In this document: positions 1 through 64,000 of the stretch, one piece after another
How positions within the stretch are numbered: position 1 is the stretch's first letter
How the letters are laid out: each line of letters opens with the position of its first letter
Assembly (NCBI GenBank): GCA_965248355.1
Contig: OZ252098.1
Span: forward strand, 352,001 to 416,000
Source: Candidatus Latescibacterota bacterium
GTDB lineage: Bacteria; Latescibacterota; UBA2968; UBA8231
Direction of reading: 5' to 3'
Length of the DNA stretch: 64,000 nucleotides
The notes under the pieces: model-generated
What the model saw: the letters and a program-made list of their open reading frames with translations, nothing else
Database searches by the model: none
What the model was told of the DNA's origin: nothing
Position numbers and translations under genes: made by a program

Positions 1-621
1 CACGGAAGCGCCGGCGCGGTCGGCCACGTCGGCGGTGCCGGTGCAGTCCACGGCGACCCGGGAGCGGATGGCCAAGGTGCCCGACTTGTTCTCCACCAGG
101 ATGCCGGTGAGCCGGTCCTCCTCCTTCACCACGTCGACGACGGAACTGAAGAGGAGGATGCCCACGCCCGCCTCCTCGAGCATCCGGGTGGCCACGTAGG
201 GCACGGTCTTGCTGTCCCGGAGGTAGTCGGAGCCGACGCGCCGCCCCTCGTGGTGGACGACCCGTTCGTTGAACTCCTGGGGGATGCCGCCGAGGCCGTC
301 GGGAAAGGCCTCGGGGTTCTTCAGGGCCAGGTGCAGGGATCCGCCGGCGAACATGCCGGGACCCATGTTGCCGCCCAGACTTCCGAAGGGCTCCACCACC
401 AGGGTCCGGACGCCCAGCCGGCCCGCGGCCAGGGCGGCGATGATCCCGGTGATGCCGCCGCCGGCGACGAGGACATCGACCTCCTCGACCACGGGGATCC
501 GCTTCGCGGGACGGTCCACGTGGCCCTTGACGTCCCACAGGTCCGCCCCCCGGCGCCAGAGCGCGGCCGGAGCCGAGCTCTCGTCGGCGGTGTTCGCGGG
601 GGCGGCTCCCTGGCTGTCCAT
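1..621 (-). CDS. FAD-dependent oxidoreductase (PF12831-like), 3' end beyond window
   Basis: Hand translation from ATG at 621: MDSQGAAP...EEVDVLVAGGGITGIIAALAAGRLGVRTLVVEPFGSLGG...VAVDCTGTADVA. Rossmann GxGxxG and DCTG motifs are present. Absent from the ORF track because it has no stop in the window. Confidence 0.85.
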   Translation of the reverse strand, partial: MDSQGAAPANTADESSAPAALWRRGADLWDVKGHVDRPAKRIPVVEEVDVLVAGGGITGIIAALAAGRLGVRTLVVEPFGSLGGNMGPGMFAGGSLHLALKNPEAFPDGLGGIPQEFNERVVHHEGRRVGSDYLRDSKTVPYVATRMLEEAGVGILLFSSVVDVVKEEDRLTGILVENKSGTLAIRSRVAVDCTGTADVADRAGASV

Positions 622-663
622 CGAGTCGATTTCCCTTCGGGGCGGTCGTCAGATCCTGGGGCA

Positions 664-700
664 AGAAAAGGGAGGCAGGCCGCGCGGGGGCCTGCCTCCC
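664..700 (-). terminator. Intrinsic terminator downstream of paralog A
   Basis: GGGAGGCAGGCC/GGCCTGCCTCCC hairpin followed by TTTTCTT on the minus strand. Confidence 0.8.
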
Positions 701-737
701 TGAGAACCGTTGACCAGCGGCGGTGGTGCAGCCGCTC

Positions 738-1670
738 TTACTGCTGGAAGCTGGCCTTGACCTGACCCCAGCTGTTGGACTCGACGGCGGTGATCAAAGC
801 TGGATCCACCGGCAGCAGGAGCCAGTCGCTGACGACGTCGCTGTCAGCGTACCACCTCGCGCCGCCGGGACCGCCCGACCGCCAGACCGAATTGTGGCCC
901 GCTTCGTTGGAGACCCCGTCGATGTCGCAGAAGGCGATCCCCATTCCAATGATCTGGCCTTCCGACAAGGGGGCGACCACGCTCTCCTCGGGCGACAGGT
1001 GAACCAGGTTGTTGAAGTAGACGGACCACCACTCCGAGATCAGACTCACATCGGTGCCGCCGTGCTCACCGTCTATGTCGTAGGAGTCGGGGCAGCAGGC
1101 ATAGGGCGGCTTGTCGTGCCAGGTGGCGGCGCTCACCCACATCCAGCTCCAGGCGTTGTTACCTTCTCCGATGGGCGGCCAGCGCCAGTGGGCGATCTGG
1201 GCAGACCTGGCTTGCGTCTCTTCGTCGCCGGTGACCATGACGCCACCGCTGTGGTCGGCGTCGACGTGGATCTCGATGCTGTCGTCGCCGCCGCACGCGC
1301 CGGGCGGCTCCGCCACGTCGCGGTCCCACGAGTCGTCGAAGCGATCCTGCGCAAAGTACATGCGGTCGAACTCGTCGTTCCAGGCGACGGCCATGCGGAT
1401 GGTGAGGTCTGAGGCCTCATTATCGGTGCCGTCCATGCCCTTGTGATCGCCCGCCACGGCGTGGAACAGGGCGTTGCCGTCGTTGTCCAGGGTGGACATG
1501 GTGAGCCAGAGGTACTCGGGTATGACCTCCCACTCGCTGATGTCGCCGTCCATGACGGGCAGGGCATTCGAAGGCCACTGCCAGACCCCGAGGACGGTGC
1601 CCGGGGGCACGTGGGCCTGCGCCGAGCCGAAGGCCAGCAGCAGAACCGCCATGGTAAGGAATTTTCTCAT
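738..1670 (-). CDS. Exported CBM9/DOMON-like protein, paralog A, with C-terminal AVESNSWGQVKASFQQ tail
   Basis: Signal peptide MRKFLTMAVLLLAFGSAQA. GGAGA RBS spacing favours ATG 1670 over 1676. PxxDGDISEW, DDSIEIHVDAD and IGMxxxxCDxD motifs resemble CBM9-like sugar-binding folds. Confidence 0.65.
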   Translation of the reverse strand: MRKFLTMAVLLLAFGSAQAHVPPGTVLGVWQWPSNALPVMDGDISEWEVIPEYLWLTMSTLDNDGNALFHAVAGDHKGMDGTDNEASDLTIRMAVAWNDEFDRMYFAQDRFDDSWDRDVAEPPGACGGDDSIEIHVDADHSGGVMVTGDEETQARSAQIAHWRWPPIGEGNNAWSWMWVSAATWHDKPPYACCPDSYDIDGEHGGTDVSLISEWWSVYFNNLVHLSPEESVVAPLSEGQIIGMGIAFCDIDGVSNEAGHNSVWRSGGPGGARWYADSDVVSDWLLLPVDPALITAVESNSWGQVKASFQQ

Positions 1671-1744
1671 GGTCATGTCTCCAATCGCATGATGAAAGGG
1701 TGGACGATCGGGGCCGAATACCTCGATCCTGAGAGGTTGCGTGT

Positions 1745-1773
1745 ATACTACCACGAAAACCCCGCAGAATCAA
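1745..1773 (-). promoter_or_regulatory. Sigma70-type promoter for paralog A
   Basis: TTGATT-N17-TAGTAT, with TG of an extended -10. Confidence 0.6.
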
Positions 1774-1794
1774 CGCATTCCCTACTGAGGCAGC

Positions 1795-1828
1795 AAAAAG
1801 GGAGGCAGGCCGCGGGGGCCTGCCTCCC
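1795..1828 (-). terminator. Intrinsic terminator downstream of paralog B
   Basis: Near-identical copy of the 664-700 hairpin followed by TTTTT on the minus strand. Confidence 0.8.
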
Positions 1829-1864
1829 CAAAAACCGTACCAGCGGCGCGGACCTGCAGCCGCT

Positions 1865-2797
1865 CTACTGCTGGAAGCTGGCCTTGACCTGGCCCCAGCT
1901 GTTGGACTCGACGGCGCTATCAAAATCTGGATCCACCGGCAGCAGGAGCCAGTCGCCGAGGACGTCGCTGTCAGCGTAATACCTCGCCGCACCGTCACCG
2001 CCCGACACCCAGACCGTATTGGGGCCGTCTTGGGCGGCCCCGTCGATGTCGCAAAGGGCGAGGGTCATGCCGATGATCTGGCCCTCCGAAAGGGGGGCGA
2101 CCACGCTCTCCTCGGGCGACAGGTGAACCAGGTTGTTGAAGTAGACGGTCCACCACTCGGAGATCAGCGTCACATCGGTGTCGCCGTGCCCACCGTCGAT
2201 GTCGAAGGCGGTGGGGCAGCAGGCATAGGGCTCCTTGTCGTGCCAGGTGGCGGCGCTCACCCACATCCAGCTCCAGGCGTTGTTCCCTTCTCCGATGGGC
2301 GGCCAGCGCCAGTGGGCGATCTGGGCCGACCTGGCTTGCGTCTCTTCGTCGCCGGTGACCATGACACCACCGGTGTGGTCGGCGTCGACATGGATCTCGA
2401 TGCTGTCGTCGCCGCCGCACTCGCCGGGCGGCTCCGCCACGTCGCGGTCGTACACGTCGTCGAAGCGCTCCTGGGCGAAGTACATGCGGTCGAACTCGTC
2501 GTTCCAGGCGACGGCGACGCGGATGGTGAGGTCGGAGGCGTCACCCTCGGGGCCGGACATGCCCTTGTCATTGCCATGGACGCCGGTGAACAGGGGGTTG
2601 CCGTCGTTGTCCAGGGTGGTGGACGGATCGAGCCACAGGTAATCGGGGATGACCTCCCACTCGCTGATGTCGCCGTCCAACTCGGGCAGGGCGTTCGAAG
2701 GCCACTGCCAAACTCCCAGGACGTTGCCCGGGGGCAGGTGGGCCTGCGCCGAGCCGAAGCCCAGCAGCAGAACCGCCATGGTGAGGGTTTTTCTCAT
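1865..2797 (-). CDS. Exported CBM9/DOMON-like protein, paralog B, same C-terminal tail
   Basis: Colinear and highly similar to 738-1670. Signal peptide MRKTLTMAVLLLGFGSAQA; alternative start 2803. Confidence 0.65.
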   Translation of the reverse strand: MRKTLTMAVLLLGFGSAQAHLPPGNVLGVWQWPSNALPELDGDISEWEVIPDYLWLDPSTTLDNDGNPLFTGVHGNDKGMSGPEGDASDLTIRVAVAWNDEFDRMYFAQERFDDVYDRDVAEPPGECGGDDSIEIHVDADHTGGVMVTGDEETQARSAQIAHWRWPPIGEGNNAWSWMWVSAATWHDKEPYACCPTAFDIDGGHGDTDVTLISEWWTVYFNNLVHLSPEESVVAPLSEGQIIGMTLALCDIDGAAQDGPNTVWVSGGDGAARYYADSDVLGDWLLLPVDPDFDSAVESNSWGQVKASFQQ

Positions 2798-2884
2798 GGT
2801 CATATCTCCAATCGCATGATGGAAGGGTGAAGGTCGAGGGCGGGATACCCTCGGTCTTGAGCGTGCTTGACGGTCAACAGCCGA

Positions 2885-2913
2885 ATATTACGCAAGAGAA
2901 ACCGGAAAATCAA
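2885..2913 (-). promoter_or_regulatory. Sigma70-type promoter for paralog B
   Basis: TTGATT-N17-TAATAT at the equivalent position to paralog A's promoter. Confidence 0.6.
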
Positions 2914-2924
2914 CCACTTTGAGA

Positions 2925-5582
2925 TCAGTAGGACACGGCCAGGGTCCGCACTGCCTCGCGGCCCTCCAGGCGGCGCCCGCCGTCGTCGGTGTCGACCCGC
3001 AGGCGCACGAGGTAGATCCCCGGGGGCACGAGGAGCCCGTTGGCGTCGAGGCCGTCCCAGGCGATCTCGTAGAGGCCGGTGCCCGCGGACCCGTGCTCGA
3101 CGACCCGGCGAACGATCCGGCCGCCGAGGTCGTGGACCCGCAGCTCCACGGGACTGCCGTCGGCGACGCGGACGACGTTGAGCGAGAACAGGGCCTCGTC
3201 GTTGATCCCGTCGCCGTTGGGCGTGATGACCGGGGAGCTCAGGTCCACACCGGCAAGCAGGCTTCCGCCGGTGGCCTCGCCGATAAGGGTGATGGCTTCG
3301 CTGTCGACGCTGGCGAGGGCGTCGCCGGGATCGACCCGCTGCCAGGCGTCCTCACCGTCCCGGGTCCGCTTGACCGCGGCCTGCAGTTGGGCGCCGTTGG
3401 TGAACAGGGCGGTTCGGAAGTCGAGGCGCAACACCTCGATCCCACGGGGCTCCACGATGGGGAAGGAGAGGCGCAGGCTGTCGGGACCGGTCGGCATGAC
3501 CTCCAAGTCCTCCACCAGGGTACCGCCCCCGCCGTCGAACTCCTCGGCCGTCCCGGCGTAGAGCCCGGCGAATTCCAGGGACATGTCGGGGGGCGTCCTG
3601 AGCAGCAGTTCGTCGAAGCCCGGGTCCCGATTGTCGAACTCGGGCCGCAGGAAGAGGGAGAAGTCCCGCGGCACCCCCAGCGAGTCGACCCGGGTGGGGG
3701 TCACCTCCGCGAGGAGCCCCTGGGCGACGGGGTTGCTGAAGCGCAGCCGGAGGGAGCGAAGCGTAGGGTGCAGATCGGGGTCGTCCGAGACCAGGGTCGC
3801 GGCGATATTGAGGAACTCCCTCGGGGAGGGAGAGAGGAAGGGACTACCCGAGGCGTCCTCATAGGGCTGGCTCCAGCCGCTCCAGTCGTCTCCTTCTACC
3901 ATCTCGGCGACGATGGGGCCCTTCAAGGAGGGCAGCAGGGACGGATTGTTGTAGGCCTTCTCGCTGATCTCCGTGCCGTCGGCCTTGTAGTAGTGGAGGA
4001 CCTCCCGCAGCTCGTTGCCGGCGCGGGTCTGGATCGAGATCCTGGTCCCCGGCGGGGTGTCCGCCTCCCAGGACATGCTCAGAAGGTTGCGCCGGACTCC
4101 GAGCTCGACCAGGCCCGACTCCATGCGGACCTCGGCGATGTATCCGCGGCCGTAGAGGTAGATCTCCCCTGGCGCGGCGGTGTGAGGTTGCTCTTGGGTG
4201 AAGCCCAGATCGAAGACGAGGCGGAAGAACCGGGTCTTCACGAGGTCGAAGTCGTGAACCTCGAAGTCCTTGCGCATAAACTTCTGTATGCGGCGGGCCA
4301 CGGTCTTGAACTTCAGGGTACCGTCGGGGTTCAGGGATCCGTCGGAGGCCTCGAGATCGTAGGAGTTGAAGCTCCTTCTCTCGCGGTTCGTGACGCCGCC
4401 GTACATCAGCCGGTAGGCGTCGAGCCAGAAGGTGGCCCCCAGGTCGAAGAGGACGTACCCTTCGTTGCCCATGTTGACCTCGGTGAAGGAGCCCACGAGG
4501 CCGTCCACCAGCCTGCCGTAGTTCAGGTTCGCGTTGCCGCTGATTTGCCCGCCGCGCTTGTAGATGGCGGGCATGACGTTGTCCCCCTCGGTCCACACCT
4601 CGATGTCGGCCAGGCGGGGCCGCTCCTTGCGGTAGTGGAGGATCTCTCCCTGCTGTCCGGCGGGCAGACGCAGGTAGTCGGCCTCGCTCAACTCGGTGAG
4701 CCGGCCGTCCCGCTGCAGCTTGTGGTGGACGACGGCGCCCTTGTCGTCCTCGGGCAGGGCGGCGTAGGCCTCGGGGCTGACCAGCCGGCCGCGGTCGAAG
4801 TCGCTGTCGCGGACGACCACCATCACGTATCGCAGCGAGGCGCCCTTGAGCCCCCTGGGGGCCTGCACGCTTTGGTTACGGTCGACGGTGGATGGCGGCA
4901 GGATGGCGGCCAGCGGCGCCTCGCCGACGATGGAATCGGTGTATACGTCCTCGAAGGTGAGGTCCAGCACCCGGACGTCCTTGTTGGGCCTCAACGTTCG
5001 GTACACCGTCGCGAAGAACGGGTGTTTCGAAGCGGCGGCGGACGGCGGACGCTCGCCGTTGGAGACGAGGACGTCGAACTGAAGGAACGGGTCGCCCAGC
5101 TCCTCCTCCGCGAACCGGAGCACCAGCCTCTTGGCGATGACGTTCCGTCCCAGGTCGACCATGAGCCACCAGCGCGCGCCGAGCTCGACGGGTGGGGCGT
5201 CGGTCAGGTCGGGCTCCCAGTATGTCGTCGGGTCCCCGTCGAGGACGTTGACCACGTCACGGGGGTTGGAGCCGGCCTGCACGGCGTCGGCGAGGGTGAT
5301 ATCCTCGGGCTCCTTGTTCTTGAGGTGCGACGGGGGATGGAGGCGCAGGTAGCGGACGATCTCGGGGACGGCGTTGATGTCCTTGCGCAGGGCGAGGGGC
5401 CGCACCTCCCCCGAAGGGGAGAGCTCGACGGTCTCCTCGGGAAAGATCCAGTTCTGCCAGAGGCTGCGGCGGTCGACGACGAGCTCGTCGCCGGCGATCC
5501 GGTACGCCCGGCCCTGGGCCGTCAGGCCCGTGGCGGCAGCCAGGACCAGAAGGGCGGTGCGGAAGCTGATGATCCGTGTCAT
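2925..5582 (-). CDS. Large exported protein with discoidin-like N-terminal region and C-terminal FlgD-type Ig domain
   Basis: Signal peptide; VLDGDPTTYW motif; SPVITPNGDGINDE...WDGLDANGLLVPPGIYLVRL; AGGAGG RBS. Confidence 0.75.
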   Translation of the reverse strand: MTRIISFRTALLVLAAATGLTAQGRAYRIAGDELVVDRRSLWQNWIFPEETVELSPSGEVRPLALRKDINAVPEIVRYLRLHPPSHLKNKEPEDITLADAVQAGSNPRDVVNVLDGDPTTYWEPDLTDAPPVELGARWWLMVDLGRNVIAKRLVLRFAEEELGDPFLQFDVLVSNGERPPSAAASKHPFFATVYRTLRPNKDVRVLDLTFEDVYTDSIVGEAPLAAILPPSTVDRNQSVQAPRGLKGASLRYVMVVVRDSDFDRGRLVSPEAYAALPEDDKGAVVHHKLQRDGRLTELSEADYLRLPAGQQGEILHYRKERPRLADIEVWTEGDNVMPAIYKRGGQISGNANLNYGRLVDGLVGSFTEVNMGNEGYVLFDLGATFWLDAYRLMYGGVTNRERRSFNSYDLEASDGSLNPDGTLKFKTVARRIQKFMRKDFEVHDFDLVKTRFFRLVFDLGFTQEQPHTAAPGEIYLYGRGYIAEVRMESGLVELGVRRNLLSMSWEADTPPGTRISIQTRAGNELREVLHYYKADGTEISEKAYNNPSLLPSLKGPIVAEMVEGDDWSGWSQPYEDASGSPFLSPSPREFLNIAATLVSDDPDLHPTLRSLRLRFSNPVAQGLLAEVTPTRVDSLGVPRDFSLFLRPEFDNRDPGFDELLLRTPPDMSLEFAGLYAGTAEEFDGGGGTLVEDLEVMPTGPDSLRLSFPIVEPRGIEVLRLDFRTALFTNGAQLQAAVKRTRDGEDAWQRVDPGDALASVDSEAITLIGEATGGSLLAGVDLSSPVITPNGDGINDEALFSLNVVRVADGSPVELRVHDLGGRIVRRVVEHGSAGTGLYEIAWDGLDANGLLVPPGIYLVRLRVDTDDGGRRLEGREAVRTLAVSY

Positions 5583-5615
5583 GTGCGGACCTCCTGTCAG
5601 CTATCTGGGCATCTA

Positions 5616-7535
5616 CTAGTAGACGAGGGAGACGACCCGTTCCTTGGACCTGATTCCGAGGTCCGACTCGACCTCGACCCGCAGGATGTAGATCCCCGGC
5701 CCGAGGAGGCGTCCCCCGCCGTCGCGGCCGTCCCACTCCGCGCGGAACCGGCCGCTGCCGGCCGGTCCGCGGAAGACCTCCTCCACGGGCGAGCCCCGCA
5801 GATCGTAGAGGACGACGGCCACCTCGGCGTCACCCTCCACGTTCACCAGTTCGTACTCGAGACTCACCCGGTCGTTGATGCCGTCTCCGTTGGGGCTGAA
5901 GACCGGCGGCTCGACGGTGAGGGCATTGACCGTCCGCCGGCCCACCTCCGCCAGGCCGACGCTCAGGGTGTTGCTGTCGACGATCGGGTCCGCCTCGCCG
6001 GGGGAGACCACCTGCGCCACCTCCTCCGGACGCTGGCTGTCCATGACCCGGCCGGAAAAGACGGTGCCGAACCGGAAGATCCGGGAGCGGAAGTCGATCT
6101 CGATGAGCTCGCCGTCGCGGCTCTCGTCGACCCGGGGGATGGCGAGCTCGAAGCCCGACTCGTCGAGGCGAAGAACCTCGTAGGCCACGGGCTGGCCGTT
6201 GAAGCGCACGCCGTCGATGCCGGCCACGGTGGTGGGCGTGTCGATGAGGATGCGGTCGAACCCGAAGTTCCCGGAGCGCATGACAGGCGTCATCAGGTAG
6301 GTGAAGGGCGTCACCTCGTCGACGGAGGCCATGGTCGGGGTGATCTCCCCGAAGACCACGGTGGCCGGCGGCGGCCGGGAGACGGCGAACTGCAGGTACT
6401 GGAGGCGGGAGCCGGCGTCGACGGTGGAGTTGAAATCGGCGCGCACCTGGAGGTACCGGCGGGGCCGTGAGGCCTGGAAAGGCACGGTCCCTTCGGAGTG
6501 TTCGAAGGACGTGCTCCAACCGTCCCAGTTCTCGGTGTCCGGCGTGATCCCGGCCCGTTCCCGCCTGTCCAGGCTCTCGTATCCGCCCTTTGTCAGGGGC
6601 TGGCCTTGCTCGTCCAACCGGCTGGTGGACCCACTGCCGCGGAAGGTGTAACGCCAGTAGTTGTTGGGACCCGGATCGTCCCCGGCCCGCATGCGCAACT
6701 TCAGATCGGCTCCGGGGTCGACCTCGGCGGACCAACTGAGGTCCCCCAGCGCGGAGGGGCCCCCGAGGTCGATGACCTGGCTCACGTAGGCGGCCTCGGG
6801 CGTGTAGCCCCGGCCGTAGACCTCGATCTCGGCCATCTCCCAGATGCCCTGCGTGTTCTCGGCCAGCGACACGAGCAGTTCCTTCACCGGGTACTCGGGC
6901 AGGGCGGTCAGCTCGATGTGCCCCCGGGAGTTCTCGACGTCCTCGTAGACGATCTCGAACTCCCAGTTGCGGGCGCGGATGACCGGGCCGCCCCTTCTGC
7001 TGCGTTCGGCGTCGTTGAACCCGATGCGAAACCACTGCACGAAGCGGCTCGACAGGTATCGCTCGCGCGGATACATCACGATCCGCGCGATGGTGAAGGT
7101 GCCCGGGAAATCGAAGACGAGTTCCAGGAAGGGGTAGTGGTGGGCTCCGCCCCAGTGGCCGTCCCCGAGAAGCACGGTCTCGGGATCGCCGTCAAAGAGG
7201 ACGTCGTCTGCCTTGAACCCGGCCACGAAGCCGTGCGTAGCGTAGTTGAAGATGCTCCCGCCGATCTCCTCGAAGATGGGGGCCAGGTTTACCGTCGGGT
7301 CCAGCTTGTCCGGCTCCAGGGCGTCGGGCTCGAGCCCGTGCAGCAGATCGATGGCGCCGTGGTCGCTGTCGGCGGCGGCCTGCCAGTCCAGTTGCACGAA
7401 GTCGGCCCCCTCCGGCAGCTCGGGCGGAGGCAGAGTCGAGCCCCCGATGCGGTAGATGGTCAGCCCCTGGGCGGCGGTGCCAAAGCCCAGCAGCAGGGTC
7501 AGGGCCTGCGCGATGGTACGTCTCGTCCTGGTCAT
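5616..7535 (-). CDS. Exported protein with C-terminal FlgD-type Ig domain (paralog of 2925-5582)
   Basis: Signal peptide; LFDGDPET; PPVFSPNGDGINDR...WDGRDGGGRLLGPGIYILRV. Confidence 0.75.
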   Translation of the reverse strand: MTRTRRTIAQALTLLLGFGTAAQGLTIYRIGGSTLPPPELPEGADFVQLDWQAAADSDHGAIDLLHGLEPDALEPDKLDPTVNLAPIFEEIGGSIFNYATHGFVAGFKADDVLFDGDPETVLLGDGHWGGAHHYPFLELVFDFPGTFTIARIVMYPRERYLSSRFVQWFRIGFNDAERSRRGGPVIRARNWEFEIVYEDVENSRGHIELTALPEYPVKELLVSLAENTQGIWEMAEIEVYGRGYTPEAAYVSQVIDLGGPSALGDLSWSAEVDPGADLKLRMRAGDDPGPNNYWRYTFRGSGSTSRLDEQGQPLTKGGYESLDRRERAGITPDTENWDGWSTSFEHSEGTVPFQASRPRRYLQVRADFNSTVDAGSRLQYLQFAVSRPPPATVVFGEITPTMASVDEVTPFTYLMTPVMRSGNFGFDRILIDTPTTVAGIDGVRFNGQPVAYEVLRLDESGFELAIPRVDESRDGELIEIDFRSRIFRFGTVFSGRVMDSQRPEEVAQVVSPGEADPIVDSNTLSVGLAEVGRRTVNALTVEPPVFSPNGDGINDRVSLEYELVNVEGDAEVAVVLYDLRGSPVEEVFRGPAGSGRFRAEWDGRDGGGRLLGPGIYILRVEVESDLGIRSKERVVSLVY

Positions 7536-7545
7536 GATCCCCGTC

Positions 7546-10532
7546 CTAGAGACCCGCGTATACGGTGACGAAGGCCAGCCCCGCCGTGCGCTGCTCGAGG
7601 TCCGCCTCGACGACCTCCAGGGAACGCCGGTCGAATCGGAGTCCGACCTGGGTGGTGACGGCGTAGCTCTTCCAGGGCCTGCGATTGGCCAACTGAACGG
7701 CGTACACCACGCCGCGGAAGTCCCCGGTCAGGGTGCCGGGCGCAAGCTCCTCCTCGTCGGCCCGCAACTCGGCGAACTGGCGCCCCTCGATCCCGAACTC
7801 GAGGTGGGTCCGTGCCATGAAGGGCATGCGCACGAGCAGGGAGGCGATGCCGTCCCAGGATCGGCGCCGCCTCTCGTCCCGGGAGAAGGGCACCTCGTTG
7901 CGCCACTCGCTCTTGATCCGCGGCGACAGGGACAGCCGCCCCACCTGAAAGGCCAGGTCCGCCTTGCTGATGAAGCCGGTGAAGCCGGAGGTCTCCCGGC
8001 CGTTGCGGGCCTCGGGCCCGAGGGGGTCGAAGAGCACCACGGGCTCTCCTTCCTCGTCCAGCAGGGCGGCGCCCTCCTCGTCGACGGCGAAGGTGGGCTC
8101 CGCGTTCCGCTGCCGCCACCAGTCCCACTTGACCCGGTGCCGCGTCGACCAGCCCCGTGGGCTCGCGTAGCTCCAGTCGGCGGCCAAGCTGTTGATCCAG
8201 GTGTCCTGGGCCGCCAGGGGGTCGCGCCGGGGAATGCTGACGCCCACCGACTGGCCGGCGGCTCCGTAGTCGAGACTGGGCATCATCCACAGGTTGACGG
8301 GGTCGGGGATCGTGTCCCGGGCGAGCTTGACCATGTCGAAGAGCTGCAGCCGTCCCCATCCCGGATCGTCCCGCACCAGCTCGACGAGCCCGTACGGCGT
8401 GCGGTTGGAGCGGTCGGCGGTGCGCAGGTCCTGGCGCAGGTAGCCCGCCGTGAGCTCGAGGTCGGGGTTGACGCGAAGGGTGCCGTGGGCGTTGTAGCCC
8501 CAATGGCCCTTCTTGTAGGGATAGTCGGGGAGGTCGTCGTTCTCGAAGCGCTCGGCCACGCCGTTGTTGTCGAGATCGATGCCGAAGAGGAACTCCGGCC
8601 GGTCGCTGTTGTGGCGCAGGAAGGGCTCCTCGTAGTCGGGGAAGTAGTTGTCCTGGTCGCCGTTGCTGTTCTGGTTGAAATCGGAGATGAGGTCCCCGTT
8701 CTCGTCGTAGCCTGGGAAGACGGCCGGGTCGGCGACACCCACCGGGGTTTCCAAATGGCCCCTGACCGACGTCCCGCGAGGCCGGATGAGTCCACCGTGG
8801 AACTTCCGAGCCTGGTCGGGGTGCCGGTCCTGGTCGTCGTTGTCGTCGACGAAGTCGTAGATCCCCTCGGTCGCCTCCGGCGAGTAATCGATTACGGGGG
8901 TGTCGACCGGCTTGATGCTCGTGGAGTAGGCGTCGTCCATGCCGAAGCCCTCGACGAAGAGCCGCCACGGTCCGGCCTTCTTCGACAGGTTGACCTGGAA
9001 GCCGAGGGCGTGCTCGTCGCCGACGATGCCCGAGAAGCTGTCGTGCTTCTCGAGAAGCGTGCTGGGATACTGGCGGACACTCGTGCTCAGATTGAACTCG
9101 CCGTAGAAGTCGAAGCCCGCCAGGTCGCGGATCTCCGCGGTCAGGCCGGCGACCTGTGTCGCCGTGGGCAGGCCGTAGTCGAAGACGACCTCCTCCGGGT
9201 TCAACTGGTTCTTGACGTTGCCCGTCGACCGCGCCACCTCGAGGAACTGGGGGACGTCGTGGCGGTCGATCTGGCGGTCGGAGGCGACCTCGATGGCGTA
9301 GTCGTTGGCCAGGCGCAGGCGGAAGCGCACGTTCCTGACCCGGGTGACGGCCTCGTCCGCTTCGTCCAGCTTGAGATCGAGGGCCCTCTGCAGCAGCAGC
9401 CTGAAAGTCCGGCGGCCTCGGATTCCCCCTCTTCCGGGGCCAGGGTGTAGTACATGGTAATGCTGTGCTGACCGTCGGCCCGTCGGAAACCGTCCCGTAC
9501 CTCTCCGCCCTCGATGGTGGGGTAGAAGCCGATGCCCCGGCCGCTGATCGTGGTGTCCCGGAGGACGCGCTGGGTCCCGCCCTCGACGTCGACGTCGTGC
9601 CACAGGGAGGTGGTGATCTCGATGTCGGAGTCGAAGAGGATGGGCCCGCCCTCGCCATCCTCGGGCGAGTCGTCCCGCAGCCGCACGAGGAGCAGGTTCA
9701 CGCGGCTGCTCAGTTGTCTTGTGGTCAGGGCCCCTCTGAAGGGATTGCCCTGGAAGGAGTCGCGGATGCCTGCCGCGTTGTGGGCGTTGACGAAGGTGGC
9801 CCCGAGGGTCAGGAAGTCGGTGACGTCCGCCTCGAGACGCCCGGCCATCAGGTTGGTGTAGTTGCTCTGGGGGACGGAGGCGATGCCTCCGAAGATCCGC
9901 ACCACCGGGTCGGAGGGGCGGGCGAAGAGCCCCGTGGCGCGCAGGCGGTTGGACGCGAAGTCCGTCATGACGCCGCTGAAGCCGGCCTTGCGGAACGTCA
10001 TCGGCGTCAGGCTCGCGAAGATCTCGTCGCCCACGGTCAGGGAGTAGCTGTTGTCGCCTGTCGCGTCGGAGGAGATGATGAGGCGGTCGAACCATCCGTC
10101 GTAGCGCCCGAGCTTGGTGATTCTGCTGCTGTCAAGGGTCCGGGCCTGGGTCTGGCGCCAGTCGTAGACCAGCCACCCCCGGGTAACGAGGTTGCCGTAG
10201 TAGTCGTAGAAATACTCGCCCTCCTGGGCCTGACTCACGTACGGCAGGTAGGGCTGGCGGGCGTAATTCGTGTACGACCACTGGCGCCGGCCGTACTCCC
10301 GGAAGAGCTCCTGCGGCAGGTACCACCGCTTGATCGTCGGGTCGAGGGTCTTCATGAGCACCCTCGGCCCGGTGACGCTGTACTGGGAGGGGCCCCGCTC
10401 CTGCTCCCCGAGCCGGTGGCCGTAGTCGAGCTGGGCGCCCGCCGCGACCGAGGTGCCGGCCAGGAGGAGGAGGACGAGGAAACCCCTGCCGGAGTCGTTT
10501 TGCCGGATTCCATCCATGGCGTGCATCCTCAT
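7546..10532 (-). pseudogene. Putative outer-membrane protein, paralog of 12194-15007, interrupted by a -1 frameshift near 9410 (real lesion or sequence error)
   Basis: The N-terminal half (ORF 9201-10532) and the C-terminal half (ORF 7546-10095 from RTFRLLLQ onward) each align by eye to consecutive parts of the intact 937 aa paralog. Confidence 0.75.
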
Positions 10533-12193
10533 CCCTCGATCCTCCGAAGCCGATCCTCGAAGACCTGCACCGGATACTCCTCGCGCAGACCGCGGACATA
10601 CTCCGTGTACCCGCGGTTGGCCTTGCCGATGCGCACGTAGGCCCTGGCGCGGCGCTCCGATTCCTCGTTGTAGGGATCCTTGTAGGCCTCCCGCTCCAGC
10701 ACCTTGAAGACCGAATGCCCCATGGCTACCTCGAAGGGGCCTCCGACGCCGCCGACCTCCACCTCCTGAACCTTCTCGGCCAGGACGGGGAAGAAGCTCT
10801 GGGTGAAGACGCTGACGTTGAGCCGGCCGTCGTGATGGGCGGCCCCCGGGCGCAGGGTATGCTCCGCCGCCAGCGCCTCGGCGTCGGCGCCCTCCTCCAG
10901 CTCCCGCCGGAGGCGCATGGCCATGGTGTCGGAGGCGACGACGATCTCGACGATGGCCGTGTACTCCGGCCGGGTGAACTGGTCCGGGTTCTCGTCGTAG
11001 AACCGACGGGCCTCTTCGTCGGAGGCGCGGACGTGACTGGTCACCTCGCGGCGCCGCAGGGCGGTGACGAGCAACTCCTGCCGCTTGAGGTCCACGGCCT
11101 TCTGGAAGCCGGCGTCCTCCCGCAGCCCGGAGGCCTCGATCTCGGCCTCGATGAACAGCTCGGAGAGGATCCGGTCGCGCAGCAGTTGCGCGATGGCGAG
11201 GCTGTCCGCCTCTCTGACTTCCTTCACCTTTGCCCGGCGCGCCATCTCGAAGAAGCCTCCCACCGTGACCTCGCGGTCGCCGTAGGTGGCGATCACCTCC
11301 CCCGCTTCCGAGTCGCTCAGGTCGGGGCCGGTCTCTGCGGCCTCGGAGATCCGCTCCGCCAGGAGGCGCACCGTCGGCCCGCGCACCTGGACGGGGTAGA
11401 CGGACCGCAGGGAGTCGAGGTACTCCAGCATGCGCTCGTCACGCTTGCGCAGGGCCACCTCCTCGACGACGATCGCCTCGGAAGCGCTCAGGGGGGAGGG
11501 CACCTCGTCGAGAACCATGTAGATCACGTGGAACCGGCCCTCGCGGCCCAGGGTCTCGCGCAAGGGCTCGGTGAAGGCTCCCACCTCGAGGTCGGCGGCA
11601 GCCGTGCTGGCCTCCGGGGGCATCAGGTCCCGGACGAGATAGGTGCCGAAGTCTCCCCCTTTCGGGGCCGTTGGCTCGTGGACCGAGTGTTTTCTCGCCA
11701 GGGCCTTGAAGTCGGCTCCAGCCTTCAGGAGGGCGTGAATCGAGTCCGCCGCGGCCGGCTCATGCAGCATGATGGCGCCCAGCCGCAGGGCCCGGTGGCG
11801 CCCGGTGGCGCGATGGTGCGCCTCCACCTCTTCCGGGGTGATCGTCACCCGGCGGGCGATGTACTCGTGAAAGTGCAGCTTGCGCAGGTACCTGTGCTCG
11901 AACTGCTCCAGGTCGGCCTGCACCTCGGGATCCGAGTCGACCCCGGTGTCCAACGCGGCCCTCAGCAGCAGCTCCCTGTCTACCAGGCTCTCCAAGAGCT
12001 GGCGGTCCCTCTCGTAGGGCGTCTCCCCTTCCTTCATGCCGTCCGGGATGGGCTCGGCGAAGGAGCGGAACTCGGAGAGGGTGATCGGATCTCCGGCGAC
12101 GGTGGCCAGGACGGGCTCATCCGGATCGGAACCGCACCCGGCCAAGGAGATGACAAGGGCCAACCCGGCCGCCGGTACGAGCGGGCGCATCAT
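10529..12193 (-). CDS. Parvulin (PpiC)-type peptidyl-prolyl isomerase lipoprotein, SurA/PrsA-like, two rotamase domains
   Basis: Lipobox LAGC; LATVAGDPITLSEF; GADFKALARKHS...KGGDFG; second domain GADAEALAAEHT...GHSVFKV. Confidence 0.85.
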   Translation of the reverse strand: MMRPLVPAAGLALVISLAGCGSDPDEPVLATVAGDPITLSEFRSFAEPIPDGMKEGETPYERDRQLLESLVDRELLLRAALDTGVDSDPEVQADLEQFEHRYLRKLHFHEYIARRVTITPEEVEAHHRATGRHRALRLGAIMLHEPAAADSIHALLKAGADFKALARKHSVHEPTAPKGGDFGTYLVRDLMPPEASTAAADLEVGAFTEPLRETLGREGRFHVIYMVLDEVPSPLSASEAIVVEEVALRKRDERMLEYLDSLRSVYPVQVRGPTVRLLAERISEAAETGPDLSDSEAGEVIATYGDREVTVGGFFEMARRAKVKEVREADSLAIAQLLRDRILSELFIEAEIEASGLREDAGFQKAVDLKRQELLVTALRRREVTSHVRASDEEARRFYDENPDQFTRPEYTAIVEIVVASDTMAMRLRRELEEGADAEALAAEHTLRPGAAHHDGRLNVSVFTQSFFPVLAEKVQEVEVGGVGGPFEVAMGHSVFKVLEREAYKDPYNEESERRARAYVRIGKANRGYTEYVRGLREEYPVQVFEDRLRRIEG

Positions 12194-15007
12194 CTACTCG
12201 AGTCCCGCGAAGACGGTGATGAAGGTCGTCGTCTGGGTGCTCCCCCGGTTCTCGAGGATGAAGGAGCCCGGGCGATCGTCCTCCTCGACGACCTGCTCGG
12301 TGAGAATGCGCCCCAGGCGCAAGCCGACCTGGGTCGTGAGCTTGTAGCCGAGGTAGTCGGAGGTCGTCGACAGCTGGAAGGCGACGTTGGTCGAGCGCCA
12401 GTCGCCCGTCTCTCGCTGCAACGCCTCGGCGAGAAGGGCATCCTCGTCCTGCGCCAGGTCGCCGAACCAGAGCTGCTCCAGGCCGGCTTCGATGACGGTG
12501 TGGCGCATGACGGGCAGGCGTCCGATGAGTTGCAGGGTGAAGGTCCAGTCCTCCCGCCGCGGTTCCACCTGGGCGAAGGCCTGGCGTCTCAAGTACTCGT
12601 TCTTGATCCGCGGCTGCAGGTCGAACCGTCCCAGGCCGAGGGTGTAGTCGGCCTTGTTGATGAGACCGAAGAGGTCGGTGTCGCTCCGCAGGCGCCGGCC
12701 GTCGTTGTCGCGCGGGCCCTCCTTGTTCTGCCGGTAGGTCTCCCACTTCAGCTTGTGCACCATCCGGAACCGGGGGACGCCTTCGAAGGTGAGCTCGGCG
12801 TAGGCCGAGTTCACCCAGGTGTCCTGGGCGGGCAGGATGTCCCGCACCAGGGGCTGGATGGTGAGCGCCAGGACATGGGGGGTGGGCTCCCGGCGGTCGT
12901 CGGGGATCGTGTCACGGGCCAGCTTGAGCATGTCGAAGAGGCGCAGACGGCCGAGGCCCGCCTGCTGCCAATCGACGGTGAAGAGGGCGTAGTTCGTCTG
13001 GTTCGCCGCGTCGGAGGAAGGCGACTTCTCGTCGGTGCGGCCCAGGGAGAGCCGCGCCCACGGGGTCAGGTGGTAGCCGCCAAAGGCGTTGTAGCCCTGC
13101 CGGTCGGGCTTGTAGGGATAGTCGGGCAAGTCGTCGTCCTCGAACCGGTCGATCCAGTCGTTGTTGTTCAGATCGATGCCGAAGAGGAACTCCGGACGAT
13201 CGACGCGATAGCGGAGGAAGGGTTCGTCGTAGTCGGGGATGATGTTGTTCGCGGAGGCGTTGTCGTTCTGGTTGAAGTCGGAGATGAAGTCGTTGTTCTG
13301 ATCCCACCCCGGGTAGATGGCCCGGTCCCTGGACGCGTCGAAACGGATCCAGTCCGGATAGCTGTCCTGGTCGTCGTTGTCCTCGACGAACTCGTAGAGA
13401 TACTGCTGGGTGTCGTCGTAGACGGTGTTGCCATCGTTGTTGACCAAGTAGGCCGTGGTCGAGTAGGCGCCGTCGATGGAGTAGGCCTCGCCGAAGGCGA
13501 ACCAGGGATACTCTTCCCGCGACAGGTTGACGTACCAGGCGTCGGACGACTCCGACGCGATCTTGTGCTGCTCCCGCAGATTGAAGAGCTCGGCGTTGGG
13601 ATACTGGGAGTAGCGCTTGTTGCGGTCCCACTCCCCGTAGAAGTCGAGGCCGAAGAGACCGGTCCCCTCGATGGTGAAGCCGCCCACGAAATTGGCCGTG
13701 GGCAGTCCGTAGTCGAAGCGGATGCGCCGCAGGTTCGTCAGGTCGGCGACGTTGCCCTCGGCCCGGCGCAGGGTGAGGAGGGCGGGCCGGGCCTCGTCGA
13801 TGACCTCCGAGGTGAGCGGCGCCCGAGGAATGCCCCGGCGGGCGCTCTGCCGGTCGGACCACAACTCGATCTTGTAGTCGTTGGCCAGGACGTAGTCGAA
13901 CTCGATCCTGACGATCGTCGTCGGATCGACTCCCGCGGGCGGGGCGAAGGCCGGGTCGTTGAAGTCGTAGTTGAGGATGATGCGCTCCTCGCCGTCGGCG
14001 GCGAGGAAGCCGGAGCCCGGGGCGCCACCGAAGACGATGGGCCACTGGCTGCCGGGGCGCACCACGTCGCTCAGGGTATAGACCGTCTCGGCCCCCGTGT
14101 CGAAGTTCCGCGCCGTGATGCGCACGTCGTGGCTGAAGAGGGCGGCGCCTCCCCTGCCGTCCTCGGGCGAGTCGTCGCTCAGCACGACGGCGATCGCCGT
14201 GAGGGGGGCGGTGCTCTGCCCCGAGGTCAGGTTGCCGGCCACCGGGTCGCCGTCGAACATGTCGAGGACGGTGTTGCCGTTGGTGGCGTTCACCACGGTG
14301 GCGCCCAGGAGGATGAAGTCGCCCACCTGGAAGGTGGCGCGGCCTCCGAAGAGGGAGGTGAGGTTCGTCCGCCGGGTCGGCGCGGTGACGCCCGCCAGGC
14401 CCTGGGAGGAGCCCCTGATCGGTTCGCTGATGCGCGACGACAGGACCGTGGCATGGTACTTGTCGGAGGAGAAGTCGATCTGCACGCCGTTGAATCCGGG
14501 CTTGGAGAAGGTCATCGGCGTCAGGGTGGTGCGGATGCGGTCTCCCACGGTGATGGCGTAGGAGTACTGCCCCTGGGAGTCGCCGCTGATGGTGACCGCG
14601 TTGAACCAGGAGTTGAAGCGGTTCGCCTGGAAGATGCCGCTGCCCTCGGACTGGGGCTGGAACTGCCGCCAGTCGTAGATGAGCCAGCCGTGGGTGGTGA
14701 AGTTGCCGTAGACGTCGTAGAAGTAGTCGCCTTCCCGGTTCGTTCCCACGTAGCGCTGGTAGGGCTCCCGGGCGTAGTTGGTGTACTCCCACTGCCGCCA
14801 GCCATAATAGTTGAAGAGCTCCTGCGGGATGTACCACTTCCTGATCGAAGGATCGAGGGCCCCGAAGAGCACCCCGGAGCCCTGGGGCGCGAAGCTCACC
14901 TCGCCCCCGCGCTGGAGGCCGAGCCGCGTTCCGTAGTCCTGCTGGCCGAGCACCGGGGCGCCGGAAAGCAGCGCGGCGGTGACGGCGAGAAGCCTGATTG
15001 CCCTCAA
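12194..15007 (-). CDS. Putative large outer-membrane beta-barrel-type protein with acidic Dx[DN]xD-type repeats
   Basis: TTG start with AGGAGGAG RBS; signal peptide; alternating aromatic/hydrophobic beta-strand patterns; ends FITVFAGLE. The fold is an inference. Confidence 0.6.
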   Translation of the reverse strand: MRAIRLLAVTAALLSGAPVLGQQDYGTRLGLQRGGEVSFAPQGSGVLFGALDPSIRKWYIPQELFNYYGWRQWEYTNYAREPYQRYVGTNREGDYFYDVYGNFTTHGWLIYDWRQFQPQSEGSGIFQANRFNSWFNAVTISGDSQGQYSYAITVGDRIRTTLTPMTFSKPGFNGVQIDFSSDKYHATVLSSRISEPIRGSSQGLAGVTAPTRRTNLTSLFGGRATFQVGDFILLGATVVNATNGNTVLDMFDGDPVAGNLTSGQSTAPLTAIAVVLSDDSPEDGRGGAALFSHDVRITARNFDTGAETVYTLSDVVRPGSQWPIVFGGAPGSGFLAADGEERIILNYDFNDPAFAPPAGVDPTTIVRIEFDYVLANDYKIELWSDRQSARRGIPRAPLTSEVIDEARPALLTLRRAEGNVADLTNLRRIRFDYGLPTANFVGGFTIEGTGLFGLDFYGEWDRNKRYSQYPNAELFNLREQHKIASESSDAWYVNLSREEYPWFAFGEAYSIDGAYSTTAYLVNNDGNTVYDDTQQYLYEFVEDNDDQDSYPDWIRFDASRDRAIYPGWDQNNDFISDFNQNDNASANNIIPDYDEPFLRYRVDRPEFLFGIDLNNNDWIDRFEDDDLPDYPYKPDRQGYNAFGGYHLTPWARLSLGRTDEKSPSSDAANQTNYALFTVDWQQAGLGRLRLFDMLKLARDTIPDDRREPTPHVLALTIQPLVRDILPAQDTWVNSAYAELTFEGVPRFRMVHKLKWETYRQNKEGPRDNDGRRLRSDTDLFGLINKADYTLGLGRFDLQPRIKNEYLRRQAFAQVEPRREDWTFTLQLIGRLPVMRHTVIEAGLEQLWFGDLAQDEDALLAEALQRETGDWRSTNVAFQLSTTSDYLGYKLTTQVGLRLGRILTEQVVEEDDRPGSFILENRGSTQTTTFITVFAGLE

Positions 15008-15018
15008 GCTCGCTCCTC

Positions 15019-17199
15019 CTAGTAGGTCACGGCGACGGTGCCGAAGGCCCGCGCCTGTCCCGTCTTCGCGTCAACCGTCACGCTGAAGACATAGTTTCCC
15101 GGCGGCACGATCCGGCCGGAGTCATCGCGGCCGTCCCAGGGGAGGGCGAAGCGTCCGCTCACGTCGTCCCCGGCGTACAGGCGGCGGACCGGCCGGCCGG
15201 ACAGGTCGCGAAGGACGACCTCCACCCGCCTCGGCGCGCCGATGGTGGTCAGGTCGTAGCCGATCGAGGTCTCCTCGTTGGCCCCGTCTCCGTTGGGCGT
15301 GATCACCGCCGGCGCGGCCTTCACGTTGACGAGGAGGTCGTCGGTGATCCCCACGTGCACGGCCAGGTTGCCCGCCACCTGCGAGCCCAGCGGGAGGGTG
15401 TCCCCATCGCCCTCTCCCAGATCGGCGGCGTTGCCGGGGAGAAGGTGCTGTCCCACCAGGGCGCCGGTCTCCGAGTTCAGGGCCTGGCCGGAGAAGGTCG
15501 TGCCGAAGCGGAGCACGGCGTTGTCGAAGGTGACGCGCAACTCGGCCCCGTCCTCGGCCACGGCCGGGAACCCCACGGTGAAGGACTTCTCCTCCACCTC
15601 GAGGATGGAGAAGTCTCCCCGGGCCACGGGCAGGTCCGAGTCCGACAGGGCGCTGCCGGTGAAGTCCGCCGACTGCACGCTGCCGTCGGCCCGCCGGATC
15701 TCCACCGATCCGACCTCCTCCACGCGCAAGGGCGTCCGGATCTTCAACCGGTCAAAACCCCGGTCGCGGCCCGGCTCGAAGAGGGTGCGGACCGCGTAGG
15801 TGAACCAGGTCTTCTCGGCGAGTTCCGTCCTTCGCGGCCGGATTTCCCCGACGAGGGCCCCGGAGAAGGGCCGGGTGAGCACGTCGAAGGCGAGTCCGCC
15901 GACGCCGGTGGCCGATTCGAACTCATCGCTGAGGAATTCGATCGATACCTGGAAGTACCGCCGCGGACTGGGGGAGACGATCGGGACGCCGAGCCCTTCC
16001 ACCTCGAGCCCGTCGGCCGTGACCACGGCCTCGGGAGGATAGACCGCCGACCACTCGCTCCAGCCGGTCACGTCGTTGCGGATCTCGCCCTTGTCCTTCC
16101 GGGCCAGGGCGCCGTAGTCATCCTCGGTCAGGCTGAGCTCTTCGCGCTGTTCGAGGGACAACTCCTCGAAGGTCTGGCTGGCGTCGCGGAGGTCGACGTC
16201 GATGTTGTCCAGGACGTTCTCGACGAGCGCCTTGAGCTCGGCGTCGTCGACCTTGTCGGCGAACTTCCAGGGCACATGGGATTCTCGCGGGGAGAACTGG
16301 CCGGAGATGCGGAAGATGTCCTCGGCGGGGCGGATCTTGCTGAAGATCAGGGGCTGGGGGTCGATCCCCGAGCGGGTGCGCACCCTGATCCGTGAGAAGG
16401 TCTCGTCTCCCACCTTCTCCTGGACCCAGCGGAGGTTGCCGAGCAGGGTCGCCGCGCCGAAGTCGATGATGTTGGAGATGTAGGCCGCCTCGGGGACGAA
16501 ACCGGTCCCGAAGACCTGCAACTCGGCCAGGTCGAATCCGACCGCGGTGAGCGACTTGAGGCGGACGAGCCGGACGTACTGCGCCGGGATGCGGATGTCG
16601 ACCACCGGTTCCTCGTTCTGCCCCTCCACGGCCACGCTCGTCCGGATCGGTCTTCCCTGGCTCGTCGACTCGGGTGTGCCGTCGTTGAGGAAGAGCTCGA
16701 AGCTTCGGAGGAAGTCGTTCTGGAAGGGGAAGTCGGCGGCCGGCATCTCCGGAGCGGCGTTGCGGGGGAAGAAGCGGAAGCGATTGACGCCGAAGCGGGC
16801 GCCGAGGTCCAGGTCGACGATCAGGCCCAGGACCGGGGTCTGGCGGAGATCCAGCCCCGTCTCGCCGTTGTTGTCGATGATCCTGGTGAGATCGTTGCGG
16901 ATGGCCCGGTGGGTGGGAGTGGTGATCTCGCCGCCGCGCTCGAGGGTACCGACCGCGATGTTCAGCTCCGGGTCGGCGCGCTGGGGGAAGATCCAGTTGT
17001 CGTGGCCCTCGACCGAGAAGTCGATGACGCCGCCCGGGGTGTTCGTGGACTTCACGGACTCGCCGCGGATCACCTTCGCCTGGATCCCGCCTCCGCCCTC
17101 CTCCCAGGGACTCCCGGGGCCTCCCAGAATGACGACCTCGGCGGAGGCTGCCGTGGTGAGGACGAGGACGGCGCTGGCGAAGAGGGCGGGACGTCTCAT
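15019..17199 (-). CDS. Exported protein with C-terminal FlgD-type Ig domain (third paralog)
   Basis: Start re-assigned to MRRPALFASAVLVLTTAASA (signal peptide); PAVITPNGDGANEE...WDGRDDSGRIVPPGNYV. Confidence 0.75.
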   Translation of the reverse strand: MRRPALFASAVLVLTTAASAEVVILGGPGSPWEEGGGGIQAKVIRGESVKSTNTPGGVIDFSVEGHDNWIFPQRADPELNIAVGTLERGGEITTPTHRAIRNDLTRIIDNNGETGLDLRQTPVLGLIVDLDLGARFGVNRFRFFPRNAAPEMPAADFPFQNDFLRSFELFLNDGTPESTSQGRPIRTSVAVEGQNEEPVVDIRIPAQYVRLVRLKSLTAVGFDLAELQVFGTGFVPEAAYISNIIDFGAATLLGNLRWVQEKVGDETFSRIRVRTRSGIDPQPLIFSKIRPAEDIFRISGQFSPRESHVPWKFADKVDDAELKALVENVLDNIDVDLRDASQTFEELSLEQREELSLTEDDYGALARKDKGEIRNDVTGWSEWSAVYPPEAVVTADGLEVEGLGVPIVSPSPRRYFQVSIEFLSDEFESATGVGGLAFDVLTRPFSGALVGEIRPRRTELAEKTWFTYAVRTLFEPGRDRGFDRLKIRTPLRVEEVGSVEIRRADGSVQSADFTGSALSDSDLPVARGDFSILEVEEKSFTVGFPAVAEDGAELRVTFDNAVLRFGTTFSGQALNSETGALVGQHLLPGNAADLGEGDGDTLPLGSQVAGNLAVHVGITDDLLVNVKAAPAVITPNGDGANEETSIGYDLTTIGAPRRVEVVLRDLSGRPVRRLYAGDDVSGRFALPWDGRDDSGRIVPPGNYVFSVTVDAKTGQARAFGTVAVTY

Positions 17200-17385
17200 T
17201 GGCTTCGCATCGGCCCCAGCATGGGACCGCACCGGAAAATAGGTCACGGACCTGGACCGCAAGAGGACACCGGGGCATCTGCCGCCCGGCGCGGCGAAAT
17301 TAACGGCAAGAGAGGGCGGAGGGCAACGGTTGCGTGACGGGCGCCCTGTGTCGAATCTCTGCGGAGATCGGAAGCACCTTCCAGC

Positions 17386-19017
17386 ATGCCCCTTCGGACC
17401 CCGGACCGACACCTGCCTGTGATCAGAGGAGGACATCGCCCCCAGTTCGGCGGGCCCTCAAGACGGGGCATCCCGAGGTTCCTTGCGGCCCTCCTGTGCC
17501 TCTGTCTGACCCCGTGGCCGGTCCCGGGTGCCGGCGAGACGACGGCCCCCCCGCCGGCCGAGACGGCTCCCAGGCGGCTGTCCGCGACCCACCTCCTGGC
17601 GGAGATGGGTCGCGACTCGGACGCCCCCATCCGGCTCCGTCACGCAGTGGTCAGGGGCTCCCTCGACGGGGCGTCGGCCGGGCTCGACACCGTGCGCCGC
17701 CCCCTCGACCTGGAGGACGTGCGCTTCACGGGGGAGGTCTCCCTGCCGCGCGTCGTTTTCCTGGCTCCGGTGCGGGTCCATGGATCGGCCTTCGAAGGGG
17801 GGCTGTCCCTCCAGGGGGCGAGCTTCCACGGACCCGCCGGCTTCCAGGCCATCCGCGTCGACCGGCAGGCCAACCTCAGAGGGGCGGCCTTCCTCGCCGG
17901 GGCCGACTTCAGCGATGGCGAGTTCTTGGGGGTCGGCTCCTTCATCGAGACCCGTTTTGAGGGCGGGGAAAGCACCTTCCGCCGGACCCGGTTCCGCGGC
18001 GGCGCCTACTTCGAGGGCGCCCGGTTCGGCACCTCCGCGGACTTCCGCAGCTCGGTCTTCGGCGACGTCGCCTCCTTCAAGGAGACGGAGTGGTCGGATG
18101 TCTCCTTCGCCGGGGCCCGCTTCTGGGGCCGCATCCTCTTCTGGGAGTCCGTCTTCGCCGGGACCGCCCGCTTCGACAAGGCCCGCGCCGAGCGACAGGT
18201 CTCCTTCGACCGCGCCCGCTTCGACGGCCCCGCCTCCTTCGAGGAGTTCATCTTCGCTGACCCCGCGGTCTTCACCGGGGTCAGGGCCCGGGAGGAGATC
18301 GGCTTCGCCGGCGCCTACTTCCGCAAGGACGCGGACTTCCGCGGCGGCACCTTCTCCGGGGAGCTGAACCTCGCCGGGAGGATCCAGAAGGGGCTGGACC
18401 TGCGGCGGATCCGAAGCTCGACGGTCACCCTTCTGGCGACGGATCCTGCCCAGGTCACCTTCGGCGACAGCGCCACCCTCTACTTGCAGGAAGCGCGCTG
18501 GGATGAGTTGCGCTTCCGCTGGCCCGAGTTGCGCGGCCGGCTGGCGGCGGCCGACCCGGGGTCGATCGACGACCTCGAGCCGGTCTATGCCGACCTGGGG
18601 GCCCAGTTGCGCCGCCAGGGCCGGTTCCGCGACGCCGAGGCCTGCCACGTCGAGTGGATGGACCTGCGCCGCCGGCAGTTCGGCTGGACAGACCCGGCGC
18701 GCTGGGGCCTGGAGCTGTTCGGCCTGAGCACCCGCTACGGCACCGACCCCGGCCGCTTCGCCGGCGCCGCGGTCTCCGCCGTCCTCCTCTTCGGCCTTCT
18801 GTATCGCCTCGGACGAGGCGGACTGGTGCCGGTCACCGGCGGCGCAGAGGCCTCCCTGCTCGACTGCCTTCTCTTCAGCTTGCAGACCTTCGTGCGCGCC
18901 GGCCAATCCTCCTGGCGCCCCACCGGCGCGCTCCGCTTCCTCGCCAACCTCCAGGCCCTGCTGGGATGGATCGGCCTGGCTCTGCTGGTGGTGACCCTGC
19001 TGTCGCCTCTCCGGTAG
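17386..19017 (+). CDS. Pentapeptide-repeat protein with C-terminal two-TM ion-channel-like domain
   Basis: Many A[DS]Fxxx[RT]F repeats; C-terminal YGT-TM-LLFSLQTF-TM architecture. Start uncertain. Confidence 0.75.
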   Translation: MPLRTPDRHLPVIRGGHRPQFGGPSRRGIPRFLAALLCLCLTPWPVPGAGETTAPPPAETAPRRLSATHLLAEMGRDSDAPIRLRHAVVRGSLDGASAGLDTVRRPLDLEDVRFTGEVSLPRVVFLAPVRVHGSAFEGGLSLQGASFHGPAGFQAIRVDRQANLRGAAFLAGADFSDGEFLGVGSFIETRFEGGESTFRRTRFRGGAYFEGARFGTSADFRSSVFGDVASFKETEWSDVSFAGARFWGRILFWESVFAGTARFDKARAERQVSFDRARFDGPASFEEFIFADPAVFTGVRAREEIGFAGAYFRKDADFRGGTFSGELNLAGRIQKGLDLRRIRSSTVTLLATDPAQVTFGDSATLYLQEARWDELRFRWPELRGRLAAADPGSIDDLEPVYADLGAQLRRQGRFRDAEACHVEWMDLRRRQFGWTDPARWGLELFGLSTRYGTDPGRFAGAAVSAVLLFGLLYRLGRGGLVPVTGGAEASLLDCLLFSLQTFVRAGQSSWRPTGALRFLANLQALLGWIGLALLVVTLLSPLR

Positions 19018-19039
19018 GGGCGCGGACCGTTCCCGCTCC

Positions 19040-20686
19040 ATGTCGCGAACCCCTCTCCCGGCCCTCCTCGTGGTGTTGGGCACCCTTGCCTGCGGCGGTC
19101 CTACGCAGGTCCCCCAAGGGTTCCCCCGGTTCCCGGAGGTCGCCACCGCCTCCGGGCTCGACTTCGTCCATTTCAACGGTTTCTCCGGGGAGTTCTACTA
19201 CCCGGAGACCTACGGCGCCGGCGCCGCCTTCTTCGACGCCGACGGCGACGGCTGGCAGGACATCTACCTGGTCAACGGCACCGACCTGGCCGGCAGGCCG
19301 CCCGAGGAGCCACCGGTGAACCGGCTCTTCCGCAACCGGCGCGACGGCACCTTCTCGGACGTGACCGCGGCCTCGGGCGCCGGCGATCCCGGGTACGGGC
19401 AGGGGGTGGCGGCCGCCGACTACGACGGCGACGGTGATCAGGACCTGTTCGTGGCCAACTTCGGGCCCAACGTTCTGCTCCGGAACGAGGCAGGCGGCCG
19501 TTTCGCCGACGTCACCGGCGAGGCTGGCCTGGGGGACCCGCGCTGGGGGAGCAGCCCCGGCTTCCTCGACTACGACCTGGACGGGGACATCGACCTCTTC
19601 GTCGCCAACTACGTCCACTTCACCCTGGAGATCAACGTCCCCTGCGGCGACGGCGCGGGCCATCGCTCCTACTGCGAGCCCTCGGTCTACGAGCCGATCG
19701 GCGATCTCCTCTACCGCAACGACGGCGACCGCTTCACCGACGTGACCCGCGCCGCCGGCATCACCCTGGAGGGCCGTGGCCTGGGAGTCGCCTTCTCCGA
19801 CTACGACCTGGACGGGGACACCGACATCTACGTGGCCAACGACGGCACCATGAACTTCCTCTACGACAACCGCCGCGGCACCTTCGCCGAGGTCGGACTG
19901 ACCAGCGGCACGCGCTACAACGAGTTCGGCCACCCCGAAGCCGGCATGGGGGTCGACTTCGGGGACTACGACAACGACGGCGACCAGGATCTCTTCATCA
20001 CCAACTTCGCCGGCGAGACGAACACCTTGTATCGGAACGAGGGCCAGGGCCGCTTCGGCATCGTCTCCGATGAGGTCGGACTGGACGGGCCGTCGAAGCT
20101 GCCCCTGGGGTTCGGCATGAAGTTCATCGACTGCGACAACGACGCCGACCTCGACCTGTTCGTCGCCAACGGGCACGTCGTCCACCGGATCCAGGAGGCC
20201 GACCCGGCCCAGAGGTACCGCCAGCCGAACCAGATGTTCCGCAACGACGGCGGCGTCCGCTTCACCGATGTCTCGGCGGAGCTGGGACCCCAGTTCATCG
20301 AGGCCGACGTCGGGCGCGGCACGGCCGTGGGCGACTACGACAACGACGGCGACCTGGACCTCCTCGTGACGACGGTGGCCGCCTCCGCCCGGCTGCTGAG
20401 GAACGACGGCGGCAACCGGCGCCGCTGGCTCTTCGTCGAACTCGTGGGGGCGCGCCATCCCGACGCCCTGGGCGCCCGGGTGACGGTTACGGCGGACGGA
20501 CGCCGTCAGGTCAAGGAACGCCAGTCGGGCAGCAGCTACCTCTCCAGCCACGATCCGCGTCTCCACTTCGGGCTGGACCAGGCGACCCGGGCCGACGTCG
20601 AGATCCGGTGGCCCGACGGCTCGACGCAGCGCGTCCCCGGCGTGGCCGCCGACCAGGTTCTGCGCGTCGTGCAGGAGGATCGATGA
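19040..20686 (+). CDS. CRTAC1-family FG-GAP repeat / ASPIC-UnbV lipoprotein
   Basis: Lipobox TLAC; repeated DYDxDGDxDLFV motifs; C-terminal GSSYLSSHDPRLHFGL...EIRWPDG. Confidence 0.9.
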   Translation: MSRTPLPALLVVLGTLACGGPTQVPQGFPRFPEVATASGLDFVHFNGFSGEFYYPETYGAGAAFFDADGDGWQDIYLVNGTDLAGRPPEEPPVNRLFRNRRDGTFSDVTAASGAGDPGYGQGVAAADYDGDGDQDLFVANFGPNVLLRNEAGGRFADVTGEAGLGDPRWGSSPGFLDYDLDGDIDLFVANYVHFTLEINVPCGDGAGHRSYCEPSVYEPIGDLLYRNDGDRFTDVTRAAGITLEGRGLGVAFSDYDLDGDTDIYVANDGTMNFLYDNRRGTFAEVGLTSGTRYNEFGHPEAGMGVDFGDYDNDGDQDLFITNFAGETNTLYRNEGQGRFGIVSDEVGLDGPSKLPLGFGMKFIDCDNDADLDLFVANGHVVHRIQEADPAQRYRQPNQMFRNDGGVRFTDVSAELGPQFIEADVGRGTAVGDYDNDGDLDLLVTTVAASARLLRNDGGNRRRWLFVELVGARHPDALGARVTVTADGRRQVKERQSGSSYLSSHDPRLHFGLDQATRADVEIRWPDGSTQRVPGVAADQVLRVVQEDR

Positions 20687-20777
20687 CCGGGAGGTCACCC
20701 GGTGGGAGGCGCTCCGCCCGGGGGCCCTCGATCGGCGTGCCATCACCTCACCCCGCATTCAGAGCAGGAGGAGATCC

Positions 20778-21617
20778 TTGCGAGTAACCCACACCTGGCT
20801 TGACGACACCGCCCGCATCCGCGTCGAGGGGATCCGGGAAACGGTTACCATGTACCACTGCACCGACGCCCACGTGGCGGTGCCCGACCAGGAGAAGGCA
20901 CCGGACCCGGCCCGTCACGACCGTATCGTCACCATGGGGCACGCCCGGGAGGTCGTCTTCCGCCAGACCATGGAGCGGGTCGCGGTCAGCGACGTCGATC
21001 TCATCGCCCTCACGGGAGACATAGTCAACTTTCCCACCCGCTCCAGCATCGACTATGTGGCCGAGATCCTCCGGGGTGTCGAGATGCCCGTCTTGTTCAC
21101 CTCCGGCAACCACGACTGGCTCCTGCCACGACTGGAGGACGAGGACGGCCTCCTGCGCGAGGCTTGGTGGGACCGCCTGGAGCCGCTGCACAAGGGGAGT
21201 CCGTCCCACTGCAGCCGGGAGGTGGGAGGGATCGAGTTCGTCTGCGTGGACAACTCCACCTTCCGGGTCAACGAGGAGCAGCTCGCCTTCGTCCGGGCCT
21301 GCCTCGGCAAGCAGCTGCCCACCGTTCTGCTCTATCACATCCCCATCAGCCTGCCGACCCTTCGGGACGACTCCATTCGGTCGGTGGGCGACAACCTGAT
21401 GGCCGATCCCGACTGGCACCCGGAGGTGGACTGGTGGGACCCCCAGGTGACGGACGCCTTCGTCGAGACCCTGGCCCGGGCGGAGAACCTGGTGGCCACC
21501 TTCTGCGGTCACATCCACATCCCCCACGCCGACAGCCTGAGCCGGACCGCGGTGCAGTACGTGGGCCCGCCCGCCTTCGAAGGCTTCGGGCGCATGGCGG
21601 AGTTCAGGCCGTGGTGA
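20778..21617 (+). CDS. Calcineurin-like metallophosphoesterase
   Basis: DxH, GD, GNHD and GHxH motifs; TTG start with AGGAGGAG RBS. Confidence 0.85.
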   Translation: MRVTHTWLDDTARIRVEGIRETVTMYHCTDAHVAVPDQEKAPDPARHDRIVTMGHAREVVFRQTMERVAVSDVDLIALTGDIVNFPTRSSIDYVAEILRGVEMPVLFTSGNHDWLLPRLEDEDGLLREAWWDRLEPLHKGSPSHCSREVGGIEFVCVDNSTFRVNEEQLAFVRACLGKQLPTVLLYHIPISLPTLRDDSIRSVGDNLMADPDWHPEVDWWDPQVTDAFVETLARAENLVATFCGHIHIPHADSLSRTAVQYVGPPAFEGFGRMAEFRPW

Positions 21618-21696
21618 GCGCGCTGCAGGCGAGTGGACCCACATCTGGCCGCCGGCGCGGGATCGGATCCGTCGCGGGGCTCCAAGGGGAGAGAGC

Positions 21697-22608
21697 ATGA
21701 CCGTTCGTTTTGTCTTCGGCACCGACAACCACTACCACCCGCGGGCGGAGAAGGACTTCGGGCCGCCGAAGATGCTCACCCAGGGGAGGGCCGTGCTCGA
21801 GGCGATGGTGGAACAGGTCAATGCCACGGAGCCCGCGTTCATCGTCCACGGGGGCGACCTGCTGTGCGGCGGCTCGTCCTTCGACCTGCCGTGGGAGCTC
21901 TACCTGCAGTCGGTGGAGGACGTGGCGGCGGCCTCCGAACGTTTCACGGCGCCCCTGTACTGCGTGCCGGGGAACCACGACTGCGATGCCGGCACCGGCA
22001 CCTTCGCCCCCCTGGCCGAGCGCATCCATCTCCCCGAACTGCTGGACGTCGTGGACGTGGCCCCGCGCCTGCGCCTGGCCCTGGCCAACATCTATCAGAC
22101 GAACCCCATGGTGGAGGACGCCGGCGAATGGACCGGGGAGCTGGACGCGGCGCTGGCCGCAGCCGCCCGGGATGCGCTGGCCGATGGCTGCGCCCTCATC
22201 CTGGTGCTCCACCCCTGGGTGCTGCCCGGCTTCGCGCCGCCGGAGGATCCCAATCAGCACCTCGTCCAGGGGGCGGACCGGCTGATCGAGACGGTGTCGA
22301 GACAGCCGGCGGTGGTGGCCGTCTTCACCGGGCACCGGCACATGAACCGAATCCGCATGTACCGAGACTTCCTGATCGTCGACACGGCCTGCCTCATCGG
22401 CTTCCCCATGGGATTCCGCGAGATCCACCTGGGCGGGGACGGACTGCTCACCGCCTTGTGGCACGAGTTGGACCTGCCCGAGGTGCTCCAGGCCTCGAGG
22501 GACCGCAGCAGCCCGGAGATCAACGATCGCTGGCAGGGGGAGGCGCACGACCGCGAGACCGAGATCCTGCTGCCCCGCCTGCGGGCGCTGTGGTCCTCGG
22601 GGGGGTGA
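21697..22608 (+). CDS. Calcineurin-like metallophosphoesterase
   Basis: DNH, GGD, PGNHD and GHRH motifs. Confidence 0.85.
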   Translation: MTVRFVFGTDNHYHPRAEKDFGPPKMLTQGRAVLEAMVEQVNATEPAFIVHGGDLLCGGSSFDLPWELYLQSVEDVAAASERFTAPLYCVPGNHDCDAGTGTFAPLAERIHLPELLDVVDVAPRLRLALANIYQTNPMVEDAGEWTGELDAALAAAARDALADGCALILVLHPWVLPGFAPPEDPNQHLVQGADRLIETVSRQPAVVAVFTGHRHMNRIRMYRDFLIVDTACLIGFPMGFREIHLGGDGLLTALWHELDLPEVLQASRDRSSPEINDRWQGEAHDRETEILLPRLRALWSSGG

Positions 22609-22676
22609 GGTCCCCGCCGCCATGCCGGTTCCGGCGGCTCGGAGAAGATCCGGTCCAGGCCCGTCCTCGGGCGAGG

Positions 22677-23465
22677 TCAGGGGCGGTAGATGCAGCTCTG
22701 GTTGTAGGGGATGATGAGCGGGTCGACGCCGTCGCCCAGGTGGCCGGCCCATTGCCGGGGATCGTAGTCGCGGGCCACGAAGCAGCCGTAGTGGGCGGGG
22801 ACGGCGGTGCGCAGGCCGAGGGCGGCGGCGGTCCGGGCACATCCCTCGAAGAAGGGGAACTCGCCTTCCGTCGGGTGGCTGGTCAGGAGGCCGACGTGAG
22901 GCCTCAGATCGCGGATCGGGGCCAGCAGCTCATCGTGGTCGGCGAAGTTGTTGATCGGATCGCCGGAGAGATAGAGGCGCACGGTGCCGGCGTCGATCAC
23001 GTAGCCGAGGTGCTGCACGTCGGGGGGCTCGATGCCGGCGGACGGGTCCCCGCCGGGCGGCTTGGCCCACACCGCGTGGATGGTGAAGGGTCCGAGATCG
23101 GCCGAGACCCCGGCGGTCAGCTCCGTCACCCGGTCGGCCGGCACGCCACCCCGGCGCAACCGTTCGCAGCTCTCCGGGGGGCCGGCGGAGCGGACCTCCG
23201 GGAAGGCGCCGCGGATCCGGTCGATGCTTTCCATGCAGGTGTGATCGCCATGGTCGTGGGTCAGCAGGACCCAGTCGGTCCGCAGGGACTGCTCCAGCAG
23301 CGGCGGACGGGCGTGGATGAACTGGTCCGCCGGCCGAACCCGGGGATAGTACGGGTCGGTCTGGACGATGGTGCCATCGGCGTGGCGCAGGCCGAAGCTG
23401 CTCTGGCCGAACCAGTGTATGCCGATGCCGTCCGCGGGTACCCGGAGATCCTCGAAGGGGTGCAT
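22677..23465 (-). CDS. Metallo-beta-lactamase-fold hydrolase (UlaG-like)
   Basis: WFGQSSF, DPY, THDHGDH, YLSGD and VPAHY motifs; start re-assigned to MHPFEDL with GGAGG RBS. Confidence 0.85.
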   Translation of the reverse strand: MHPFEDLRVPADGIGIHWFGQSSFGLRHADGTIVQTDPYYPRVRPADQFIHARPPLLEQSLRTDWVLLTHDHGDHTCMESIDRIRGAFPEVRSAGPPESCERLRRGGVPADRVTELTAGVSADLGPFTIHAVWAKPPGGDPSAGIEPPDVQHLGYVIDAGTVRLYLSGDPINNFADHDELLAPIRDLRPHVGLLTSHPTEGEFPFFEGCARTAAALGLRTAVPAHYGCFVARDYDPRQWAGHLGDGVDPLIIPYNQSCIYRP

Positions 23466-23594
23466 GGGGGCGGCCTCCCGGTGACCGGATAAAACGGACC
23501 CAAGTTCGTAAAAAACCACAAGATAGCGATTGCCGGAGAGGGCGCAACCGAGTACCCTTGCCGACGGGTGATCGCCCATCCAGGGAGGCGCGTC

Positions 23595-23903
23595 ATGGCT
23601 CGTGTGGGATTCCGGATGCAGCTCAAGCCGGGGAACGAGGCGGAGTACAAACGGCGCCACGACGAGGTCTGGTCCGACTTGGCCCGGCTGCTGCGTGACT
23701 CGGGGATCCGCAACTACACCATCTACCGGGACGGGACCACGCTCTTCGCCTGCCTCGAGATCGACGACCCGGAGGCGCTGGAGGGACTGGCCGGGGAGGA
23801 GCTGATGCGGAAGTGGTGGCGCTACATGGAACCCCTCATGGTGTGCAATCCAGACAGCTCGCCCGTCATCACACCCCTCGAGGAAGCCTTTCACATGGAC
23901 TAG
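23595..23903 (+). CDS. rhaM: L-rhamnose mutarotase
   Basis: FRMQLKPG..EYKRRHDEVW..GIRNYTIY..KWWRYM..LEEAFHMD; GGGAGG RBS. Confidence 0.9.
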   Translation: MARVGFRMQLKPGNEAEYKRRHDEVWSDLARLLRDSGIRNYTIYRDGTTLFACLEIDDPEALEGLAGEELMRKWWRYMEPLMVCNPDSSPVITPLEEAFHMD

Positions 23904-25073
23904 TGTCGCGTCCGACAAATGAGTTGTAAAAACAGAGTCAAGGCCTTATCTTCAGGCCATGGCCCGCCCGGTGTCCCGCCTTGAGTTGACCGCGTCCGAG
24001 CGACAGGAGTTGGAGCGTCGCGTCAGGGCCCCCTCCGCGTCCCAGCGCGACAGCCTGCGCGCGGCCATCGTCCTGCGCCGGGCCGAAGGGATCAAGCAGG
24101 TGCAGGTGGCCGCCGAGTTGGGCGCCAGTGTGGCGTGTGTGAACAAGTGGTCGCAACGCTTTGATCGCGAGGGTTTGGCGGGACTGAACGACGCCAAGGG
24201 CCGGGGCCGGCCGGCGAGCTTGCCGGCGGACAAGGTCGAGCAGGTCCTCACCGCGGTCACGCAGCCGCCGAAGCCGCGCACGCGCTGGAGCGTGCGCTCG
24301 ATGGCCCAGGCGGCGGGGATGTCGCCGGACAGCGTGCACCGGATCTGGAAGGCCAACGACATCAAGCCCCATTTGACCAAGACCTTCAAGGTCTCCACGG
24401 ACCCGCACTTCGAGGAAAAATTCTGGGACGTGATCGGGCTCTACCTGGATCCCCCCGAGCGCGCGCTGGTGCTGTGCTGTGACGAGAAGAGCCAGTGCCA
24501 GGCGCTGGAACGGACCCAGCCGGGCTTGCCGCTGGGGATCGGCGACATCCGCACCCGGACCCACGATTACAAGCGCCACGGTACGATCACCTTGTTCGCC
24601 GCGCTCAACTACCTCGACGGCAAGCTCATCGCGCGTCTGGAGGCGCGTCATACCCACGTCGAATGGCTCCGCTTTCTCAAGCAGATCGACCGCGAGACGC
24701 CCAAGAACCTGTCGCTGCACCTGATCGTGGACAACGCCGGCCCCCACAAGGAGGAGAGCGTGCAGCATTGGTTGTCTCGGCATCGGCGCTTCCATGTCCA
24801 TTTCACCCCCACCAGTTCCTCCTGGATGAACTTGGTCGAACGGTTCTTCGGCGAGCTGACGCAGGATGTGATTCGGGACGGCAGCTTTGCCAGCGTCGGG
24901 GAGTTGGTGCGCGACATCGAAGCCTACTTGGCGCAGCGGAACTTGGCCCCCAAACCCTACCGCTGGAAGGCCGACGGCGAGACCATCCTGCGCAAGATCC
25001 AGCGCGCTCGGGAGACGGTGGCGGCGACATCGGACAGCCCTTGTTGATTCTTCTTAATTCTCGGACGGGACAC
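23903..25073 (+). mobile_element. IS630-family insertion sequence
   Basis: Imperfect terminal inverted repeats (TA)GTGTCGCGTCCGACAAATGAG / (TA)GTGTCCCGTCCGAGAATTAAG; TA duplication at 23901-23902 and 25074-25075 in a CTAG target. Confidence 0.9.
23959..25047 (+). CDS. IS630-family DDE transposase
   Basis: N-terminal HTH; CCDEKSQCQAL, THDYKRHGT, LIVDN and TPTSSSWMNLVERFF motifs. Confidence 0.95.
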   Translation: MARPVSRLELTASERQELERRVRAPSASQRDSLRAAIVLRRAEGIKQVQVAAELGASVACVNKWSQRFDREGLAGLNDAKGRGRPASLPADKVEQVLTAVTQPPKPRTRWSVRSMAQAAGMSPDSVHRIWKANDIKPHLTKTFKVSTDPHFEEKFWDVIGLYLDPPERALVLCCDEKSQCQALERTQPGLPLGIGDIRTRTHDYKRHGTITLFAALNYLDGKLIARLEARHTHVEWLRFLKQIDRETPKNLSLHLIVDNAGPHKEESVQHWLSRHRRFHVHFTPTSSSWMNLVERFFGELTQDVIRDGSFASVGELVRDIEAYLAQRNLAPKPYRWKADGETILRKIQRARETVAATSDSPC

Positions 25074-25101
25074 TAGGGGCCCGGGGTGGGCCCTTGCCCC
25101 C

Positions 25102-26385
25102 ATGAGCACAGCCACCCTCTTCGACGGACACTACCAGAAGCGCAAGGGCGCTCTCCTGGGGCGGATCCTCGAGCGACTGCGCTCGAGCTATTCCGCCGGG
25201 GAACTGGCGGCCCTGCGCATCGACCGCGTCAATCCGGCGATCCTGTCCCAGCGGTCGGGCCGCGGGTTCGTCAACCGGGATATTCTCGAGACGGTTCTCG
25301 GCAATCTGCTGGAGTGCGTGGCCCCCGGCTCGCACAACGCCCTGGAGCCCCGGCATCCGGTGGGCGACTTCACGGCTTCCATCGGCGAGGTGGCCGATCA
25401 GCTCTACGCCATGGTGGCGCAATCGCACTTGGCCGTCGGCGCCGACGAGGACCTCGAGGACCGGGCCCTGGCGGCCGCCTGCTCGGTCCTCTGGGAGCTG
25501 GTGGACCTGAAGCAGCGGGCCCAGTGGAACCGATTCGCTTCCTTGAAGGACCCGGCCGTCTGGGACGCCTACCTGCGCCGGGCCTGTGGCCTCGGGGAGG
25601 CGGACCTGGCGGAGCTGGACTTCGGCGCCCACATCGACCGTGCCATCACCGAGCGCGACCAGGCCTGCTACCGCGAGTTCCTCAACGGCCTGGAGTGCGA
25701 CCACGTCTTCGAGTACCAGATGCAGCTGGTCATGAGCACGTACCCGGGGTGGCGGGTCCTGTTCTATCACGATGTGGCCCATGCCCTGACGCGCAGCGGA
25801 CCCCTCGAGGGGGAGCCGCGCCTGGTGCGCGAGCCCGTGCCGCTGCTGCCACGGGCCATCGCCGAGCTGGGGGGCCGCTACTACCAGGCCGACATCCATC
25901 CCGAGACGCGCATCGGGGACGCCAATTTCCTCGACCATCCGCACCGCGGCCTGACCACCGGCCAGACCGGCGTCATCGGTTCCGGATGCCACTTCTATCC
26001 CTGCACCCTGGGCGGCCTGACCCGGCGCCTGCGCCGGCGCCATCCCGAGATCGGAGACTGCGTCTTCATCGGCACCGACGCCGACTTGTTCGGACCGGTG
26101 CGCATCGGAGACCACTCCGTCATCGGGCCGAGCGTGGAGATCTACGGTCTCGTCGAGACCGGCCCGAGGTGCCGGGTCAACGCCTCCGTCGTCATCGGCA
26201 CGGTGCGGGCGGGTGAGGACATGCCGGGGCGCATCCTGCTGGGCTCCGACGTGACCATCGGCGACGGAACGATCCTGGAGAACCGCCTCGAGACCGACCT
26301 GGTCATCCCCGACCACGCCGACATCCCCGCGCGCAGCCTGGTCGTAAACGACGGATTCGGCCATCCGAAGTTCGTCTCCCGGTAG
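25102..26385 (+). CDS. Serine O-acetyltransferase-like left-handed beta-helix protein with long unrecognised N-terminus
   Basis: ADIHPETRIG..FLDH..TLGG..RRHPEIGDCVFIG resembles the CysE beta-helix; additional hexapeptide coils follow. Confidence 0.65.
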   Translation: MSTATLFDGHYQKRKGALLGRILERLRSSYSAGELAALRIDRVNPAILSQRSGRGFVNRDILETVLGNLLECVAPGSHNALEPRHPVGDFTASIGEVADQLYAMVAQSHLAVGADEDLEDRALAAACSVLWELVDLKQRAQWNRFASLKDPAVWDAYLRRACGLGEADLAELDFGAHIDRAITERDQACYREFLNGLECDHVFEYQMQLVMSTYPGWRVLFYHDVAHALTRSGPLEGEPRLVREPVPLLPRAIAELGGRYYQADIHPETRIGDANFLDHPHRGLTTGQTGVIGSGCHFYPCTLGGLTRRLRRRHPEIGDCVFIGTDADLFGPVRIGDHSVIGPSVEIYGLVETGPRCRVNASVVIGTVRAGEDMPGRILLGSDVTIGDGTILENRLETDLVIPDHADIPARSLVVNDGFGHPKFVSR

Positions 26386-26403
26386 GAACCGTCCGGGGTA
26401 CGC

Positions 26404-26440
26404 GAAAAGGGCCCGGCGCTGGGGGCGCCCGGCCCTTTTC
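26404..26440. terminator. Bidirectional intrinsic terminator
   Basis: GAAAAGGGCC...GGCCCTTTTC hairpin with A and T tracts, between convergent units. Confidence 0.75.
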
Positions 26441-26626
26441 GTTCCGGTCGGGGAGACCGCGGTGAGCTCTTGAAACCCGAACATCAGCCCCTTCCCGGGA
26501 AAGCCGGGGACGCCGGCCCGGAACAGGGAAGGTCGAGTGGTCGACGGTCTTCAGCGGCGGACCCGTGGTCCGTCGGTCGTCACATGGGGGGTGTTGCGAT
26601 GGAGAGGGATCTGCACTACCGGGGGG
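26441..26626 (-). ncRNA. Candidate structured small RNA, 6S-like architecture
   Basis: Lies between a promoter and a terminator with no credible ORF. Nested stems GGACCACGG/CCGCGGTCT, TGAAGACCG/CGGGTTTCA, central bubble, CCTTCCC/GGGAAGG, GCCGG/CCGGC. Confidence 0.4.
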
Positions 26627-26631
26627 CACCT

Positions 26632-26660
26632 AACATACCGAGGATCCACTGGAGGCGCAA
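26632..26660 (-). promoter_or_regulatory. Putative sigma70 promoter for the candidate sRNA
   Basis: TTGCGC-N17-TATGTT. Confidence 0.45.
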
Positions 26661-26693
26661 TCCGGGCCAGCCTCCATGGTTCCCCTCAACGGA

Positions 26694-27644
26694 TCAGAAC
26701 CCGCATCTCTCCGCGGCCCTGAAGAATGGCTCGGTGACGTTCATGGCCCCGCGGAACACCAGGTCGCTGGTGAAGGGGTGAACGCAGATCAGCCTCGCGC
26801 CGTTGTCCATGGCGCGGACCATGTTGTCCTCGATCTCGCCGGGATCCTCCATGGAGCCGGAGCCGACGACGCGGCCCGTGTGGATGCCGCGCCGGGCTGC
26901 CGCGCGGAAGAGCGCGTCGATGGCCTGCTCCATCTCCGGGATCTCACCCTGGCGCAGGATGGCGTCGAAGGGTCCGACGAAGCCGCAGGCCTTGTTCCGG
27001 CCCTGGGCCTGCATCAGGTCCAGGACCCGGTCGCGGAGGTCCCGGTCGATGATGTACTCGGCCGTCTCGAACTGGATCCACCCCTGGGTCTCGGTCTCCT
27101 GGCCGCGCAGTGACTCCGGGGTGAAGGCGAACTTGCGATCGCCGTAGCGCACGGGATAGCCGCCGCGGTCGTCGCGCGTGGCCTCTCCCGGCGTGGGGAA
27201 GTTCACGGCCCGGAAGAACCTCTCGGCCTCCTCGAAGGTGGTCCCGTACGGCTTCATGGTCGCCCGCGCCCCCAGCTGAAAGACGTCGCCGTGGGCGCTG
27301 AAGGCCTCGCGGTGGAGGCGCTGCACCTGAAGGAGCCCCACCCGGCCCTCCATGGCGTTCTGCTGCCGTCCGTACCAGCCCTCCCTCTGGAGATGCTCGG
27401 CGTCGTTGACGATCCACGACAGGCCGGCGCGCGCCCAGGAGTGCACCTCGTCCTCGCGGACCTGGTACCAGGGGACGTCGTTGAAGATGCCCAGCAGGGG
27501 CGGGGTCTCCTCCACCGACCCGTGTTTGTCCAGGGACTCCTTCACCGGGTTGCGATTCGGGTTCATGGCAAAGGCATGGGCGCGGCGGGCGAACTCCTCC
27601 GTCGCCAGGGGACGCTGTCCCCCGAGGCAGTCCAGGGCGGTCAC
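26694..27644 (-). CDS. HpcH/HpaI-like aldolase-fold protein (divergent)
   Basis: GTG start overlapping the upstream TGA, with GGAGA RBS; WIVNDAEH, WIQFET and FVGPFD motifs. Confidence 0.6.
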   Translation of the reverse strand: MTALDCLGGQRPLATEEFARRAHAFAMNPNRNPVKESLDKHGSVEETPPLLGIFNDVPWYQVREDEVHSWARAGLSWIVNDAEHLQREGWYGRQQNAMEGRVGLLQVQRLHREAFSAHGDVFQLGARATMKPYGTTFEEAERFFRAVNFPTPGEATRDDRGGYPVRYGDRKFAFTPESLRGQETETQGWIQFETAEYIIDRDLRDRVLDLMQAQGRNKACGFVGPFDAILRQGEIPEMEQAIDALFRAAARRGIHTGRVVGSGSMEDPGEIEDNMVRAMDNGARLICVHPFTSDLVFRGAMNVTEPFFRAAERCGF

Positions 27645-28381
27645 GGTTTGTCTCCGGGTGAAGGGAGAGCGCCGCCGGCGGGGCAGGCATCCCGCAGGCA
27701 GCATCCCTCGCAAAGGGGCCGGGCCCTGCAGTGAGCCACGGCGTGGCGCACCAGCAGGGCGTGGTACTCGTTGTACAGCGCGGTGTCCTGCGGCAGGCCC
27801 GACTCGAGGTGCTCCTGCAATGGGTGGTAGGCGATGCCCTCCGGCACCCAGGCCAGGCGGGAGGCGATGCGCCGGGTGTAGGTGTCGATGACGAAAAAGG
27901 GACGGCCGGCGGCGTAGAGCAGGATGCTGTCCGCCGTCTCGGGGCCCACGCCGCGCCGGGCCAGCAACTCGGCGCGCAGCTCGGTGGCCGGCCGGGAGAG
28001 AAAGGGAGCGATCCGGCCGCCGCTTGCGGCTAGCAGATGGGCGGCCAGCTCCTGCAGATTGCGCGCCTTCTGGTTGAAGTAGCCGGCGCTGTGGATGGTG
28101 GCCGCCAGGTCGGACCGGGGCAGGGCGGCCATGCGCCGCAGGCTCAGGACTCGCCGCCGGATCAGCGCCGACAGGGCTGCGGAGGCATTTCGCCAGGCCG
28201 TGTTCTGCGCGAGGATGGAGCCGACGACGATCTCCCACTGCTGCCGCGGACCCGGCACGGTACCGGCGGTGCCGGGTCGGTACAGGGGGCGGATCCCCCC
28301 GCGCGCCGTGGTCGGCCACCAGCCCTGGGGGCCGTAGTGCCGGAGGAGCCGCTCGTAGGCTTGAAGGACGCTCAGTGCCAC
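27641..28381 (-). CDS. Endonuclease III-like HhH-GPD DNA glycosylase family protein
   Basis: YGPQGWWP, ILAQNTAW, GVGPETADSILLY, VIDTY and C-terminal CxxxPxCxxCxLxxxC motifs. Start approximate. Confidence 0.85.
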   Translation of the reverse strand: MALSVLQAYERLLRHYGPQGWWPTTARGGIRPLYRPGTAGTVPGPRQQWEIVVGSILAQNTAWRNASAALSALIRRRVLSLRRMAALPRSDLAATIHSAGYFNQKARNLQELAAHLLAASGGRIAPFLSRPATELRAELLARRGVGPETADSILLYAAGRPFFVIDTYTRRIASRLAWVPEGIAYHPLQEHLESGLPQDTALYNEYHALLVRHAVAHCRARPLCEGCCLRDACPAGGALPSPGDKP

Positions 28382-28477
28382 GCGGGCAAGATGGCGGGCG
28401 CCTCTTGGCGGGTCAAGGCATGGGGCCTTACCCTTGGGCGCTCGCGTCAGGCGTGGTGAATCCAGAGGAGGCATGAG

Positions 28478-29575
28478 GTGACTCGACGTTATCGAGCTGC
28501 TGCGATCGGCCGCACCGGCCGGGGGAACTACGGCCACGGCCTGCATCTGGCCTACCGGGACCATCCGGCCGTCGACTTCGTGGCCGTCGCCGACCCCGAC
28601 GAGGAGGGCCGCGCAAAGGCGCAGGCGGAGACGGGGGCCGCCGAGGCCTACCCGGATTACCAAAGGATGCTGCAGGAGCAGTCCCCGGACCTCGTCAGCG
28701 TGTGCCCGCGATGGACCGACTGCCACCTGGAGATGGTCACCGCCTGCCTGGAGGCCGGGGCCCACGTCTACTGCGAGAAGCCGATGACGTGGAACCTGGC
28801 CGAGGGCGACGCCATCGTCGGCAAGGCCCGGGAGGTGGGGCGCAAGGTCGCCGTCGCCCACCAGGCCGTGTACCTGCCCCGCATCCAGGGCGTCCGCCGG
28901 ATCCTGCAGGAGGGCCGCATCGGTCAGCTGCAGGCGATCCACGCCCACGGCAAGCAGGATCGCCGCGGCGGCGGCGAGGACATGATCGTCCTGGGCACGC
29001 ACCTGTTCAACATGATGCGGTTCTTCGTCGGCGACGTGCGCTGGATGTCGGCGCAGGTCACGGCGGAGGGACGGGAGCTGGCCCCGGCCGACGTGCGCGA
29101 GGCGGGCGAGCCCGTGGGCCCGGTGGCCGGCGACTGTGTGAACTCGTACTTCGCATTCGAGTCGGGGGTGGCCGGGTTTTTCGACTCGCGCAAGGACCAG
29201 GCCGGCTCCAACCAGCGCTACGGCATGGAGATCGTCGGCAGCGAGGGTGTGATTTCGCTGCGCGGCGGCAGCGGCTCGGAGCTGATGATCTACCCCCATC
29301 CCGTCTTTCTCCCCGCCGCCGCCGACCAGGGCTGGAAGCCGTTGGAGGGACTGCCCGACGACCAACTGCCCAAGGGCAACCAGTGGGCTGTCGCCGACCT
29401 GATCGAGGCGGCCGAGGAAGACCGCGAGCCGCTGTCGAGCGCCGCCGACGCCGTGGCCGCGCTGGAGATGATCCTGGGCGCCTACGAGTCGCAGATCACC
29501 GGCGCCCGGGTGTCCATGCCGATGGCCAACCGCGAGCACCCCCTGGTCGCCTTCCGGGAGAGCCGCCTTCCGTGA
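28478..29575 (+). CDS. Gfo/Idh/MocA-family oxidoreductase
   Basis: AAIGRTGRGNYGHG and HVYCEKP motifs. Confidence 0.9.
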   Translation: MTRRYRAAAIGRTGRGNYGHGLHLAYRDHPAVDFVAVADPDEEGRAKAQAETGAAEAYPDYQRMLQEQSPDLVSVCPRWTDCHLEMVTACLEAGAHVYCEKPMTWNLAEGDAIVGKAREVGRKVAVAHQAVYLPRIQGVRRILQEGRIGQLQAIHAHGKQDRRGGGEDMIVLGTHLFNMMRFFVGDVRWMSAQVTAEGRELAPADVREAGEPVGPVAGDCVNSYFAFESGVAGFFDSRKDQAGSNQRYGMEIVGSEGVISLRGGSGSELMIYPHPVFLPAAADQGWKPLEGLPDDQLPKGNQWAVADLIEAAEEDREPLSSAADAVAALEMILGAYESQITGARVSMPMANREHPLVAFRESRLP

Positions 29576-31029
29576 GCGAGTCCCGGCTCGTTCCGCACGA
29601 AGTCATCCCCTGCGACCAACTGCCCGCGGCCCTCTACCGGGACCTGCCGGAGGCGCCTTCGTGGCGCAAGCTTGTCGGGCCCAGCGTCCTGCTCCTCGGC
29701 CTCTCCCTCGGCAGCGGGGAGTTCGTCCTCTGGCCCTACATCACCTACCGCTTCGGATTCGTCGCCTTCTGGGCCTGCATGGTGGGAGTCACGACCCAGT
29801 ACTTCATCAACATGGAGATCGAGCGCTGGACCCTGGCCACGGGAGAGTCGGCGATCACCGGGTTCTGCCGCCTGTGGAAAGGATGGGCGGCCGTCTTCCT
29901 CGCCTGCAACGTCATCCCCTGGATGTGGCCGGGCTGGGCCGCGGGCGCGGCGACCCTGCTCACCTGGGAGATCGGCGGGGGCGAGGCGGCGCGGACCCTG
30001 TTCGCCATCCTCAGCCTGTTGGCCATCGGTGCGGCCCTGACCCTCGGCCCCGTGGTCTACAACACGGTGGAGCGGCTTCAGAAGGTCCTGGTGGCCTTCA
30101 TCTTCCTCTTCATGGTGATCCTGTTCTTCCTGGTGGTGGACCTCGTCCACGTGGGGGAGATGGCGCGGGGCATCGCCAACGTGGGCCATATCCCCGACGG
30201 CATGGAGCTGCCCCTCCTGCTCGGAGCCCTGGCCTTCGCCGGAGCCGGCGGCACCATGAACCTCGTGCAGAGCAACTACGTGCGCGAGAAGGGATTCGCC
30301 ATGGGCCGCTTCGCCGGCCGCCTGACGAGTCCCCTCACCGGCCGCACCGAGGTGGTGGCCGACATCGGGTCCCATTTCGAGCACGGCCCCGAGAATCTGC
30401 GCCGCTGGAAGGATTGGTGGCGCGCGGCCAACCGCGAGCACCTTCTCAACTTCTATCTGCTGTCGGTGCTGTCCCTGATGATGCTGTCGCTGATCGCTTA
30501 CGCCAGCACCCAGGGGGCACCCGGACTGGACAAGGGTTTCGGCTTCATCCGCGCCGAGGGGCGATTCATCGGCGACCGCTACGGGTCGTGGATGCAGCAC
30601 GGCTTTCACTGGATGGGGATCGCCATCCTGCTGACGACCGAGTTGGGGCTCCTCGACGCCTGCGCCCGCATCTCGACGGACATCATCAAGGTCAACTGGC
30701 TGCGCGACAGCGAGGTCTGGACCGACAGCCGCCTCTACTTCCTGCTGCTGTGGGCCCAGATCCTGCTCGGCTGCGCCATACTGCTCGCGGGGCTGGTCGT
30801 GCCCGGCCTGACGCAGCCCCTGGTGCTCCTCGTGCTGAGCGCTTCCCTGAACGGCGGCGTGATGCTGATCTACTCGCTGCTGCTCCTGTGGATGAACAGC
30901 CGCGTTCTGGGCGGCCGCCTGCGCACCCCCGTGCTGCGGTTCCTGGCGATGGTGTGGGCCAGCGCCTTCTTCGGCTACTTCACCATCGTCACTCTGGGCA
31001 ACGAGCTGCCAAAGCTCTTTGGCGAGTGA
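29572..31029 (+). CDS. Nramp/MntH-related multi-TM transporter
   Basis: GTG start overlapping the upstream TGA; VGPSVLLLGLSLGSGEFVLWP and ERWTLATGES motifs; many hydrophobic segments. Confidence 0.75.
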   Translation: MSESRLVPHEVIPCDQLPAALYRDLPEAPSWRKLVGPSVLLLGLSLGSGEFVLWPYITYRFGFVAFWACMVGVTTQYFINMEIERWTLATGESAITGFCRLWKGWAAVFLACNVIPWMWPGWAAGAATLLTWEIGGGEAARTLFAILSLLAIGAALTLGPVVYNTVERLQKVLVAFIFLFMVILFFLVVDLVHVGEMARGIANVGHIPDGMELPLLLGALAFAGAGGTMNLVQSNYVREKGFAMGRFAGRLTSPLTGRTEVVADIGSHFEHGPENLRRWKDWWRAANREHLLNFYLLSVLSLMMLSLIAYASTQGAPGLDKGFGFIRAEGRFIGDRYGSWMQHGFHWMGIAILLTTELGLLDACARISTDIIKVNWLRDSEVWTDSRLYFLLLWAQILLGCAILLAGLVVPGLTQPLVLLVLSASLNGGVMLIYSLLLLWMNSRVLGGRLRTPVLRFLAMVWASAFFGYFTIVTLGNELPKLFGE

Positions 31030-31054
31030 CGCAACCGGGCGGGGCCCCACTTTC

Positions 31055-31083
31055 TTGACATCCCCCCGGGTTCCGTCTATAAT
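31055..31083 (+). promoter_or_regulatory. Consensus sigma70 promoter of the ilvC-leu operon
   Basis: Perfect TTGACA-N17-TATAAT. Confidence 0.9.
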
Positions 31084-31133
31084 TGCGCGCCTTGTACAGT
31101 TCTTCAGCCAGATACCGACTCTCCGGCCTTCCC

Positions 31134-31268
31134 ATGAGTATCGCACCGAGCGCCGTGAACCCACCGCCCTTCTCGATCATCCGGTTCGGCCTCCCCCTGC
31201 GCTCCCTGCCGCCCATCCTGCTCCGCCGCCTGATTCCCGGCCTCGTCCTTACCGGGCCGATCGAATAG
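31134..31268 (+). promoter_or_regulatory. Putative branched-chain amino acid leader peptide (44 aa)
   Basis: MSIAPSAVNPPPFSIIRFGLPLRSLPPILLRRLIPGLVLTGPIE has 16/44 Ile/Leu/Val and lies in the ~340 nt leader of ilvC. Confidence 0.5.
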
Positions 31269-31426
31269 GCTCCGCCGCTTCCTTCTCACGCATTTCAATC
31301 GAAGACGCCGGACGGAGCCTCTGAAGCGACTTTCACGGGCGGTGACGGAGTTGTGTTCACTCCGGTGACCCCCACACCTGCGGCCGTGGCCGCCGCCCCG
31401 TTCCCCGGGGCAAGGAGAGCATCCCG

Positions 31427-32431
<1,005 letters not shown>

Positions 32432-32463
32432 CGGGCCCTCTTTCATCGGACGGAGCGATCGCC

Positions 32464-34038
32464 ATGGCACCATCAGAAACCGAGGACCGCGTCATCATCT
32501 TCGACACGACCCTGCGCGACGCGGAGCAATCGCCGGGAGCGTCGCTGACGTTGCGCGACAAGCTGGAGATCGCCCATCAGCTCGCCCGCCTCCGGGTCGA
32601 CGTCATCGAGGCCGGTTTCCCGGTCTCCTCCAACGAGGACTTCGAGGCCGTGCAGCGTATCGGGCTGGAGGTGGAGGGGCCCACGATCTGCGCCCTGGCG
32701 CGGGTGATCCCCAAGGACATCGACCGCGCCGGGGAGGCGCTGAGGGGGGCGTCCAGGCCGCGCATCCACACCTTCGTGGGCACCTCCGAGGCGCACGTGT
32801 CGCGGCAGATGCGCAAGAGCCGTTCGGAGGTCTTCGACATGGCGGTGAAGGCCGTGGCCCATGCCAGGGGGTACGCCGAGGACGTGGAGTTCTCGCCCAT
32901 GGACGCCACGCGCGCCGAGTTCTCCTTCCTGGCCGAGATCGTGCAGGCCGCAATCGAGGCGGGGGCGGCGACGATCAACATCCCCGACACGGTGGGCTAC
33001 TCCGTGCCGGAGCAGATGGCGGCTCTCATCGGGCGCCTGCGCGCCGAGGTGCCGAACATCGATCAGGCCGTGCTCAGCGTGCACTGCCACGACGACCTCG
33101 GCATGGCCGTCTCCAACAGCCTGGCCTCGTTGCGGGCGGGGGCGCGTCAGGTGGAGTGCACCCTCAACGGCCTCGGGGAGCGCGCCGGCAACGCCTCGCT
33201 GGAGGAGGTGGTGATGGCGCTGAAGACGCGGGGCGACTACTTCGGTCTGCGCACGGAGGTCGTGGCCAGGGAGATCCTGTCCACGAGCCGCCTGGTGAGC
33301 CGCCTCATGGGCATCGTGGTTCCGCCCAACAAGGCGATCGTCGGCGCCAACGCCTTCGCCCACAGCTCGGGCATCCACCAGGACGGCGTGCTCAAGTCGC
33401 GGGACACCTTCGAGATCATGGACCCCACCGAGGTGGGCTGGGAGGCGACCTCCATCGTGCTGACGGCGCGCTCCGGCCGGCACGCCCTGCGTCATCGGCT
33501 GGAGGAGCTGGGCTACGAGATGGACGCGGAGCGCCTCGACGAGATCTACGAGCGTTTCCTGGAGCTGGCGGAAAAGAAGAAGGAGGTCTTCGACGAGGAT
33601 CTGATGGCCATCGTCGAGGACGAGATCCGCGAGGGCGAGGGCGGCCGGTATGCGCTGGAGTACCTGCACACGGTCAGCGGCACGGGCACCGTGCCCTCGG
33701 CCACGGTGCGGATCCGCGTCGACGGCGAGGAGCGCGTGCAGCAGTCGGCCTGGGGCGACGGCCCGGTGGACGCCACGTACGAGGCCATCAACCAGGTGAC
33801 CAATACCCGGGCCAAGGTCGAGGAGTACTCCATCCAGGCGATCACCGGGGGCAGCCAGGCCATGGGCGACGTGACGGTACGCGTCAGTGACGGCGACCTG
33901 AAGACCACGGGGCGCGGCACGTCGACGGACATCATCGAGGCCAGCGCCCGGGCCTATCTGGACGCCATCAACCGGTTGGAGCTGCGCCGGGGGCGGCAGG
34001 TGCGACTGGACCAGAAGGCCCCGGACCGCGCCCTCTGA
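32464..34038 (+). CDS. leuA: 2-isopropylmalate synthase
   Basis: [30 protein letters not shown] and HQDGVLK motifs plus C-terminal regulatory domain. Confidence 0.95.
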
Positions 34039-34079
34039 GGCCGCCCGCCGCCATCCTCTCAGGGGGAGATCGAAAGCAG

Positions 34080-35480
34080 ATGGGGAAGAACCTGTTCGAG
34101 AAAGTCTGGGAAGCCCACACCGTGCGCGAGCTGTCCTCCGGACAGACGCAGCTGTTCGTCGGACTGCACCTGATCCACGAGGTCACCAGCCCCCAGGCTT
34201 TCCAGATGCTGCGGGAGCGCGGACTGAGGGTGATGCACCCCGAGCGCACCTGGGCCACGGTGGACCACATCATACCCACCGACATGCGCGGCCGGCCCTT
34301 CCTCGACGATCTCGCCGAGAGGATGATGGTGGCCATCGAGGAGAATGCCGCCGAGTTCGAGATCCCCCTCTTCGGCATGGACGATCCGCGCCGGGGGATC
34401 GTCCACGTCATCGGTCCCGAGCTCGGGCTGACCCAGCCCGGGATGACGATCGCCTGCGGCGACAGCCACACCTCCACCCACGGCGCCTTCGGGGCCGTCG
34501 CCTTCGGCATCGGCACCAGCCAGGTGCGGGACGTGCTCGCCTCCCAGTGCCTGGCCATGTCGCGTCCCAAGGTGCGCCGCGTGTCCGTCGACGGGACCCT
34601 CGGCCAGGGGGTGTACGCCAAGGACCTGACGCTCCACGTCATCGGCGCCCTGGGCGTGAAGGGTGGGGTGGGGTACGCCTACGAGTACGCCGGCGAGGTC
34701 CTGGACCGCATGTCCATGGAAGAGCGGATGACGGTGTGCAACATGTCCATCGAGGGCGGAGCCCGCTGCGGCTACGTCAATCCCGACGCGACCACATTCG
34801 AGTATCTCCAGGGCCGCCCGGAGGCCCCGAGGGGCGCCGCCTTCGATGACGCCGTCGACTGGTGGCGGTCGATCGCTTCCGGACCCGACGCCGGGTACGA
34901 CGATGTCGTGGAGATCGACGCCGCCCACATCGCCCCGACCGTCACCTGGGGCATCAACCCCGGGCAGTCCTGTGGTGTGGACGGATCCCTGCCCTTCCCC
35001 GAGGAGGCAGGTGGCGACGCCGGGGGGGTCGCCGAAGCCCTCGACTACATGGGGTTCGAGGCCGGGCAGCCCATCGCCGGCACCCCGGTGGACGTGGCCT
35101 TCATCGGCTCGTGCACCAACTCGCGCATCTCCGATCTTCGGGAGGCGGCGAAAGTCGTGAAGGGTCGAAGGGCCGCCCCCGACGTGAAAGCCCTCGTCGT
35201 CCCGGGGTCGCAGAAGGTGGGTGACCAGGCCCGGCGCGAGGGTCTCGACGAGGTCTTCCGCGCCGCCGGGTTCGAATGGCGCGAGGCCGGCTGCTCCATG
35301 TGCCTGGCCATGAATCCCGACAAGCTGGAGGGGCGGCAAGTCTGCGCTTCGTCGAGCAATCGCAACTTCAAGGGCCGCCAGGGAAGTCCCACGGGGCGGA
35401 CTCTGCTCATGAGCCCGGCCATGGTCGCGGCGGCCGCGGTGAGCGGGCGGGTGACCGACGTGCGCACCATGCTGAACTGA
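34080..35480 (+). CDS. leuC: 3-isopropylmalate dehydratase large subunit
   Basis: [27 protein letters not shown] and GCSMCLAMN motifs. Confidence 0.98.
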
Positions 35481-35487
35481 GGGAGAG

Positions 35488-36108
35488 ATGACACCGACGC
35501 GCGAGGCATCCTCGAGCATCCGTCACCGGATCAGCGGCCGCGCCGTACCGGTACGCGGCAACGACATCGACACCGACCGCATCATCCCGGCGCGTTACCT
35601 GCGCACCGTCACCTTCGACGGTCTCGGGGAGCACGCCTTCGAGGACGACCGCGCCGCCGCCGGACACCCCTTCAAGGATCCGCGCTTCGCCGGCGCCTCC
35701 ATCCTCGTGGCCCATGACAACTTCGGCTGCGGCTCCTCCCGGGAGCACGCCCCCCAGGCCCTGATGCGCTGGGGGATCGAGGCCTTCGTGGCCGTCTCCT
35801 TCGCCGAGATCTTCTTCGGCAACTGCGTGGCCATGGGCCTCCCCTGCCTGAAGGTGTCGGAGGGGGAGGTGGCGCGGCTGATGCAGGCCGTCGAGGAGGA
35901 TCCGGCCCTGTCGGTAGAGATCGACGTGGAGGCGCAGACAGCGTTTTTTGGCGGAGAGAGGATCGCGGCGACCATGCCGGAGGGTCCGCGAGAGCAGCTG
36001 GTGACCGGGACCTGGGACGCCCTCGGGCAGTTGCTGGAGGCCGGGGACGCGATCGAGCGAACGGCGCGGAGGCTGCCGTACTTGTCGGCCTTTGGAAGGA
36101 GGTCCTGA
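35488..36108 (+). CDS. leuD: 3-isopropylmalate dehydratase small subunit
   Basis: DIDTDRIIPARYL and NFGCGSSREHAPQAL motifs. Confidence 0.97.
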   Translation: MTPTREASSSIRHRISGRAVPVRGNDIDTDRIIPARYLRTVTFDGLGEHAFEDDRAAAGHPFKDPRFAGASILVAHDNFGCGSSREHAPQALMRWGIEAFVAVSFAEIFFGNCVAMGLPCLKVSEGEVARLMQAVEEDPALSVEIDVEAQTAFFGGERIAATMPEGPREQLVTGTWDALGQLLEAGDAIERTARRLPYLSAFGRRS

Positions 36109-36110
36109 GA

Positions 36111-37205
36111 ATGGGAGAGGAAGGGACGCAAGTGAGATCGTACAAGATCGCCGTCCTGCCGGGAGACGGGACCGGCCCCGAGGTGATCGTCGAGGGGATG
36201 AAGGCCCTGGCCGCCCTGGCCGACAGGACGGGATTCACCTATGAGAGCGTGGAGTTCGACTTCGGTGGCGACCGCTATCTGCGGACCGGCGAGACGCTGC
36301 CCGACTCCGCCGTGGACGAGCTGCGGCAGTTCGACGCCATCTACCTCGGCGCCATCGGCCACCCCGACGTGAGGCCGGGCGTGCTCGAGAAGGGGATCCT
36401 CCTCAGGCTCCGCTTCGAGCTGGATCAGTACATCAACCTGCGGCCGGTGAAGCTCTACCCGAACGTGCCGACTCCGCTCAAGGACAAGGGTCCGGCGGAG
36501 ATCGACTTCGTGGTGGTGCGCGAGAACACGGAGGGCATCTACACCGGCGCCGGCGGGTTCTTCAAGAAGGGGACGCCCGACGAGATCGCCGTGCAGGAGT
36601 CGATCAACACCCGCAAGGGGGTCGAGCGCTGCCTGCGTTACGCCTTCGAGTACACGCGCCGCCGCAACAAGGCCCGGACCCTCACCTTGTGCGGCAAGAC
36701 CAACGTCCTCACCTTCGCCTTCGATCTCTGGGAGCGGGCCTTCCACGAGGTGGGCGAGGCCGATTACGGCGACATCCGGCGCGACTACGCCCACGTGGAC
36801 GCCATCTGCATGTGGATGGTGAAGAACCCCGAGTGGTTCGACGTGATCGTCACCGACAACATCTTCGGCGACATCATCACCGACCTGGGGGCCATGATCC
36901 AGGGAGGCATGGGCATCGCCGCGGGGGGCAACATCCATCCCGGGGGGGTGTCGATGTTCGAGCCCATCGGCGGATCGGCGCCGAAGTACACGGGCCGGAA
37001 CGTGATCAACCCCATGGCGGCTATCGGCGCCTGCCAGCTGATGGTCGACACCCTCGGCGAGCACGAGGCCGCCGGGATCCTCGAGGACGCCGTCGTGTCG
37101 ACCCTGCAGCGGTTGAAGGGCATGGGGGCGGGGGAGATGGGCTATTCCACGAGCCAGGTGGGCGACCTGGTGGCCGAGGCCGTCGCCGCCGCGCCGTCTC
37201 CCTGA
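36111..37205 (+). CDS. leuB: 3-isopropylmalate dehydrogenase
   Basis: IAVLPGDGTGPEV, VVRENTEG, VTDNIFGDIITD and MFEPIGGSAP motifs; alternative GTG start 36132. Confidence 0.92.
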   Translation: MGEEGTQVRSYKIAVLPGDGTGPEVIVEGMKALAALADRTGFTYESVEFDFGGDRYLRTGETLPDSAVDELRQFDAIYLGAIGHPDVRPGVLEKGILLRLRFELDQYINLRPVKLYPNVPTPLKDKGPAEIDFVVVRENTEGIYTGAGGFFKKGTPDEIAVQESINTRKGVERCLRYAFEYTRRRNKARTLTLCGKTNVLTFAFDLWERAFHEVGEADYGDIRRDYAHVDAICMWMVKNPEWFDVIVTDNIFGDIITDLGAMIQGGMGIAAGGNIHPGGVSMFEPIGGSAPKYTGRNVINPMAAIGACQLMVDTLGEHEAAGILEDAVVSTLQRLKGMGAGEMGYSTSQVGDLVAEAVAAAPSP

Positions 37206-37294
37206 CGGTGGAGACAGGGGAGGGTGTTGCTCGTGCCTCCACCCAGGTCATCTCCGCCGTCCGCCCCCGCCGCCGGAGCACCCGAGGGCCGTCC

Positions 37295-38892
<1,598 letters not shown>

Positions 38893-38896
<4 letters not shown>

Positions 38897-40107
38897 TCGA
38901 GATCGAAGGCGGGAGCGTCACCTCCTCCCGGGGTTTCCGGGCTGCCGGCGTCACCTGCGGCATCAAGCCCTCGGGGAGTCGGGATCTGTCCCTGACCGTA
39001 TCCGACGGGCCCGCCGCGGGCGCCGCCGTGTACACCACGAACCGCGTGCAGGGGGCGCCGATCCCGGTCTGCCGCGAGCATCTGGCCGACGGCCGCGCCC
39101 GGGCCGTCATCGTCAACAGCGGCATCGCCAACGTCTGCAACGGCGCCAGGGGCCGCGCCGACGCGGTGCGCATGTGCGAGGCCACGGCCCAGAGGCTCGG
39201 CCTGTCCACGTCGGAGGTCCTCGTCTGTTCCACCGGCATCATCGGCGTGCCGCTGCCGATGGGGAGGATCGAGGAAGGCATCCCGCGCGTCGTTGAGAGC
39301 CTGTCGGAGGAGGGCGGCGTCGAGGCGGCGGAGGCGATGATGACGACGGACACCGTGGCCAAGCACGCCGCCGTCCGCGTCGACCTCGACGGCATTCCGG
39401 CCACGGTGGGGGCCGTCGCCAAGGGCGCCGCCATGATCTCGCCGAACTTGGCCACCATGCTGTCCCTGGTCACCACCGACGCCGCCGTGCCCTCCGAGCG
39501 CCTGCAGCAGTTGCTGGTGCGCGCCGTTGGCCGCAGCTTCAACTGCTGCACCGTCGATGGCGACATGAGCACCAGCGACACCGTGATCGCCCTGGCCAAC
39601 GGCGCCGCCATGGGCGGGGTCGACGCCTCCCCGGGCTTGTCGGAGACGGCCTTCGAGAGCTTGGCCGCGGCCATGGAGCACGTCTGCCGCAGGATGGCGC
39701 GGGCCATCGCCGCCGACGGCGAGGGGGCGAGCAAGCTGATCGCGATTCGAGTTCTCGGAGGGCGGACGGAGGCCGAGGCTCGGAAGGTCGGTCTGGCCGT
39801 GGCCAACTCCAGCCTGGTGAAGACCGCCGCTTTCGGCAACGATCCAAACTGGGGCCGAATCCTCTGCGCCGTGGGATATGCCGGCGTCGAGCTCGATCCG
39901 GAGGCGGTGGGAGTGTCGCTCTGCGGCCGGCCGGTCTACGGCGGCGGCGCCGGGATCGACTTCGACGCCGGGGCCCTGAGCGAGGCCATGAAGTCGGAGG
40001 AGATCGACATCGAGGTCGATCTGAAGGCGGGCGCGGCGGAGGCGGAGATCTTCACCAGCGACCTGACCTACGAATACGTGCGCCTGAACGCGGAGTATAC
40101 CACATGA
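38893..40107 (+). CDS. argJ: Glutamate N-acetyltransferase / ornithine acetyltransferase
   Basis: STGIIG, MTTDT, KGAAMISPNLATML, DGEGASK and DPNWGRI motifs. Confidence 0.95.
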
Positions 40108-41306
40108 ACGAAGGGTTGTCGGCTTACATCCAGCGCGTCGCCCCATCGGCGACGATGGCCACCTCGGCCAAGGCGGCGGCCCTGCGGCGGGAGGGCGTCG
40201 ACGTGATCGCCCTGTCTGCCGGCGAGCCCGACTTCGACACGCCGGAGCACATCAAGGACGCCGCCAAGCAGGCCCTGGACGAGGGCTTCACCAAGTACAC
40301 CTCGCCGCCCTCCGGCATTCCAGAGCTGAAGGCCGCCGTCTGCGGCAAGTTCCGGAAGGACAACGGCCTGGAGTACGGTCCGGAGGAGGTGGTCGTCAAC
40401 AACGGGGCCAAGCACTCCCTGGCTCTGGCCGTGGCGGCGGTGTTGAACCCGGGCGACGAGATGGTCATCCCCACGCCTTACTGGGTGACCTTCACGGAGC
40501 AGCCCAAGCTCGTCGGCGCGAATCCCGTGATCGTGGAGACCCGGGACGAAGAGGGCCTGAAGCTGACCCCGGAGCAGTTGCGCGCCGTGCTCACCCCGCG
40601 GACCCGGATGGTCCTGATCAACAGCCCGTCCAACCCGAGCGGCGCCGTCTACTCCCGGCAGGAGCTGGCCGCCCTCGGCGAGGTCGTCCTCGAGCACGGG
40701 CTCTACGTCCTCAGCGACGAGATCTACGAGAAGCTGATCTACGACGGGGCCGAGCACGTCTCCGTGGCGCAGCTGAGCCCGGAGCTGAAGGCGCGCACCA
40801 TCATCGTCAACGGCGTCTCCAAGACCTACGCCATGACCGGCTGGCGGATCGGCTACGCCGCGGGCCCCGGCGACGTCATCGGCCTGATGGACAAGGCCCA
40901 GAGCCAGACCGTCTCCCACGCCTCTTCGATCTCGCAGAAGGCTGCGGTGGCAGCCCTTGAAGGGCCCCAGGAGATGGTGGAGGAGATGCGCCGGGAGTAC
41001 GATCGCCGGCGCCGGTTTGTCGTCGACCGCCTCAACGGACTGCAGGGCGTCATCTGTGCCCTGCCCCTCGGGGCCTTCTATGTCTATCCGGACGTGTCCG
41101 CCTGCTTCGGGCTCCGCACCGGCGAGCGGGTGATCGCCGACGGCATCGACCTTTGCGACTACCTCCTCGACGAGGCTCGGGTGGCCTGCGTGCCCGGCCG
41201 GGGGTTCGGCACGGAAGCGCACCTCCGACTGTCGTACGCCACCTCGATGGAGAACCTCCACCGCGCCATGGACCGCCTCGACGAGGCTCTGGGGAAGCTG
41301 GCGTGA
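40104..41306 (+). CDS. Class I/II PLP aminotransferase (AspC-like)
   Basis: GEPDFDTP, NSPSNPSG, DEIY and SKTYAMTGWRIG motifs. Confidence 0.93.
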   Translation: MNEGLSAYIQRVAPSATMATSAKAAALRREGVDVIALSAGEPDFDTPEHIKDAAKQALDEGFTKYTSPPSGIPELKAAVCGKFRKDNGLEYGPEEVVVNNGAKHSLALAVAAVLNPGDEMVIPTPYWVTFTEQPKLVGANPVIVETRDEEGLKLTPEQLRAVLTPRTRMVLINSPSNPSGAVYSRQELAALGEVVLEHGLYVLSDEIYEKLIYDGAEHVSVAQLSPELKARTIIVNGVSKTYAMTGWRIGYAAGPGDVIGLMDKAQSQTVSHASSISQKAAVAALEGPQEMVEEMRREYDRRRRFVVDRLNGLQGVICALPLGAFYVYPDVSACFGLRTGERVIADGIDLCDYLLDEARVACVPGRGFGTEAHLRLSYATSMENLHRAMDRLDEALGKLA

Positions 41307-41372
41307 AGAAGGGAGCCAGGAGTGGTGTCTTTGCCGGTGACCCGCATCCTTTCTCCGCCCCGGCGGCAGGCT

Positions 41373-42335
41373 ATGAGTGACGACACCTCCCACCTCGACT
41401 TCGAGCGCCCCATCGTGGAGCTCGAGAAACGCATCAGCGAGATGGAGGCCCAGGCCGAGACCGACGGTCTCGATCTGAGCGGCGAGATCCGTTCCCTGGA
41501 GGAGCGCGTCAAGAAGCTTCGCCGCGAGATCTACTCCCGGCTCACGCGCTGGCAGCGGGTGCAGATCTCCCGCCATCCGCAGCGTCCGTACGCCCTCGAC
41601 TACATCGAGCGGATCCTCACCGACTTCATCGAGCTCCACGGCGACCGTTATTACGGGGACGACAAGTCGATCGTCGGTGGACCCGCCCGTCTCGACGGCG
41701 AGCCCTTGGTCGTGGTGGGCATCCAGAGCGGGCGCAACTTGGACGACCGCAAGCTGCGCAATTTCGGCATGCCCCATCCCGAGGGCTACCGCAAGGCCCT
41801 GCGCCTGATGCAGATGGCGGCCAAGTTCCGGCGCCCCATCCTGACTCTTGTCGATACGTCGGGCGCCTTTCCCGGCGTCGAGGCCGAGGAGCGGGGACAG
41901 GCGGAGGCCATCGCCCGCAACCTGTTCGAGATGTCCCACCTGCCCGTGCCCATCGTCGTGGCCATCATCGGTCAGGCCTTCTCCGGTGGGGCCATCGGCA
42001 TTACCGTAGGCGACCGCATCCTGATGCTGGAGCACGCCGTCTACTCGGTGATCGTGCCCGAGAGCTGCTCCACGATCCTTTTCCGCACGCGGGACCGCAA
42101 GGAAGAAGCGGCCGAAGCGCTCAGGCTTTCGGCGGCGGACCTGATCAGGAACAAGATCGTGGACCGCGTGGTTCCCGAGCCCTTCGGCGGCGCCCACCGC
42201 GACTACGACCAGGTGGCATCGAGCCTGAAGCGTCACATCCAGGAGGCCCTGGCGGAGTTGCGTCCACTGGACCCGCAGGACCTGGTGGATCAGCGTGTCG
42301 AGAAGTTCTCTGCCATGGGGGTCTGGGAGGAGTAG
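41373..42335 (+). CDS. accA: Acetyl-CoA carboxylase carboxyltransferase alpha subunit
   Basis: [28 protein letters not shown] and [14 protein letters not shown] motifs. Confidence 0.95.
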
Positions 42336-42370
42336 GGCCGGCTTCCCATGGGGAGCATCCGCCCCTGACG

Positions 42371-42413
42371 AAAAGAAGCGGCCCCCGTCTCGCCGGGAGG
42401 AGACGGGGGCCGC
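42371..42413 (-). terminator. Intrinsic terminator
   Basis: 14-bp stem GCGGCCCCCGTCTC/GAGACGGGGGCCGC followed by TTCTTTT on the minus strand. Confidence 0.85.
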
Positions 42414-42433
42414 ACTGGTTCTGGTCGTCGTCC

Positions 42434-43357
42434 TTAGTTGCGGCGCACGCGGTCGAAGAGCCGCTCCAGCCGGTCGAAAGCCAGGCGAATCATGTCGTCG
42501 TCCCAGTCGCCGTCGACGTTGACGCGCAGCACGGACTTGAGGGTGTCGAGGTAGGCGCGCTGGGCCTCGGTGAGAGGGCGGTTGCTCGCACCTCGTTCGC
42601 GATCCCGCTCGCCGCGGTCCCGTTCGCCGCGGTCCCGCTCCCCCCGTTCGCCGCGGTCCCGCTCCCCTCGTTCGCCGCGGTCCCGCTCTCCGCCCCGGCC
42701 CTGAGGGCGCCGGTCGGCCGCCTGAGGAGACCGGCCTTCGCCGCGACGCCCGTTGCCCGAGGCCGGCCCCGTCGTCTCCCCGCTCTCCTTGGCCTCGGAG
42801 CCGCCGTCGTCGATCTCGGCCACTTCGGCCTCGCCGGCCACTTCGGTCTCTTCAGTCTCTTCGACGGCAGGCAAAGGGCCTCCGCCTTCCGCCTCGGTCA
42901 GCAGGTACTTGAAGAACATCTTCATCTTGTTGGCCGAGTCGTTCCCCATACCTGTCTCGTGGCGGAAGTAGGCGACCATGTCCCGATCGGACATCTCGCC
43001 GCCGCTTTCCCGGTACTGCCCCAGCAGCTCCGGGTAGAGGTCGTTGAGGACCTCGTCGATGGCCTGACGCCGGTTGTCCTTGTCGACCAGGCTCATCAGC
43101 CGGTCCGTGGGCCGCTGCTCATCGTCGATCAGCCCCATGGCCTCGACGCCGCGGAGAAAGCGGTAGATCATCGAGGGCGTGCGGATGATGGCGCGTACGT
43201 AGTCGCGGTCGATCTCCTCCGGGATCTTGCCCTGCAGGCGGGAGAGGAACTTCTCGAACTGGGTCTTGGTGATGTAAGGATACCAAGGCGTGTCCTTGCC
43301 CTGCTGGCCCTCGCCCTCGCTGGCGACGACCTCCTCGTCATCCCTTGGTTCTGCCAT
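42434..43357 (-). CDS. Hypothetical protein, DUF5343-like N-terminal domain, charged low-complexity linker, small C-terminal helical domain
   Basis: Start re-assigned to MAEPRDD. PYITKTQFEKFL..P..IDRDY resembles DUF5343 from memory. Confidence 0.55.
   Translation of the reverse strand: MAEPRDDEEVVASEGEGQQGKDTPWYPYITKTQFEKFLSRLQGKIPEEIDRDYVRAIIRTPSMIYRFLRGVEAMGLIDDEQRPTDRLMSLVDKDNRRQAIDEVLNDLYPELLGQYRESGGEMSDRDMVAYFRHETGMGNDSANKMKMFFKYLLTEAEGGGPLPAVEETEETEVAGEAEVAEIDDGGSEAKESGETTGPASGNGRRGEGRSPQAADRRPQGRGGERDRGERGERDRGERGERDRGERDRGERDRERGASNRPLTEAQRAYLDTLKSVLRVNVDGDWDDDMIRLAFDRLERLFDRVRRN
42591..42696 (-). repeat. Coding tandem repeat (RDRGE / RGE units)
   Basis: Repeated TCGCCGCGGTCCCG units on the + strand, encoding GERDRGERGERDRGE... 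Confidence 0.85.
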
Positions 43358-43413
43358 GGGAATAGCTCCGATGCGATGGATGGTGAGCCGTCGCGCCTCG
43401 CGTCCCTGCCCGG

Positions 43414-43761
43414 TCAGGGATAGGCGGCCGTCACCTTTGTGGTGATACCGCCGCGGGCGCTGTAATCGCCGACCACCGTCATCCGTCTGGGCGCGCATGC
43501 GGCCACGAGATGATCGAGGATCGCGTTGGTCACGGCTTCGTAGAAGATGCCCTGCTGGCGATAGGACTGCAGGTAGAGCTTGAGAGATTTGAGCTCGATG
43601 CAGCGATCACCGGGGACATATGTGATGTGGATGGTGCCGAAGTCTGGTTGTCCGGTCCGGGGACAGACCGAGGTGAACTCGGGACACTCGATGTCGATGG
43701 TGTAATCCCGACGCGGCTCGGGATTGGGGAAGATCTCCAGAAGTTCCTCGGGAGGGGACAT
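43414..43761 (-). CDS. queF: NADPH-dependent preQ0 reductase (short type I)
   Basis: [25 protein letters not shown] and RGGI motifs. Confidence 0.95.
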
Positions 43762-43769
43762 CCCCCGAG

Positions 43770-43798
43770 AAACTAGGCCACCATCATCGCCCGGTCAA
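43770..43798 (-). promoter_or_regulatory. Putative promoter giving a near-leaderless queF mRNA
   Basis: TTGACC-N17-TAGTTT, 8 nt before the ATG. Confidence 0.5.
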
Positions 43799-43806
43799 AT
43801 GGGGGG

Positions 43807-45390
43807 TCAGGACAGGAAGCGGCTCAGCACGTTTGCCGTGATGCGGGAGACGACGTCGTCCACGAGGATCGATGACGGGTAGTTGATCGAGCCCACGGAG
43901 AACACCTCGCCGCCGCTCTCGGTGTCGAAGTGCACGATCTCACCGCCGCCGTCGTCGGGATTCATCCCCTTGGCCAGGACATGCACGTTGGCCGGCGAGC
44001 TCGGCGAGGTCTTGTCGGTCTCGTGTCCCGAGGCGCCGCCGGGGATCCTCATGTGCAGGCTGGTCCGGCCGAACCGGTCCCCATCGGACAGGCCCGTGCC
44101 GGCGAAGATCCAGTGGCCGGCATCGATGACGCGGTAGGGCGCCGCGGTCATGATCCCCGAGTCGGAGAAGACGACGCCGAGGAGGCTCGCCTCCGATTCG
44201 ACGTACAGGTGGAAGCGGCTCTCCGCCCCCCGGCGGGACAGCTCCCGCACGTTGCCGTTGAAGACCTTCATCGTTCCTTCGTCGAGCATCTCGATCTTGC
44301 AGTTGAGGCCGTTGCCGCCCAGGTACATCAGCTTGCCGCCGCGCTCGAAGACCCACGACTTCACCGCGTGGTACATCTCCTCCGACCAGTACTCGGGATG
44401 GGTGCTGATCACCAGGACTCGATAGTCGTCGAGCCGCAACTGCCCGGCGTGGAGCTGCGTCTCCGACCACAGGTCGTAGGCGAATCCCTGCCGCTCCATC
44501 CATCCGAGAAAGCGCCACTCGGCCTCGGCCAGGTGGCAGGCCGCGCGCCCCTCGATGGGATCGGTGAGCTGCACGTGGAGGGGGATGTGGTTGATCGGCT
44601 CGGGCCGGTCGAAGGAGAGGGAATCGTAGTCCTCGGTGTGGTGAGTGACGTGGTCGGGGTCCGTATAGCGATCGAGCTCGAGACGGGCGTTGACCGTCGG
44701 CGCGGGCGGGATCCGGTCGGGGTGGATGTAGTTGCTGCGCCCGCCGAAGTTGTTGTAGGCGTTCCAGGTGATGTTGCTCGCCAGGACCGCCGCCGGGGCG
44801 CCGGGGGCGGTTGGCGCCACGATCCACGGGAAGGAGAAGAACCGTCCGCTCTCGGTGGAGGCGTGGAAGTAGTAGAGCCCGGTGCGCTCCGGGGCGACCA
44901 CCTGCTGTGGATGCCGGGGGCCGGTGTAACCGTGGCGGTTCCACTGCACGCCGGTCTGCGTGTAGTCCCCGTCCGGGGTGATCTGCACCGTCGCTCGCGG
45001 ACCGTGCTCGTCGTACCAGCCGATGGTGCGCACGAACTCCTTCTCGCGGCCGTAGCGGAACAGCTCCAGCTTGTAGGCCTCGTGGCTGTGAACGCGGAAC
45101 TCGGCGCGTTCGCCGCCGCGCACCCACTTGGGCCAGGCGTAGCCCAACAGCCCGTCGACGAGCAGCCGGAAGTGGCAGGGGCGGCCCTCGACGAGGCTGA
45201 CTCTCTCGCGCTTGCTCCCGTAGCCCTGGCGGGCGAGGACGACTTCGTACGGACCTGGGGTCAGGTCCGCGTACACGGCGCCCGAGGCGCTCGATCGCGC
45301 CTCCACCACGTCTCCCGCAGGCCCGGTGAACTCGAGAAGGGTATCGGGCAGGGCCACGTAGCGCTCATCACTCACGTATCCGATCAGCAT
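43807..45390 (-). CDS. N,N-dimethylformamidase beta-subunit-like protein with N-terminal carboxypeptidase-regulatory-like domain
   Basis: TWNAYNNFGG, LSFDRP, HPEYWS, YLGGNG, GHETD and GGEVFSVGSI motifs; start MLIGYVSDE with GGAGAG RBS. Confidence 0.8.
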   Translation of the reverse strand: MLIGYVSDERYVALPDTLLEFTGPAGDVVEARSSASGAVYADLTPGPYEVVLARQGYGSKRERVSLVEGRPCHFRLLVDGLLGYAWPKWVRGGERAEFRVHSHEAYKLELFRYGREKEFVRTIGWYDEHGPRATVQITPDGDYTQTGVQWNRHGYTGPRHPQQVVAPERTGLYYFHASTESGRFFSFPWIVAPTAPGAPAAVLASNITWNAYNNFGGRSNYIHPDRIPPAPTVNARLELDRYTDPDHVTHHTEDYDSLSFDRPEPINHIPLHVQLTDPIEGRAACHLAEAEWRFLGWMERQGFAYDLWSETQLHAGQLRLDDYRVLVISTHPEYWSEEMYHAVKSWVFERGGKLMYLGGNGLNCKIEMLDEGTMKVFNGNVRELSRRGAESRFHLYVESEASLLGVVFSDSGIMTAAPYRVIDAGHWIFAGTGLSDGDRFGRTSLHMRIPGGASGHETDKTSPSSPANVHVLAKGMNPDDGGGEIVHFDTESGGEVFSVGSINYPSSILVDDVVSRITANVLSRFLS

Positions 45391-46051
45391 GTTCTCTCCA
45401 GGGATCGGGAAGGCCCGCCGCGGCGAAGCCACGGGACCGGAGGCGGCAACTGTGGCAGTCACCGCAGGGGAAGTCGGAGCCAAGGTAGCAGGACCAGGTC
45501 AGGTGCAGGGGTGCTCCCAGCTCCACTCCGCGCCGGACGATGGCGGCCTTGTCGAGGTGGAGCAGGGGCGTGCGCACGCCGATCTCCACCGAGGCCGGGG
45601 TCGCCGCCTCGACGAGCCGGCCGAAGGCGCGGAAGAAGGCCGGTTGCGTATCCGGATAGGGCGATCCGGGAGCGTGGGCCCCGCAGAAGACCTCCGGGGC
45701 GCCGAGAACCTCGGCCCAGGCGACCGCCGCCGCCAGGAGACTGGCGTTGCGAAAGGGGACGTACGTCCCCGGCACCTCACCGCCGCCGGAGCCGTCCCCG
45801 GCGACCGGGAGAGTCCGGTCGGTCAGGCTTGAGCCGCCGAGGTCCCGCAGGTACCGGAGGTCGACCTCCCGCCGGCGCGAGAGGTTGTAGTGATCGGCGA
45901 TCTCCAGGAAGGCCCGCCGCTCCCGGCCCTCGGTTCGCTGGCCGTACCCGGCGTGCATCACCGCTACATCCTCTCCATGGCTTCGCAGGGCTTCCGCCAG
46001 GGCGACACAGCTGTCGAGACCCCCGCTCACGAGGGCGATGGCGGCGGTCAT
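45368..46051 (-). CDS. queC: 7-cyano-7-deazaguanine synthase
   Basis: SGGLDS PP-loop, YGQR, TYVPFRN and TWSCY..CGDCHSC motifs. Confidence 0.9.
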   Translation of the reverse strand: MTAAIALVSGGLDSCVALAEALRSHGEDVAVMHAGYGQRTEGRERRAFLEIADHYNLSRRREVDLRYLRDLGGSSLTDRTLPVAGDGSGGGEVPGTYVPFRNASLLAAAVAWAEVLGAPEVFCGAHAPGSPYPDTQPAFFRAFGRLVEAATPASVEIGVRTPLLHLDKAAIVRRGVELGAPLHLTWSCYLGSDFPCGDCHSCRLRSRGFAAAGLPDPWREHADRIRE

Positions 46052-46113
46052 TGCGAGTGCGGCGGCGGGAATGGAGGGAACCCGGGCAGGAGATGGGCCT
46101 CCCCAATATAAGA

Positions 46114-46141
46114 TTGACACCCCCGGGGGGGTGCATAGATT
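46114..46141 (+). promoter_or_regulatory. Putative promoter for ispH (near-leaderless)
   Basis: TTGACA-N16-TAGATT, 8 nt before the ATG; no SD sequence. Confidence 0.55.
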
Positions 46142-46149
46142 CTCGCGCC

Positions 46150-47436
46150 ATGGCCTTCAAGCAGTTCGACCGGGTGCCCAATCACTACGCCGGCCCCGTC
46201 ATCCAGCGGATCAAGGACTTCCGGGAAAGCGAGGGCAAGCGCTCGCTGGCGCCGACGCGCCTGACCGTTGGCCAGCTCGAGGTGATCGTGCCCCGCCACT
46301 TCGGCTTCTGCTTCGGCGTGGAGCGCGCCATCCACATGGCCTTCTCCGCCATCGACAACCATCCCGACAAGCGGCTCAACCTCCTCAGCGAGATCATCCA
46401 CAACCCCCTGGTCAACGAGGACCTCGAGAACCGGGGGGTCCGATTCATCTACGACAGGAACGGCGAATACGACAGGAACGGCGAACGGCGCGTCGCGGAG
46501 GAGGAGATTTCTTCCGAAGACGTGGTCCTGATCCCCGCTTTCGGCACCACGCGGGAGATCGAGGACTCCCTGCAGCGCAGCGGCATCGACACCACGTCCG
46601 AGGATTTTCGCGAGAACTACGACACCACCTGTCCCTTCGTCTCCAAGGTCTGGAGTCGCGGCGAGGAGCTGGCCCGCGAAGGCTACACCATTCTCATCCA
46701 CGGCAAGTTCCGGCACGAGGAGACCCAGGCCACGCGCTCCCACACCCAGCAGTACGGCAAGACCCTGGTCGTCCTCGACCGGGAGGAAGCGCTGAAGGTG
46801 GCCCGCTTCATCGCCGGCCAGATGAGCGTCGACGAGTTCCGCGAGGGCTTCGAGGGCAAGTGGTCGGAAGGCTTCGACCCGGACCGGGACCTGGCCCGGG
46901 TGGCCGTCGTCAACCAGACGACGATGCTCGCCGAGGAGACCCAGGAGGTGACCGGCATCATCCGCGACGCCATCGCCGAGCGCTACGGCTTCGAGGTCCT
47001 CGACCACCACTTCGCCGATACCGCCGACACTCTGTGCTACGCCACCAACTGGAACCAGAACGCCACCAAGGCGCTCCTCGACGTCCAGCCGGACCTGGCC
47101 GTCATCGTCGGCGGCTACAACAGCTCCAACACCTCCCACCTGGTGGAAATCTGCGAACGCGTGATGCCGAGCTACCTGATCGGTTCGGCCGCCGACCTGC
47201 TGTCCCGGGAGCGCATCCGTCACTTCGACATCCACCGCAAGGAGATCGTCGAGACCCGGAGGTGGCTCCCGGAGGAATTGCCCGTGCGACTGGCCGTCAC
47301 CTCCGGCGCCAGCTGCCCGGACGTGCTGATGAACGACGTGGTGCAGCGCCTCTCCGCCTTCTACGGATACGGCGGCGACGACATCCAGGCCGGGCTCACG
47401 AATCTGGCTCTGCACGAGCCCGCGGTTCTGACCTGA
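46150..47436 (+). CDS. ispH: 4-hydroxy-3-methylbut-2-enyl diphosphate reductase (long form)
   Basis: FGFCFGVERAI, EIIHNP, DTTCPFV, HEET, NQTT, TLCYAT, NSSNT and TSGASCPD motifs. Confidence 0.95.
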   Translation: MAFKQFDRVPNHYAGPVIQRIKDFRESEGKRSLAPTRLTVGQLEVIVPRHFGFCFGVERAIHMAFSAIDNHPDKRLNLLSEIIHNPLVNEDLENRGVRFIYDRNGEYDRNGERRVAEEEISSEDVVLIPAFGTTREIEDSLQRSGIDTTSEDFRENYDTTCPFVSKVWSRGEELAREGYTILIHGKFRHEETQATRSHTQQYGKTLVVLDREEALKVARFIAGQMSVDEFREGFEGKWSEGFDPDRDLARVAVVNQTTMLAEETQEVTGIIRDAIAERYGFEVLDHHFADTADTLCYATNWNQNATKALLDVQPDLAVIVGGYNSSNTSHLVEICERVMPSYLIGSAADLLSRERIRHFDIHRKEIVETRRWLPEELPVRLAVTSGASCPDVLMNDVVQRLSAFYGYGGDDIQAGLTNLALHEPAVLT

Positions 47437-47441
47437 CAGAG

Positions 47442-47744
47442 ATGGTCCTGGCGCGGGTCAAGGGGCAGGCGGTGGCCTCGGCCAAGGTCGCCGATCTCGA
47501 GGGCCGGAGACTGCTGCTCGTGGAGTTGCTCACCGTCGACGGCGACGAGGTCGTCCCCACCCGCAGGCACATGGTCTGCGTCGACTCCGTGGGCGCCGGC
47601 CAGGGCGAGGTCGTCCTTCTCGTGCAGGGCAGCTCGGCCCGTCAGAGTCCGGGGATGGGGGACCTTCCCGTGGACGCCGTTCTGGTGGGCATCGTCCAGT
47701 CGGTCAGCGCCCGGGGTCATCGACTCGTACAGGCCGCCGCATGA
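47442..47744 (+). CDS. BMC pentamer (EutN/CcmL family) #1
   Basis: MVLARVKGQAVASAK..VCVDSVGAGQGEVVLLVQGSSAR..VDAVLVGIV. Confidence 0.92.
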   Translation: MVLARVKGQAVASAKVADLEGRRLLLVELLTVDGDEVVPTRRHMVCVDSVGAGQGEVVLLVQGSSARQSPGMGDLPVDAVLVGIVQSVSARGHRLVQAAA

Positions 47745-47998
47745 GAATGGCACGGGTCATCGGCAACGTCGTCGCCGGCGAACACCATCCCGCCCTCGAT
47801 CACCGCACGATCCTGGTCGTCGACGATGGCGGGGGCACCGCCCTGCAGCTGGCGGTCGACGCCGTGGGCGCGGGCCCTGGCTGCCGGGTCCTGGTCGCGG
47901 ATTCGGGCGCCGCCGGCCGCGAGGTCACGGGTCTCGAGTTCCCGCCCGTGCGCAGCGTCGTCGTGGGTATCGTCGACGGCCCCGGCGAGGCGCCGTGA
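47741..47998 (+). CDS. BMC pentamer (EutN/CcmL family) #2
   Basis: MARVIGNVVA..AVDAVGAGPG..VVVGIVD. Confidence 0.9.
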   Translation: MRMARVIGNVVAGEHHPALDHRTILVVDDGGGTALQLAVDAVGAGPGCRVLVADSGAAGREVTGLEFPPVRSVVVGIVDGPGEAP

Positions 47999-48267
47999 AG
48001 CTGGCCCGCGTTCTCGGTCAGGTCGTTCTGTCGCCGAAGATCGAGCCGTACCGGGACAGGAGCCTGCACCTGATTCAGGACGTGAACCGCGAGCTGCAGG
48101 GCGTGGGCGATCCCGAGGTGGCCGTCACCTGGCAGGCCATGGCCGAGGGAGACCTGGTCGTCGTCGAGGTCGCCCGGGAGGCGTGCAACGCCTTCGACAA
48201 CACGATCCCGGCCGACGCCGTCATCATCGGCCGCGCCGACCGGGTTCACATCGATACCGCTTCCTGA
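47995..48267 (+). CDS. BMC pentamer (EutN/CcmL family) #3, divergent
   Basis: MKLARVLGQVVLSPK..GDLVVVEVAREA..ADAVIIGRAD. Confidence 0.85.
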   Translation: MKLARVLGQVVLSPKIEPYRDRSLHLIQDVNRELQGVGDPEVAVTWQAMAEGDLVVVEVAREACNAFDNTIPADAVIIGRADRVHIDTAS

Positions 48268-48285
48268 GGGGCAGGCAGGAGAGAT

Positions 48286-48843
48286 ATGACAGAGGCTCTG
48301 GGCATGTTGGAGACGGTGGGGCTCACGGGCGCGATCGCCGGCGGAGATGCGATTTCGAAGGCGGCGAAGGTGGAGCTCCTGGGCTGGGACCGGGTGGGCT
48401 CGGGGATGGCGACCGTGTTCTGCGGCGGCGACGTGGCGGCGGTGAAGTCGGCGGTCGACGCCGGTGCGCAGGCGGCGTCGAAGGTGGGAGAGGTGCGCGC
48501 CGTGCACGTGATTCCGCGGCCCCATGCCGACCTGGGGCCGATCCTGCCTTCGAACGGGGGGGGGGAGGTGAGCGGGGTCCGCGCCCTGGGGATGGTGGAG
48601 ACCCGCGGCTCGACGGGGGTCATCGAGGCCGCGGACGCCATGGAGAAGGCGGCGGAGGTGGAGGTGGTCCGCGTCCAGGAGATCGGGGGCGGCTACATCA
48701 CGGTGCTGGTCACCGGGGACGTGGGCAGCGTGCAGTCGGCGGTCACGGCGGGAGCGGAGGCGGCGGAGCGCGTGGGCGAACTGCTCGCACGCCACGTCAT
48801 CGCCCGTCCGTCGGAGGCCGTGCTCTCATTGTATCTGGGATGA
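48286..48843 (+). CDS. Tandem two-domain BMC shell protein (BMC-T)
   Basis: Two ALGM[LV]ET..D...KAA.V..GDV..V.SAV.AG..HVI.RP units. Confidence 0.93.
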
Positions 48844-48856
48844 AAGGGAGAAGGTC

Positions 48857-49123
48857 ATGAGTGCCTTGGGCATGGTGGAGACGCGGGGTCTGGCGGCGGC
48901 TGTGGAGGCCCTGGACGCGATGCTGAAGACGGCGGACGTGAGGTACACGGGCCAGAAGCGTGTGGGCGGGGGCCTGGTGTCGGTCCTGGTGGAGGGGGAC
49001 GTGGCCTCGGTGAAGTCGGCGGTCGACGCCGGCGCCCAGGCGGCCCAGGGCGTGGGGGAGCTGCGCAGCGTGCACGTGATCCCCCGGCCGATCGACAAGC
49101 TCAAGAGCGCCGCCGGCATCTGA
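48857..49123 (+). CDS. Single-domain BMC hexamer (BMC-H, EutM/PduA-like)
   Basis: [33 protein letters not shown]. Confidence 0.95.
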
Positions 49124-49133
49124 CGGGACCGTC

Positions 49134-50558
49134 GTGGCCAAGGTGAGCGAAGACGGGGTCCGCCGCATCGTCGAGGAGGTTGTGGAGCAGGCCCTCGGTT
49201 CAGGGGCCGGATCCGGGGCCCCGGCTGCGGGCGGGTCCGGGGCGGGTCTGTTCCGTTCCGCCGACGAGGCCGTGGCCGCAGCCGGCCGGGCGCAGAGGTC
49301 CCTCGTCGAGCAGAGCCTGGAGCTGAGGCGCAAGATCGTCGAGGCGATCCGGCAGACGACCCGCGACCACGCCGAGACGTTCTCGCGCATGGCCCTCGAA
49401 GAGACGGGCATGGGCCGCTTCGAGGACAAGGTGCAGAAGCACCATCTGGCGGCCGATCTGACCCCCGGCGTCGAGGACCTCGAGTCGGTCTCGTGGACCG
49501 GGGACCACGGCCTGACCGTGGAGGAGATGGCGCCGTATGGCGTCATCTGCGCCGTCACGCCCTCCACCCACCCCGTACCGACCCTGGTGAACAACGCCAT
49601 CGGCATCATCGCCGCGGGCAACTCCGTCGTCTTCAATCCTCACCCCGGCGCCAAGGGAGTCTCCGCCCACTCGGTGCAGCTGCTGAACGACGCCATCGTC
49701 GCCGCCGGCGGGCCCGGGAACCTGATCGCCTGCATCGCCGAGCCGACGATCGAGAGCGCCGGCCAACTGTTCAACCACCGGGGGGTCGGGGTCATACTCG
49801 TCACGGGGGGGGCCGCAGTGGCCCGGGCGGCCCTCGCAAGTCCGAAGAAGTCCATCGTCGCCGGACCGGGGAATCCCCCGGTCGTCGTCGACGAGACCGC
49901 GGACCTCCGCAAGGCCGCGCGGGACATCGTCGACGGGGCCGCCTTCGACAACAACATCCTGTGCATCGGCGAGAAGCAGTGCTTCGTGGTCGACGCCGTG
50001 GCCGACGACCTCAAGGCGGAGATGGTCGCCTACAGCGCGGTCGAGCTCGACCCGGGTCAGGTCGACGCCCTGACCCGCGCGGTCCTGCCCCGGGGCGGGG
50101 ACGGCGAGCATCACCCGAGCCGCGACTTCATCGGCCGCAACGCCAACGTCCTGGGCCGGAGCATCGGCCTGGACCTCGACGACCGGCTGCGGCTGCTGAT
50201 CGGCGAGACCGGCGCCGACCATCCCTTCGTCACGGTGGAGCAGATGATGACCTTCCTGCCCATCGTCCGGGTGCGCGACGTGAGCGAGGGCATCCGCGCC
50301 GCCGTCGAGTCGGAGCACGGCTTCCGCCACACGGCGGTCATCCATTCCCGGAACGTGGAGAACATGCACAACATGGCGCGCGCCGTGGACACCACCGTGT
50401 TCGTCAAGAACGGACCTTCCTACGCCGGTCTCGGCGTCGGCGGCGAAGGGTTCTCCACGTACTCCATCGCCGGCCCCACCGGCGAAGGGCTGACCACGGC
50501 CCGCACTTTTACCCGCCGGCGTCGCTGCGCCCTGGTGGACTACTTCCGCATCACCTGA
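49134..50558 (+). CDS. CoA-acylating aldehyde dehydrogenase (EutE/PduP-like) with N-terminal encapsulation peptide
   Basis: N-terminal EDGVRRIVEEVVEQAL helix plus linker; AGPGNPP, FDNNILCIGEK and PTGEGLT motifs. Confidence 0.92.
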   Translation: MAKVSEDGVRRIVEEVVEQALGSGAGSGAPAAGGSGAGLFRSADEAVAAAGRAQRSLVEQSLELRRKIVEAIRQTTRDHAETFSRMALEETGMGRFEDKVQKHHLAADLTPGVEDLESVSWTGDHGLTVEEMAPYGVICAVTPSTHPVPTLVNNAIGIIAAGNSVVFNPHPGAKGVSAHSVQLLNDAIVAAGGPGNLIACIAEPTIESAGQLFNHRGVGVILVTGGAAVARAALASPKKSIVAGPGNPPVVVDETADLRKAARDIVDGAAFDNNILCIGEKQCFVVDAVADDLKAEMVAYSAVELDPGQVDALTRAVLPRGGDGEHHPSRDFIGRNANVLGRSIGLDLDDRLRLLIGETGADHPFVTVEQMMTFLPIVRVRDVSEGIRAAVESEHGFRHTAVIHSRNVENMHNMARAVDTTVFVKNGPSYAGLGVGGEGFSTYSIAGPTGEGLTTARTFTRRRRCALVDYFRIT

Positions 50559-50561
50559 CCC

Positions 50562-50879
50562 ATGCTCCTCGCCCAGGTGAAGGGTCAAGTCGTGGCCAGC
50601 GCCAAGCTCGACAACCTGTCGGGCCGCAAGCTGCTGCTCGCCGAGGTCCTCACCGTTCGTCCCGACGGGCTGCACGCCACCGGCCGTGAGGTGGTCTGCG
50701 TCGACGCCGTGAGCGCCGGCAGGGGCGACATCGTCCTCGTCGTCATGGGCAGCTCGGCGCGCACGGCCCCGGAGCTGGGCACGGTCCCCACCGACGCCGC
50801 CATCGTCGCCATCCTCGAGGGTCTGACCGCCGACGGCCGGAGGCTCGATCTGGGTCGCGTCGTCGAAGGGGCCGGGTGA
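50562..50879 (+). CDS. BMC pentamer (EutN/CcmL family) #4
   Basis: MLLAQVKGQVVASAK..CVDAVSAGRGD..GSSAR..TDAAIVAI; closest to pentamer #1. Confidence 0.92.
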   Translation: MLLAQVKGQVVASAKLDNLSGRKLLLAEVLTVRPDGLHATGREVVCVDAVSAGRGDIVLVVMGSSARTAPELGTVPTDAAIVAILEGLTADGRRLDLGRVVEGAG

Positions 50880-51586
50880 AGGGCGAAGTGGTCGCCGCCG
50901 TCGACAGGGCCCGGGTGGAGGCGCTGGTCCGCCAGGCCCTGAAGCACCGACTCCCGAATCACCCGGTGGACGCCAGGCCTTCGAGTCCGGCGCCCCGCCT
51001 GGTCGCCAACATCTCGGCCAGGCACTGTCACCTCGACGCGGGATCCCTGGAGACGCTCTTCGGCAAGGGCGCGGAGCTGAAGGTGCTCAAACCTCTCTAC
51101 CAGGCCGGCGCCTTCGCCGCCGAAGAGACGGTGACCATCTTCGGACCGCGCAAGCAGATGATCTCCAACCTGCGCGTCCTCGGACCGCTGCGCGAGGCCT
51201 GCCAGGTGGAGCTCGCCTTCTCCGACGCGCGCTTTCTCGGCATCGACGCCCCGGTGCGGCTCAGCGGACACATCGACGGTTCCCCCGGATGCTACCTGGT
51301 GGGGCCCGCCGGCGGCCAGGAGATGGGCCAGGGCGTGATCCGCGCGGCCCGCCACGTGCACATGAACCCCGAGGAGGCGGCGTTCTACGGCGTCGCCGGC
51401 GGCGACCGAATGCGCCTGGTCGTCCGCAGCGATCAGCCGGGAGCCCTCGAGGACGTGATCGTGCGAGTCGATGCCGGCTCGAAGCTCGAGGTCCACGTCG
51501 ATACCGACGAGGGTAACGCCGTGGATCTCGTCAGCGCCGCAAAGGTCGTTCTCGAGAAGCAACAGCCGGGCGAGGGCAGGCCATGA
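50876..51586 (+). CDS. pduL: Phosphotransacylase with N-terminal encapsulation peptide
   Basis: DRARVEALVRQAL helix; NISARHCHL, RVLGPLR, RHVHM and HVDTDEGNA motifs. Confidence 0.92.
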   Translation: MKGEVVAAVDRARVEALVRQALKHRLPNHPVDARPSSPAPRLVANISARHCHLDAGSLETLFGKGAELKVLKPLYQAGAFAAEETVTIFGPRKQMISNLRVLGPLREACQVELAFSDARFLGIDAPVRLSGHIDGSPGCYLVGPAGGQEMGQGVIRAARHVHMNPEEAAFYGVAGGDRMRLVVRSDQPGALEDVIVRVDAGSKLEVHVDTDEGNAVDLVSAAKVVLEKQQPGEGRP

Positions 51587-51668
51587 GCGCCTTGGGCATG
51601 GTGGAGACGCGGGGCCTGGCGGCCGCGGTAGAGGCGACGTGGCCTCGGTGAAGTCGGCGGGCATCTGA
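51583..51668 (+). pseudogene. Internally deleted remnant of a second BMC-H gene
   Basis: 86 nt made of the 5' end (ATGAGCGCCTTGGGCATGGTGGAGACGCGGGG), middle (GACGTGGCCTCGGTGAAGTCGGCG) and 3' end (GGCATCTGACGGG) of the 48857-49123 gene. Confidence 0.85.
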
Positions 51669-51671
51669 CGG

Positions 51672-52151
51672 GTGACGGGCCGACTGCACATCTCCGAGGC
51701 CGTTGTCACCGAGGAGGTCCTGCGCGCCCGTCACGCCGGACAGGAGGAGGTATCGGTGAACGCCGGGGCGGTGGTGACGCCCACCGGGTGGGACTACCTG
51801 CGGCGCCACCGGATGCGGCTGACCCGGGGCCAGGCGGCAGAGCCGGGCGGTTCCCAGCCGGCGTCCGGCGAGGTCCCGGAGGTGCTGCCGCCGGGCGCCG
51901 AGGGCGGGCTGCTGAGCCGCGGACGCTGCGACCACCCCGACCGCCCGTACGGCTGCAAGACCGAGGAATTCGGCTCCGGATTCGTGGAGCCTTCCTCCTG
52001 CTCCCGGTGCGCGGTGTACCAGGCGGAGCTGGCGGGCCGGCCGAGTTGCGGCTGTGGCGGCTGCAACCGCCGGGTCGCGGCCGAGGAGGAGGAGGAGGCC
52101 CTGGTGCAGCGTCTCACCGACGAGATCATGCGCAGGCTGAAGGAGGAGTGA
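51672..52151 (+). CDS. Uncharacterised Cys-rich BMC-associated protein with C-terminal encapsulation-peptide-like helix
   Basis: N-terminal VVT..VVTPTGWDYLR module; seven Cys including CxxC and CGCGGC; C-terminal EEALVQRLTDEIMRRL. Confidence 0.7.
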   Translation: MTGRLHISEAVVTEEVLRARHAGQEEVSVNAGAVVTPTGWDYLRRHRMRLTRGQAAEPGGSQPASGEVPEVLPPGAEGGLLSRGRCDHPDRPYGCKTEEFGSGFVEPSSCSRCAVYQAELAGRPSCGCGGCNRRVAAEEEEEALVQRLTDEIMRRLKEE

Positions 52152-52156
52152 GGGGC

Positions 52157-52735
52157 GTGTCCGAGGCCATCGGGATGATCGAGGTGGAGGGAGTGGCGGG
52201 CATCGTCGTCGGCGCCGACGCGGCCTGCAAGGCGGCCCAGGTCGAGCTCATGGGCTGGGAGTCGATCGGCGGTTTCACGACCCTCTTCCTGCGCGGCCCT
52301 CTCGGTGACGTGAGCGCCGCCCTTCGCGAAGGCGAAGCGGCGGCCGGGACCGTGACCGGCCACGTGGTCAGCGCCTGCCTGGATCAGCCGCAGCCCGAGT
52401 GCGCCGGCTTCGTCGGTTGTCCCCGGTCGCCGGGCGAGGTGGAGGCGGCCGCCCTGGGCCTGATCGAGACCCGGGGGTACGGCGTCCACGTGGAGGTGAA
52501 CGACGCCATGGTCAAGGCCGCCGGCGTGGCGGTGGCCAACGTGCTCACCGTGCACAACCGCGTCGTGTGCAGCCTGATCACCGGTCCCGTGGACGCCGTG
52601 GAGCAGGCCATCGGCCGCGGCCGGGAGCGGTTGGCCGGCGACGAGTGGTTCATGGCCTCGGCCGTGATCCCACAGCCCCTCCCGTCGGTGCTGAGCGCCT
52701 TCGTCCTCTTCCGTCCCACCGCCGGGACGAGCTGA
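52157..52735 (+). CDS. Two-domain BMC shell protein (divergent BMC-T)
   Basis: GTG start; AIGMIEVEG..ADAACKAA and ALGLIETRG..DAMVKAA..VIPQP domains. Confidence 0.88.
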   Translation: MSEAIGMIEVEGVAGIVVGADAACKAAQVELMGWESIGGFTTLFLRGPLGDVSAALREGEAAAGTVTGHVVSACLDQPQPECAGFVGCPRSPGEVEAAALGLIETRGYGVHVEVNDAMVKAAGVAVANVLTVHNRVVCSLITGPVDAVEQAIGRGRERLAGDEWFMASAVIPQPLPSVLSAFVLFRPTAGTS

Positions 52736-53886
52736 TGGAGCGCGCCCTGGGCATCCTGGAGGTCAGGGGCATGACGGCCCTGGCGGCGGCCCTCGACTCG
52801 ATGCACAAGGCGGCCTCCGTGCGGCTGGCCGGACGCCACGGGGTCGGCTCCGGCTGGTTGACGGCGATCGTCGAGGGCGCCACGGCGGACGCGCGCACCG
52901 CCCTCGACGCGGGTCGCGAGGCGGCCGCCGCCCACGGCGACGTGATCACCGCCGTCGTCGTTCCGGGAGCCGAGCCCGCGGCCCTCGAGCCGATGCCCCA
53001 CTCCGGCGTCTCCCTCGAGGCCGGGACCGGTCTCCAGGCCCTCGGCCTTCTCGAGACCCGGGGCCTCGTCCCCCTGGCCGCCGGCGCCGACGCCATGGTC
53101 AAGGCGGCCGACGTGGAGCTCCACGGCTGGTCCTTCATCGGCGGCGCCTTGATGCACGCCGCGGTCACCGGCTCCGTGGGGGCCGTGGAGGCCGCCGTGC
53201 AGGCCGGGGAGCGGTCCGCCCGGAGGGCGGGCGAGTTCCATGGCGCCCTGGTGCTTCCCCAACCGGAGCCCCAGGTGGGAGTCCTGCTGCCCTCCGGGCC
53301 GGCGGGAACTCCGCCGCCCGCCGGCGCCCTCGGGATCGTCGAGGCCACGGGGTACGTGGCCTCGGTGGCCGCCGGCGACGGCATGGTGAAGGGAGCACGC
53401 GTCGACCTGGCGCGGCTGACCATCGGCAGCGGGGGCCGGGTGGCGGCCGTCGCCACCGGAGCCCTGGACGAAGTCGGCGCCGCCGTCGCGGAGGGGGCCC
53501 GCCGGGTCGAGGAGACGGCGGAGCTCGAGGGGCAGGTGGTGATCAGCGGTCCCGACCCCCGAGTCCTGGCCTGCTTCGCCCAGGCCGCCGGGTCCCCCGG
53601 CGAGCGCCCTCTCGCGGGCCGGGCCATGGGCCTGGTGGAGACGCGCACCACCATCGGTCTCGCAAAGGCCCTCGACGAGATGCTCAAGAACGCCGACGTG
53701 ACCTACGAGGGCCGGTACAAGGCGGGCTACTTCCTCACGGCCTGTGTCGTGCGCGGAGAGACGGGGGCCGTCGACACCGCTCTCGACGTGGCGCGGCGCA
53801 CCGCCGGTCGCTACGGGGAGCTGGTGGCCGCCCGCGCCATCCCCTTACCCTATGACGAGATGGAGGTGCGCCTGCCTCACGGGTAG
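52735..53886 (+). CDS. Four-domain BMC shell protein (383 aa)
   Basis: Four consecutive BMC units starting ALGILEVRG, ALGLLETRG, ALGIVEATG and AMGLVETRT, each with D.M.K.A.V and a terminal P-x-P-like strand, joined by short Pro/Gly linkers. Confidence 0.88.
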   Translation: MERALGILEVRGMTALAAALDSMHKAASVRLAGRHGVGSGWLTAIVEGATADARTALDAGREAAAAHGDVITAVVVPGAEPAALEPMPHSGVSLEAGTGLQALGLLETRGLVPLAAGADAMVKAADVELHGWSFIGGALMHAAVTGSVGAVEAAVQAGERSARRAGEFHGALVLPQPEPQVGVLLPSGPAGTPPPAGALGIVEATGYVASVAAGDGMVKGARVDLARLTIGSGGRVAAVATGALDEVGAAVAEGARRVEETAELEGQVVISGPDPRVLACFAQAAGSPGERPLAGRAMGLVETRTTIGLAKALDEMLKNADVTYEGRYKAGYFLTACVVRGETGAVDTALDVARRTAGRYGELVAARAIPLPYDEMEVRLPHG

Positions 53887-55098
53887 GTGTCCCAGGACAT
53901 GGTCCGTATCGACGATCCCGTAGTCACCGCCCAACTGCTCGAGGGCCGTCTCGGGCAGGACGACCGGCAGGTCGAGATCTCACCGCGTTCGACGGTCACC
54001 CCCTCCGCCAAGGATCTCCTGCGGGCCCGGGGGATCGAAGTCGTGCCGCCGTCGCAGGGCGCGTCCAGCCCCGCGCTCCCGCCCGCCGGCGTGCCCGCGC
54101 CTCCGGGAGGAACCGAGCGGAGCCGCCGGTTCAGCGGCATCTTCACGCCCAACATCGTGATCTACGACGAGCAGGGGCGGATCGCCTACGGCGAGATGGA
54201 GCGCTACATCGCGTGGCTCATCGACGCCGGCATCCACGGACTCTACCCGAACGGCAGCACGGGGGAGTTCGTGCGCCTCTCCAGCGAGGAACGGCGCGAC
54301 GTGGTGCGGCTCATCGCCGAGGTCAACCAGGGCCGGGTGCCGATCCTGGCCGGCGCCAGCGAGGCCAACATCCGCGACGTGCTGCAGATGGCCGAGTACT
54401 ACGCCGACCTCGGCGCCGACGCCATCTCCCTCGTGCCGCCCTACTACTACAAGATCTCCGACACGAGCCTGTACGAGTACTTCGCCGAGATCGCCCGCCA
54501 CTCCCCCCTCGACATCCTGCTCTACAACATCCCGCAGTTCACCCAGGAGCTGCCCCTGGACACGATGGAGCAGCTCCTCGCCTACGAACGCATCTTCGGC
54601 ACCAAGGATTCCAGCCGCGACCTGCCGCGCATCGTCAACACCATGGATCGCCTGCGCCGGCACCGGCCCGACTACGTCGTGCTCAACGGCTGCGAGGAGA
54701 TCCTGCTGCCGTCGATCGTCATGGGGGCCAACGGCGGCACCATCGCCACCTCCGGCATCGTTCCCGAGATCATCGTCGAGCTCTACGACCGCACCGTCGC
54801 CGGGGATCTCCAGCGGGCGAAGGAGCTTCAGTACCGTCTCCTGCCCCTGATCAACCTCATGCTGCTGGGGGTGAATTTCCCCGAGGGATTCAAGACCGGC
54901 GTGGCCGTGCGCGGCTTCGAGGTCGGTCCGCCGCGGACCGTGCTGAGCGCCGAGGAGCGCGACTACCTGCTGCGCCTGGAGTCCGAGATCGGCTGCGTCC
55001 TTGGCGACATGGGTTATTCCGTCCGCGGTGCCCGGGGTTGCCCGGTGACCCATCTGCCGCCCATCGTGGCCGGCCGGAAGCCCCCGCCCGGGGGCTGA
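53887..55098 (+). CDS. DapA/NAL-family class I aldolase with N-terminal BMC-associated extension
   Basis: NGSTGEF, PPYY, LYNIP and Schiff-base KDSS motifs; ~75 aa N-terminal extension ending in a Pro-rich linker. Confidence 0.88.
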   Translation: MSQDMVRIDDPVVTAQLLEGRLGQDDRQVEISPRSTVTPSAKDLLRARGIEVVPPSQGASSPALPPAGVPAPPGGTERSRRFSGIFTPNIVIYDEQGRIAYGEMERYIAWLIDAGIHGLYPNGSTGEFVRLSSEERRDVVRLIAEVNQGRVPILAGASEANIRDVLQMAEYYADLGADAISLVPPYYYKISDTSLYEYFAEIARHSPLDILLYNIPQFTQELPLDTMEQLLAYERIFGTKDSSRDLPRIVNTMDRLRRHRPDYVVLNGCEEILLPSIVMGANGGTIATSGIVPEIIVELYDRTVAGDLQRAKELQYRLLPLINLMLLGVNFPEGFKTGVAVRGFEVGPPRTVLSAEERDYLLRLESEIGCVLGDMGYSVRGARGCPVTHLPPIVAGRKPPPGG

Positions 55099-55120
55099 GG
55101 CCGCCCGGCAGGCCTCGATC

Positions 55121-56221
55121 GTGAGCGCCGGGGACCGCGCCCGGGTCCTGGTGGCCGGCGCCGGCATCGTCGGACGTTCCGTCGCCTACTACCTCTCCCG
55201 GTCGGGTGTCTCCGTGGTAGTCGCCGACCGGGATCCGTCGCCTTCCGCCACCACCCGGGCCTCCCTCGGCGTCCTCACCCGGCCCACCGGAGGGGAGGAT
55301 CCGTTCTCCTCCTTCCACCGGGACGGCCATGCCCTGCACGAGGAGCTGAGCGTCCGGCTGCGCGAGGAGACCGGCCGTGACGCGGGCTGGCGGCCCCTCG
55401 GAGGACTGGACCTGGCCTTCGGCGAGGAGGAGGCCGAGGGGCTACGCTCCCTCGTCGATGAGAGCCGGTCTCGTGGAGTCCGGGCCGAGTGGCTCGAGCC
55501 GCGCCAGGTGCGGGAGGCGGAGCCGGCCCTGTCGGAGGCCGTGTGCGGGGCTTCCTTCTACCCCCAGGACAGCCGCGTCGACCCGCCGAGCCTGGCGTCG
55601 GTGCTGCAACGGGCGGCCGAGGCCCGGGGCGCCGAGTTCCGCTTCCAGGCCACGGTGGCGGCTTTGCGTACCACGTCCGGAGGAGTGGAGTGCGATCTGC
55701 GCGACGGCGCCGGATCCCGGCGAGCCGTCTTCGATGCGGCCGTGATCGCCGCCGGATCCTGGTCGGGGGAGATCGCCGGTCCGGCGGCCGGGAGGCTGCA
55801 GGTGCGCCCGGTACGTGGCCAGAGCGGTCTGTTCTCCGGCGACCCCGTACACCACCTGGTGCGCTGGTCCGGGATGCACGTGCTGCCGGTCCCAGGGGGC
55901 CTCCTCGCAGGGGGAACGGTGGAGGAGGCCGGGTTCAGCGCCGGGACCACGCCAGCGGCGGGGCGGAAGCTGACCGCCTGGTGCGAGCGCGTCCTGGCCC
56001 GCAAGCCGATCCTGCGCCGGCAGCGCGCCGGGCTGCGTCCCAAGCCGCGGCAGGGCCGCCCCCTCGTCGGCCCCCTGCCCGGTGCCGCGAACCTGTGGGC
56101 GGCCACCGGGCACTACAGGAACGGCGTGCTGTTGGCTCCGATCACGGGCCAGGTCCTGGCCCGGTGGCTGACAGGGGGCGAGCCCGGCCGGGACATGTCC
56201 CGCTTTGCCGTCGATCGTTGA
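55121..56221 (+). CDS. FAD-dependent oxidoreductase, glycine oxidase ThiO/DadA family
   Basis: VAGAGIVG, AAGSW, PVRGQ, AGLRP and ATGHYRNGVLLAPITG motifs. Confidence 0.85.
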   Translation: MSAGDRARVLVAGAGIVGRSVAYYLSRSGVSVVVADRDPSPSATTRASLGVLTRPTGGEDPFSSFHRDGHALHEELSVRLREETGRDAGWRPLGGLDLAFGEEEAEGLRSLVDESRSRGVRAEWLEPRQVREAEPALSEAVCGASFYPQDSRVDPPSLASVLQRAAEARGAEFRFQATVAALRTTSGGVECDLRDGAGSRRAVFDAAVIAAGSWSGEIAGPAAGRLQVRPVRGQSGLFSGDPVHHLVRWSGMHVLPVPGGLLAGGTVEEAGFSAGTTPAAGRKLTAWCERVLARKPILRRQRAGLRPKPRQGRPLVGPLPGAANLWAATGHYRNGVLLAPITGQVLARWLTGGEPGRDMSRFAVDR

Positions 56222-56296
56222 CGGCCGTCGAGGGGCCTCCGTACTCTCTACGGCCTCTGCCGACCGTCGCCCTTACCCAACCGACCGGAGCCCTGC

Positions 56297-57238
56297 ATGC
56301 CCTACAGCACCGAAGATCTGCTCGACGCCCTGGACACGGTCATCTCGATCCCCATCGTCCCCTTCCGCGCAGGCCGGATCGACTACGAAGCCCACGGAAA
56401 GAACATCGACTACCTCCTGGGCACGAAGGCGCTGGAGGGGGACCGCGAGCGCGTGATCTCCATCGCCGGCACGAGCCTCGTGCACCATATCGATACGGAC
56501 GAGCAGCTGAACCTGATGGAGTACACGGCGGCCCGGGTGGCGGGCAGGGGCATCTTCATCTCCGGCGTGGCACCCAACCCCCTGGCCGACGCCGAGCGGC
56601 TGATCGCGGCCCAGTGCCGCCTGGCGAATCCGCCCGACGCCTTTCTGCTCATGCCGCTGACGGGGGTGGCCGATCCGCAGGGCATCTACCACGGGTACAT
56701 GGCCCTGGCGGAGAGGCTCGGAGGGGACCACGGCGCTCGCTTCCTCTACTACCTGCGACAGTCCAACCAGGCGCCGGCCGCCGTGCGGCTGGTGAACGAT
56801 TCGCCCCACTTTCTCGGGGTCAAGATCGGCACCCGCCCCGAGGACGTGAAGCCCATGGTGGAGGGCGTCCGGAAGGGCGCCGGCATCGTCATCTGGGGGA
56901 TCGGCGACCGCAGCACGGGACCGGCCCGGGAGGGCGCCAGAGGCCACACCTCGGGGATCAACGTGGTCTTCGCCAAGGCCTCCGACGAGATCAACAACGC
57001 CCAGCGCCGCGGAGACTACGAGCGCGCCGGGCAGGTCGAGGAGGAGCTGACGGCCCTGGAGGAGATCCGCTTCCGCGACGATCGCCGCTACAACTACTCC
57101 GCTGTGGTCGAGGCCATGCACCTGAGCGGGTTCGACGATATCGAGGGCGGCGAGGGCGGTCCCTTCAACCCGCGGGTGCCCTCCGAAGTGGCCGGCGAGG
57201 TGGAGGCCGCCATCCGGCCGATCCTGCACTACCACTGA
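56297..57238 (+). CDS. Divergent DapA-like TIM-barrel lyase
   Basis: IPIVPF..IDY..GKNIDYL, LYY and GVKIG motifs; lacks canonical GxxGE. Confidence 0.65.
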   Translation: MPYSTEDLLDALDTVISIPIVPFRAGRIDYEAHGKNIDYLLGTKALEGDRERVISIAGTSLVHHIDTDEQLNLMEYTAARVAGRGIFISGVAPNPLADAERLIAAQCRLANPPDAFLLMPLTGVADPQGIYHGYMALAERLGGDHGARFLYYLRQSNQAPAAVRLVNDSPHFLGVKIGTRPEDVKPMVEGVRKGAGIVIWGIGDRSTGPAREGARGHTSGINVVFAKASDEINNAQRRGDYERAGQVEEELTALEEIRFRDDRRYNYSAVVEAMHLSGFDDIEGGEGGPFNPRVPSEVAGEVEAAIRPILHYH

Positions 57239-57266
57239 GCCCCGCCGCCCGGGGGGAGGAGGGTAC

Positions 57267-57566
57267 CTACCCCGGCCCTCGGAGCCGCTGGAGGTAGTCC
57301 TCCCATTCGAGGGGCAGCAGGTCCTTCTTGCGGGTGTTGCAGTCCTTGCAGCAGGGCACGACGTTGCCCCTCTCGCTGCAACCGCCGCGCACGATGGGCA
57401 CGACGTGGTCCATGGTGAGCTCTCGCGGCGGCGTCGGGCAGCCGCAGTAGTGGCACCTGCCGAGGCCGAGCCGGCGTTTCCACCACTGGCTGTCCCGGAG
57501 ATCCCGGGCCTTGCGCTTCTCCCGGACGATGTGCTCCTGGGAAGCCGGTGTGAACCAGGGTTCCAC
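57267..57566 (-). CDS. Small HNH endonuclease
   Basis: CHYCG..LTMDHVVP..GG..NVVPCCKDCN. Start approximate. Confidence 0.85.
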   Translation of the reverse strand: MEPWFTPASQEHIVREKRKARDLRDSQWWKRRLGLGRCHYCGCPTPPRELTMDHVVPIVRGGCSERGNVVPCCKDCNTRKKDLLPLEWEDYLQRLRGPG

Positions 57567-57580
57567 GAGGCGAGACTCGT

Positions 57581-58246
57581 CTACAGCACGTCCACGTAGA
57601 TCGCCTCGGCCACGTCGAGACCGATGTGCTGCTCTCCGGAGTGGCCCACGTCGAGGCGCAGGGGGCCGCGGAAGGGAGCCCGGTCCCGCACTCGGACCTC
57701 GGTGCCGAGGACGAGCCCGCTGCGGTCGAGGTATCGCAGAAGCTCCGGGTCGCGGTCGCTCACCTGCCGGATGCGTCCCCGCTGCCCCGTGCTCAACTCG
57801 GACAGCCGCGCGTAGTCGTGCTCGGCGATGACCCCGTCCTTGGTGGGGATCGGCTCGCCGTGGGCGCCCACCGTGGGGTGCCCCAGGGCCTTGTCGATGC
57901 GGTCCTCGAAGTCCTCCGAGATCACGTGTTCGAGGCGGTCGGCCTCGGCGTCGACCTGGTCCCACTCGTAGCCCAGAGCCTCGCGGAGATAGAGCTCGAG
58001 CAAGCGGTGATGGCGCACGATCTCCAGGGCGATCTTCTCACCCGAGGGGGTCAGCTCCACCCCCTGGTACGGATGGTGGTCGAGGAGCCGCATCTCGGCC
58101 AGTTTCTTGATCATGTTCGTGGCCGACGCCGCCGAGACGTGCAGGCGCCCGGCGATATGCGAAGTCGTCACCATACCGCCGGCTTCCCGGGCCCGCGAGA
58201 GCTTGAAGATCGCCTTCAGGTAGTCCTGTATCGCATCGCTGAGCAT
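57581..58246 (-). CDS. DtxR/MntR/IdeR-family metal-dependent repressor with C-terminal FeoA-like domain
   Basis: DYLKAI, RHHRLLELYL, EADRLEH and HGEPIP motifs. Confidence 0.92.
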   Translation of the reverse strand: MLSDAIQDYLKAIFKLSRAREAGGMVTTSHIAGRLHVSAASATNMIKKLAEMRLLDHHPYQGVELTPSGEKIALEIVRHHRLLELYLREALGYEWDQVDAEADRLEHVISEDFEDRIDKALGHPTVGAHGEPIPTKDGVIAEHDYARLSELSTGQRGRIRQVSDRDPELLRYLDRSGLVLGTEVRVRDRAPFRGPLRLDVGHSGEQHIGLDVAEAIYVDVL

Positions 58247-58291
58247 CGTTCCTCCAACCTAATGAGCCCGTCCGTCCGTCCGCCAGCGGTC

Positions 58292-58348
58292 TTGACGGGC
58301 CACGGGGACCGAGGTATTCTATCGGACAATCTAGTCTCGCCTAAAAAT
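58292..58348 (+). promoter_or_regulatory. Promoter and putative DtxR-type operator of the feo-like operon
   Basis: TTGACG-N17-TATTCT (58292-58320) followed by the imperfect palindrome AATCTAG-N6-CTAAAAAT. Confidence 0.55.
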
Positions 58349-58355
58349 AAAGTTA

Positions 58356-59417
58356 ATGCCCATGGATTCCTCCACTTTCCTCTATTGGGGAGCCGGCTTG
58401 GTGGCCGCTCTGGCCCTGCTCCTGTGGCCCGGGCGCGGTTGCCTGCGCCGATGGCGCCGGCTGGAGGGGCTGCGGGAGCGAATCCTGCTGGAGGACGGGC
58501 TCAAGCACCTCTACGACTGCGAGTACCAGGAGCGTACCGCCAGCGTCGAGAGCCTCGCAGGGGCCATCGAGGTCCCGAAGAGCCGCGCCGCAACCGTCCT
58601 CATCCGGCTGGAGTCCCTGGGGCTCGTCTCCACACTGGAGCACGGCATGGCCCTGACCGGCTATGGCCGGGACGAGGCCCTCCGGATCGTGCGTATCCAC
58701 CGACTCTGGGAACGCTACCTGGCCGAGCGCACCGGCGTCAGCCGGTCCCGCTGGCACGAGGAAGCGGAGCGCCGGGAGCACCACCTCTCGGCTGAGGAGA
58801 TGGAGAAGCTGTCCCGGGAGATGGGCCACCCGACCTACGATCCCCACGGCGATCCGATCCCCACGGCGGAAGGGGAGGTGCCCCCGCCCAGGACGGTCCG
58901 CCTGCCGGCCCTCGAGGAGGGCGAGCTGGCCCGGATCGAGCACGTCGAGGACGAGCCCGAGGAGGTCTACCGCCAGCTGACGGAAGCCGGCCTGCATCCG
59001 GGCACCCGGGTGCAGCTGGTGAGCGCCGGCGAAGAGGAGATCCGGCTGGTCGCCGACGGCCGGTCTCACAGCCTGCCGCCGGTGGTGGCCGGCAACGTCT
59101 TCGTGCACCCGGTGGACGGAGAGATGCCGGGGCCGTACGACAGCCTGGACGAGCTGGCCCGGGGAGAGCGGGCCCGCGTGGTGGGCATCTCGCCCGCCTG
59201 CCGGGGCCTGGAGCGCCGCCGGCTGCTGGACCTGGGCCTGCTGCCGGGGACCGAGGTCCGCGTCGAGATGGTGAGCCCCACCGGCGATCCGGTGGCCTAC
59301 CAGGTGCGCGGGGCGACGGTCGCTCTGCGGCGTCAGCAGGCCGGGCAGATCCAGGTCGAGCGCGACCTGCCGGAGGCGCCCCCGGCCGCCGCTCTGCAAG
59401 GAAAGGGATCGAGATGA
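58356..59417 (+). CDS. DtxR-like protein with N-terminal TM helix and two C-terminal FeoA domains
   Basis: [32 protein letters not shown] and DPHGDPIP motifs; GLHPG and LGLLPG..GDPVAY..VALR FeoA repeats. Confidence 0.85.
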
Positions 59418-60244
59418 CCGGCGAACCCACCGCCGCCAGCTCCTGCGAGGCTTGTCCGGCCCATCACGCCGCCAATCTGATCCGCCTCGGCGTGAACATG
59501 GCCAACTGGGACTTCGTGGTCGCCCTCGCGGGAAACCCGAACACCGGAAAGACCACGGTCTTCAACGCCCTGACGGGGTTGCGGCAGCACACCGGCAACT
59601 GGCCCGGCAAGACCGTGGTGCGCGCCGAAGGCGGCTTCGCCTATGCGGGGGCCCGCTACAAGCTGGTCGACCTGCCCGGAACATACTCCCTGCTCTCCAC
59701 CAGCGATGACGAGGAGGTGGCGCGGGACTTCCTCCTCTTCGGCAGTCCCGACGTGACCGTGATCGTCGTCGATGGGACCCTGCTGGAGCGCAATCTCAAC
59801 CTCGCGCTGCAGGTCCTCGAGATCACCGACCGCGCCGTCGTCTGTCTGAATCTGATGGACGAGGCCGAACGCCGGGGCATGGAGGTGGACGACCGGCGCC
59901 TGGCCCGTGACCTCGGCGTCCCGGTGGTGCCCGCCGTGGCGCGCCGGAGCCAGGGCATCCCGGAGCTGCTGCAGGCGGTGGCCGAGGTGGCCACGGGACG
60001 GGCCTCCTGCAAACCGCACCGGATCGAGCCGCCCCCGGGGTTGAAGGTTGCCGTGGAGGAGCTCATGGCCGAGGTGTCGGCCGCCTTTCCCGGGCTGCCC
60101 AATGCGCGCTGGGTGGCCCTGAGGCTGCTGGAAGGTGATCCGCGCATCGTCGAGGCCGTGCGCTCCGGAGAGATCGCCGATCTCGGGCGTCACCTGGCGA
60201 GGGCCGCCTCGGAGGCCGAACAGGCCCGGCTGGAGGTGAGCTGA
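59414..60244 (+). CDS. feoB: FeoB N-terminal GTPase (split FeoB)
   Basis: [24 protein letters not shown] and NLMDEA motifs. Confidence 0.9.
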
Positions 60245-61668
60245 TGGAGCAGCGCCTTCACCCGGAGACGATCCTTTCCCGGGCCGGCTCCCTGCGCTGG
60301 GAGGCGGGCCGCAACTTCCACGACGAGCTCGTGGAGTCCATCTACACCGATGCGGTCCGCATCGCCGACCGCGCCGTGACCCGCCAGGGAGAGCGCGGGC
60401 GTTTCGACCTGGACCGCACGGTCGACCGCTTCGTTACCAGCCGCTGGCTCGGCTTCCCGCTGATGCTCCTGATGCTGACCGTGGTGTTCTGGCTGACCAT
60501 CGAGGGCGCCAACTACCCCTCGGCCATGCTCGCGACGCTGCTCGTCGATTCCATCCACCCCGCTCTCAAGAGCGGGGCCGCCGCCATCGGCGTGCCGTGG
60601 TGGCTCGATGGTCTGCTGATCGATGGCATGTACCTGGCCATGGCCTGGGTGATCAGCGTCATGCTGCCGCCCATGGCGATCTTCTTCCCGCTCTTCACCC
60701 TGCTCGAGGACTTCGGCTACCTGCCGAGGGTGGCCTTCAACCTCGACGGCCTGTTCCGGCGCGCCGGCGCCCACGGGAAGCAGGCCCTGACCATGGCCAT
60801 GGGATTCGGCTGCAACGCCGCGGCCATCGTCGCCACGCGCGTCATCGACAGCCCCCGGGAACGCCTGATCGCCATCATCACCAACAACTTCTCCCTCTGC
60901 AACGGCCGCTGGCCGACGCAGATCCTGGTGGCCACCATCTTCATCGGCGGTCTCGTGCCCGCGCACTTGGCGGGCCTGGTTTCGGCAGCGGCCGTGGTGA
61001 CCGTGGCCGTGGCCGGAATCCTGCTGACCTTCGCCGTCTCCTGGGGCCTGTCCCGAACCGTGCTCAGGGGCGAGGCCTCCGCTTTCAGCCTGGAGTTGCC
61101 TCCCTATCGACCGCCCCAGATCCTGCGCACGATCTACACCTCGGTGATCGACCGCACCCTCATCGTCCTGTGGCGGGCCGTGGTCTTCGCCATTCCCGCC
61201 GGGGCCCTGATCTGGCTGTCCTCCAACATCACCATCGGGCAGGCCAGCCTGGCCGAGCACTTCATCGACTTCACCGGACCCTTCGGCGCCCTCGTCGGCC
61301 TCAACGGGGTGATCCTGCTGGCCTACGTGATCGCCATCCCGGCCAACGAGATCATCATTCCCACGATCCTCATGCTCACGGTCATGAGCGCCGGCTCGCC
61401 GGAGCTCGGGGCGGGGGTGGGGGTGATGTTCGAGCTCGACTCGGAGACGGATACCGCCCGGATCCTGGCCTCCGGCGGCTGGACCCTGCTGACGGCGGTG
61501 AACCTGATGCTCTTCAGCCTGGTCCACAATCCGTGCTCGACGACGATCTACACGATCTACAAGGAGACCCGGAGCGCCAGGTGGACCACGGTTTCGGCGC
61601 TGCTGCCGGTGGTGATGGGCTTCGTCCTCTGCTTCCTCGTCGCTCTCGTCTGGCGCACCCTGGGCTGA
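60244..61668 (+). CDS. feoB: FeoB C-terminal membrane (Gate) domain (split FeoB)
   Basis: [26 protein letters not shown] and HNPCSTT motifs; own GGAGG RBS and TGATG overlap. Confidence 0.9.
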
Positions 61669-61693
61669 CGCGCGGGACTGGAACCCGATACCA

Positions 61694-61730
61694 ATAAGAA
61701 AGGCCCTGGAAAGCGATCATCCAGGGCCTT
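61694..61730 (-). terminator. Intrinsic terminator downstream of tRNA-Asp (possibly bidirectional)
   Basis: AAGGCCCTGGA/TCCAGGGCCTT stem followed by a T-rich tract on the minus strand. Confidence 0.75.
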
Positions 61731-61735
61731 CGATC

Positions 61736-61813
61736 TGGCGGGACCGACGGGACTCGAACCCGCGACCTCCGGCGTGACAGGCCGGCGTTCTAAACCAACT
61801 GAACTACGATCCC
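61736..61813 (-). tRNA. tRNA-Asp(GTC)
   Basis: GGGATCGTAGTTCAGTTGGTTTAGAACGCCGGCCTGTCACGCCGGAGGTCGCGGGTTCGAGTCCCGTCGGTCCCGCCA: cloverleaf, GTC anticodon, encoded CCA. Confidence 0.97.
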
Positions 61814-61834
61814 GTGCCGCAGAACAAGTGCTGA

Positions 61835-61863
61835 AAGCTAACGGCGGGCCCTGCCCCTGTCAA
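61835..61863 (-). promoter_or_regulatory. Promoter of tRNA-Asp
   Basis: TTGACA-N17-TAGCTT. Confidence 0.7.
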
Positions 61864-61871
61864 CGCAGCGG

Positions 61872-62405
61872 TCAGATCGCGAGGTGCCGCCTGTCCCACA
61901 GCTCGCCCTCCTTCCGGATGCGCTTGAGGGCGCCTCGCAGCAGCTGGCGCTGGAGGGGGGGCAGGTGGTCGATGAACAGCCGGCCGTCCAGATGATCGAT
62001 CTCGTGCTGCAGCACCCGGGCGAAGAATCCCTCGGCCGGGAACTCCACGGGACATCCCTCGTGGTCCAGGGCGGAGATGGTGACCTCGGTGGGCCGGGAC
62101 ACCTCTCCGTAGACCTCGGGGATGCTCAGGCAGCCTTCTTCGGCAATGGCCGTGCCAGGACCCGCCTCGACCACGGGATTGATCAGAGCCACGGGCGGCT
62201 GCAAGGCCTCGGCTCCGGAGATGTCGACGACGATGACGCGCCGGGAGACGCCGATCTGAGGCGCGGCCAGCCCGACACCATCGGCCTCCGCCAGGGTGTC
62301 GAAGAGGTCTTCCACCAGACCGTTCACCTCGGCGTCGACCGAGGTCACCGGGAGGGCCTTGCGGCGCAGGACCTTCGATCCGTACTGGAGGATCTCGCGG
62401 ATCAA
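61872..62405 (-). CDS. def: Peptide deformylase
   Basis: GVGLAAPQIG, EGCLS and QHEIDHLDG motifs; TTG start overlapping the upstream TGA. Confidence 0.95.
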   Translation of the reverse strand: MIREILQYGSKVLRRKALPVTSVDAEVNGLVEDLFDTLAEADGVGLAAPQIGVSRRVIVVDISGAEALQPPVALINPVVEAGPGTAIAEEGCLSIPEVYGEVSRPTEVTISALDHEGCPVEFPAEGFFARVLQHEIDHLDGRLFIDHLPPLQRQLLRGALKRIRKEGELWDRRHLAI

Positions 62406-63487
62406 GAGGCCGGCGTCAGGTCGAGGGCGATGTAACGGGCTCCGGCGCGTTCCCCCGCCGTGACCAGTGCGGTGCGGAGGGAGTCCTGGGCGAGACGGCC
62501 TGCGGCCTCGCCTGAGAGACGCATCCAAAGTATCTGGCGGGTCTCCCCGGACTCGCACGGATCCAGGCCCAGGCCGGAGGCCGCCTGACGCACGGCTGCC
62601 GCCGGATCGCCGGAGCCGCCTTCGGACCTCCCCAGCACCTCGTTCAGGCTGCCGGAGCGGAACCCGCGCAGATCGGCCGTCACCCTGGCGTAGCCGAGAT
62701 CGAGCAGGGCCGCGCACAGCCGGTCCCGCAGAGAGCGGTCGGCCAGGAGCCGCGCGAGGTCTTCGGCCGGCAGCTCGATGCGCGCCACCTCGTCGTGGTG
62801 GCGCACGCGGACGTGGGAGCCGAACCCCTGGGCCCGCACCCGCTTCTCGGCCGCGTCCACGCGGCGCAGCCCCTCGCGCGTGACCGGCGTGCCGTAGGGG
62901 AACCGGGAGGACAGGCACGCCAGGGCCGGCCGGTCCCACACCGGGATCTCCAGGCGCCGGGCCAGCTCGCGCACGTCCTGCTTCGTCAGGCCCGCCTCCT
63001 GCAACGGGGCCCGCACGCCGAACTCACGGGCGGCGGCGGCTCCCGGCCGGTAGTCGCCCCGGTCGTCGGCGTTGTGGCCGAAGAGGAGGTTGTCCACCTG
63101 CAATTTCTCCGCCAGCCCGGCCATGTGGGAGAAGAGCTCGCTCTTGCAGTAGTAGCACCGGTTGACGGGGTTGCCGGCGTAGTCCGGGTTGTCGAGCTCT
63201 CGGGTGCGCACCACCTCGTGGCGGATGCCGAAGGGCCGCACCACCTCGGCGGCCAGCTCCAGCTCGCCCTCGGCGTAGCTCTCGGAGTCGGCGGTGACGG
63301 CGATGGCGTCTTCGCCCAGGACGCGGTGGGCGGCGACGACGAGCAGGGCGCTGTCGACCCCCCCGGAGTAGCCGATCAGGACGCGTCCCAACGGCCGCAG
63401 GAGGGTCTCCAGATCGGCGAGCTTGTCGTCGAGACTGCGAGCATCGGCTTCGGCGGGGGCGCCGTCGATCCGGATCGGGCCGCTCAC
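62402..63487 (-). CDS. larE: LarE-like ATP-dependent (PP-loop) sulfur transferase with C-terminal extension
   Basis: YSGGVDS, NRCYYCK, DYRPG, ACLSSRFPYG, VRVRHH and GFRSGSLN motifs. Confidence 0.85.
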   Translation of the reverse strand: MSGPIRIDGAPAEADARSLDDKLADLETLLRPLGRVLIGYSGGVDSALLVVAAHRVLGEDAIAVTADSESYAEGELELAAEVVRPFGIRHEVVRTRELDNPDYAGNPVNRCYYCKSELFSHMAGLAEKLQVDNLLFGHNADDRGDYRPGAAAAREFGVRAPLQEAGLTKQDVRELARRLEIPVWDRPALACLSSRFPYGTPVTREGLRRVDAAEKRVRAQGFGSHVRVRHHDEVARIELPAEDLARLLADRSLRDRLCAALLDLGYARVTADLRGFRSGSLNEVLGRSEGGSGDPAAAVRQAASGLGLDPCESGETRQILWMRLSGEAAGRLAQDSLRTALVTAGERAGARYIALDLTPAS

Positions 63488-64000
63488 GGGGCCCCGTGAG
63501 CGGGGGCAGGGGCGCTGCTCCCGGCCACGGCGGCGGGCGTCAGCACCGCCTCGGTCATGCCGTGGAGGACTTTCTTGTCGGAGGGACAGACCAGGCACTG
63601 CACGCCGGCGAGCCGCACCTCCCCGCCGACGACGTAGTAGTAGGGCCGCAGCAGGACGCGGCCGTGCATGCTCTCGATGGCATCGGCCTCGAAGTCGTAG
63701 TAGCGGGCCGGCAGGCGGGCGCCCTTGTGGAAATGCTGCAGCACGTAGGGCGAGGAATCGAAGGACCGCAGGGCCTCGTCGAGGCTGGCCCTCCACTCCT
63801 CCTCGGGCACGTCGTGGCCGACGGTGACGCCTCGGCTCTGCTGGGCCTTCTCGGAAAACCCCGAGGGCTTGATGACGAGCTCGCGCTCCTTCTTGCTAAG
63901 ATGGCGCAACTGCTCCCAGCCGCTGACCGGGCGCCCGCCGATCCGCAGGTCGGGCACGACCAGGTGGGGCGGCGACGGCGCCGGGTCGAGGACCCAGGTG
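63484..64000 (-). CDS. Hypothetical protein, possibly ATP-grasp-like; 5' end beyond window
   Basis: Open frame to the window edge; LVIKPSGFS..SRGV..G and YVLQHF recall ATP-grasp motifs. Its stop overlaps the larE start. Confidence 0.55.
   Translation of the reverse strand, partial: TWVLDPAPSPPHLVVPDLRIGGRPVSGWEQLRHLSKKERELVIKPSGFSEKAQQSRGVTVGHDVPEEEWRASLDEALRSFDSSPYVLQHFHKGARLPARYYDFEADAIESMHGRVLLRPYYYVVGGEVRLAGVQCLVCPSDKKVLHGMTEAVLTPAAVAGSSAPAPAHGAP

What the first reader, a model, noticed from the sequence alone, without database searches (positions are those of the whole stretch)
47442..57238. Microcompartment locus whose apparent signature enzyme is a DapA-family class I aldolase
Seen: 4 BMC-P, 1 intact BMC-H, 2 BMC-T, a four-domain shell protein, an acylating AldDH and PduL (both with encapsulation helices), a Cys-rich protein and a DapA-family aldolase with an N-terminal extension. 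There is no alcohol dehydrogenase, acyl kinase, class II aldolase, B12 enzyme or glycyl radical enzyme in the locus. Known: metabolosomes need an aldehyde-generating enzyme, and DapA/NAL-family members cleave 2-keto-3-deoxy sugar acids or 4-hydroxy-2-oxo acids to pyruvate plus an aldehyde. Inference: the BMC handles the aldehyde from a non-phosphorylative sugar-acid route (e.g. lactaldehyde from 2-keto-3-deoxy-rhamnonate/fuconate), unlike the phosphorylated class II aldolase route of Planctomycetes/Verrucomicrobia BMCs.
Basis: partly seen in the sequence, partly recalled or inferred. Interest (0 to 1): 0.85.

Follow-up and report, generated by a model that had tools for sequence, protein, structure and literature searches.

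The report
Microcompartment operon with two candidate aldolases
This is a real bacterial microcompartment operon whose DapA-like enzyme is probably packaged cargo, but the genome also holds a second, packaging-tagged aldolase elsewhere, so the DapA-like enzyme is likely one of two interchangeable aldehyde sources.

Summary
Window 47442-55098 is a 12-gene metabolosome operon: 4 BMC-P, 1 BMC-H, 2 BMC-T, a four-domain shell protein, AldDH, PduL, a Cys-rich protein and an N-extended DHDPS-family enzyme.

- **For it:** the DHDPS-like enzyme is not the true DapA. It sits directly after shell genes in 52 of 52 related loci. It carries a targeting device in two different clades.
- **Against it:** the genome has a class II aldolase with a C-terminal encapsulation helix beside a satellite BMC-H. 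That aldolase tracks the AldDH across the phylum (127 and 126 of 151 genomes), while the DHDPS-like enzyme occurs in 71 of 151. Two complete operons lack the DHDPS-like enzyme. Two genomes have it without the tagged class II aldolase, and one has neither.
- **The last two genes are bystanders:** the ThiO-like oxidase and the second DHDPS-like gene (55121-57238) persist in relatives with no shell genes.

I could not check that, because supplements are closed. The substrate is unproven.

The parts
47442..47744 (+). BMC-P (pentamer vertex protein), first of a triplet
   Evidence: PF03319, 82.2 bits; start found
47741..47998 (+). BMC-P, second of the triplet
   Evidence: PF03319, 66 bits
47995..48267 (+). 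BMC-P, third of the triplet
   Evidence: PF03319, 43.7 bits
48286..48843 (+). BMC-T (T1), two non-permuted BMC domains
   Evidence: PF00936 twice, 164.5 bits
48857..49123 (+). BMC-H
   Evidence: PF00936, 94.9 bits; PDB relatives are EutM and PduA, E about 1e-26
49134..50558 (+). CoA-acylating aldehyde dehydrogenase with an N-terminal amphipathic helix and Gly/Ser/Ala linker
   Evidence: NF011927, 642.7 bits, cut-off 403; 52% identical to E. coli EutE; N-terminus read
50562..50879 (+). BMC-P, fourth copy
   Evidence: PF03319, 78.4 bits
50876..51586 (+). PduL-type phosphotransacylase with an N-terminal helix and Pro-rich linker
   Evidence: PF06130, 214.8 bits, residues 45-217; NF011652, 217.1 bits
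51672..52151 (+). Cys-rich protein: N-terminal domain shared with the DHDPS-like enzyme, six conserved Cys, acidic linker, C-terminal amphipathic helix
   Evidence: No Pfam or NCBIfam family. hhalign of the N-domain profile to residues 5-55: probability 96.1%, E 3e-9. Cys86, 95, 110, 113, 128 and 131 are kept in 33-36 of 36 homologues
52157..52735 (+). BMC-T (T2), two non-permuted BMC domains; its end overlaps the start of the next gene
   Evidence: PF00936 twice, 113 bits; start codons; upstream of the DHDPS-like gene in 52 of 52 loci
52735..53886 (+). Four-domain BMC shell protein (Q4)
   Evidence: PF00936 four times, 203 bits. Directly upstream of the DHDPS-like gene in 52 of 52 loci. Found in 70 of 151 genomes, in the same families as the N-extended enzyme
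53887..55098 (+). DHDPS/NAL-family class I (Schiff-base) enzyme: a 48-aa folded N-terminal domain, a disordered linker and the catalytic barrel. The probable true start is the ATG at 53899
   Evidence: PF00701, 205 bits, residues 82-359. Below cut-off for dapA and NAL. Catalytic Lys kept, no Arg138. AF2 pLDDT 85.2, N-domain above 90, residues 53-70 below 50. Homologues start at MVRIDD
55121..56221 (+). ThiO-like FAD oxidase (DAO family), with no targeting extension; a neighbour, probably not an organelle part
   Evidence: PF01266, 218 bits. TIGR02352, 202.2 bits, below the 250.8 cut-off. Best PDB relatives are glycine oxidases. Kept beside IspH and an FAH gene in shell-less genomes
56297..57238 (+). 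Second, divergent DHDPS-family protein (Dap2): Lys kept, GxxGE motif lost; a neighbour, probably not an organelle part
   Evidence: PF00701, 39.4 bits; alignments. Found in 52 of 151 genomes, all in family f1, including 5 genomes without any shell domain

Best explanation
Window 47442-55098 is the main operon of an aldehyde-oxidising metabolosome. It encodes a shell of BMC-H, two BMC-T, a four-domain tile and four BMC-P, a core of CoA-acylating AldDH plus PduL, and a Cys-rich accessory protein. The organelle appears to have two alternative aldehyde-producing aldolases. One is a class II aldolase with a C-terminal encapsulation helix, encoded 672 kb away beside a satellite BMC-H. It is the partner of the AldDH across the phylum. 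The other is the DHDPS-family class I enzyme at 53887-55098. It travels with BMC-T and the four-domain tile as a portable module, and it is targeted by a small folded N-terminal domain. In a sister clade the same enzyme family is targeted instead by an ordinary C-terminal helix. Shown here: gene content, synteny, phyletic patterns, the targeting extensions, and loss of the DHDPS-like gene together with the shell. Inferred: the DHDPS-like enzyme cleaves a 4-hydroxy-2-oxo or 2-keto-3-deoxy acid to pyruvate plus an aldehyde; both aldolases feed the same AldDH; the aldehyde is therefore probably shared, most plausibly L-lactaldehyde from rhamnulose- or fuculose-1-phosphate and from 2-keto-3-deoxy-rhamnonate or -fuconate. 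AldDH would then make the acyl-CoA and PduL would recycle CoA as acyl-phosphate. The ThiO-like oxidase and the second DHDPS-like gene downstream are conserved neighbours and not organelle parts.
For: **DHDPS-like enzyme as cargo.** Q4 and T2 lie directly upstream in 52 of 52 loci. Its N-domain is conserved and followed by a variable Ala/Pro/Gly linker that is disordered in the model. The same domain heads the Cys-rich protein. A profile of this domain finds only these two proteins in the window's genome, one each in three other shell-bearing genomes, and none in the shell-less G083. Homologues about 50% identical in families f8 and f14 lack the N-domain. They end in a linker plus amphipathic helix in 4 of 4 intact cases and sit beside a BMC-T in 5 of 5.

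**Co-loss with the shell.** Five genomes with no PF00936 or PF03319 match lack this enzyme and the AldDH but keep the oxidase and Dap2.

**Class II aldolase as cargo.** The satellite BMC-H, TM protein and aldolase form one run of genes. The C-terminal helix is present in 10 of 10 shell-bearing genomes checked and missing in 3 of 3 shell-less ones. The aldolase is found in 127 of 151 genomes and the AldDH in 126 of 151, with near-identical counts per family. The two are adjacent in L076-L079.

**Either aldolase suffices.** G060 and G103 have only the class II aldolase. G065 and G090 have only the DHDPS-like enzyme.

**Aldolase chemistry.** The Schiff-base Lys and catalytic Tyr are kept, and Phe stands where DapA has Arg138 and NanA, YagE and YjhH have Leu. 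YagE is the top Foldseek match, although DHDPS structures follow closely.

**Deoxy-hexose hint.** The genome has a 42%-identical RhaB, an L-rhamnose mutarotase and a FucO-like gene. E. coli FucA hits only the satellite aldolase.
Against: - No substrate was tested. The enzyme is only about 24-30% identical to any characterised family member, and Foldseek ranks DHDPS structures almost level with YagE.
- G152 (one contig, 93% complete) has a reduced operon with neither aldolase, so a third aldehyde source may exist.
- No FucI, RhaA or RhaD homologue was found with the E. coli queries.
- The sugar-acid context (Zn-ADH, two enolase-superfamily genes) was seen in only one lineage, downstream of the split module.
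- The helices are called encapsulation peptides by their form and phyletic pattern, not by experiment.
- The genomes compared are related MAGs, so the counts are not independent.
Confidence: 0.55

Rival explanations
1. One reading: the DHDPS-family class I aldolase is the single signature enzyme, and the organelle serves a non-phosphorylative sugar-acid route instead of a class II aldolase route.
For: No class II aldolase lies within 47442-57238. Linkage to shell genes is strict, 52 of 52 loci. G065 and G090 have this enzyme and no tagged class II aldolase. Enolase-superfamily and Zn-ADH genes lie downstream in the split-module lineage.
Against: A class II aldolase with a C-terminal helix lies beside a satellite BMC-H in this genome and in relatives. 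AldDH and class II aldolase are neighbours elsewhere in the phylum. The DHDPS-like enzyme occurs in 71 of 151 genomes against 126 of 151 for the AldDH. Complete operons without it exist in G060 and G103.
Confidence: 0.12
2. The DHDPS-like enzyme is cargo but does not make the aldehyde. It works in the condensing direction, or as a dehydratase or deaminase of the family. For example it could trap an aldehyde with pyruvate, or process a product of the class II aldolase step.
For: The family includes non-aldolase members; NCBIfam gives weak matches to 5-dehydro-4-deoxyglucarate dehydratase models. A conserved C-terminal tail with two invariant Cys is unusual for the family. G152 suggests the aldehyde can come from elsewhere.
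Against: In G065 and G090 it is the only aldolase linked to the shell. It has the Lys, Tyr and GSTGE motif of the pyruvate aldolases, and a hydrophobic residue at the Arg138 position as in NanA, YagE and YjhH.
Confidence: 0.15
3. The oxidase, Dap2 and the DHDPS-like enzyme form one amino-acid pathway feeding a semialdehyde or glyoxylate into the organelle. This would resemble D-hydroxyproline catabolism, or a route from a 4-hydroxy amino acid to a 4-hydroxy-2-oxo acid.
For: A DAO-family oxidase next to DHDPS-family genes is the gene pattern of bacterial hydroxyproline catabolism (recalled, not from a call). The oxidase follows the enzyme in 39 of 56 loci.
Against: The oxidase and Dap2 stay together beside IspH and an FAH gene in genomes with no shell, no AldDH and no DHDPS-like enzyme. 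Family f3 has the T2-Q4-enzyme module without oxidase or Dap2. Neither protein has a targeting extension. The oxidase resembles glycine oxidases most closely but is below the ThiO cut-off.
Confidence: 0.08

Closest known systems
PVM, PVM-like, ACI and HO metabolosomes (Sutter et al. 2021, PMC8217296: section 8 read whole, other passages seen)
   Same: AldDH plus PduL core, a BMC-P triplet, and a pfam00596 class II aldolase as aldehyde source. [quoted passage not shown] The same order, AldDH-P-P-aldolase, is seen here in L076 and L077.
   Different: In the window's family the class II aldolase has moved to a satellite beside a BMC-H. The main operon carries a DHDPS-family enzyme, a four-domain tile and a Cys-rich protein, none of which the paper's main text mentions.
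MUF2 locus type of the same catalogue
   Same: The earlier agent filed a look-alike 14-gene operon on other DNA, sharing 43 of 180 short words with this enzyme, under MUF2. The paper's main text lists MUF2-3 among the types with an AldDH but no obvious signature enzyme.
   Different: Not verifiable here. The type descriptions are in Supplementary Data 2, which is closed. The only papers holding the word MUF2 in this sense are the two versions of the catalogue.
EUT modules as satellite extensions of HO, SPU3 and SPU6 organelles (PMC8217296, section 10 passage)
   Same: A signature enzyme travels with its own BMC-T as a separable module. It is found fused to the main locus or apart from it, and is read as extending the organelle to a second substrate. 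Here T2-Q4-enzyme is fused in family f1 and separate in f3, and enzyme plus BMC-T is separate in f8.
   Different: The enzyme is a DHDPS-family lyase, not EutABC. The tiles are non-permuted BMC-T and a four-domain protein, not EutL.
DHDPS/NAL-family 2-keto-3-deoxy sugar-acid aldolases (E. coli YagE and YjhH). L-KDF aldolase of Watanabe 2020: only its title was seen, in a reference list; the paper is not held; its family assignment is recalled.
   Same: Schiff-base Lys, catalytic Tyr and a hydrophobic residue in place of DapA Arg138. YagE is the best Foldseek match (TM 0.89 on the target).
   Different: Only 26% identity to YagE and YjhH. Unlike them it has an N-terminal targeting domain, a Cys-bearing C-terminal tail and shell-gene linkage. 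Its activity is untested.

Membership tests
Metabolosome (aldehyde-oxidising BMC) | BMC-H or BMC-T (PF00936) and BMC-P (PF03319) shell genes clustered together | tested here: met
   9 BMC-domain matches and 4 EutN matches in 47442-53886
Metabolosome (aldehyde-oxidising BMC) | CoA-acylating AldDH and a phosphotransacylase in the locus | tested here: met
   NF011927 at 642.7 bits and NF011652 at 217.1 bits, both over cut-off
Metabolosome (aldehyde-oxidising BMC) | Alcohol dehydrogenase and acyl kinase completing the core | tested here: not met
   None in 47442-57238. A FucO-like gene lies elsewhere at G000:2560291-2561346. No EutQ or EutP homologue was found.
PVM-like / ACI / HO group | pfam00596 class II aldolase associated with the shell genes and carrying an encapsulation peptide | tested here: met
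   PF00596 at 158.7 bits, two genes from a satellite BMC-H. A C-terminal linker plus helix is kept in 10 of 10 shell-bearing genomes checked and is missing in 3 of 3 shell-less ones. That it is an EP is judged by form and distribution only.
MUF2 (Sutter et al. 2021) | Gene set and shell-protein clades given in Supplementary Data 2 | not testable with these tools
Supplements are closed.
True dihydrodipicolinate synthase (DapA) | Score over the TIGR00674 cut-off | tested here: not met
   155.4 bits against 206.15; the genome's own dapA scores 217.6 bits
True dihydrodipicolinate synthase (DapA) | Arg138 (E. coli numbering), said to bind aspartate semialdehyde; that role is recalled, the position was aligned here | tested here: not met
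   Phe at that column; E. coli DapA has Arg
DHDPS/NAL class I pyruvate-lyase superfamily | Schiff-base Lys, catalytic Tyr, GxxGE carboxylate-binding motif and TIM-barrel fold | tested here: met
   Lys and Tyr are invariant in A2, with motif GSTGEF. The barrel is modelled at pLDDT 85, with TM 0.85-0.90 to family structures.
N-acetylneuraminate lyase | Score over the NF003164 or TIGR00683 cut-offs | tested here: not met
   160.6 bits against 281, and 135 against 382
2-keto-3-deoxy sugar-acid aldolase (YagE/YjhH-like) | Retro-aldol cleavage of KDG, KDX, KDR or KDF to pyruvate plus an aldehyde | not testable with these tools
   Only 26% identity to YagE and YjhH; needs an enzyme assay
Glycine oxidase ThiO (for 55121-56221) | Score over the TIGR02352 cut-off | tested here: not met
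   202.2 bits against 250.8. A second copy scoring 191.2 bits lies elsewhere, and no copy in the genome passes.

The most novel reading that the evidence does not exclude
BMC-T, the four-domain tile and the DHDPS-family lyase form a portable substrate-extension module. It plugs a non-phosphorylative 2-keto-3-deoxy-acid input into a class II-aldolase metabolosome. Cargo is delivered not by the usual amphipathic helix but by a new 48-residue folded domain, also found on a Cys-rich metal-binding protein. In the genomes searched, every family that has the N-extended enzyme also has the four-domain tile, which makes that tile the likely receptor. A further possibility is that the translationally coupled two-domain and four-domain proteins build one fully asymmetric six-domain tile.
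Probability: 0.3. Interest if true: 0.75.

Novelty: new member of a known kind. Interest (0 to 1): 0.5.

Why it matters
The catalogue's main text lists this group of organelles among those with an AldDH but no obvious signature enzyme (PMC8217296, section 8).

The comparisons here turn that gap into a short, testable list:
- two tagged aldolases, each missing from some genomes that still carry the operon;
- a targeting domain with no Pfam family and no clear PDB relative;
- a four-domain shell tile, which is not among the five hexagonal block types in the paper's main text.

The lineage is known only from MAGs labelled Latescibacterota and Gemmatimonadota. Assays of the recombinant enzymes would therefore be the first functional handle on an organelle found in 126 of 151 sampled genomes of the phylum.

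The work also shows that reading a signature enzyme from the main locus alone can mislead when satellite loci exist.

Tried and rejected
- **Complex prediction.** The N-domain with T2 and Q4 gave no support (score 0.00 twice, controls not run). This says nothing either way.
- **EutQ similarity.** A recalled likeness of the N-domain to the N-terminus of E. coli EutQ was not supported. hhalign gave probability 0.9% and aligned a different region. The ESM Atlas gave only a weak EutQ-fragment lead for the Cys-rich protein (score 0.78).
- **Family and fold of the N-domain.** Pfam at E up to 10 found nothing for the N-domain or the Cys-rich protein. Fold search of the N-domain model gave no Foldseek match at E of 0.001 or better, and a best VIA Z of 5.6, to a Cas1 N-terminal domain, below the usual noise level.
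- **Subfamily assignment of the enzyme.** PDB sequence and fold searches could not assign one; DHDPS, NAL and KDG-aldolase structures score alike.
- **Dap2 in the split loci.** The 315-aa gene after the enzyme in those loci is not a Dap2 homologue (E 4.2).
- **RhaEW.** The 679-aa gene beside the RhaB-like kinase is an S15 peptidase, not a RhaEW-type aldolase.
- **Gene context of the outgroup modules.** It was heterogeneous and uninformative.
- **Literature.** Searches linking microcompartments to dihydrodipicolinate synthase, 2-keto-3-deoxy acids, Latescibacteria, Gemmatimonadetes, MUF2 or four BMC domains found no description of this enzyme-shell link. Supplementary Data 2 of the catalogue may hold one and could not be seen.
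- **Not built.** A phylogeny of the AldDH or of the aldolase against characterised references was not built. Only E. coli references could be fetched.

Full report
**1. What is in the sequence**

The window has about 69% G+C, so open frames abound. The real genes were picked by Pfam hits.

From 47442 to 57238 there are 14 co-directional, tightly packed genes, in this order:
- three BMC-P
- a BMC-T (T1)
- a BMC-H
- a CoA-acylating AldDH
- a fourth BMC-P
- PduL
- a 159-aa Cys-rich protein with no family
- a second BMC-T (T2)
- a protein with four BMC domains (Q4)
- a 403-aa DHDPS-family protein whose Pfam match starts at residue 82
- a DAO-family FAD oxidase
- a second, weakly matching DHDPS-family protein (Dap2)

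The block is flanked by IspH upstream and by HNH, DtxR-like and Feo genes downstream.

**2. The DHDPS-like enzyme is not DapA, and it is tied to the shell**

It scores below the NCBIfam cut-offs for dapA (155.4 against 206.15) and for N-acetylneuraminate lyase. The genome has its own dapA over the cut-off, and 11 family paralogues in all.

I aligned it with E. coli DapA, NanA, YagE and YjhH. It keeps the Schiff-base Lys and the catalytic Tyr. It has Phe where DapA has Arg138 and where the three aldolases have Leu.

Its relatives are numerous: 2678 proteins at E of 1e-20 or better among 8000 scored candidates. The 120 listed are 376-426 aa long, 68-100% identical, and named only as family members from Latescibacterota or Gemmatimonadota MAGs.

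Of 59 loci fetched from species-representative genomes, 56 hold close relatives. Counts in those 56 loci:
- Q4 and T2 lie directly upstream in 52 of the 52 loci with enough upstream sequence.
- The AldDH lies in the same locus in 32 of 48.
- The oxidase follows in 39 of 56. The script counted 38; L011 was missed because of a 5-base overlap.
- Dap2 follows in 33 of 55.

In 16 loci of one lineage only T2-Q4-enzyme is present, and the rest of the organelle is elsewhere. In G102, for example, PduL-H-P-AldDH-P-P-aldolase lies 3 Mb away.

**3. Targeting devices**

The first 48 residues are highly conserved. They are followed by a 25-45 residue Ala/Pro/Gly-rich stretch of variable sequence.

AlphaFold2 models the N-terminus as a confident beta-alpha-beta-alpha-beta domain (pLDDT above 90). 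It gives the linker a pLDDT of about 40 and models the remainder as a TIM barrel.

A profile of this domain matches residues 5-55 of the Cys-rich protein (hhalign probability 96.1%, E 3e-9). That protein also has six conserved Cys and a C-terminal amphipathic helix.

Searched over five genomes, the profile finds:
- these two proteins in the window's genome;
- only the Cys-rich protein in G060;
- only the enzyme in G102 and G140;
- nothing in the shell-less G083.

In families f8 and f14 the closest homologues (about 50% identity) have no N-domain. They end in a Gly/Pro-rich linker plus an amphipathic helix in 4 of 4 intact genes, and they are followed by a BMC-T in 5 of 5 loci. So one enzyme subfamily carries two different tags in two clades, always next to a shell gene. 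This is the strongest computational argument that it is cargo.

Q4 is found in 70 of 151 genomes, and only in families that also have the N-extended enzyme (f1 53/63, f2 2/30, f3 14/19). Q4 is therefore a candidate receptor. A complex prediction gave no support and is not used.

**4. A second aldolase, outside the window**

The genome (one 5.5-Mb contig) has two satellite BMC-H genes. One starts a run of three same-strand genes at G000:1073805-1075766: BMC-H, an LPG-synthase-like membrane protein, and a PF00596 class II aldolase. The aldolase ends in a Gly/Ser/Pro linker and an amphipathic helix resembling the N-terminal helix of the AldDH.

- **Conservation of the satellite.** It is conserved in four of five related genomes checked.
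- **The helix tracks the shell.** The helix is present in 10 of 10 shell-bearing genomes checked, from three families. In 3 of 3 shell-less genomes of genus g10 the helix is missing, and so is the BMC-H, although the flanking genes are kept.
- **Phyletic pattern.** In a sample of 151 genomes of the phylum, the aldolase occurs in 127 and the AldDH in 126, with near-identical counts per family. The DHDPS-like enzyme occurs in 71: 64 full length, 1 cut by a contig end, and 6 without the N-domain.
- **Adjacency.** Outside family f1 the AldDH and the aldolase are neighbours, as in L076-L079.

The premise that this organelle works without a class II aldolase therefore fails at the level of the genome.

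**5. Natural deletions sort the parts**

| Genomes | What they have |
|---|---|
| G083, G092, G099, G082, G080 (five f1 genomes) | No PF00936 or PF03319 match, no AldDH, no DHDPS-like enzyme. All five keep Dap2. In the two inspected (G083, G082) the order is IspH, FAH family (opposite strand), oxidase, Dap2. |
| 17 shell-bearing loci | The same FAH gene lies between the BMC-P triplet and the AldDH. |
| G060, G103 | Complete operons in which Q4 is followed at once by the oxidase. No orthologue of the DHDPS-like enzyme anywhere (best hits 30-32% identity). They keep a helix-tagged class II aldolase. |
| G065, G090 | The full operon with the DHDPS-like enzyme, but only a 33%-identical class II aldolase with no helix. 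|
| G152 | A reduced operon with one BMC-P and neither aldolase. |

The oxidase, Dap2 and FAH therefore form a resident gene group around which the organelle genes sit. They work without the organelle and have no targeting extensions. The DHDPS-like enzyme is lost together with the shell. Each aldolase is dispensable in some lineage, and one genome argues that a further aldehyde source may exist.

**6. Mechanism**

The best-supported model is a metabolosome with two interchangeable aldehyde-producing aldolases feeding one AldDH and PduL core. Because they share the AldDH, the aldehydes are probably the same or similar.

L-Lactaldehyde is the most economical guess. It would come from rhamnulose- or fuculose-1-phosphate through the class II enzyme, as in PVM organelles (PMC8217296, section 8). 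It would come from 2-keto-3-deoxy-rhamnonate or -fuconate through the class I enzyme.

Weak support for this guess:
- The genome has a 42%-identical rhamnulokinase homologue, an L-rhamnose mutarotase (window 23595-23903) and a FucO-like gene.
- E. coli FucA finds only the satellite aldolase.
- In the split-module lineage, a Zn-dependent dehydrogenase and two enolase-superfamily genes follow the module.

Against it, no FucI, RhaA or RhaD homologue was found. Glycolaldehyde from pentose derivatives is an equally open alternative; a 61%-identical YagF homologue exists. All of this is inference.

**7. Comparison with what is known**

The core resembles the PVM-like, ACI and HO group. The separable enzyme-plus-tile module resembles the EUT modules described for HO and SPU organelles (PMC8217296, passages seen).

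It also pointed to a class I aldolase as the probable aldehyde source. I could not verify the type, because Supplementary Data 2 is closed. The paper's main text names MUF2-3 only among types without an obvious signature enzyme.

No paper found by six searches links a DHDPS-family enzyme or a four-domain tile to microcompartments.

**8. Verdict**

This is a real, well-conserved organelle operon, probably of a catalogued but functionally unsolved type. The claim that it replaces the class II route does not survive. The last two genes of the interval are bystanders.

Noticed in passing
window 52735-53886: A shell protein with four non-permuted BMC domains. Its start overlaps the stop of the two-domain T2. 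The catalogue's main text names only one- and two-domain hexagonal tiles. Two plus four domains would make one six-domain tile, but this idea was not tested.
   Followed up: partly
window 46180-47436: The IspH (LytB) gene directly upstream is about 418 aa. Its Pfam match spans residues 35-391 for a 267-position model, so it carries a large insertion. It neighbours the operon in 23 of 56 related loci and neighbours the FAH-oxidase-Dap2 group in shell-less genomes.
   Followed up: no
window 55121-57238; L080, L081: The ThiO-like oxidase and the divergent DHDPS-like gene form a conserved pair that also includes an FAH-family gene in relatives. The group is independent of the organelle. Its pathway is unknown.
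   Followed up: partly
window 54980-55098 (C-terminal tail of the DHDPS-like enzyme): A conserved C-terminal tail with two invariant Cys (C366 and C381 in the numbering that starts at MVRIDD) is kept even in the outgroup homologues. This is unusual for the family.
   Followed up: no
G000:3004836-3005300 (outside the window; L065:7837-8301): A second satellite BMC-H of 154 aa has a roughly 70-residue C-terminal extension. It lies beside an O-antigen-ligase-like gene and a small gene with no family.
   Followed up: no
window 23595-23903 and 23959-25047: An L-rhamnose mutarotase gene (PF05336, 97.9 bits) stands alone next to a DDE-type transposase gene.
   Followed up: no
window 57267-57965 (- strand): An HNH endonuclease gene lies directly after the operon. 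A similar small HNH-like ORF follows the oxidase in G152.
   Followed up: no
window 43807-45483 (- strand): A 558-aa protein with an N,N-dimethylformamidase beta-subunit-like C-terminal domain (PF20254, 188.3 bits) lies upstream of IspH.
   Followed up: no
L021:11249-19392: In the lineage with the separate T2-Q4-enzyme module, the downstream genes are an unknown 315-aa protein, two PhyH dioxygenases, a Zn-ADH, a DapF-like protein and two enolase-superfamily proteins.
   Followed up: partly

What the first reader, a model, noticed from the sequence alone, without database searches (positions are those of the whole stretch)
52157..53886. Four-domain BMC shell protein coupled to a two-domain partner: a 2+4 asymmetric pseudohexamer
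Seen: the 383 aa ORF has four complete but mutually divergent BMC domains, and it starts in a TGATG overlap with the stop of a divergent two-domain BMC gene. Known: shell tiles contain six BMC domains, normally from six BMC-H (one domain) or three BMC-T (two domains) chains; four does not divide six. Inference: the two proteins form a 1:1 heterodimer with six different domains, giving a fully asymmetric tile with a unique pore and distinct edges. The junction is a -1 offset, so a single missing base would instead give one six-domain chain, which would be equally unusual.
Basis: partly seen in the sequence, partly recalled or inferred. Interest (0 to 1): 0.9.

Follow-up and report, generated by a model that had tools for sequence, protein, structure and literature searches.

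The report
Two-plus-four-domain microcompartment shell gene pair
Two overlapping genes encode a two-domain and a four-domain microcompartment shell protein that always occur together and most likely join one-to-one into a single six-domain hexagonal tile with no internal symmetry, a kind of shell building block that I could not find described.

Summary
Gene A (52157-52735, 192 aa) has two BMC (PF00936) domains. Gene B (52735-53886, 383 aa) has four. They overlap in TGATG.

The pair is not an artefact. A lies directly upstream of B in 82 of the 84 genomes of the phylum that carry either gene. The two exceptions are cut by contig ends, and no genome has B without A. A stop codon always separates them, the junction sequences differ between lineages, and I saw no six-domain fusion. 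Contigs from independent runs cross the junction without indels.

Each of the six domain positions forms its own clade. All six keep the edge Asp/Lys pair.

The complex model closes a ring: B domain 1 touches A domain 2, and B domain 4 touches A domain 1. Its score is 0.84 against 0.00 for the best control. This pass may only reflect likeness to solved BMC hexamers.

I read the pair as a 1:1, six-domain, fully asymmetric pseudohexamer (confidence about 0.7). It is a new variant of a known kind. Eight full-text searches and the main texts of four papers gave no description of it. Binding and function are untested.

The parts
52157..52735 (+). Gene A: two-domain BMC shell protein, 192 aa, GTG start
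   Evidence: PF00936, 2 stretches, E 6.2e-33. Orthologues are 48-88% identical in 84 of 168 genomes of the phylum.
52166..52369 (+). A domain 1 (PF00936)
   Evidence: 64.9 bits, profile positions 1-71. It forms its own clade with support 1.0.
52451..52678 (+). A domain 2 (PF00936)
   Evidence: 57.7 bits, profile positions 1-75. It forms its own clade with support 1.0. In the model it contacts B domain 1.
52733..52737 (+). TGATG stop/start overlap between A and B
   Evidence: The same 1-nt overlap occurs in 9 of 35 distinct pairs. The other pairs have overlaps of 4-8 nt or spacers of 1-14 nt.
52735..53886 (+). Gene B: four-domain BMC shell protein, 383 aa
   Evidence: PF00936, 4 stretches, E 5.2e-61. 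The search returned 123 homologues. B is present in 83 of 168 genomes of the phylum. AF2 model: pLDDT 90.0, pTM 0.89.
52744..52965 (+). B domain 1 (PF00936)
   Evidence: 59.2 bits. Clade support 0.87. In the model it contacts A domain 2.
53038..53265 (+). B domain 2 (PF00936)
   Evidence: 75.9 bits. Clade support 0.98.
53326..53553 (+). B domain 3 (PF00936)
   Evidence: 48.2 bits. Clade support 0.99.
53623..53847 (+). B domain 4 (PF00936)
   Evidence: 51.7 bits. Clade support 1.0. In the model it contacts A domain 1.
48286..48843 (+). Context: a second, ordinary-looking two-domain BMC gene (185 aa) in the same operon. It is a possible rival partner for B.
   Evidence: PF00936, 2 stretches, E 5.3e-49. 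Its two domains are 49% identical to each other and 52-57% identical to the neighbouring BMC-H.
48857..49123 (+). Context: single-domain BMC-H gene (88 aa)
   Evidence: E 2.8e-27.
47442..48267 (+). Context: three consecutive EutN/CcmL (BMC-P) genes. The start of the first is approximate.
   Evidence: PF03319 at 47741-47998, at 47995-48267, and at residues 469-553 of the open frame 46038-47744.
49134..51586 (+). Context: aldehyde dehydrogenase, a fourth BMC-P gene, and PduL-type phosphotransacylase
   Evidence: PF00171, PF03319, PF06130.
53887..57238 (+). Context: DHDPS-family lyase with an 80-aa N-terminal extension, an FAD (DAO) oxidoreductase, and a second DHDPS-family gene

Best explanation
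A and B are two subunits of one hexagonal shell tile of a metabolosome-type bacterial microcompartment. They are translated from one message in roughly equal amounts, by stop/start overlap or a very short spacer. One A chain (two domains) and one B chain (four domains) close into a six-domain ring in the order A1-A2-B1-B2-B3-B4. The ring has the size and edge chemistry of a BMC hexamer but no rotational symmetry. It would tile into facets beside the operon's BMC-H, its ordinary two-domain BMC protein and its BMC-P pentamers.

Each of the six positions has its own conserved pore loop. These loops include an invariant His and Trp in B1, an invariant Arg and a nearly invariant His in A2, an invariant Arg in B3, and an invariant Tyr and a nearly invariant Lys in B4. 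The tile would therefore carry one unique, largely basic or aromatic pore and six non-equivalent edges.

Shown: the domain counts, the conservation of the pair, the coupling, and the position-specific conservation. Inferred: the 1:1 assembly, which rests on arithmetic, genomics and a model, and the role of the pore, which is speculative. A conduit or binding site for an anionic metabolite or cofactor would suit a lumen that holds a pyruvate-lyase-type enzyme, an acylating aldehyde dehydrogenase and a phosphotransacylase.
For: 1. Domain counts are 2 and 4. Solved BMC tiles hold six domains (established knowledge; the catalogue paper's introduction).

2. B occurs in 83 and A in 84 of 168 genomes of the phylum. 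A lies directly upstream of B on the same strand in 82 of the 84. There are 0 genomes with B alone.

3. In 35 of 35 distinct pairs the A stop and the inferred B start are -8 to +14 nt apart, and 16 pairs overlap. A stop is always present, also in the 5 loci where both genes share a frame (L091, L093, L101, L106, L107).

4. No homologue near 575 aa appears among the 120 listed of 123 hits. Listed lengths are 225-397 aa and the search range was 210-671 aa.

5. The complex model scores ipSAE 0.84 (runs 0.82, 0.84, 0.84) against 0.00 for the best of 3 controls. This mark was reached by 58 of 80 solved complexes and 2 of 110 mismatched pairs. The runs agree in at least 92% of contacts and the partner's pLDDT is at least 89. 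The interface uses only B residues 5-88 and 305-335, and A residues 5-85 and 106-187. The lowest-error pairs join B-D1 to A-D2 and B-D4 to A-D1, as a closed ring requires.

6. B alone folds with pLDDT 90.0 and pTM 0.89. Its first two domains superpose on the solved BMC-H tandem fusion 6NER at Z 21.8, rmsd 2.0 A over 180 residues (Foldseek TMt about 0.9). That is the geometry of neighbouring hexamer subunits.

7. All six Asp and Lys residues of the D-x-x-x-K edge motif are invariant across 35 (A) and 34 (B) sequences.

8. Each domain position is a separate clade with support 0.87-1.0.

9. Residues at the predicted interface are more conserved than the rest: mean column entropy 0.51 against 0.78 in A, and 0.48 against 0.81 in B.

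10. Contigs from two RNA libraries and one DNA run cross the junction with no gaps.
Against: The complex pass may come from the model's memory of solved BMC hexamers and trimers. The three controls were unrelated proteins, not other BMC proteins. They therefore do not show that A, rather than the operon's other two-domain protein (48286-48843), is B's partner, nor that A cannot form a homotrimer.

I found no covariation. The 25 lowest-error contact pairs are mostly invariant columns, with mutual information of 0.25 or less. Residues near BMC pores and subunit interfaces are conserved in any BMC oligomer, so point 9 is weak.

Profile comparison and the tree show no odd/even pattern among the six domains. 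The pair is thus not visibly a triplicated two-domain unit.

I had no coordinates of the models, so ring closure is read from contact lists alone. There is no experimental evidence. RNA-library contigs can contain DNA.
Confidence: 0.7

Rival explanations
1. A is an ordinary BMC-T that forms its own homotrimer. B assembles without A. Three B chains could supply twelve domains for two tiles, either stacked or side by side with one chain bridging. Alternatively, B chains could daisy-chain neighbouring tiles and act as a covalent staple of the facet.
For: Twelve is divisible by both four and six. Double-layer trimers are a known BMC form (BMC-T^dp, described in the catalogue paper's introduction). 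All six domains keep the edge Lys, which this reading also allows. The complex tool cannot exclude homo-oligomers.
Against: This reading does not explain why A is glued to B in 82 of 84 genomes with coupling-type junctions. It also does not explain why A's two domains are so divergent and position-specific. B's three linkers are of similar length, and its monomer model is rigid (pTM 0.89) with hexamer-like neighbour geometry. That fits a 240-degree arc better than two separate pairs. The domains are not circularly permuted (profile positions 1 to 71-75 in order), unlike the known stacking trimers.
Confidence: 0.13
2. B closes its ring with a different or an interchangeable two-domain partner, namely the operon's 185-aa BMC-T (48286-48843). 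Or both A3 trimers and A-B heterodimers exist, so the tile population is mixed rather than strictly 1:1.
For: A second two-domain BMC gene lies 3.3 kb upstream in the same operon. In the tool's own calibration, close cousins of a true partner often pass the complex test too.
Against: The 185-aa protein is not adjacent to B. Its two domains resemble BMC-H (52-57% identity) and each other (49%), as expected for a self-sufficient trimer. The residues of A that contact B in the model (Tyr108, Arg135, Gly107) are invariant and specific to that position.
Confidence: 0.12
3. The split is an artefact: either a frameshift error in a six-domain gene, or a wrongly fused pair of two-domain genes.
For: The junction is a -1 overlap, so one missing base would fuse the frames.
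Against: The stop between A and B is present in 12 of 12 loci and 30 of 30 loci, although their junction sequences differ. No indel appears in the contigs of three independent runs that bridge the junction. B is a single uninterrupted frame in 40 of the 41 fetched loci; L011 is broken. It is also uninterrupted in 123 database homologues of about 380 aa.
Confidence: 0.01

Closest known systems
BMC-T^s, the standard tandem-domain shell proteins (PduT; Haliangium ochraceum BMC-T1; CcmO)
   Same: They are canonical, non-permuted PF00936 domains fused head to tail on one chain, and they fill a hexagon-shaped tile. NCBIfam's CcmO model is the best hit for both A and B, though far below its cut-off (73 and 193 bits against 270). 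Chains of 3N79/3PAC (PduT) and 5DIH/6N06 (HO BMC-T1) are Foldseek hits.
   Different: BMC-T^s has two domains per chain and forms a homotrimer with threefold symmetry (catalogue paper's introduction). B has four domains and cannot fill a hexagon with copies of itself. A and B together would form a heterodimer with no symmetry. Foldseek superposes PduT and HO-T1 on B only poorly as two-domain units (rmsd about 16 A, TMt 0.40-0.47).
Synthetic BMC-H tandem fusion of Haliangium ochraceum (PDB 6NER)
   Same: It is the best match to both A and B by sequence (E 1.9e-25 and 1.8e-35) and to B by structure (Z 21.8, rmsd 2.0 A over 180 residues). BMC-H-like domains are joined by a short linker into neighbouring positions of the ring.
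   Different: It is an engineered duplication of one domain that still forms a symmetric trimer. The pair here is natural, has six different domains, and is split 2+4 over two genes.
Mixed-subunit hexamers such as CcmK3/CcmK4 of beta-carboxysomes
   Same: More than one gene product sits in a single hexagonal tile, which lowers the symmetry of the pore.
   Different: Those are single-domain chains that, as I recall, mix in variable ratios. Here the arithmetic and gene coupling would fix both the stoichiometry and the order of all six positions.
MUF2 locus type of the BMC catalogue (Sutter et al. 2021, PMC8217296)
   Same: The main text lists MUF2 among metabolosomes of unknown function that have an aldehyde dehydrogenase. 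This operon has one.
   Different: The type's definition and locus diagrams are in Supplementary Data 2, which I could not open. I therefore tested neither the assignment nor whether the four-domain gene is noted there. The main text names only six shell-protein classes, none with more than two domains.

Membership tests
BMC shell proteins (Pfam PF00936) | One or more PF00936 domains above the gathering score | tested here: met
   A scores 113 bits and B 203 bits against a cut-off of 24.5. Six separate matches are over the cut-off.
BMC shell proteins (Pfam PF00936) | Encoded in a locus with BMC-P (PF03319) genes and cargo enzymes | tested here: met
   The operon holds four PF03319 genes, an aldehyde dehydrogenase, a PduL-type phosphotransacylase and DHDPS-family lyases.
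BMC-T^s (standard trimer) | Exactly two canonical, non-permuted PF00936 domains per chain | tested here: not met
   B has four. A taken alone meets this feature: it has two domains covering profile positions 1-71 and 1-75 in order.
BMC-T^s (standard trimer) | Forms a homotrimer that fills one hexagonal tile | not testable with these tools
   The single complex job went to A+B. A3 and B3 were not modelled, and three B chains exceed the tool's 1000-residue limit.
BMC-T^sp / BMC-T^dp (permuted, single- or double-layer trimers) | Circularly permuted PF00936 domains | tested here: not met
   All six matches run from profile position 1 to 71-75 in the normal order. The secondary-structure order in each domain of the model matches BMC-H.
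Hetero-oligomeric BMC tile | Two different chains in one closed ring | tested here: inconclusive
   The model gives ipSAE 0.84 against 0.00 for the best control, with contacts that close a ring. The pass may reflect likeness to solved hexamers. There is no experiment.
MUF2 BMC locus type | The type-specific gene set as defined in the catalogue's Supplementary Data 2 | not testable with these tools
Supplements are closed. Only the name appears in the main text.

The most novel reading that the evidence does not exclude
A and B form an obligate 1:1 heterodimer that is the first natural BMC shell tile with no rotational symmetry. This would be a new shell-protein class beside BMC-H, BMC-T and BMC-P. 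Its six non-equivalent edges could dictate the tile's orientation and neighbours in the facet. Its single conserved His/Arg/Lys/Trp/Tyr-lined pore could be a dedicated gate or ligand site. Three-domain BMC proteins also occur in public data. Together they would show that the number of domains per chain in BMC tiles evolves freely among 1, 2, 3 and 4.
Probability: 0.5. Interest if true: 0.8.

Novelty: new variant of a known kind. Interest (0 to 1): 0.72.

Why it matters
Current descriptions build BMC shells from symmetric tiles, namely hexamers, trimers and pentamers. This symmetry limits how specific a pore or an edge can be. A natural tile whose six positions are all genetically distinct would show how evolution breaks that symmetry completely.

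Such a tile would offer a shell component in which each pore residue and each edge can be changed on its own. Shell engineers approached this goal by building the synthetic tandem fusion 6NER.

It would also pose a testable question: what does a unique, conserved, basic pore do in a widespread metabolosome of unknown function? The pair occurs in about half of the sampled genomes of this phylum.

The pair is small, 575 residues in total. That makes it well suited to co-expression, native mass spectrometry and cryo-EM.

Tried and rejected
**Triplication origin.** I tested whether A, B-D1D2 and B-D3D4 are three copies of one two-domain ancestor. Neither pairwise identities, profile-profile scores nor the domain tree shows an odd/even pattern. 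The origin stays open.

**Covariation across the predicted interface.** The contact columns are mostly invariant, so there is no signal either way.

**Iron-sulfur site in A's linker.** The window's copy has three Cys there. Only Cys138, which lies in domain 2, is invariant, and the linker Cys residues are not among the invariant or nearly invariant columns. I dropped the idea.

**Six-domain fusions.** None appeared among the 120 listed of 123 hits in the 210-671 aa range, nor in any locus. The long open frames reported (up to 1007 aa) are stop-free stretches that extend beyond the called gene. They are not fusions, because A and B keep their stop in the loci of those genomes among L081-L110.

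**Other phyla.** Loci L013-L080 matched only weakly. I inspected two of these 68 (L013 and L017). Both hold separate single-domain BMC genes. I did not examine the rest.

**Three-domain proteins.** One metagenome scan with P0134 returned 9 loci, none matching over three domains. Their gene context remains unknown.

**Literature.** Eight full-text searches and term searches inside four papers found no mention of BMC proteins with three or four domains. The four papers were PMC8217296 and its preprint, PMC4207490 and PMC9052549; I read passages only. PMC3909097 (passages) was not relevant. The review by Melnicki et al. 2021 is not held. The catalogue's supplements are closed, so a description there cannot be excluded.

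**Read-laying joints.** The joints listed (52183 to 53088/53089) carry 32-33 foreign letters. I take them to be contigs of other BMC paralogues or other organisms, not deletions.

**Earlier notes of this scan.** There were none near this place and none on four-domain tiles.
Full report
**Observation**

The window holds a GTG-started frame at 52157-52735 (gene A, 192 aa). An ATG-started frame at 52735-53886 (gene B, 383 aa) overlaps A's stop codon as TGATG at 52733-52737, and B lies in the -1 frame relative to A.

Pfam's BMC model PF00936 matches A in two stretches (E 6.2e-33) and B in four (E 5.2e-61). Both scores are far above the 24.5-bit cut-off. A six-frame scan of the window's own genome gives six separate matches here, each over the cut-off and covering profile positions 1 to 71-75 in normal order. 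The domains are therefore complete and not circularly permuted. They are 23-39% identical to one another.

**Setting**

The pair sits inside a plus-strand microcompartment operon. Its genes run in this order:
- three consecutive EutN/CcmL (BMC-P) genes (about 47442-48267)
- a 185-aa two-domain BMC gene
- an 88-aa BMC-H
- an aldehyde dehydrogenase
- a fourth BMC-P
- a PduL-type phosphotransacylase
- a 159-aa ORF with no family match
- A and B
- a DHDPS-family lyase with an 80-residue N-terminal extension
- an FAD (DAO-family) oxidoreductase
- a second DHDPS-family gene

The genome (5.5 Mb, one contig) has 11 BMC domains in all. Nine are in this operon and two are lone BMC-H genes elsewhere. I could not test that label, because the definition is in a supplement that is closed. 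The catalogue's main text only lists MUF2 among metabolosomes of unknown function.

**Is the pair real and conserved?**

B has 123 database homologues at E <= 0.001, and 120 were listed. The full-length ones are 365-397 aa and 44-98% identical. The records that carry a source name are called Gemmatimonadota or Latescibacterota.

Among 168 genomes of the window's phylum, B is found in 83 (E <= 1e-40) and A in 84 (E <= 1e-25). I compared the two coordinate lists. A lies directly upstream of B on the same strand and contig in 82 of the 84 genomes.

The two exceptions are both fragmented assemblies:
- In G096, A is cut at a contig end and B was not found.
- In G124, A and a partial B lie on different contigs.

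No genome has B without A.

I read the junction in 12 of 12 orthologous loci from named records. I also read it in 30 of 30 loci from the phylum search, one of which is the window's own. The two sets overlap, and together with the window they give 35 distinct pairs.

A stop codon always ends A, but the junctions differ between lineages. Taking the start codon nearest the homologous N-terminus, they are:
- a 1-nt overlap in 9 pairs
- an 8-nt overlap in 6 pairs
- a 4-nt overlap in 1 pair
- spacers of 1-14 nt in 19 pairs

In five loci the two genes share a frame and are still separated by a stop. No hit in the 210-671 aa search range is near the 575 aa of a fusion.

Contigs from two metatranscriptome libraries bridge the junction: X17 record 2 (52148-52886) and X18 record 9 (52501-52939). 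So does a DNA run from another study (X8 record 22, 51636-54000). All three cross it with zero gaps, and no insertion or deletion is listed anywhere in the stretch. RNA-library contigs can contain DNA, so this hints at transcription but does not prove it.

A frameshift artefact, or a hidden six-domain gene, is excluded as far as sequence data can exclude it.

**Anatomy of the six positions**

I built a tree of all domain copies: 35 from each A position, 34 from each B position, plus the operon's other three BMC domains. Each of the six positions forms its own split with support 0.87-1.0. The six-position layout is therefore older than the sampled diversity, and the domains do not homogenise.

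The tree and profile-profile scores show no odd/even pattern. I could not show that the pair arose by triplication of a two-domain unit.

The Asp and Lys of the D-x-x-x-K motif in the first helix are invariant in all six domains (A: D21/K25 and D116/K120; B: D21/K25, D119/K123, D215/K219 and D314/K318). In PduA the corresponding Lys26 governs hexagon-to-hexagon tiling. That rests on the abstract of PMC4139245 as listed; the equivalence of positions is my inference from the shared motif. All six edges therefore look competent for tiling.

The loop that lines the central pore in BMC-H differs at each position and is conserved within each:
- B1 has an invariant His35 and Trp41.
- A2 has an invariant Arg135 and a nearly invariant His133.
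- B3 has an invariant Arg235.
- B4 has an invariant Tyr332 and a nearly invariant Lys329.

In the window's copy, none of the six domains keeps the Arg of the 'P-R-P' stretch that the operon's BMC-H and 185-aa protein have. The family consensus does have Arg-Pro at B3.

**Structure predictions**

B alone, folded with a 34-row alignment, gives pLDDT 90.0 and pTM 0.89. That is a confident relative placement of four domains. Its residues 2-188 superpose on the solved synthetic BMC-H tandem fusion 6NER at Z 21.8 and rmsd 2.0 A over 180 residues (Foldseek TMt about 0.9). Consecutive domains thus sit like neighbouring subunits of a hexamer. 6NER is also the best sequence match for both A and B among solved structures, and no listed chain is longer than 213 residues.

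The A+B complex job gave ipSAE 0.84 (runs 0.82, 0.84, 0.84) against 0.00 for the best of three controls. The runs agree in at least 92% of contacts and the partner's pLDDT is at least 89. In the tool's calibration, 58 of 80 solved complexes and 2 of 110 mismatched pairs reached this mark.

The interface uses only B residues 5-88 and 305-335, and A residues 5-85 and 106-187. The lowest-error pairs join B domain 1 to A domain 2 and B domain 4 to A domain 1. No residue of B domains 2 or 3 is in the list. A closed ring A1-A2-B1-B2-B3-B4 predicts exactly this pattern.

Several limits apply:
- BMC hexamers and trimers are well represented among solved structures, so the pass may show likeness only.
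- The controls were unrelated proteins. They do not test A against the operon's other two-domain protein or against A homotrimers.
- I saw contact lists, not coordinates.

Predicted interface residues are more conserved than the rest, but that is expected of any BMC oligomer. Because the columns are invariant, there is no covariation signal.

**Interpretation**

I rank three rivals:
- **A as an ordinary trimer, B assembling alone (about 0.13).** B would form two tiles from three chains or bridge neighbouring tiles. This does not explain the strict pairing.
- **An interchangeable or mixed partner, such as the 185-aa protein (about 0.12).**
- **An artefact (about 0.01).**

What the asymmetric tile is for is inference only. 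Candidates are a single basic, aromatic pore suited to an anionic metabolite or cofactor, or edges that fix the tile's orientation in the facet.

**Comparison with what is known**

The closest natural class is BMC-T^s (PduT, HO BMC-T1, CcmO). B fails that class's defining two-domain count. Foldseek superposes those chains on B poorly as two-domain units (rmsd about 16 A). I did not resolve why.

The closest solved object is the engineered tandem BMC-H fusion 6NER. Mixed CcmK3/CcmK4 hexamers are a looser analogue of a heteromeric tile; I recall them from memory and did not retrieve them.

The main text of the BMC catalogue (PMC8217296) and the BMC Caller paper (PMC9052549) define six shell classes, none with more than two domains (passages read).

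Eight full-text searches found no mention of three- or four-domain BMC proteins. The catalogue's supplements and the Melnicki 2021 review could not be read, so a brief prior note cannot be ruled out.

**Verdict**

This is a real, conserved and apparently undescribed variant of a known kind of protein, with a specific and cheaply testable structural prediction. I score interest at 0.72.

Noticed in passing
Proteins P0130, P0133-P0136, P0138, P0139, P0141, P0154, P0177: Ten of the ten 283-330-aa relatives I tested carry three PF00936 stretches. They sit in small clusters on up to 7 contigs, one of them named Dehalococcoidia. Two such chains would also make six domains. A metagenome scan with one of them found no three-domain locus, so their gene context is unknown.
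   Followed up: partly
window 51672-52151 (+) and 53887-54130 (+): The 159-aa ORF just upstream of A has no Pfam match. Its first 45 or so residues resemble the N-terminal extension of the DHDPS-family lyase just downstream of B (34% identity over 65 columns, pairwise E 0.006). It ends in an acidic run followed by a charged stretch that I guess is helical. These may be cargo-docking or encapsulation elements.
   Followed up: partly
window about 47442-48267 and 50562-50879 (+): The operon has four EutN/CcmL (BMC-P) genes: a run of three plus one after the aldehyde dehydrogenase. The catalogue paper describes BMC-P triplets, but I did not examine a fourth copy.
   Followed up: no
model m35f7c1807a57 against PDB 3N79/3PAC (PduT) and 5DIH/6N06 (HO BMC-T1): Foldseek aligns about 185-199 columns of these natural tandem proteins to B, but with rmsd 15.5-16.6 A. 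The synthetic fusion 6NER fits at about 2 A. The two-domain geometry or chain direction around the ring may differ from that of natural BMC-T^s.
   Followed up: no
G097: One genome has a second A-type match on another contig (C304:792-1340), in addition to the copy next to B. It could be a duplicate, a strain mixture or contamination.
   Followed up: no
window 58356-61668 (+): Downstream of the microcompartment operon lies an iron-uptake cluster. It has an iron-dependent repressor domain fused to FeoA domains, and FeoB split into an N-terminal GTPase ORF and a membrane ORF.
   Followed up: no
L011:3294-4425: In one MAG the B orthologue is interrupted after about 290 codons and resumes in another frame. 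This is probably an assembly error or a pseudogene. I left it out of alignment A2.
   Followed up: partly
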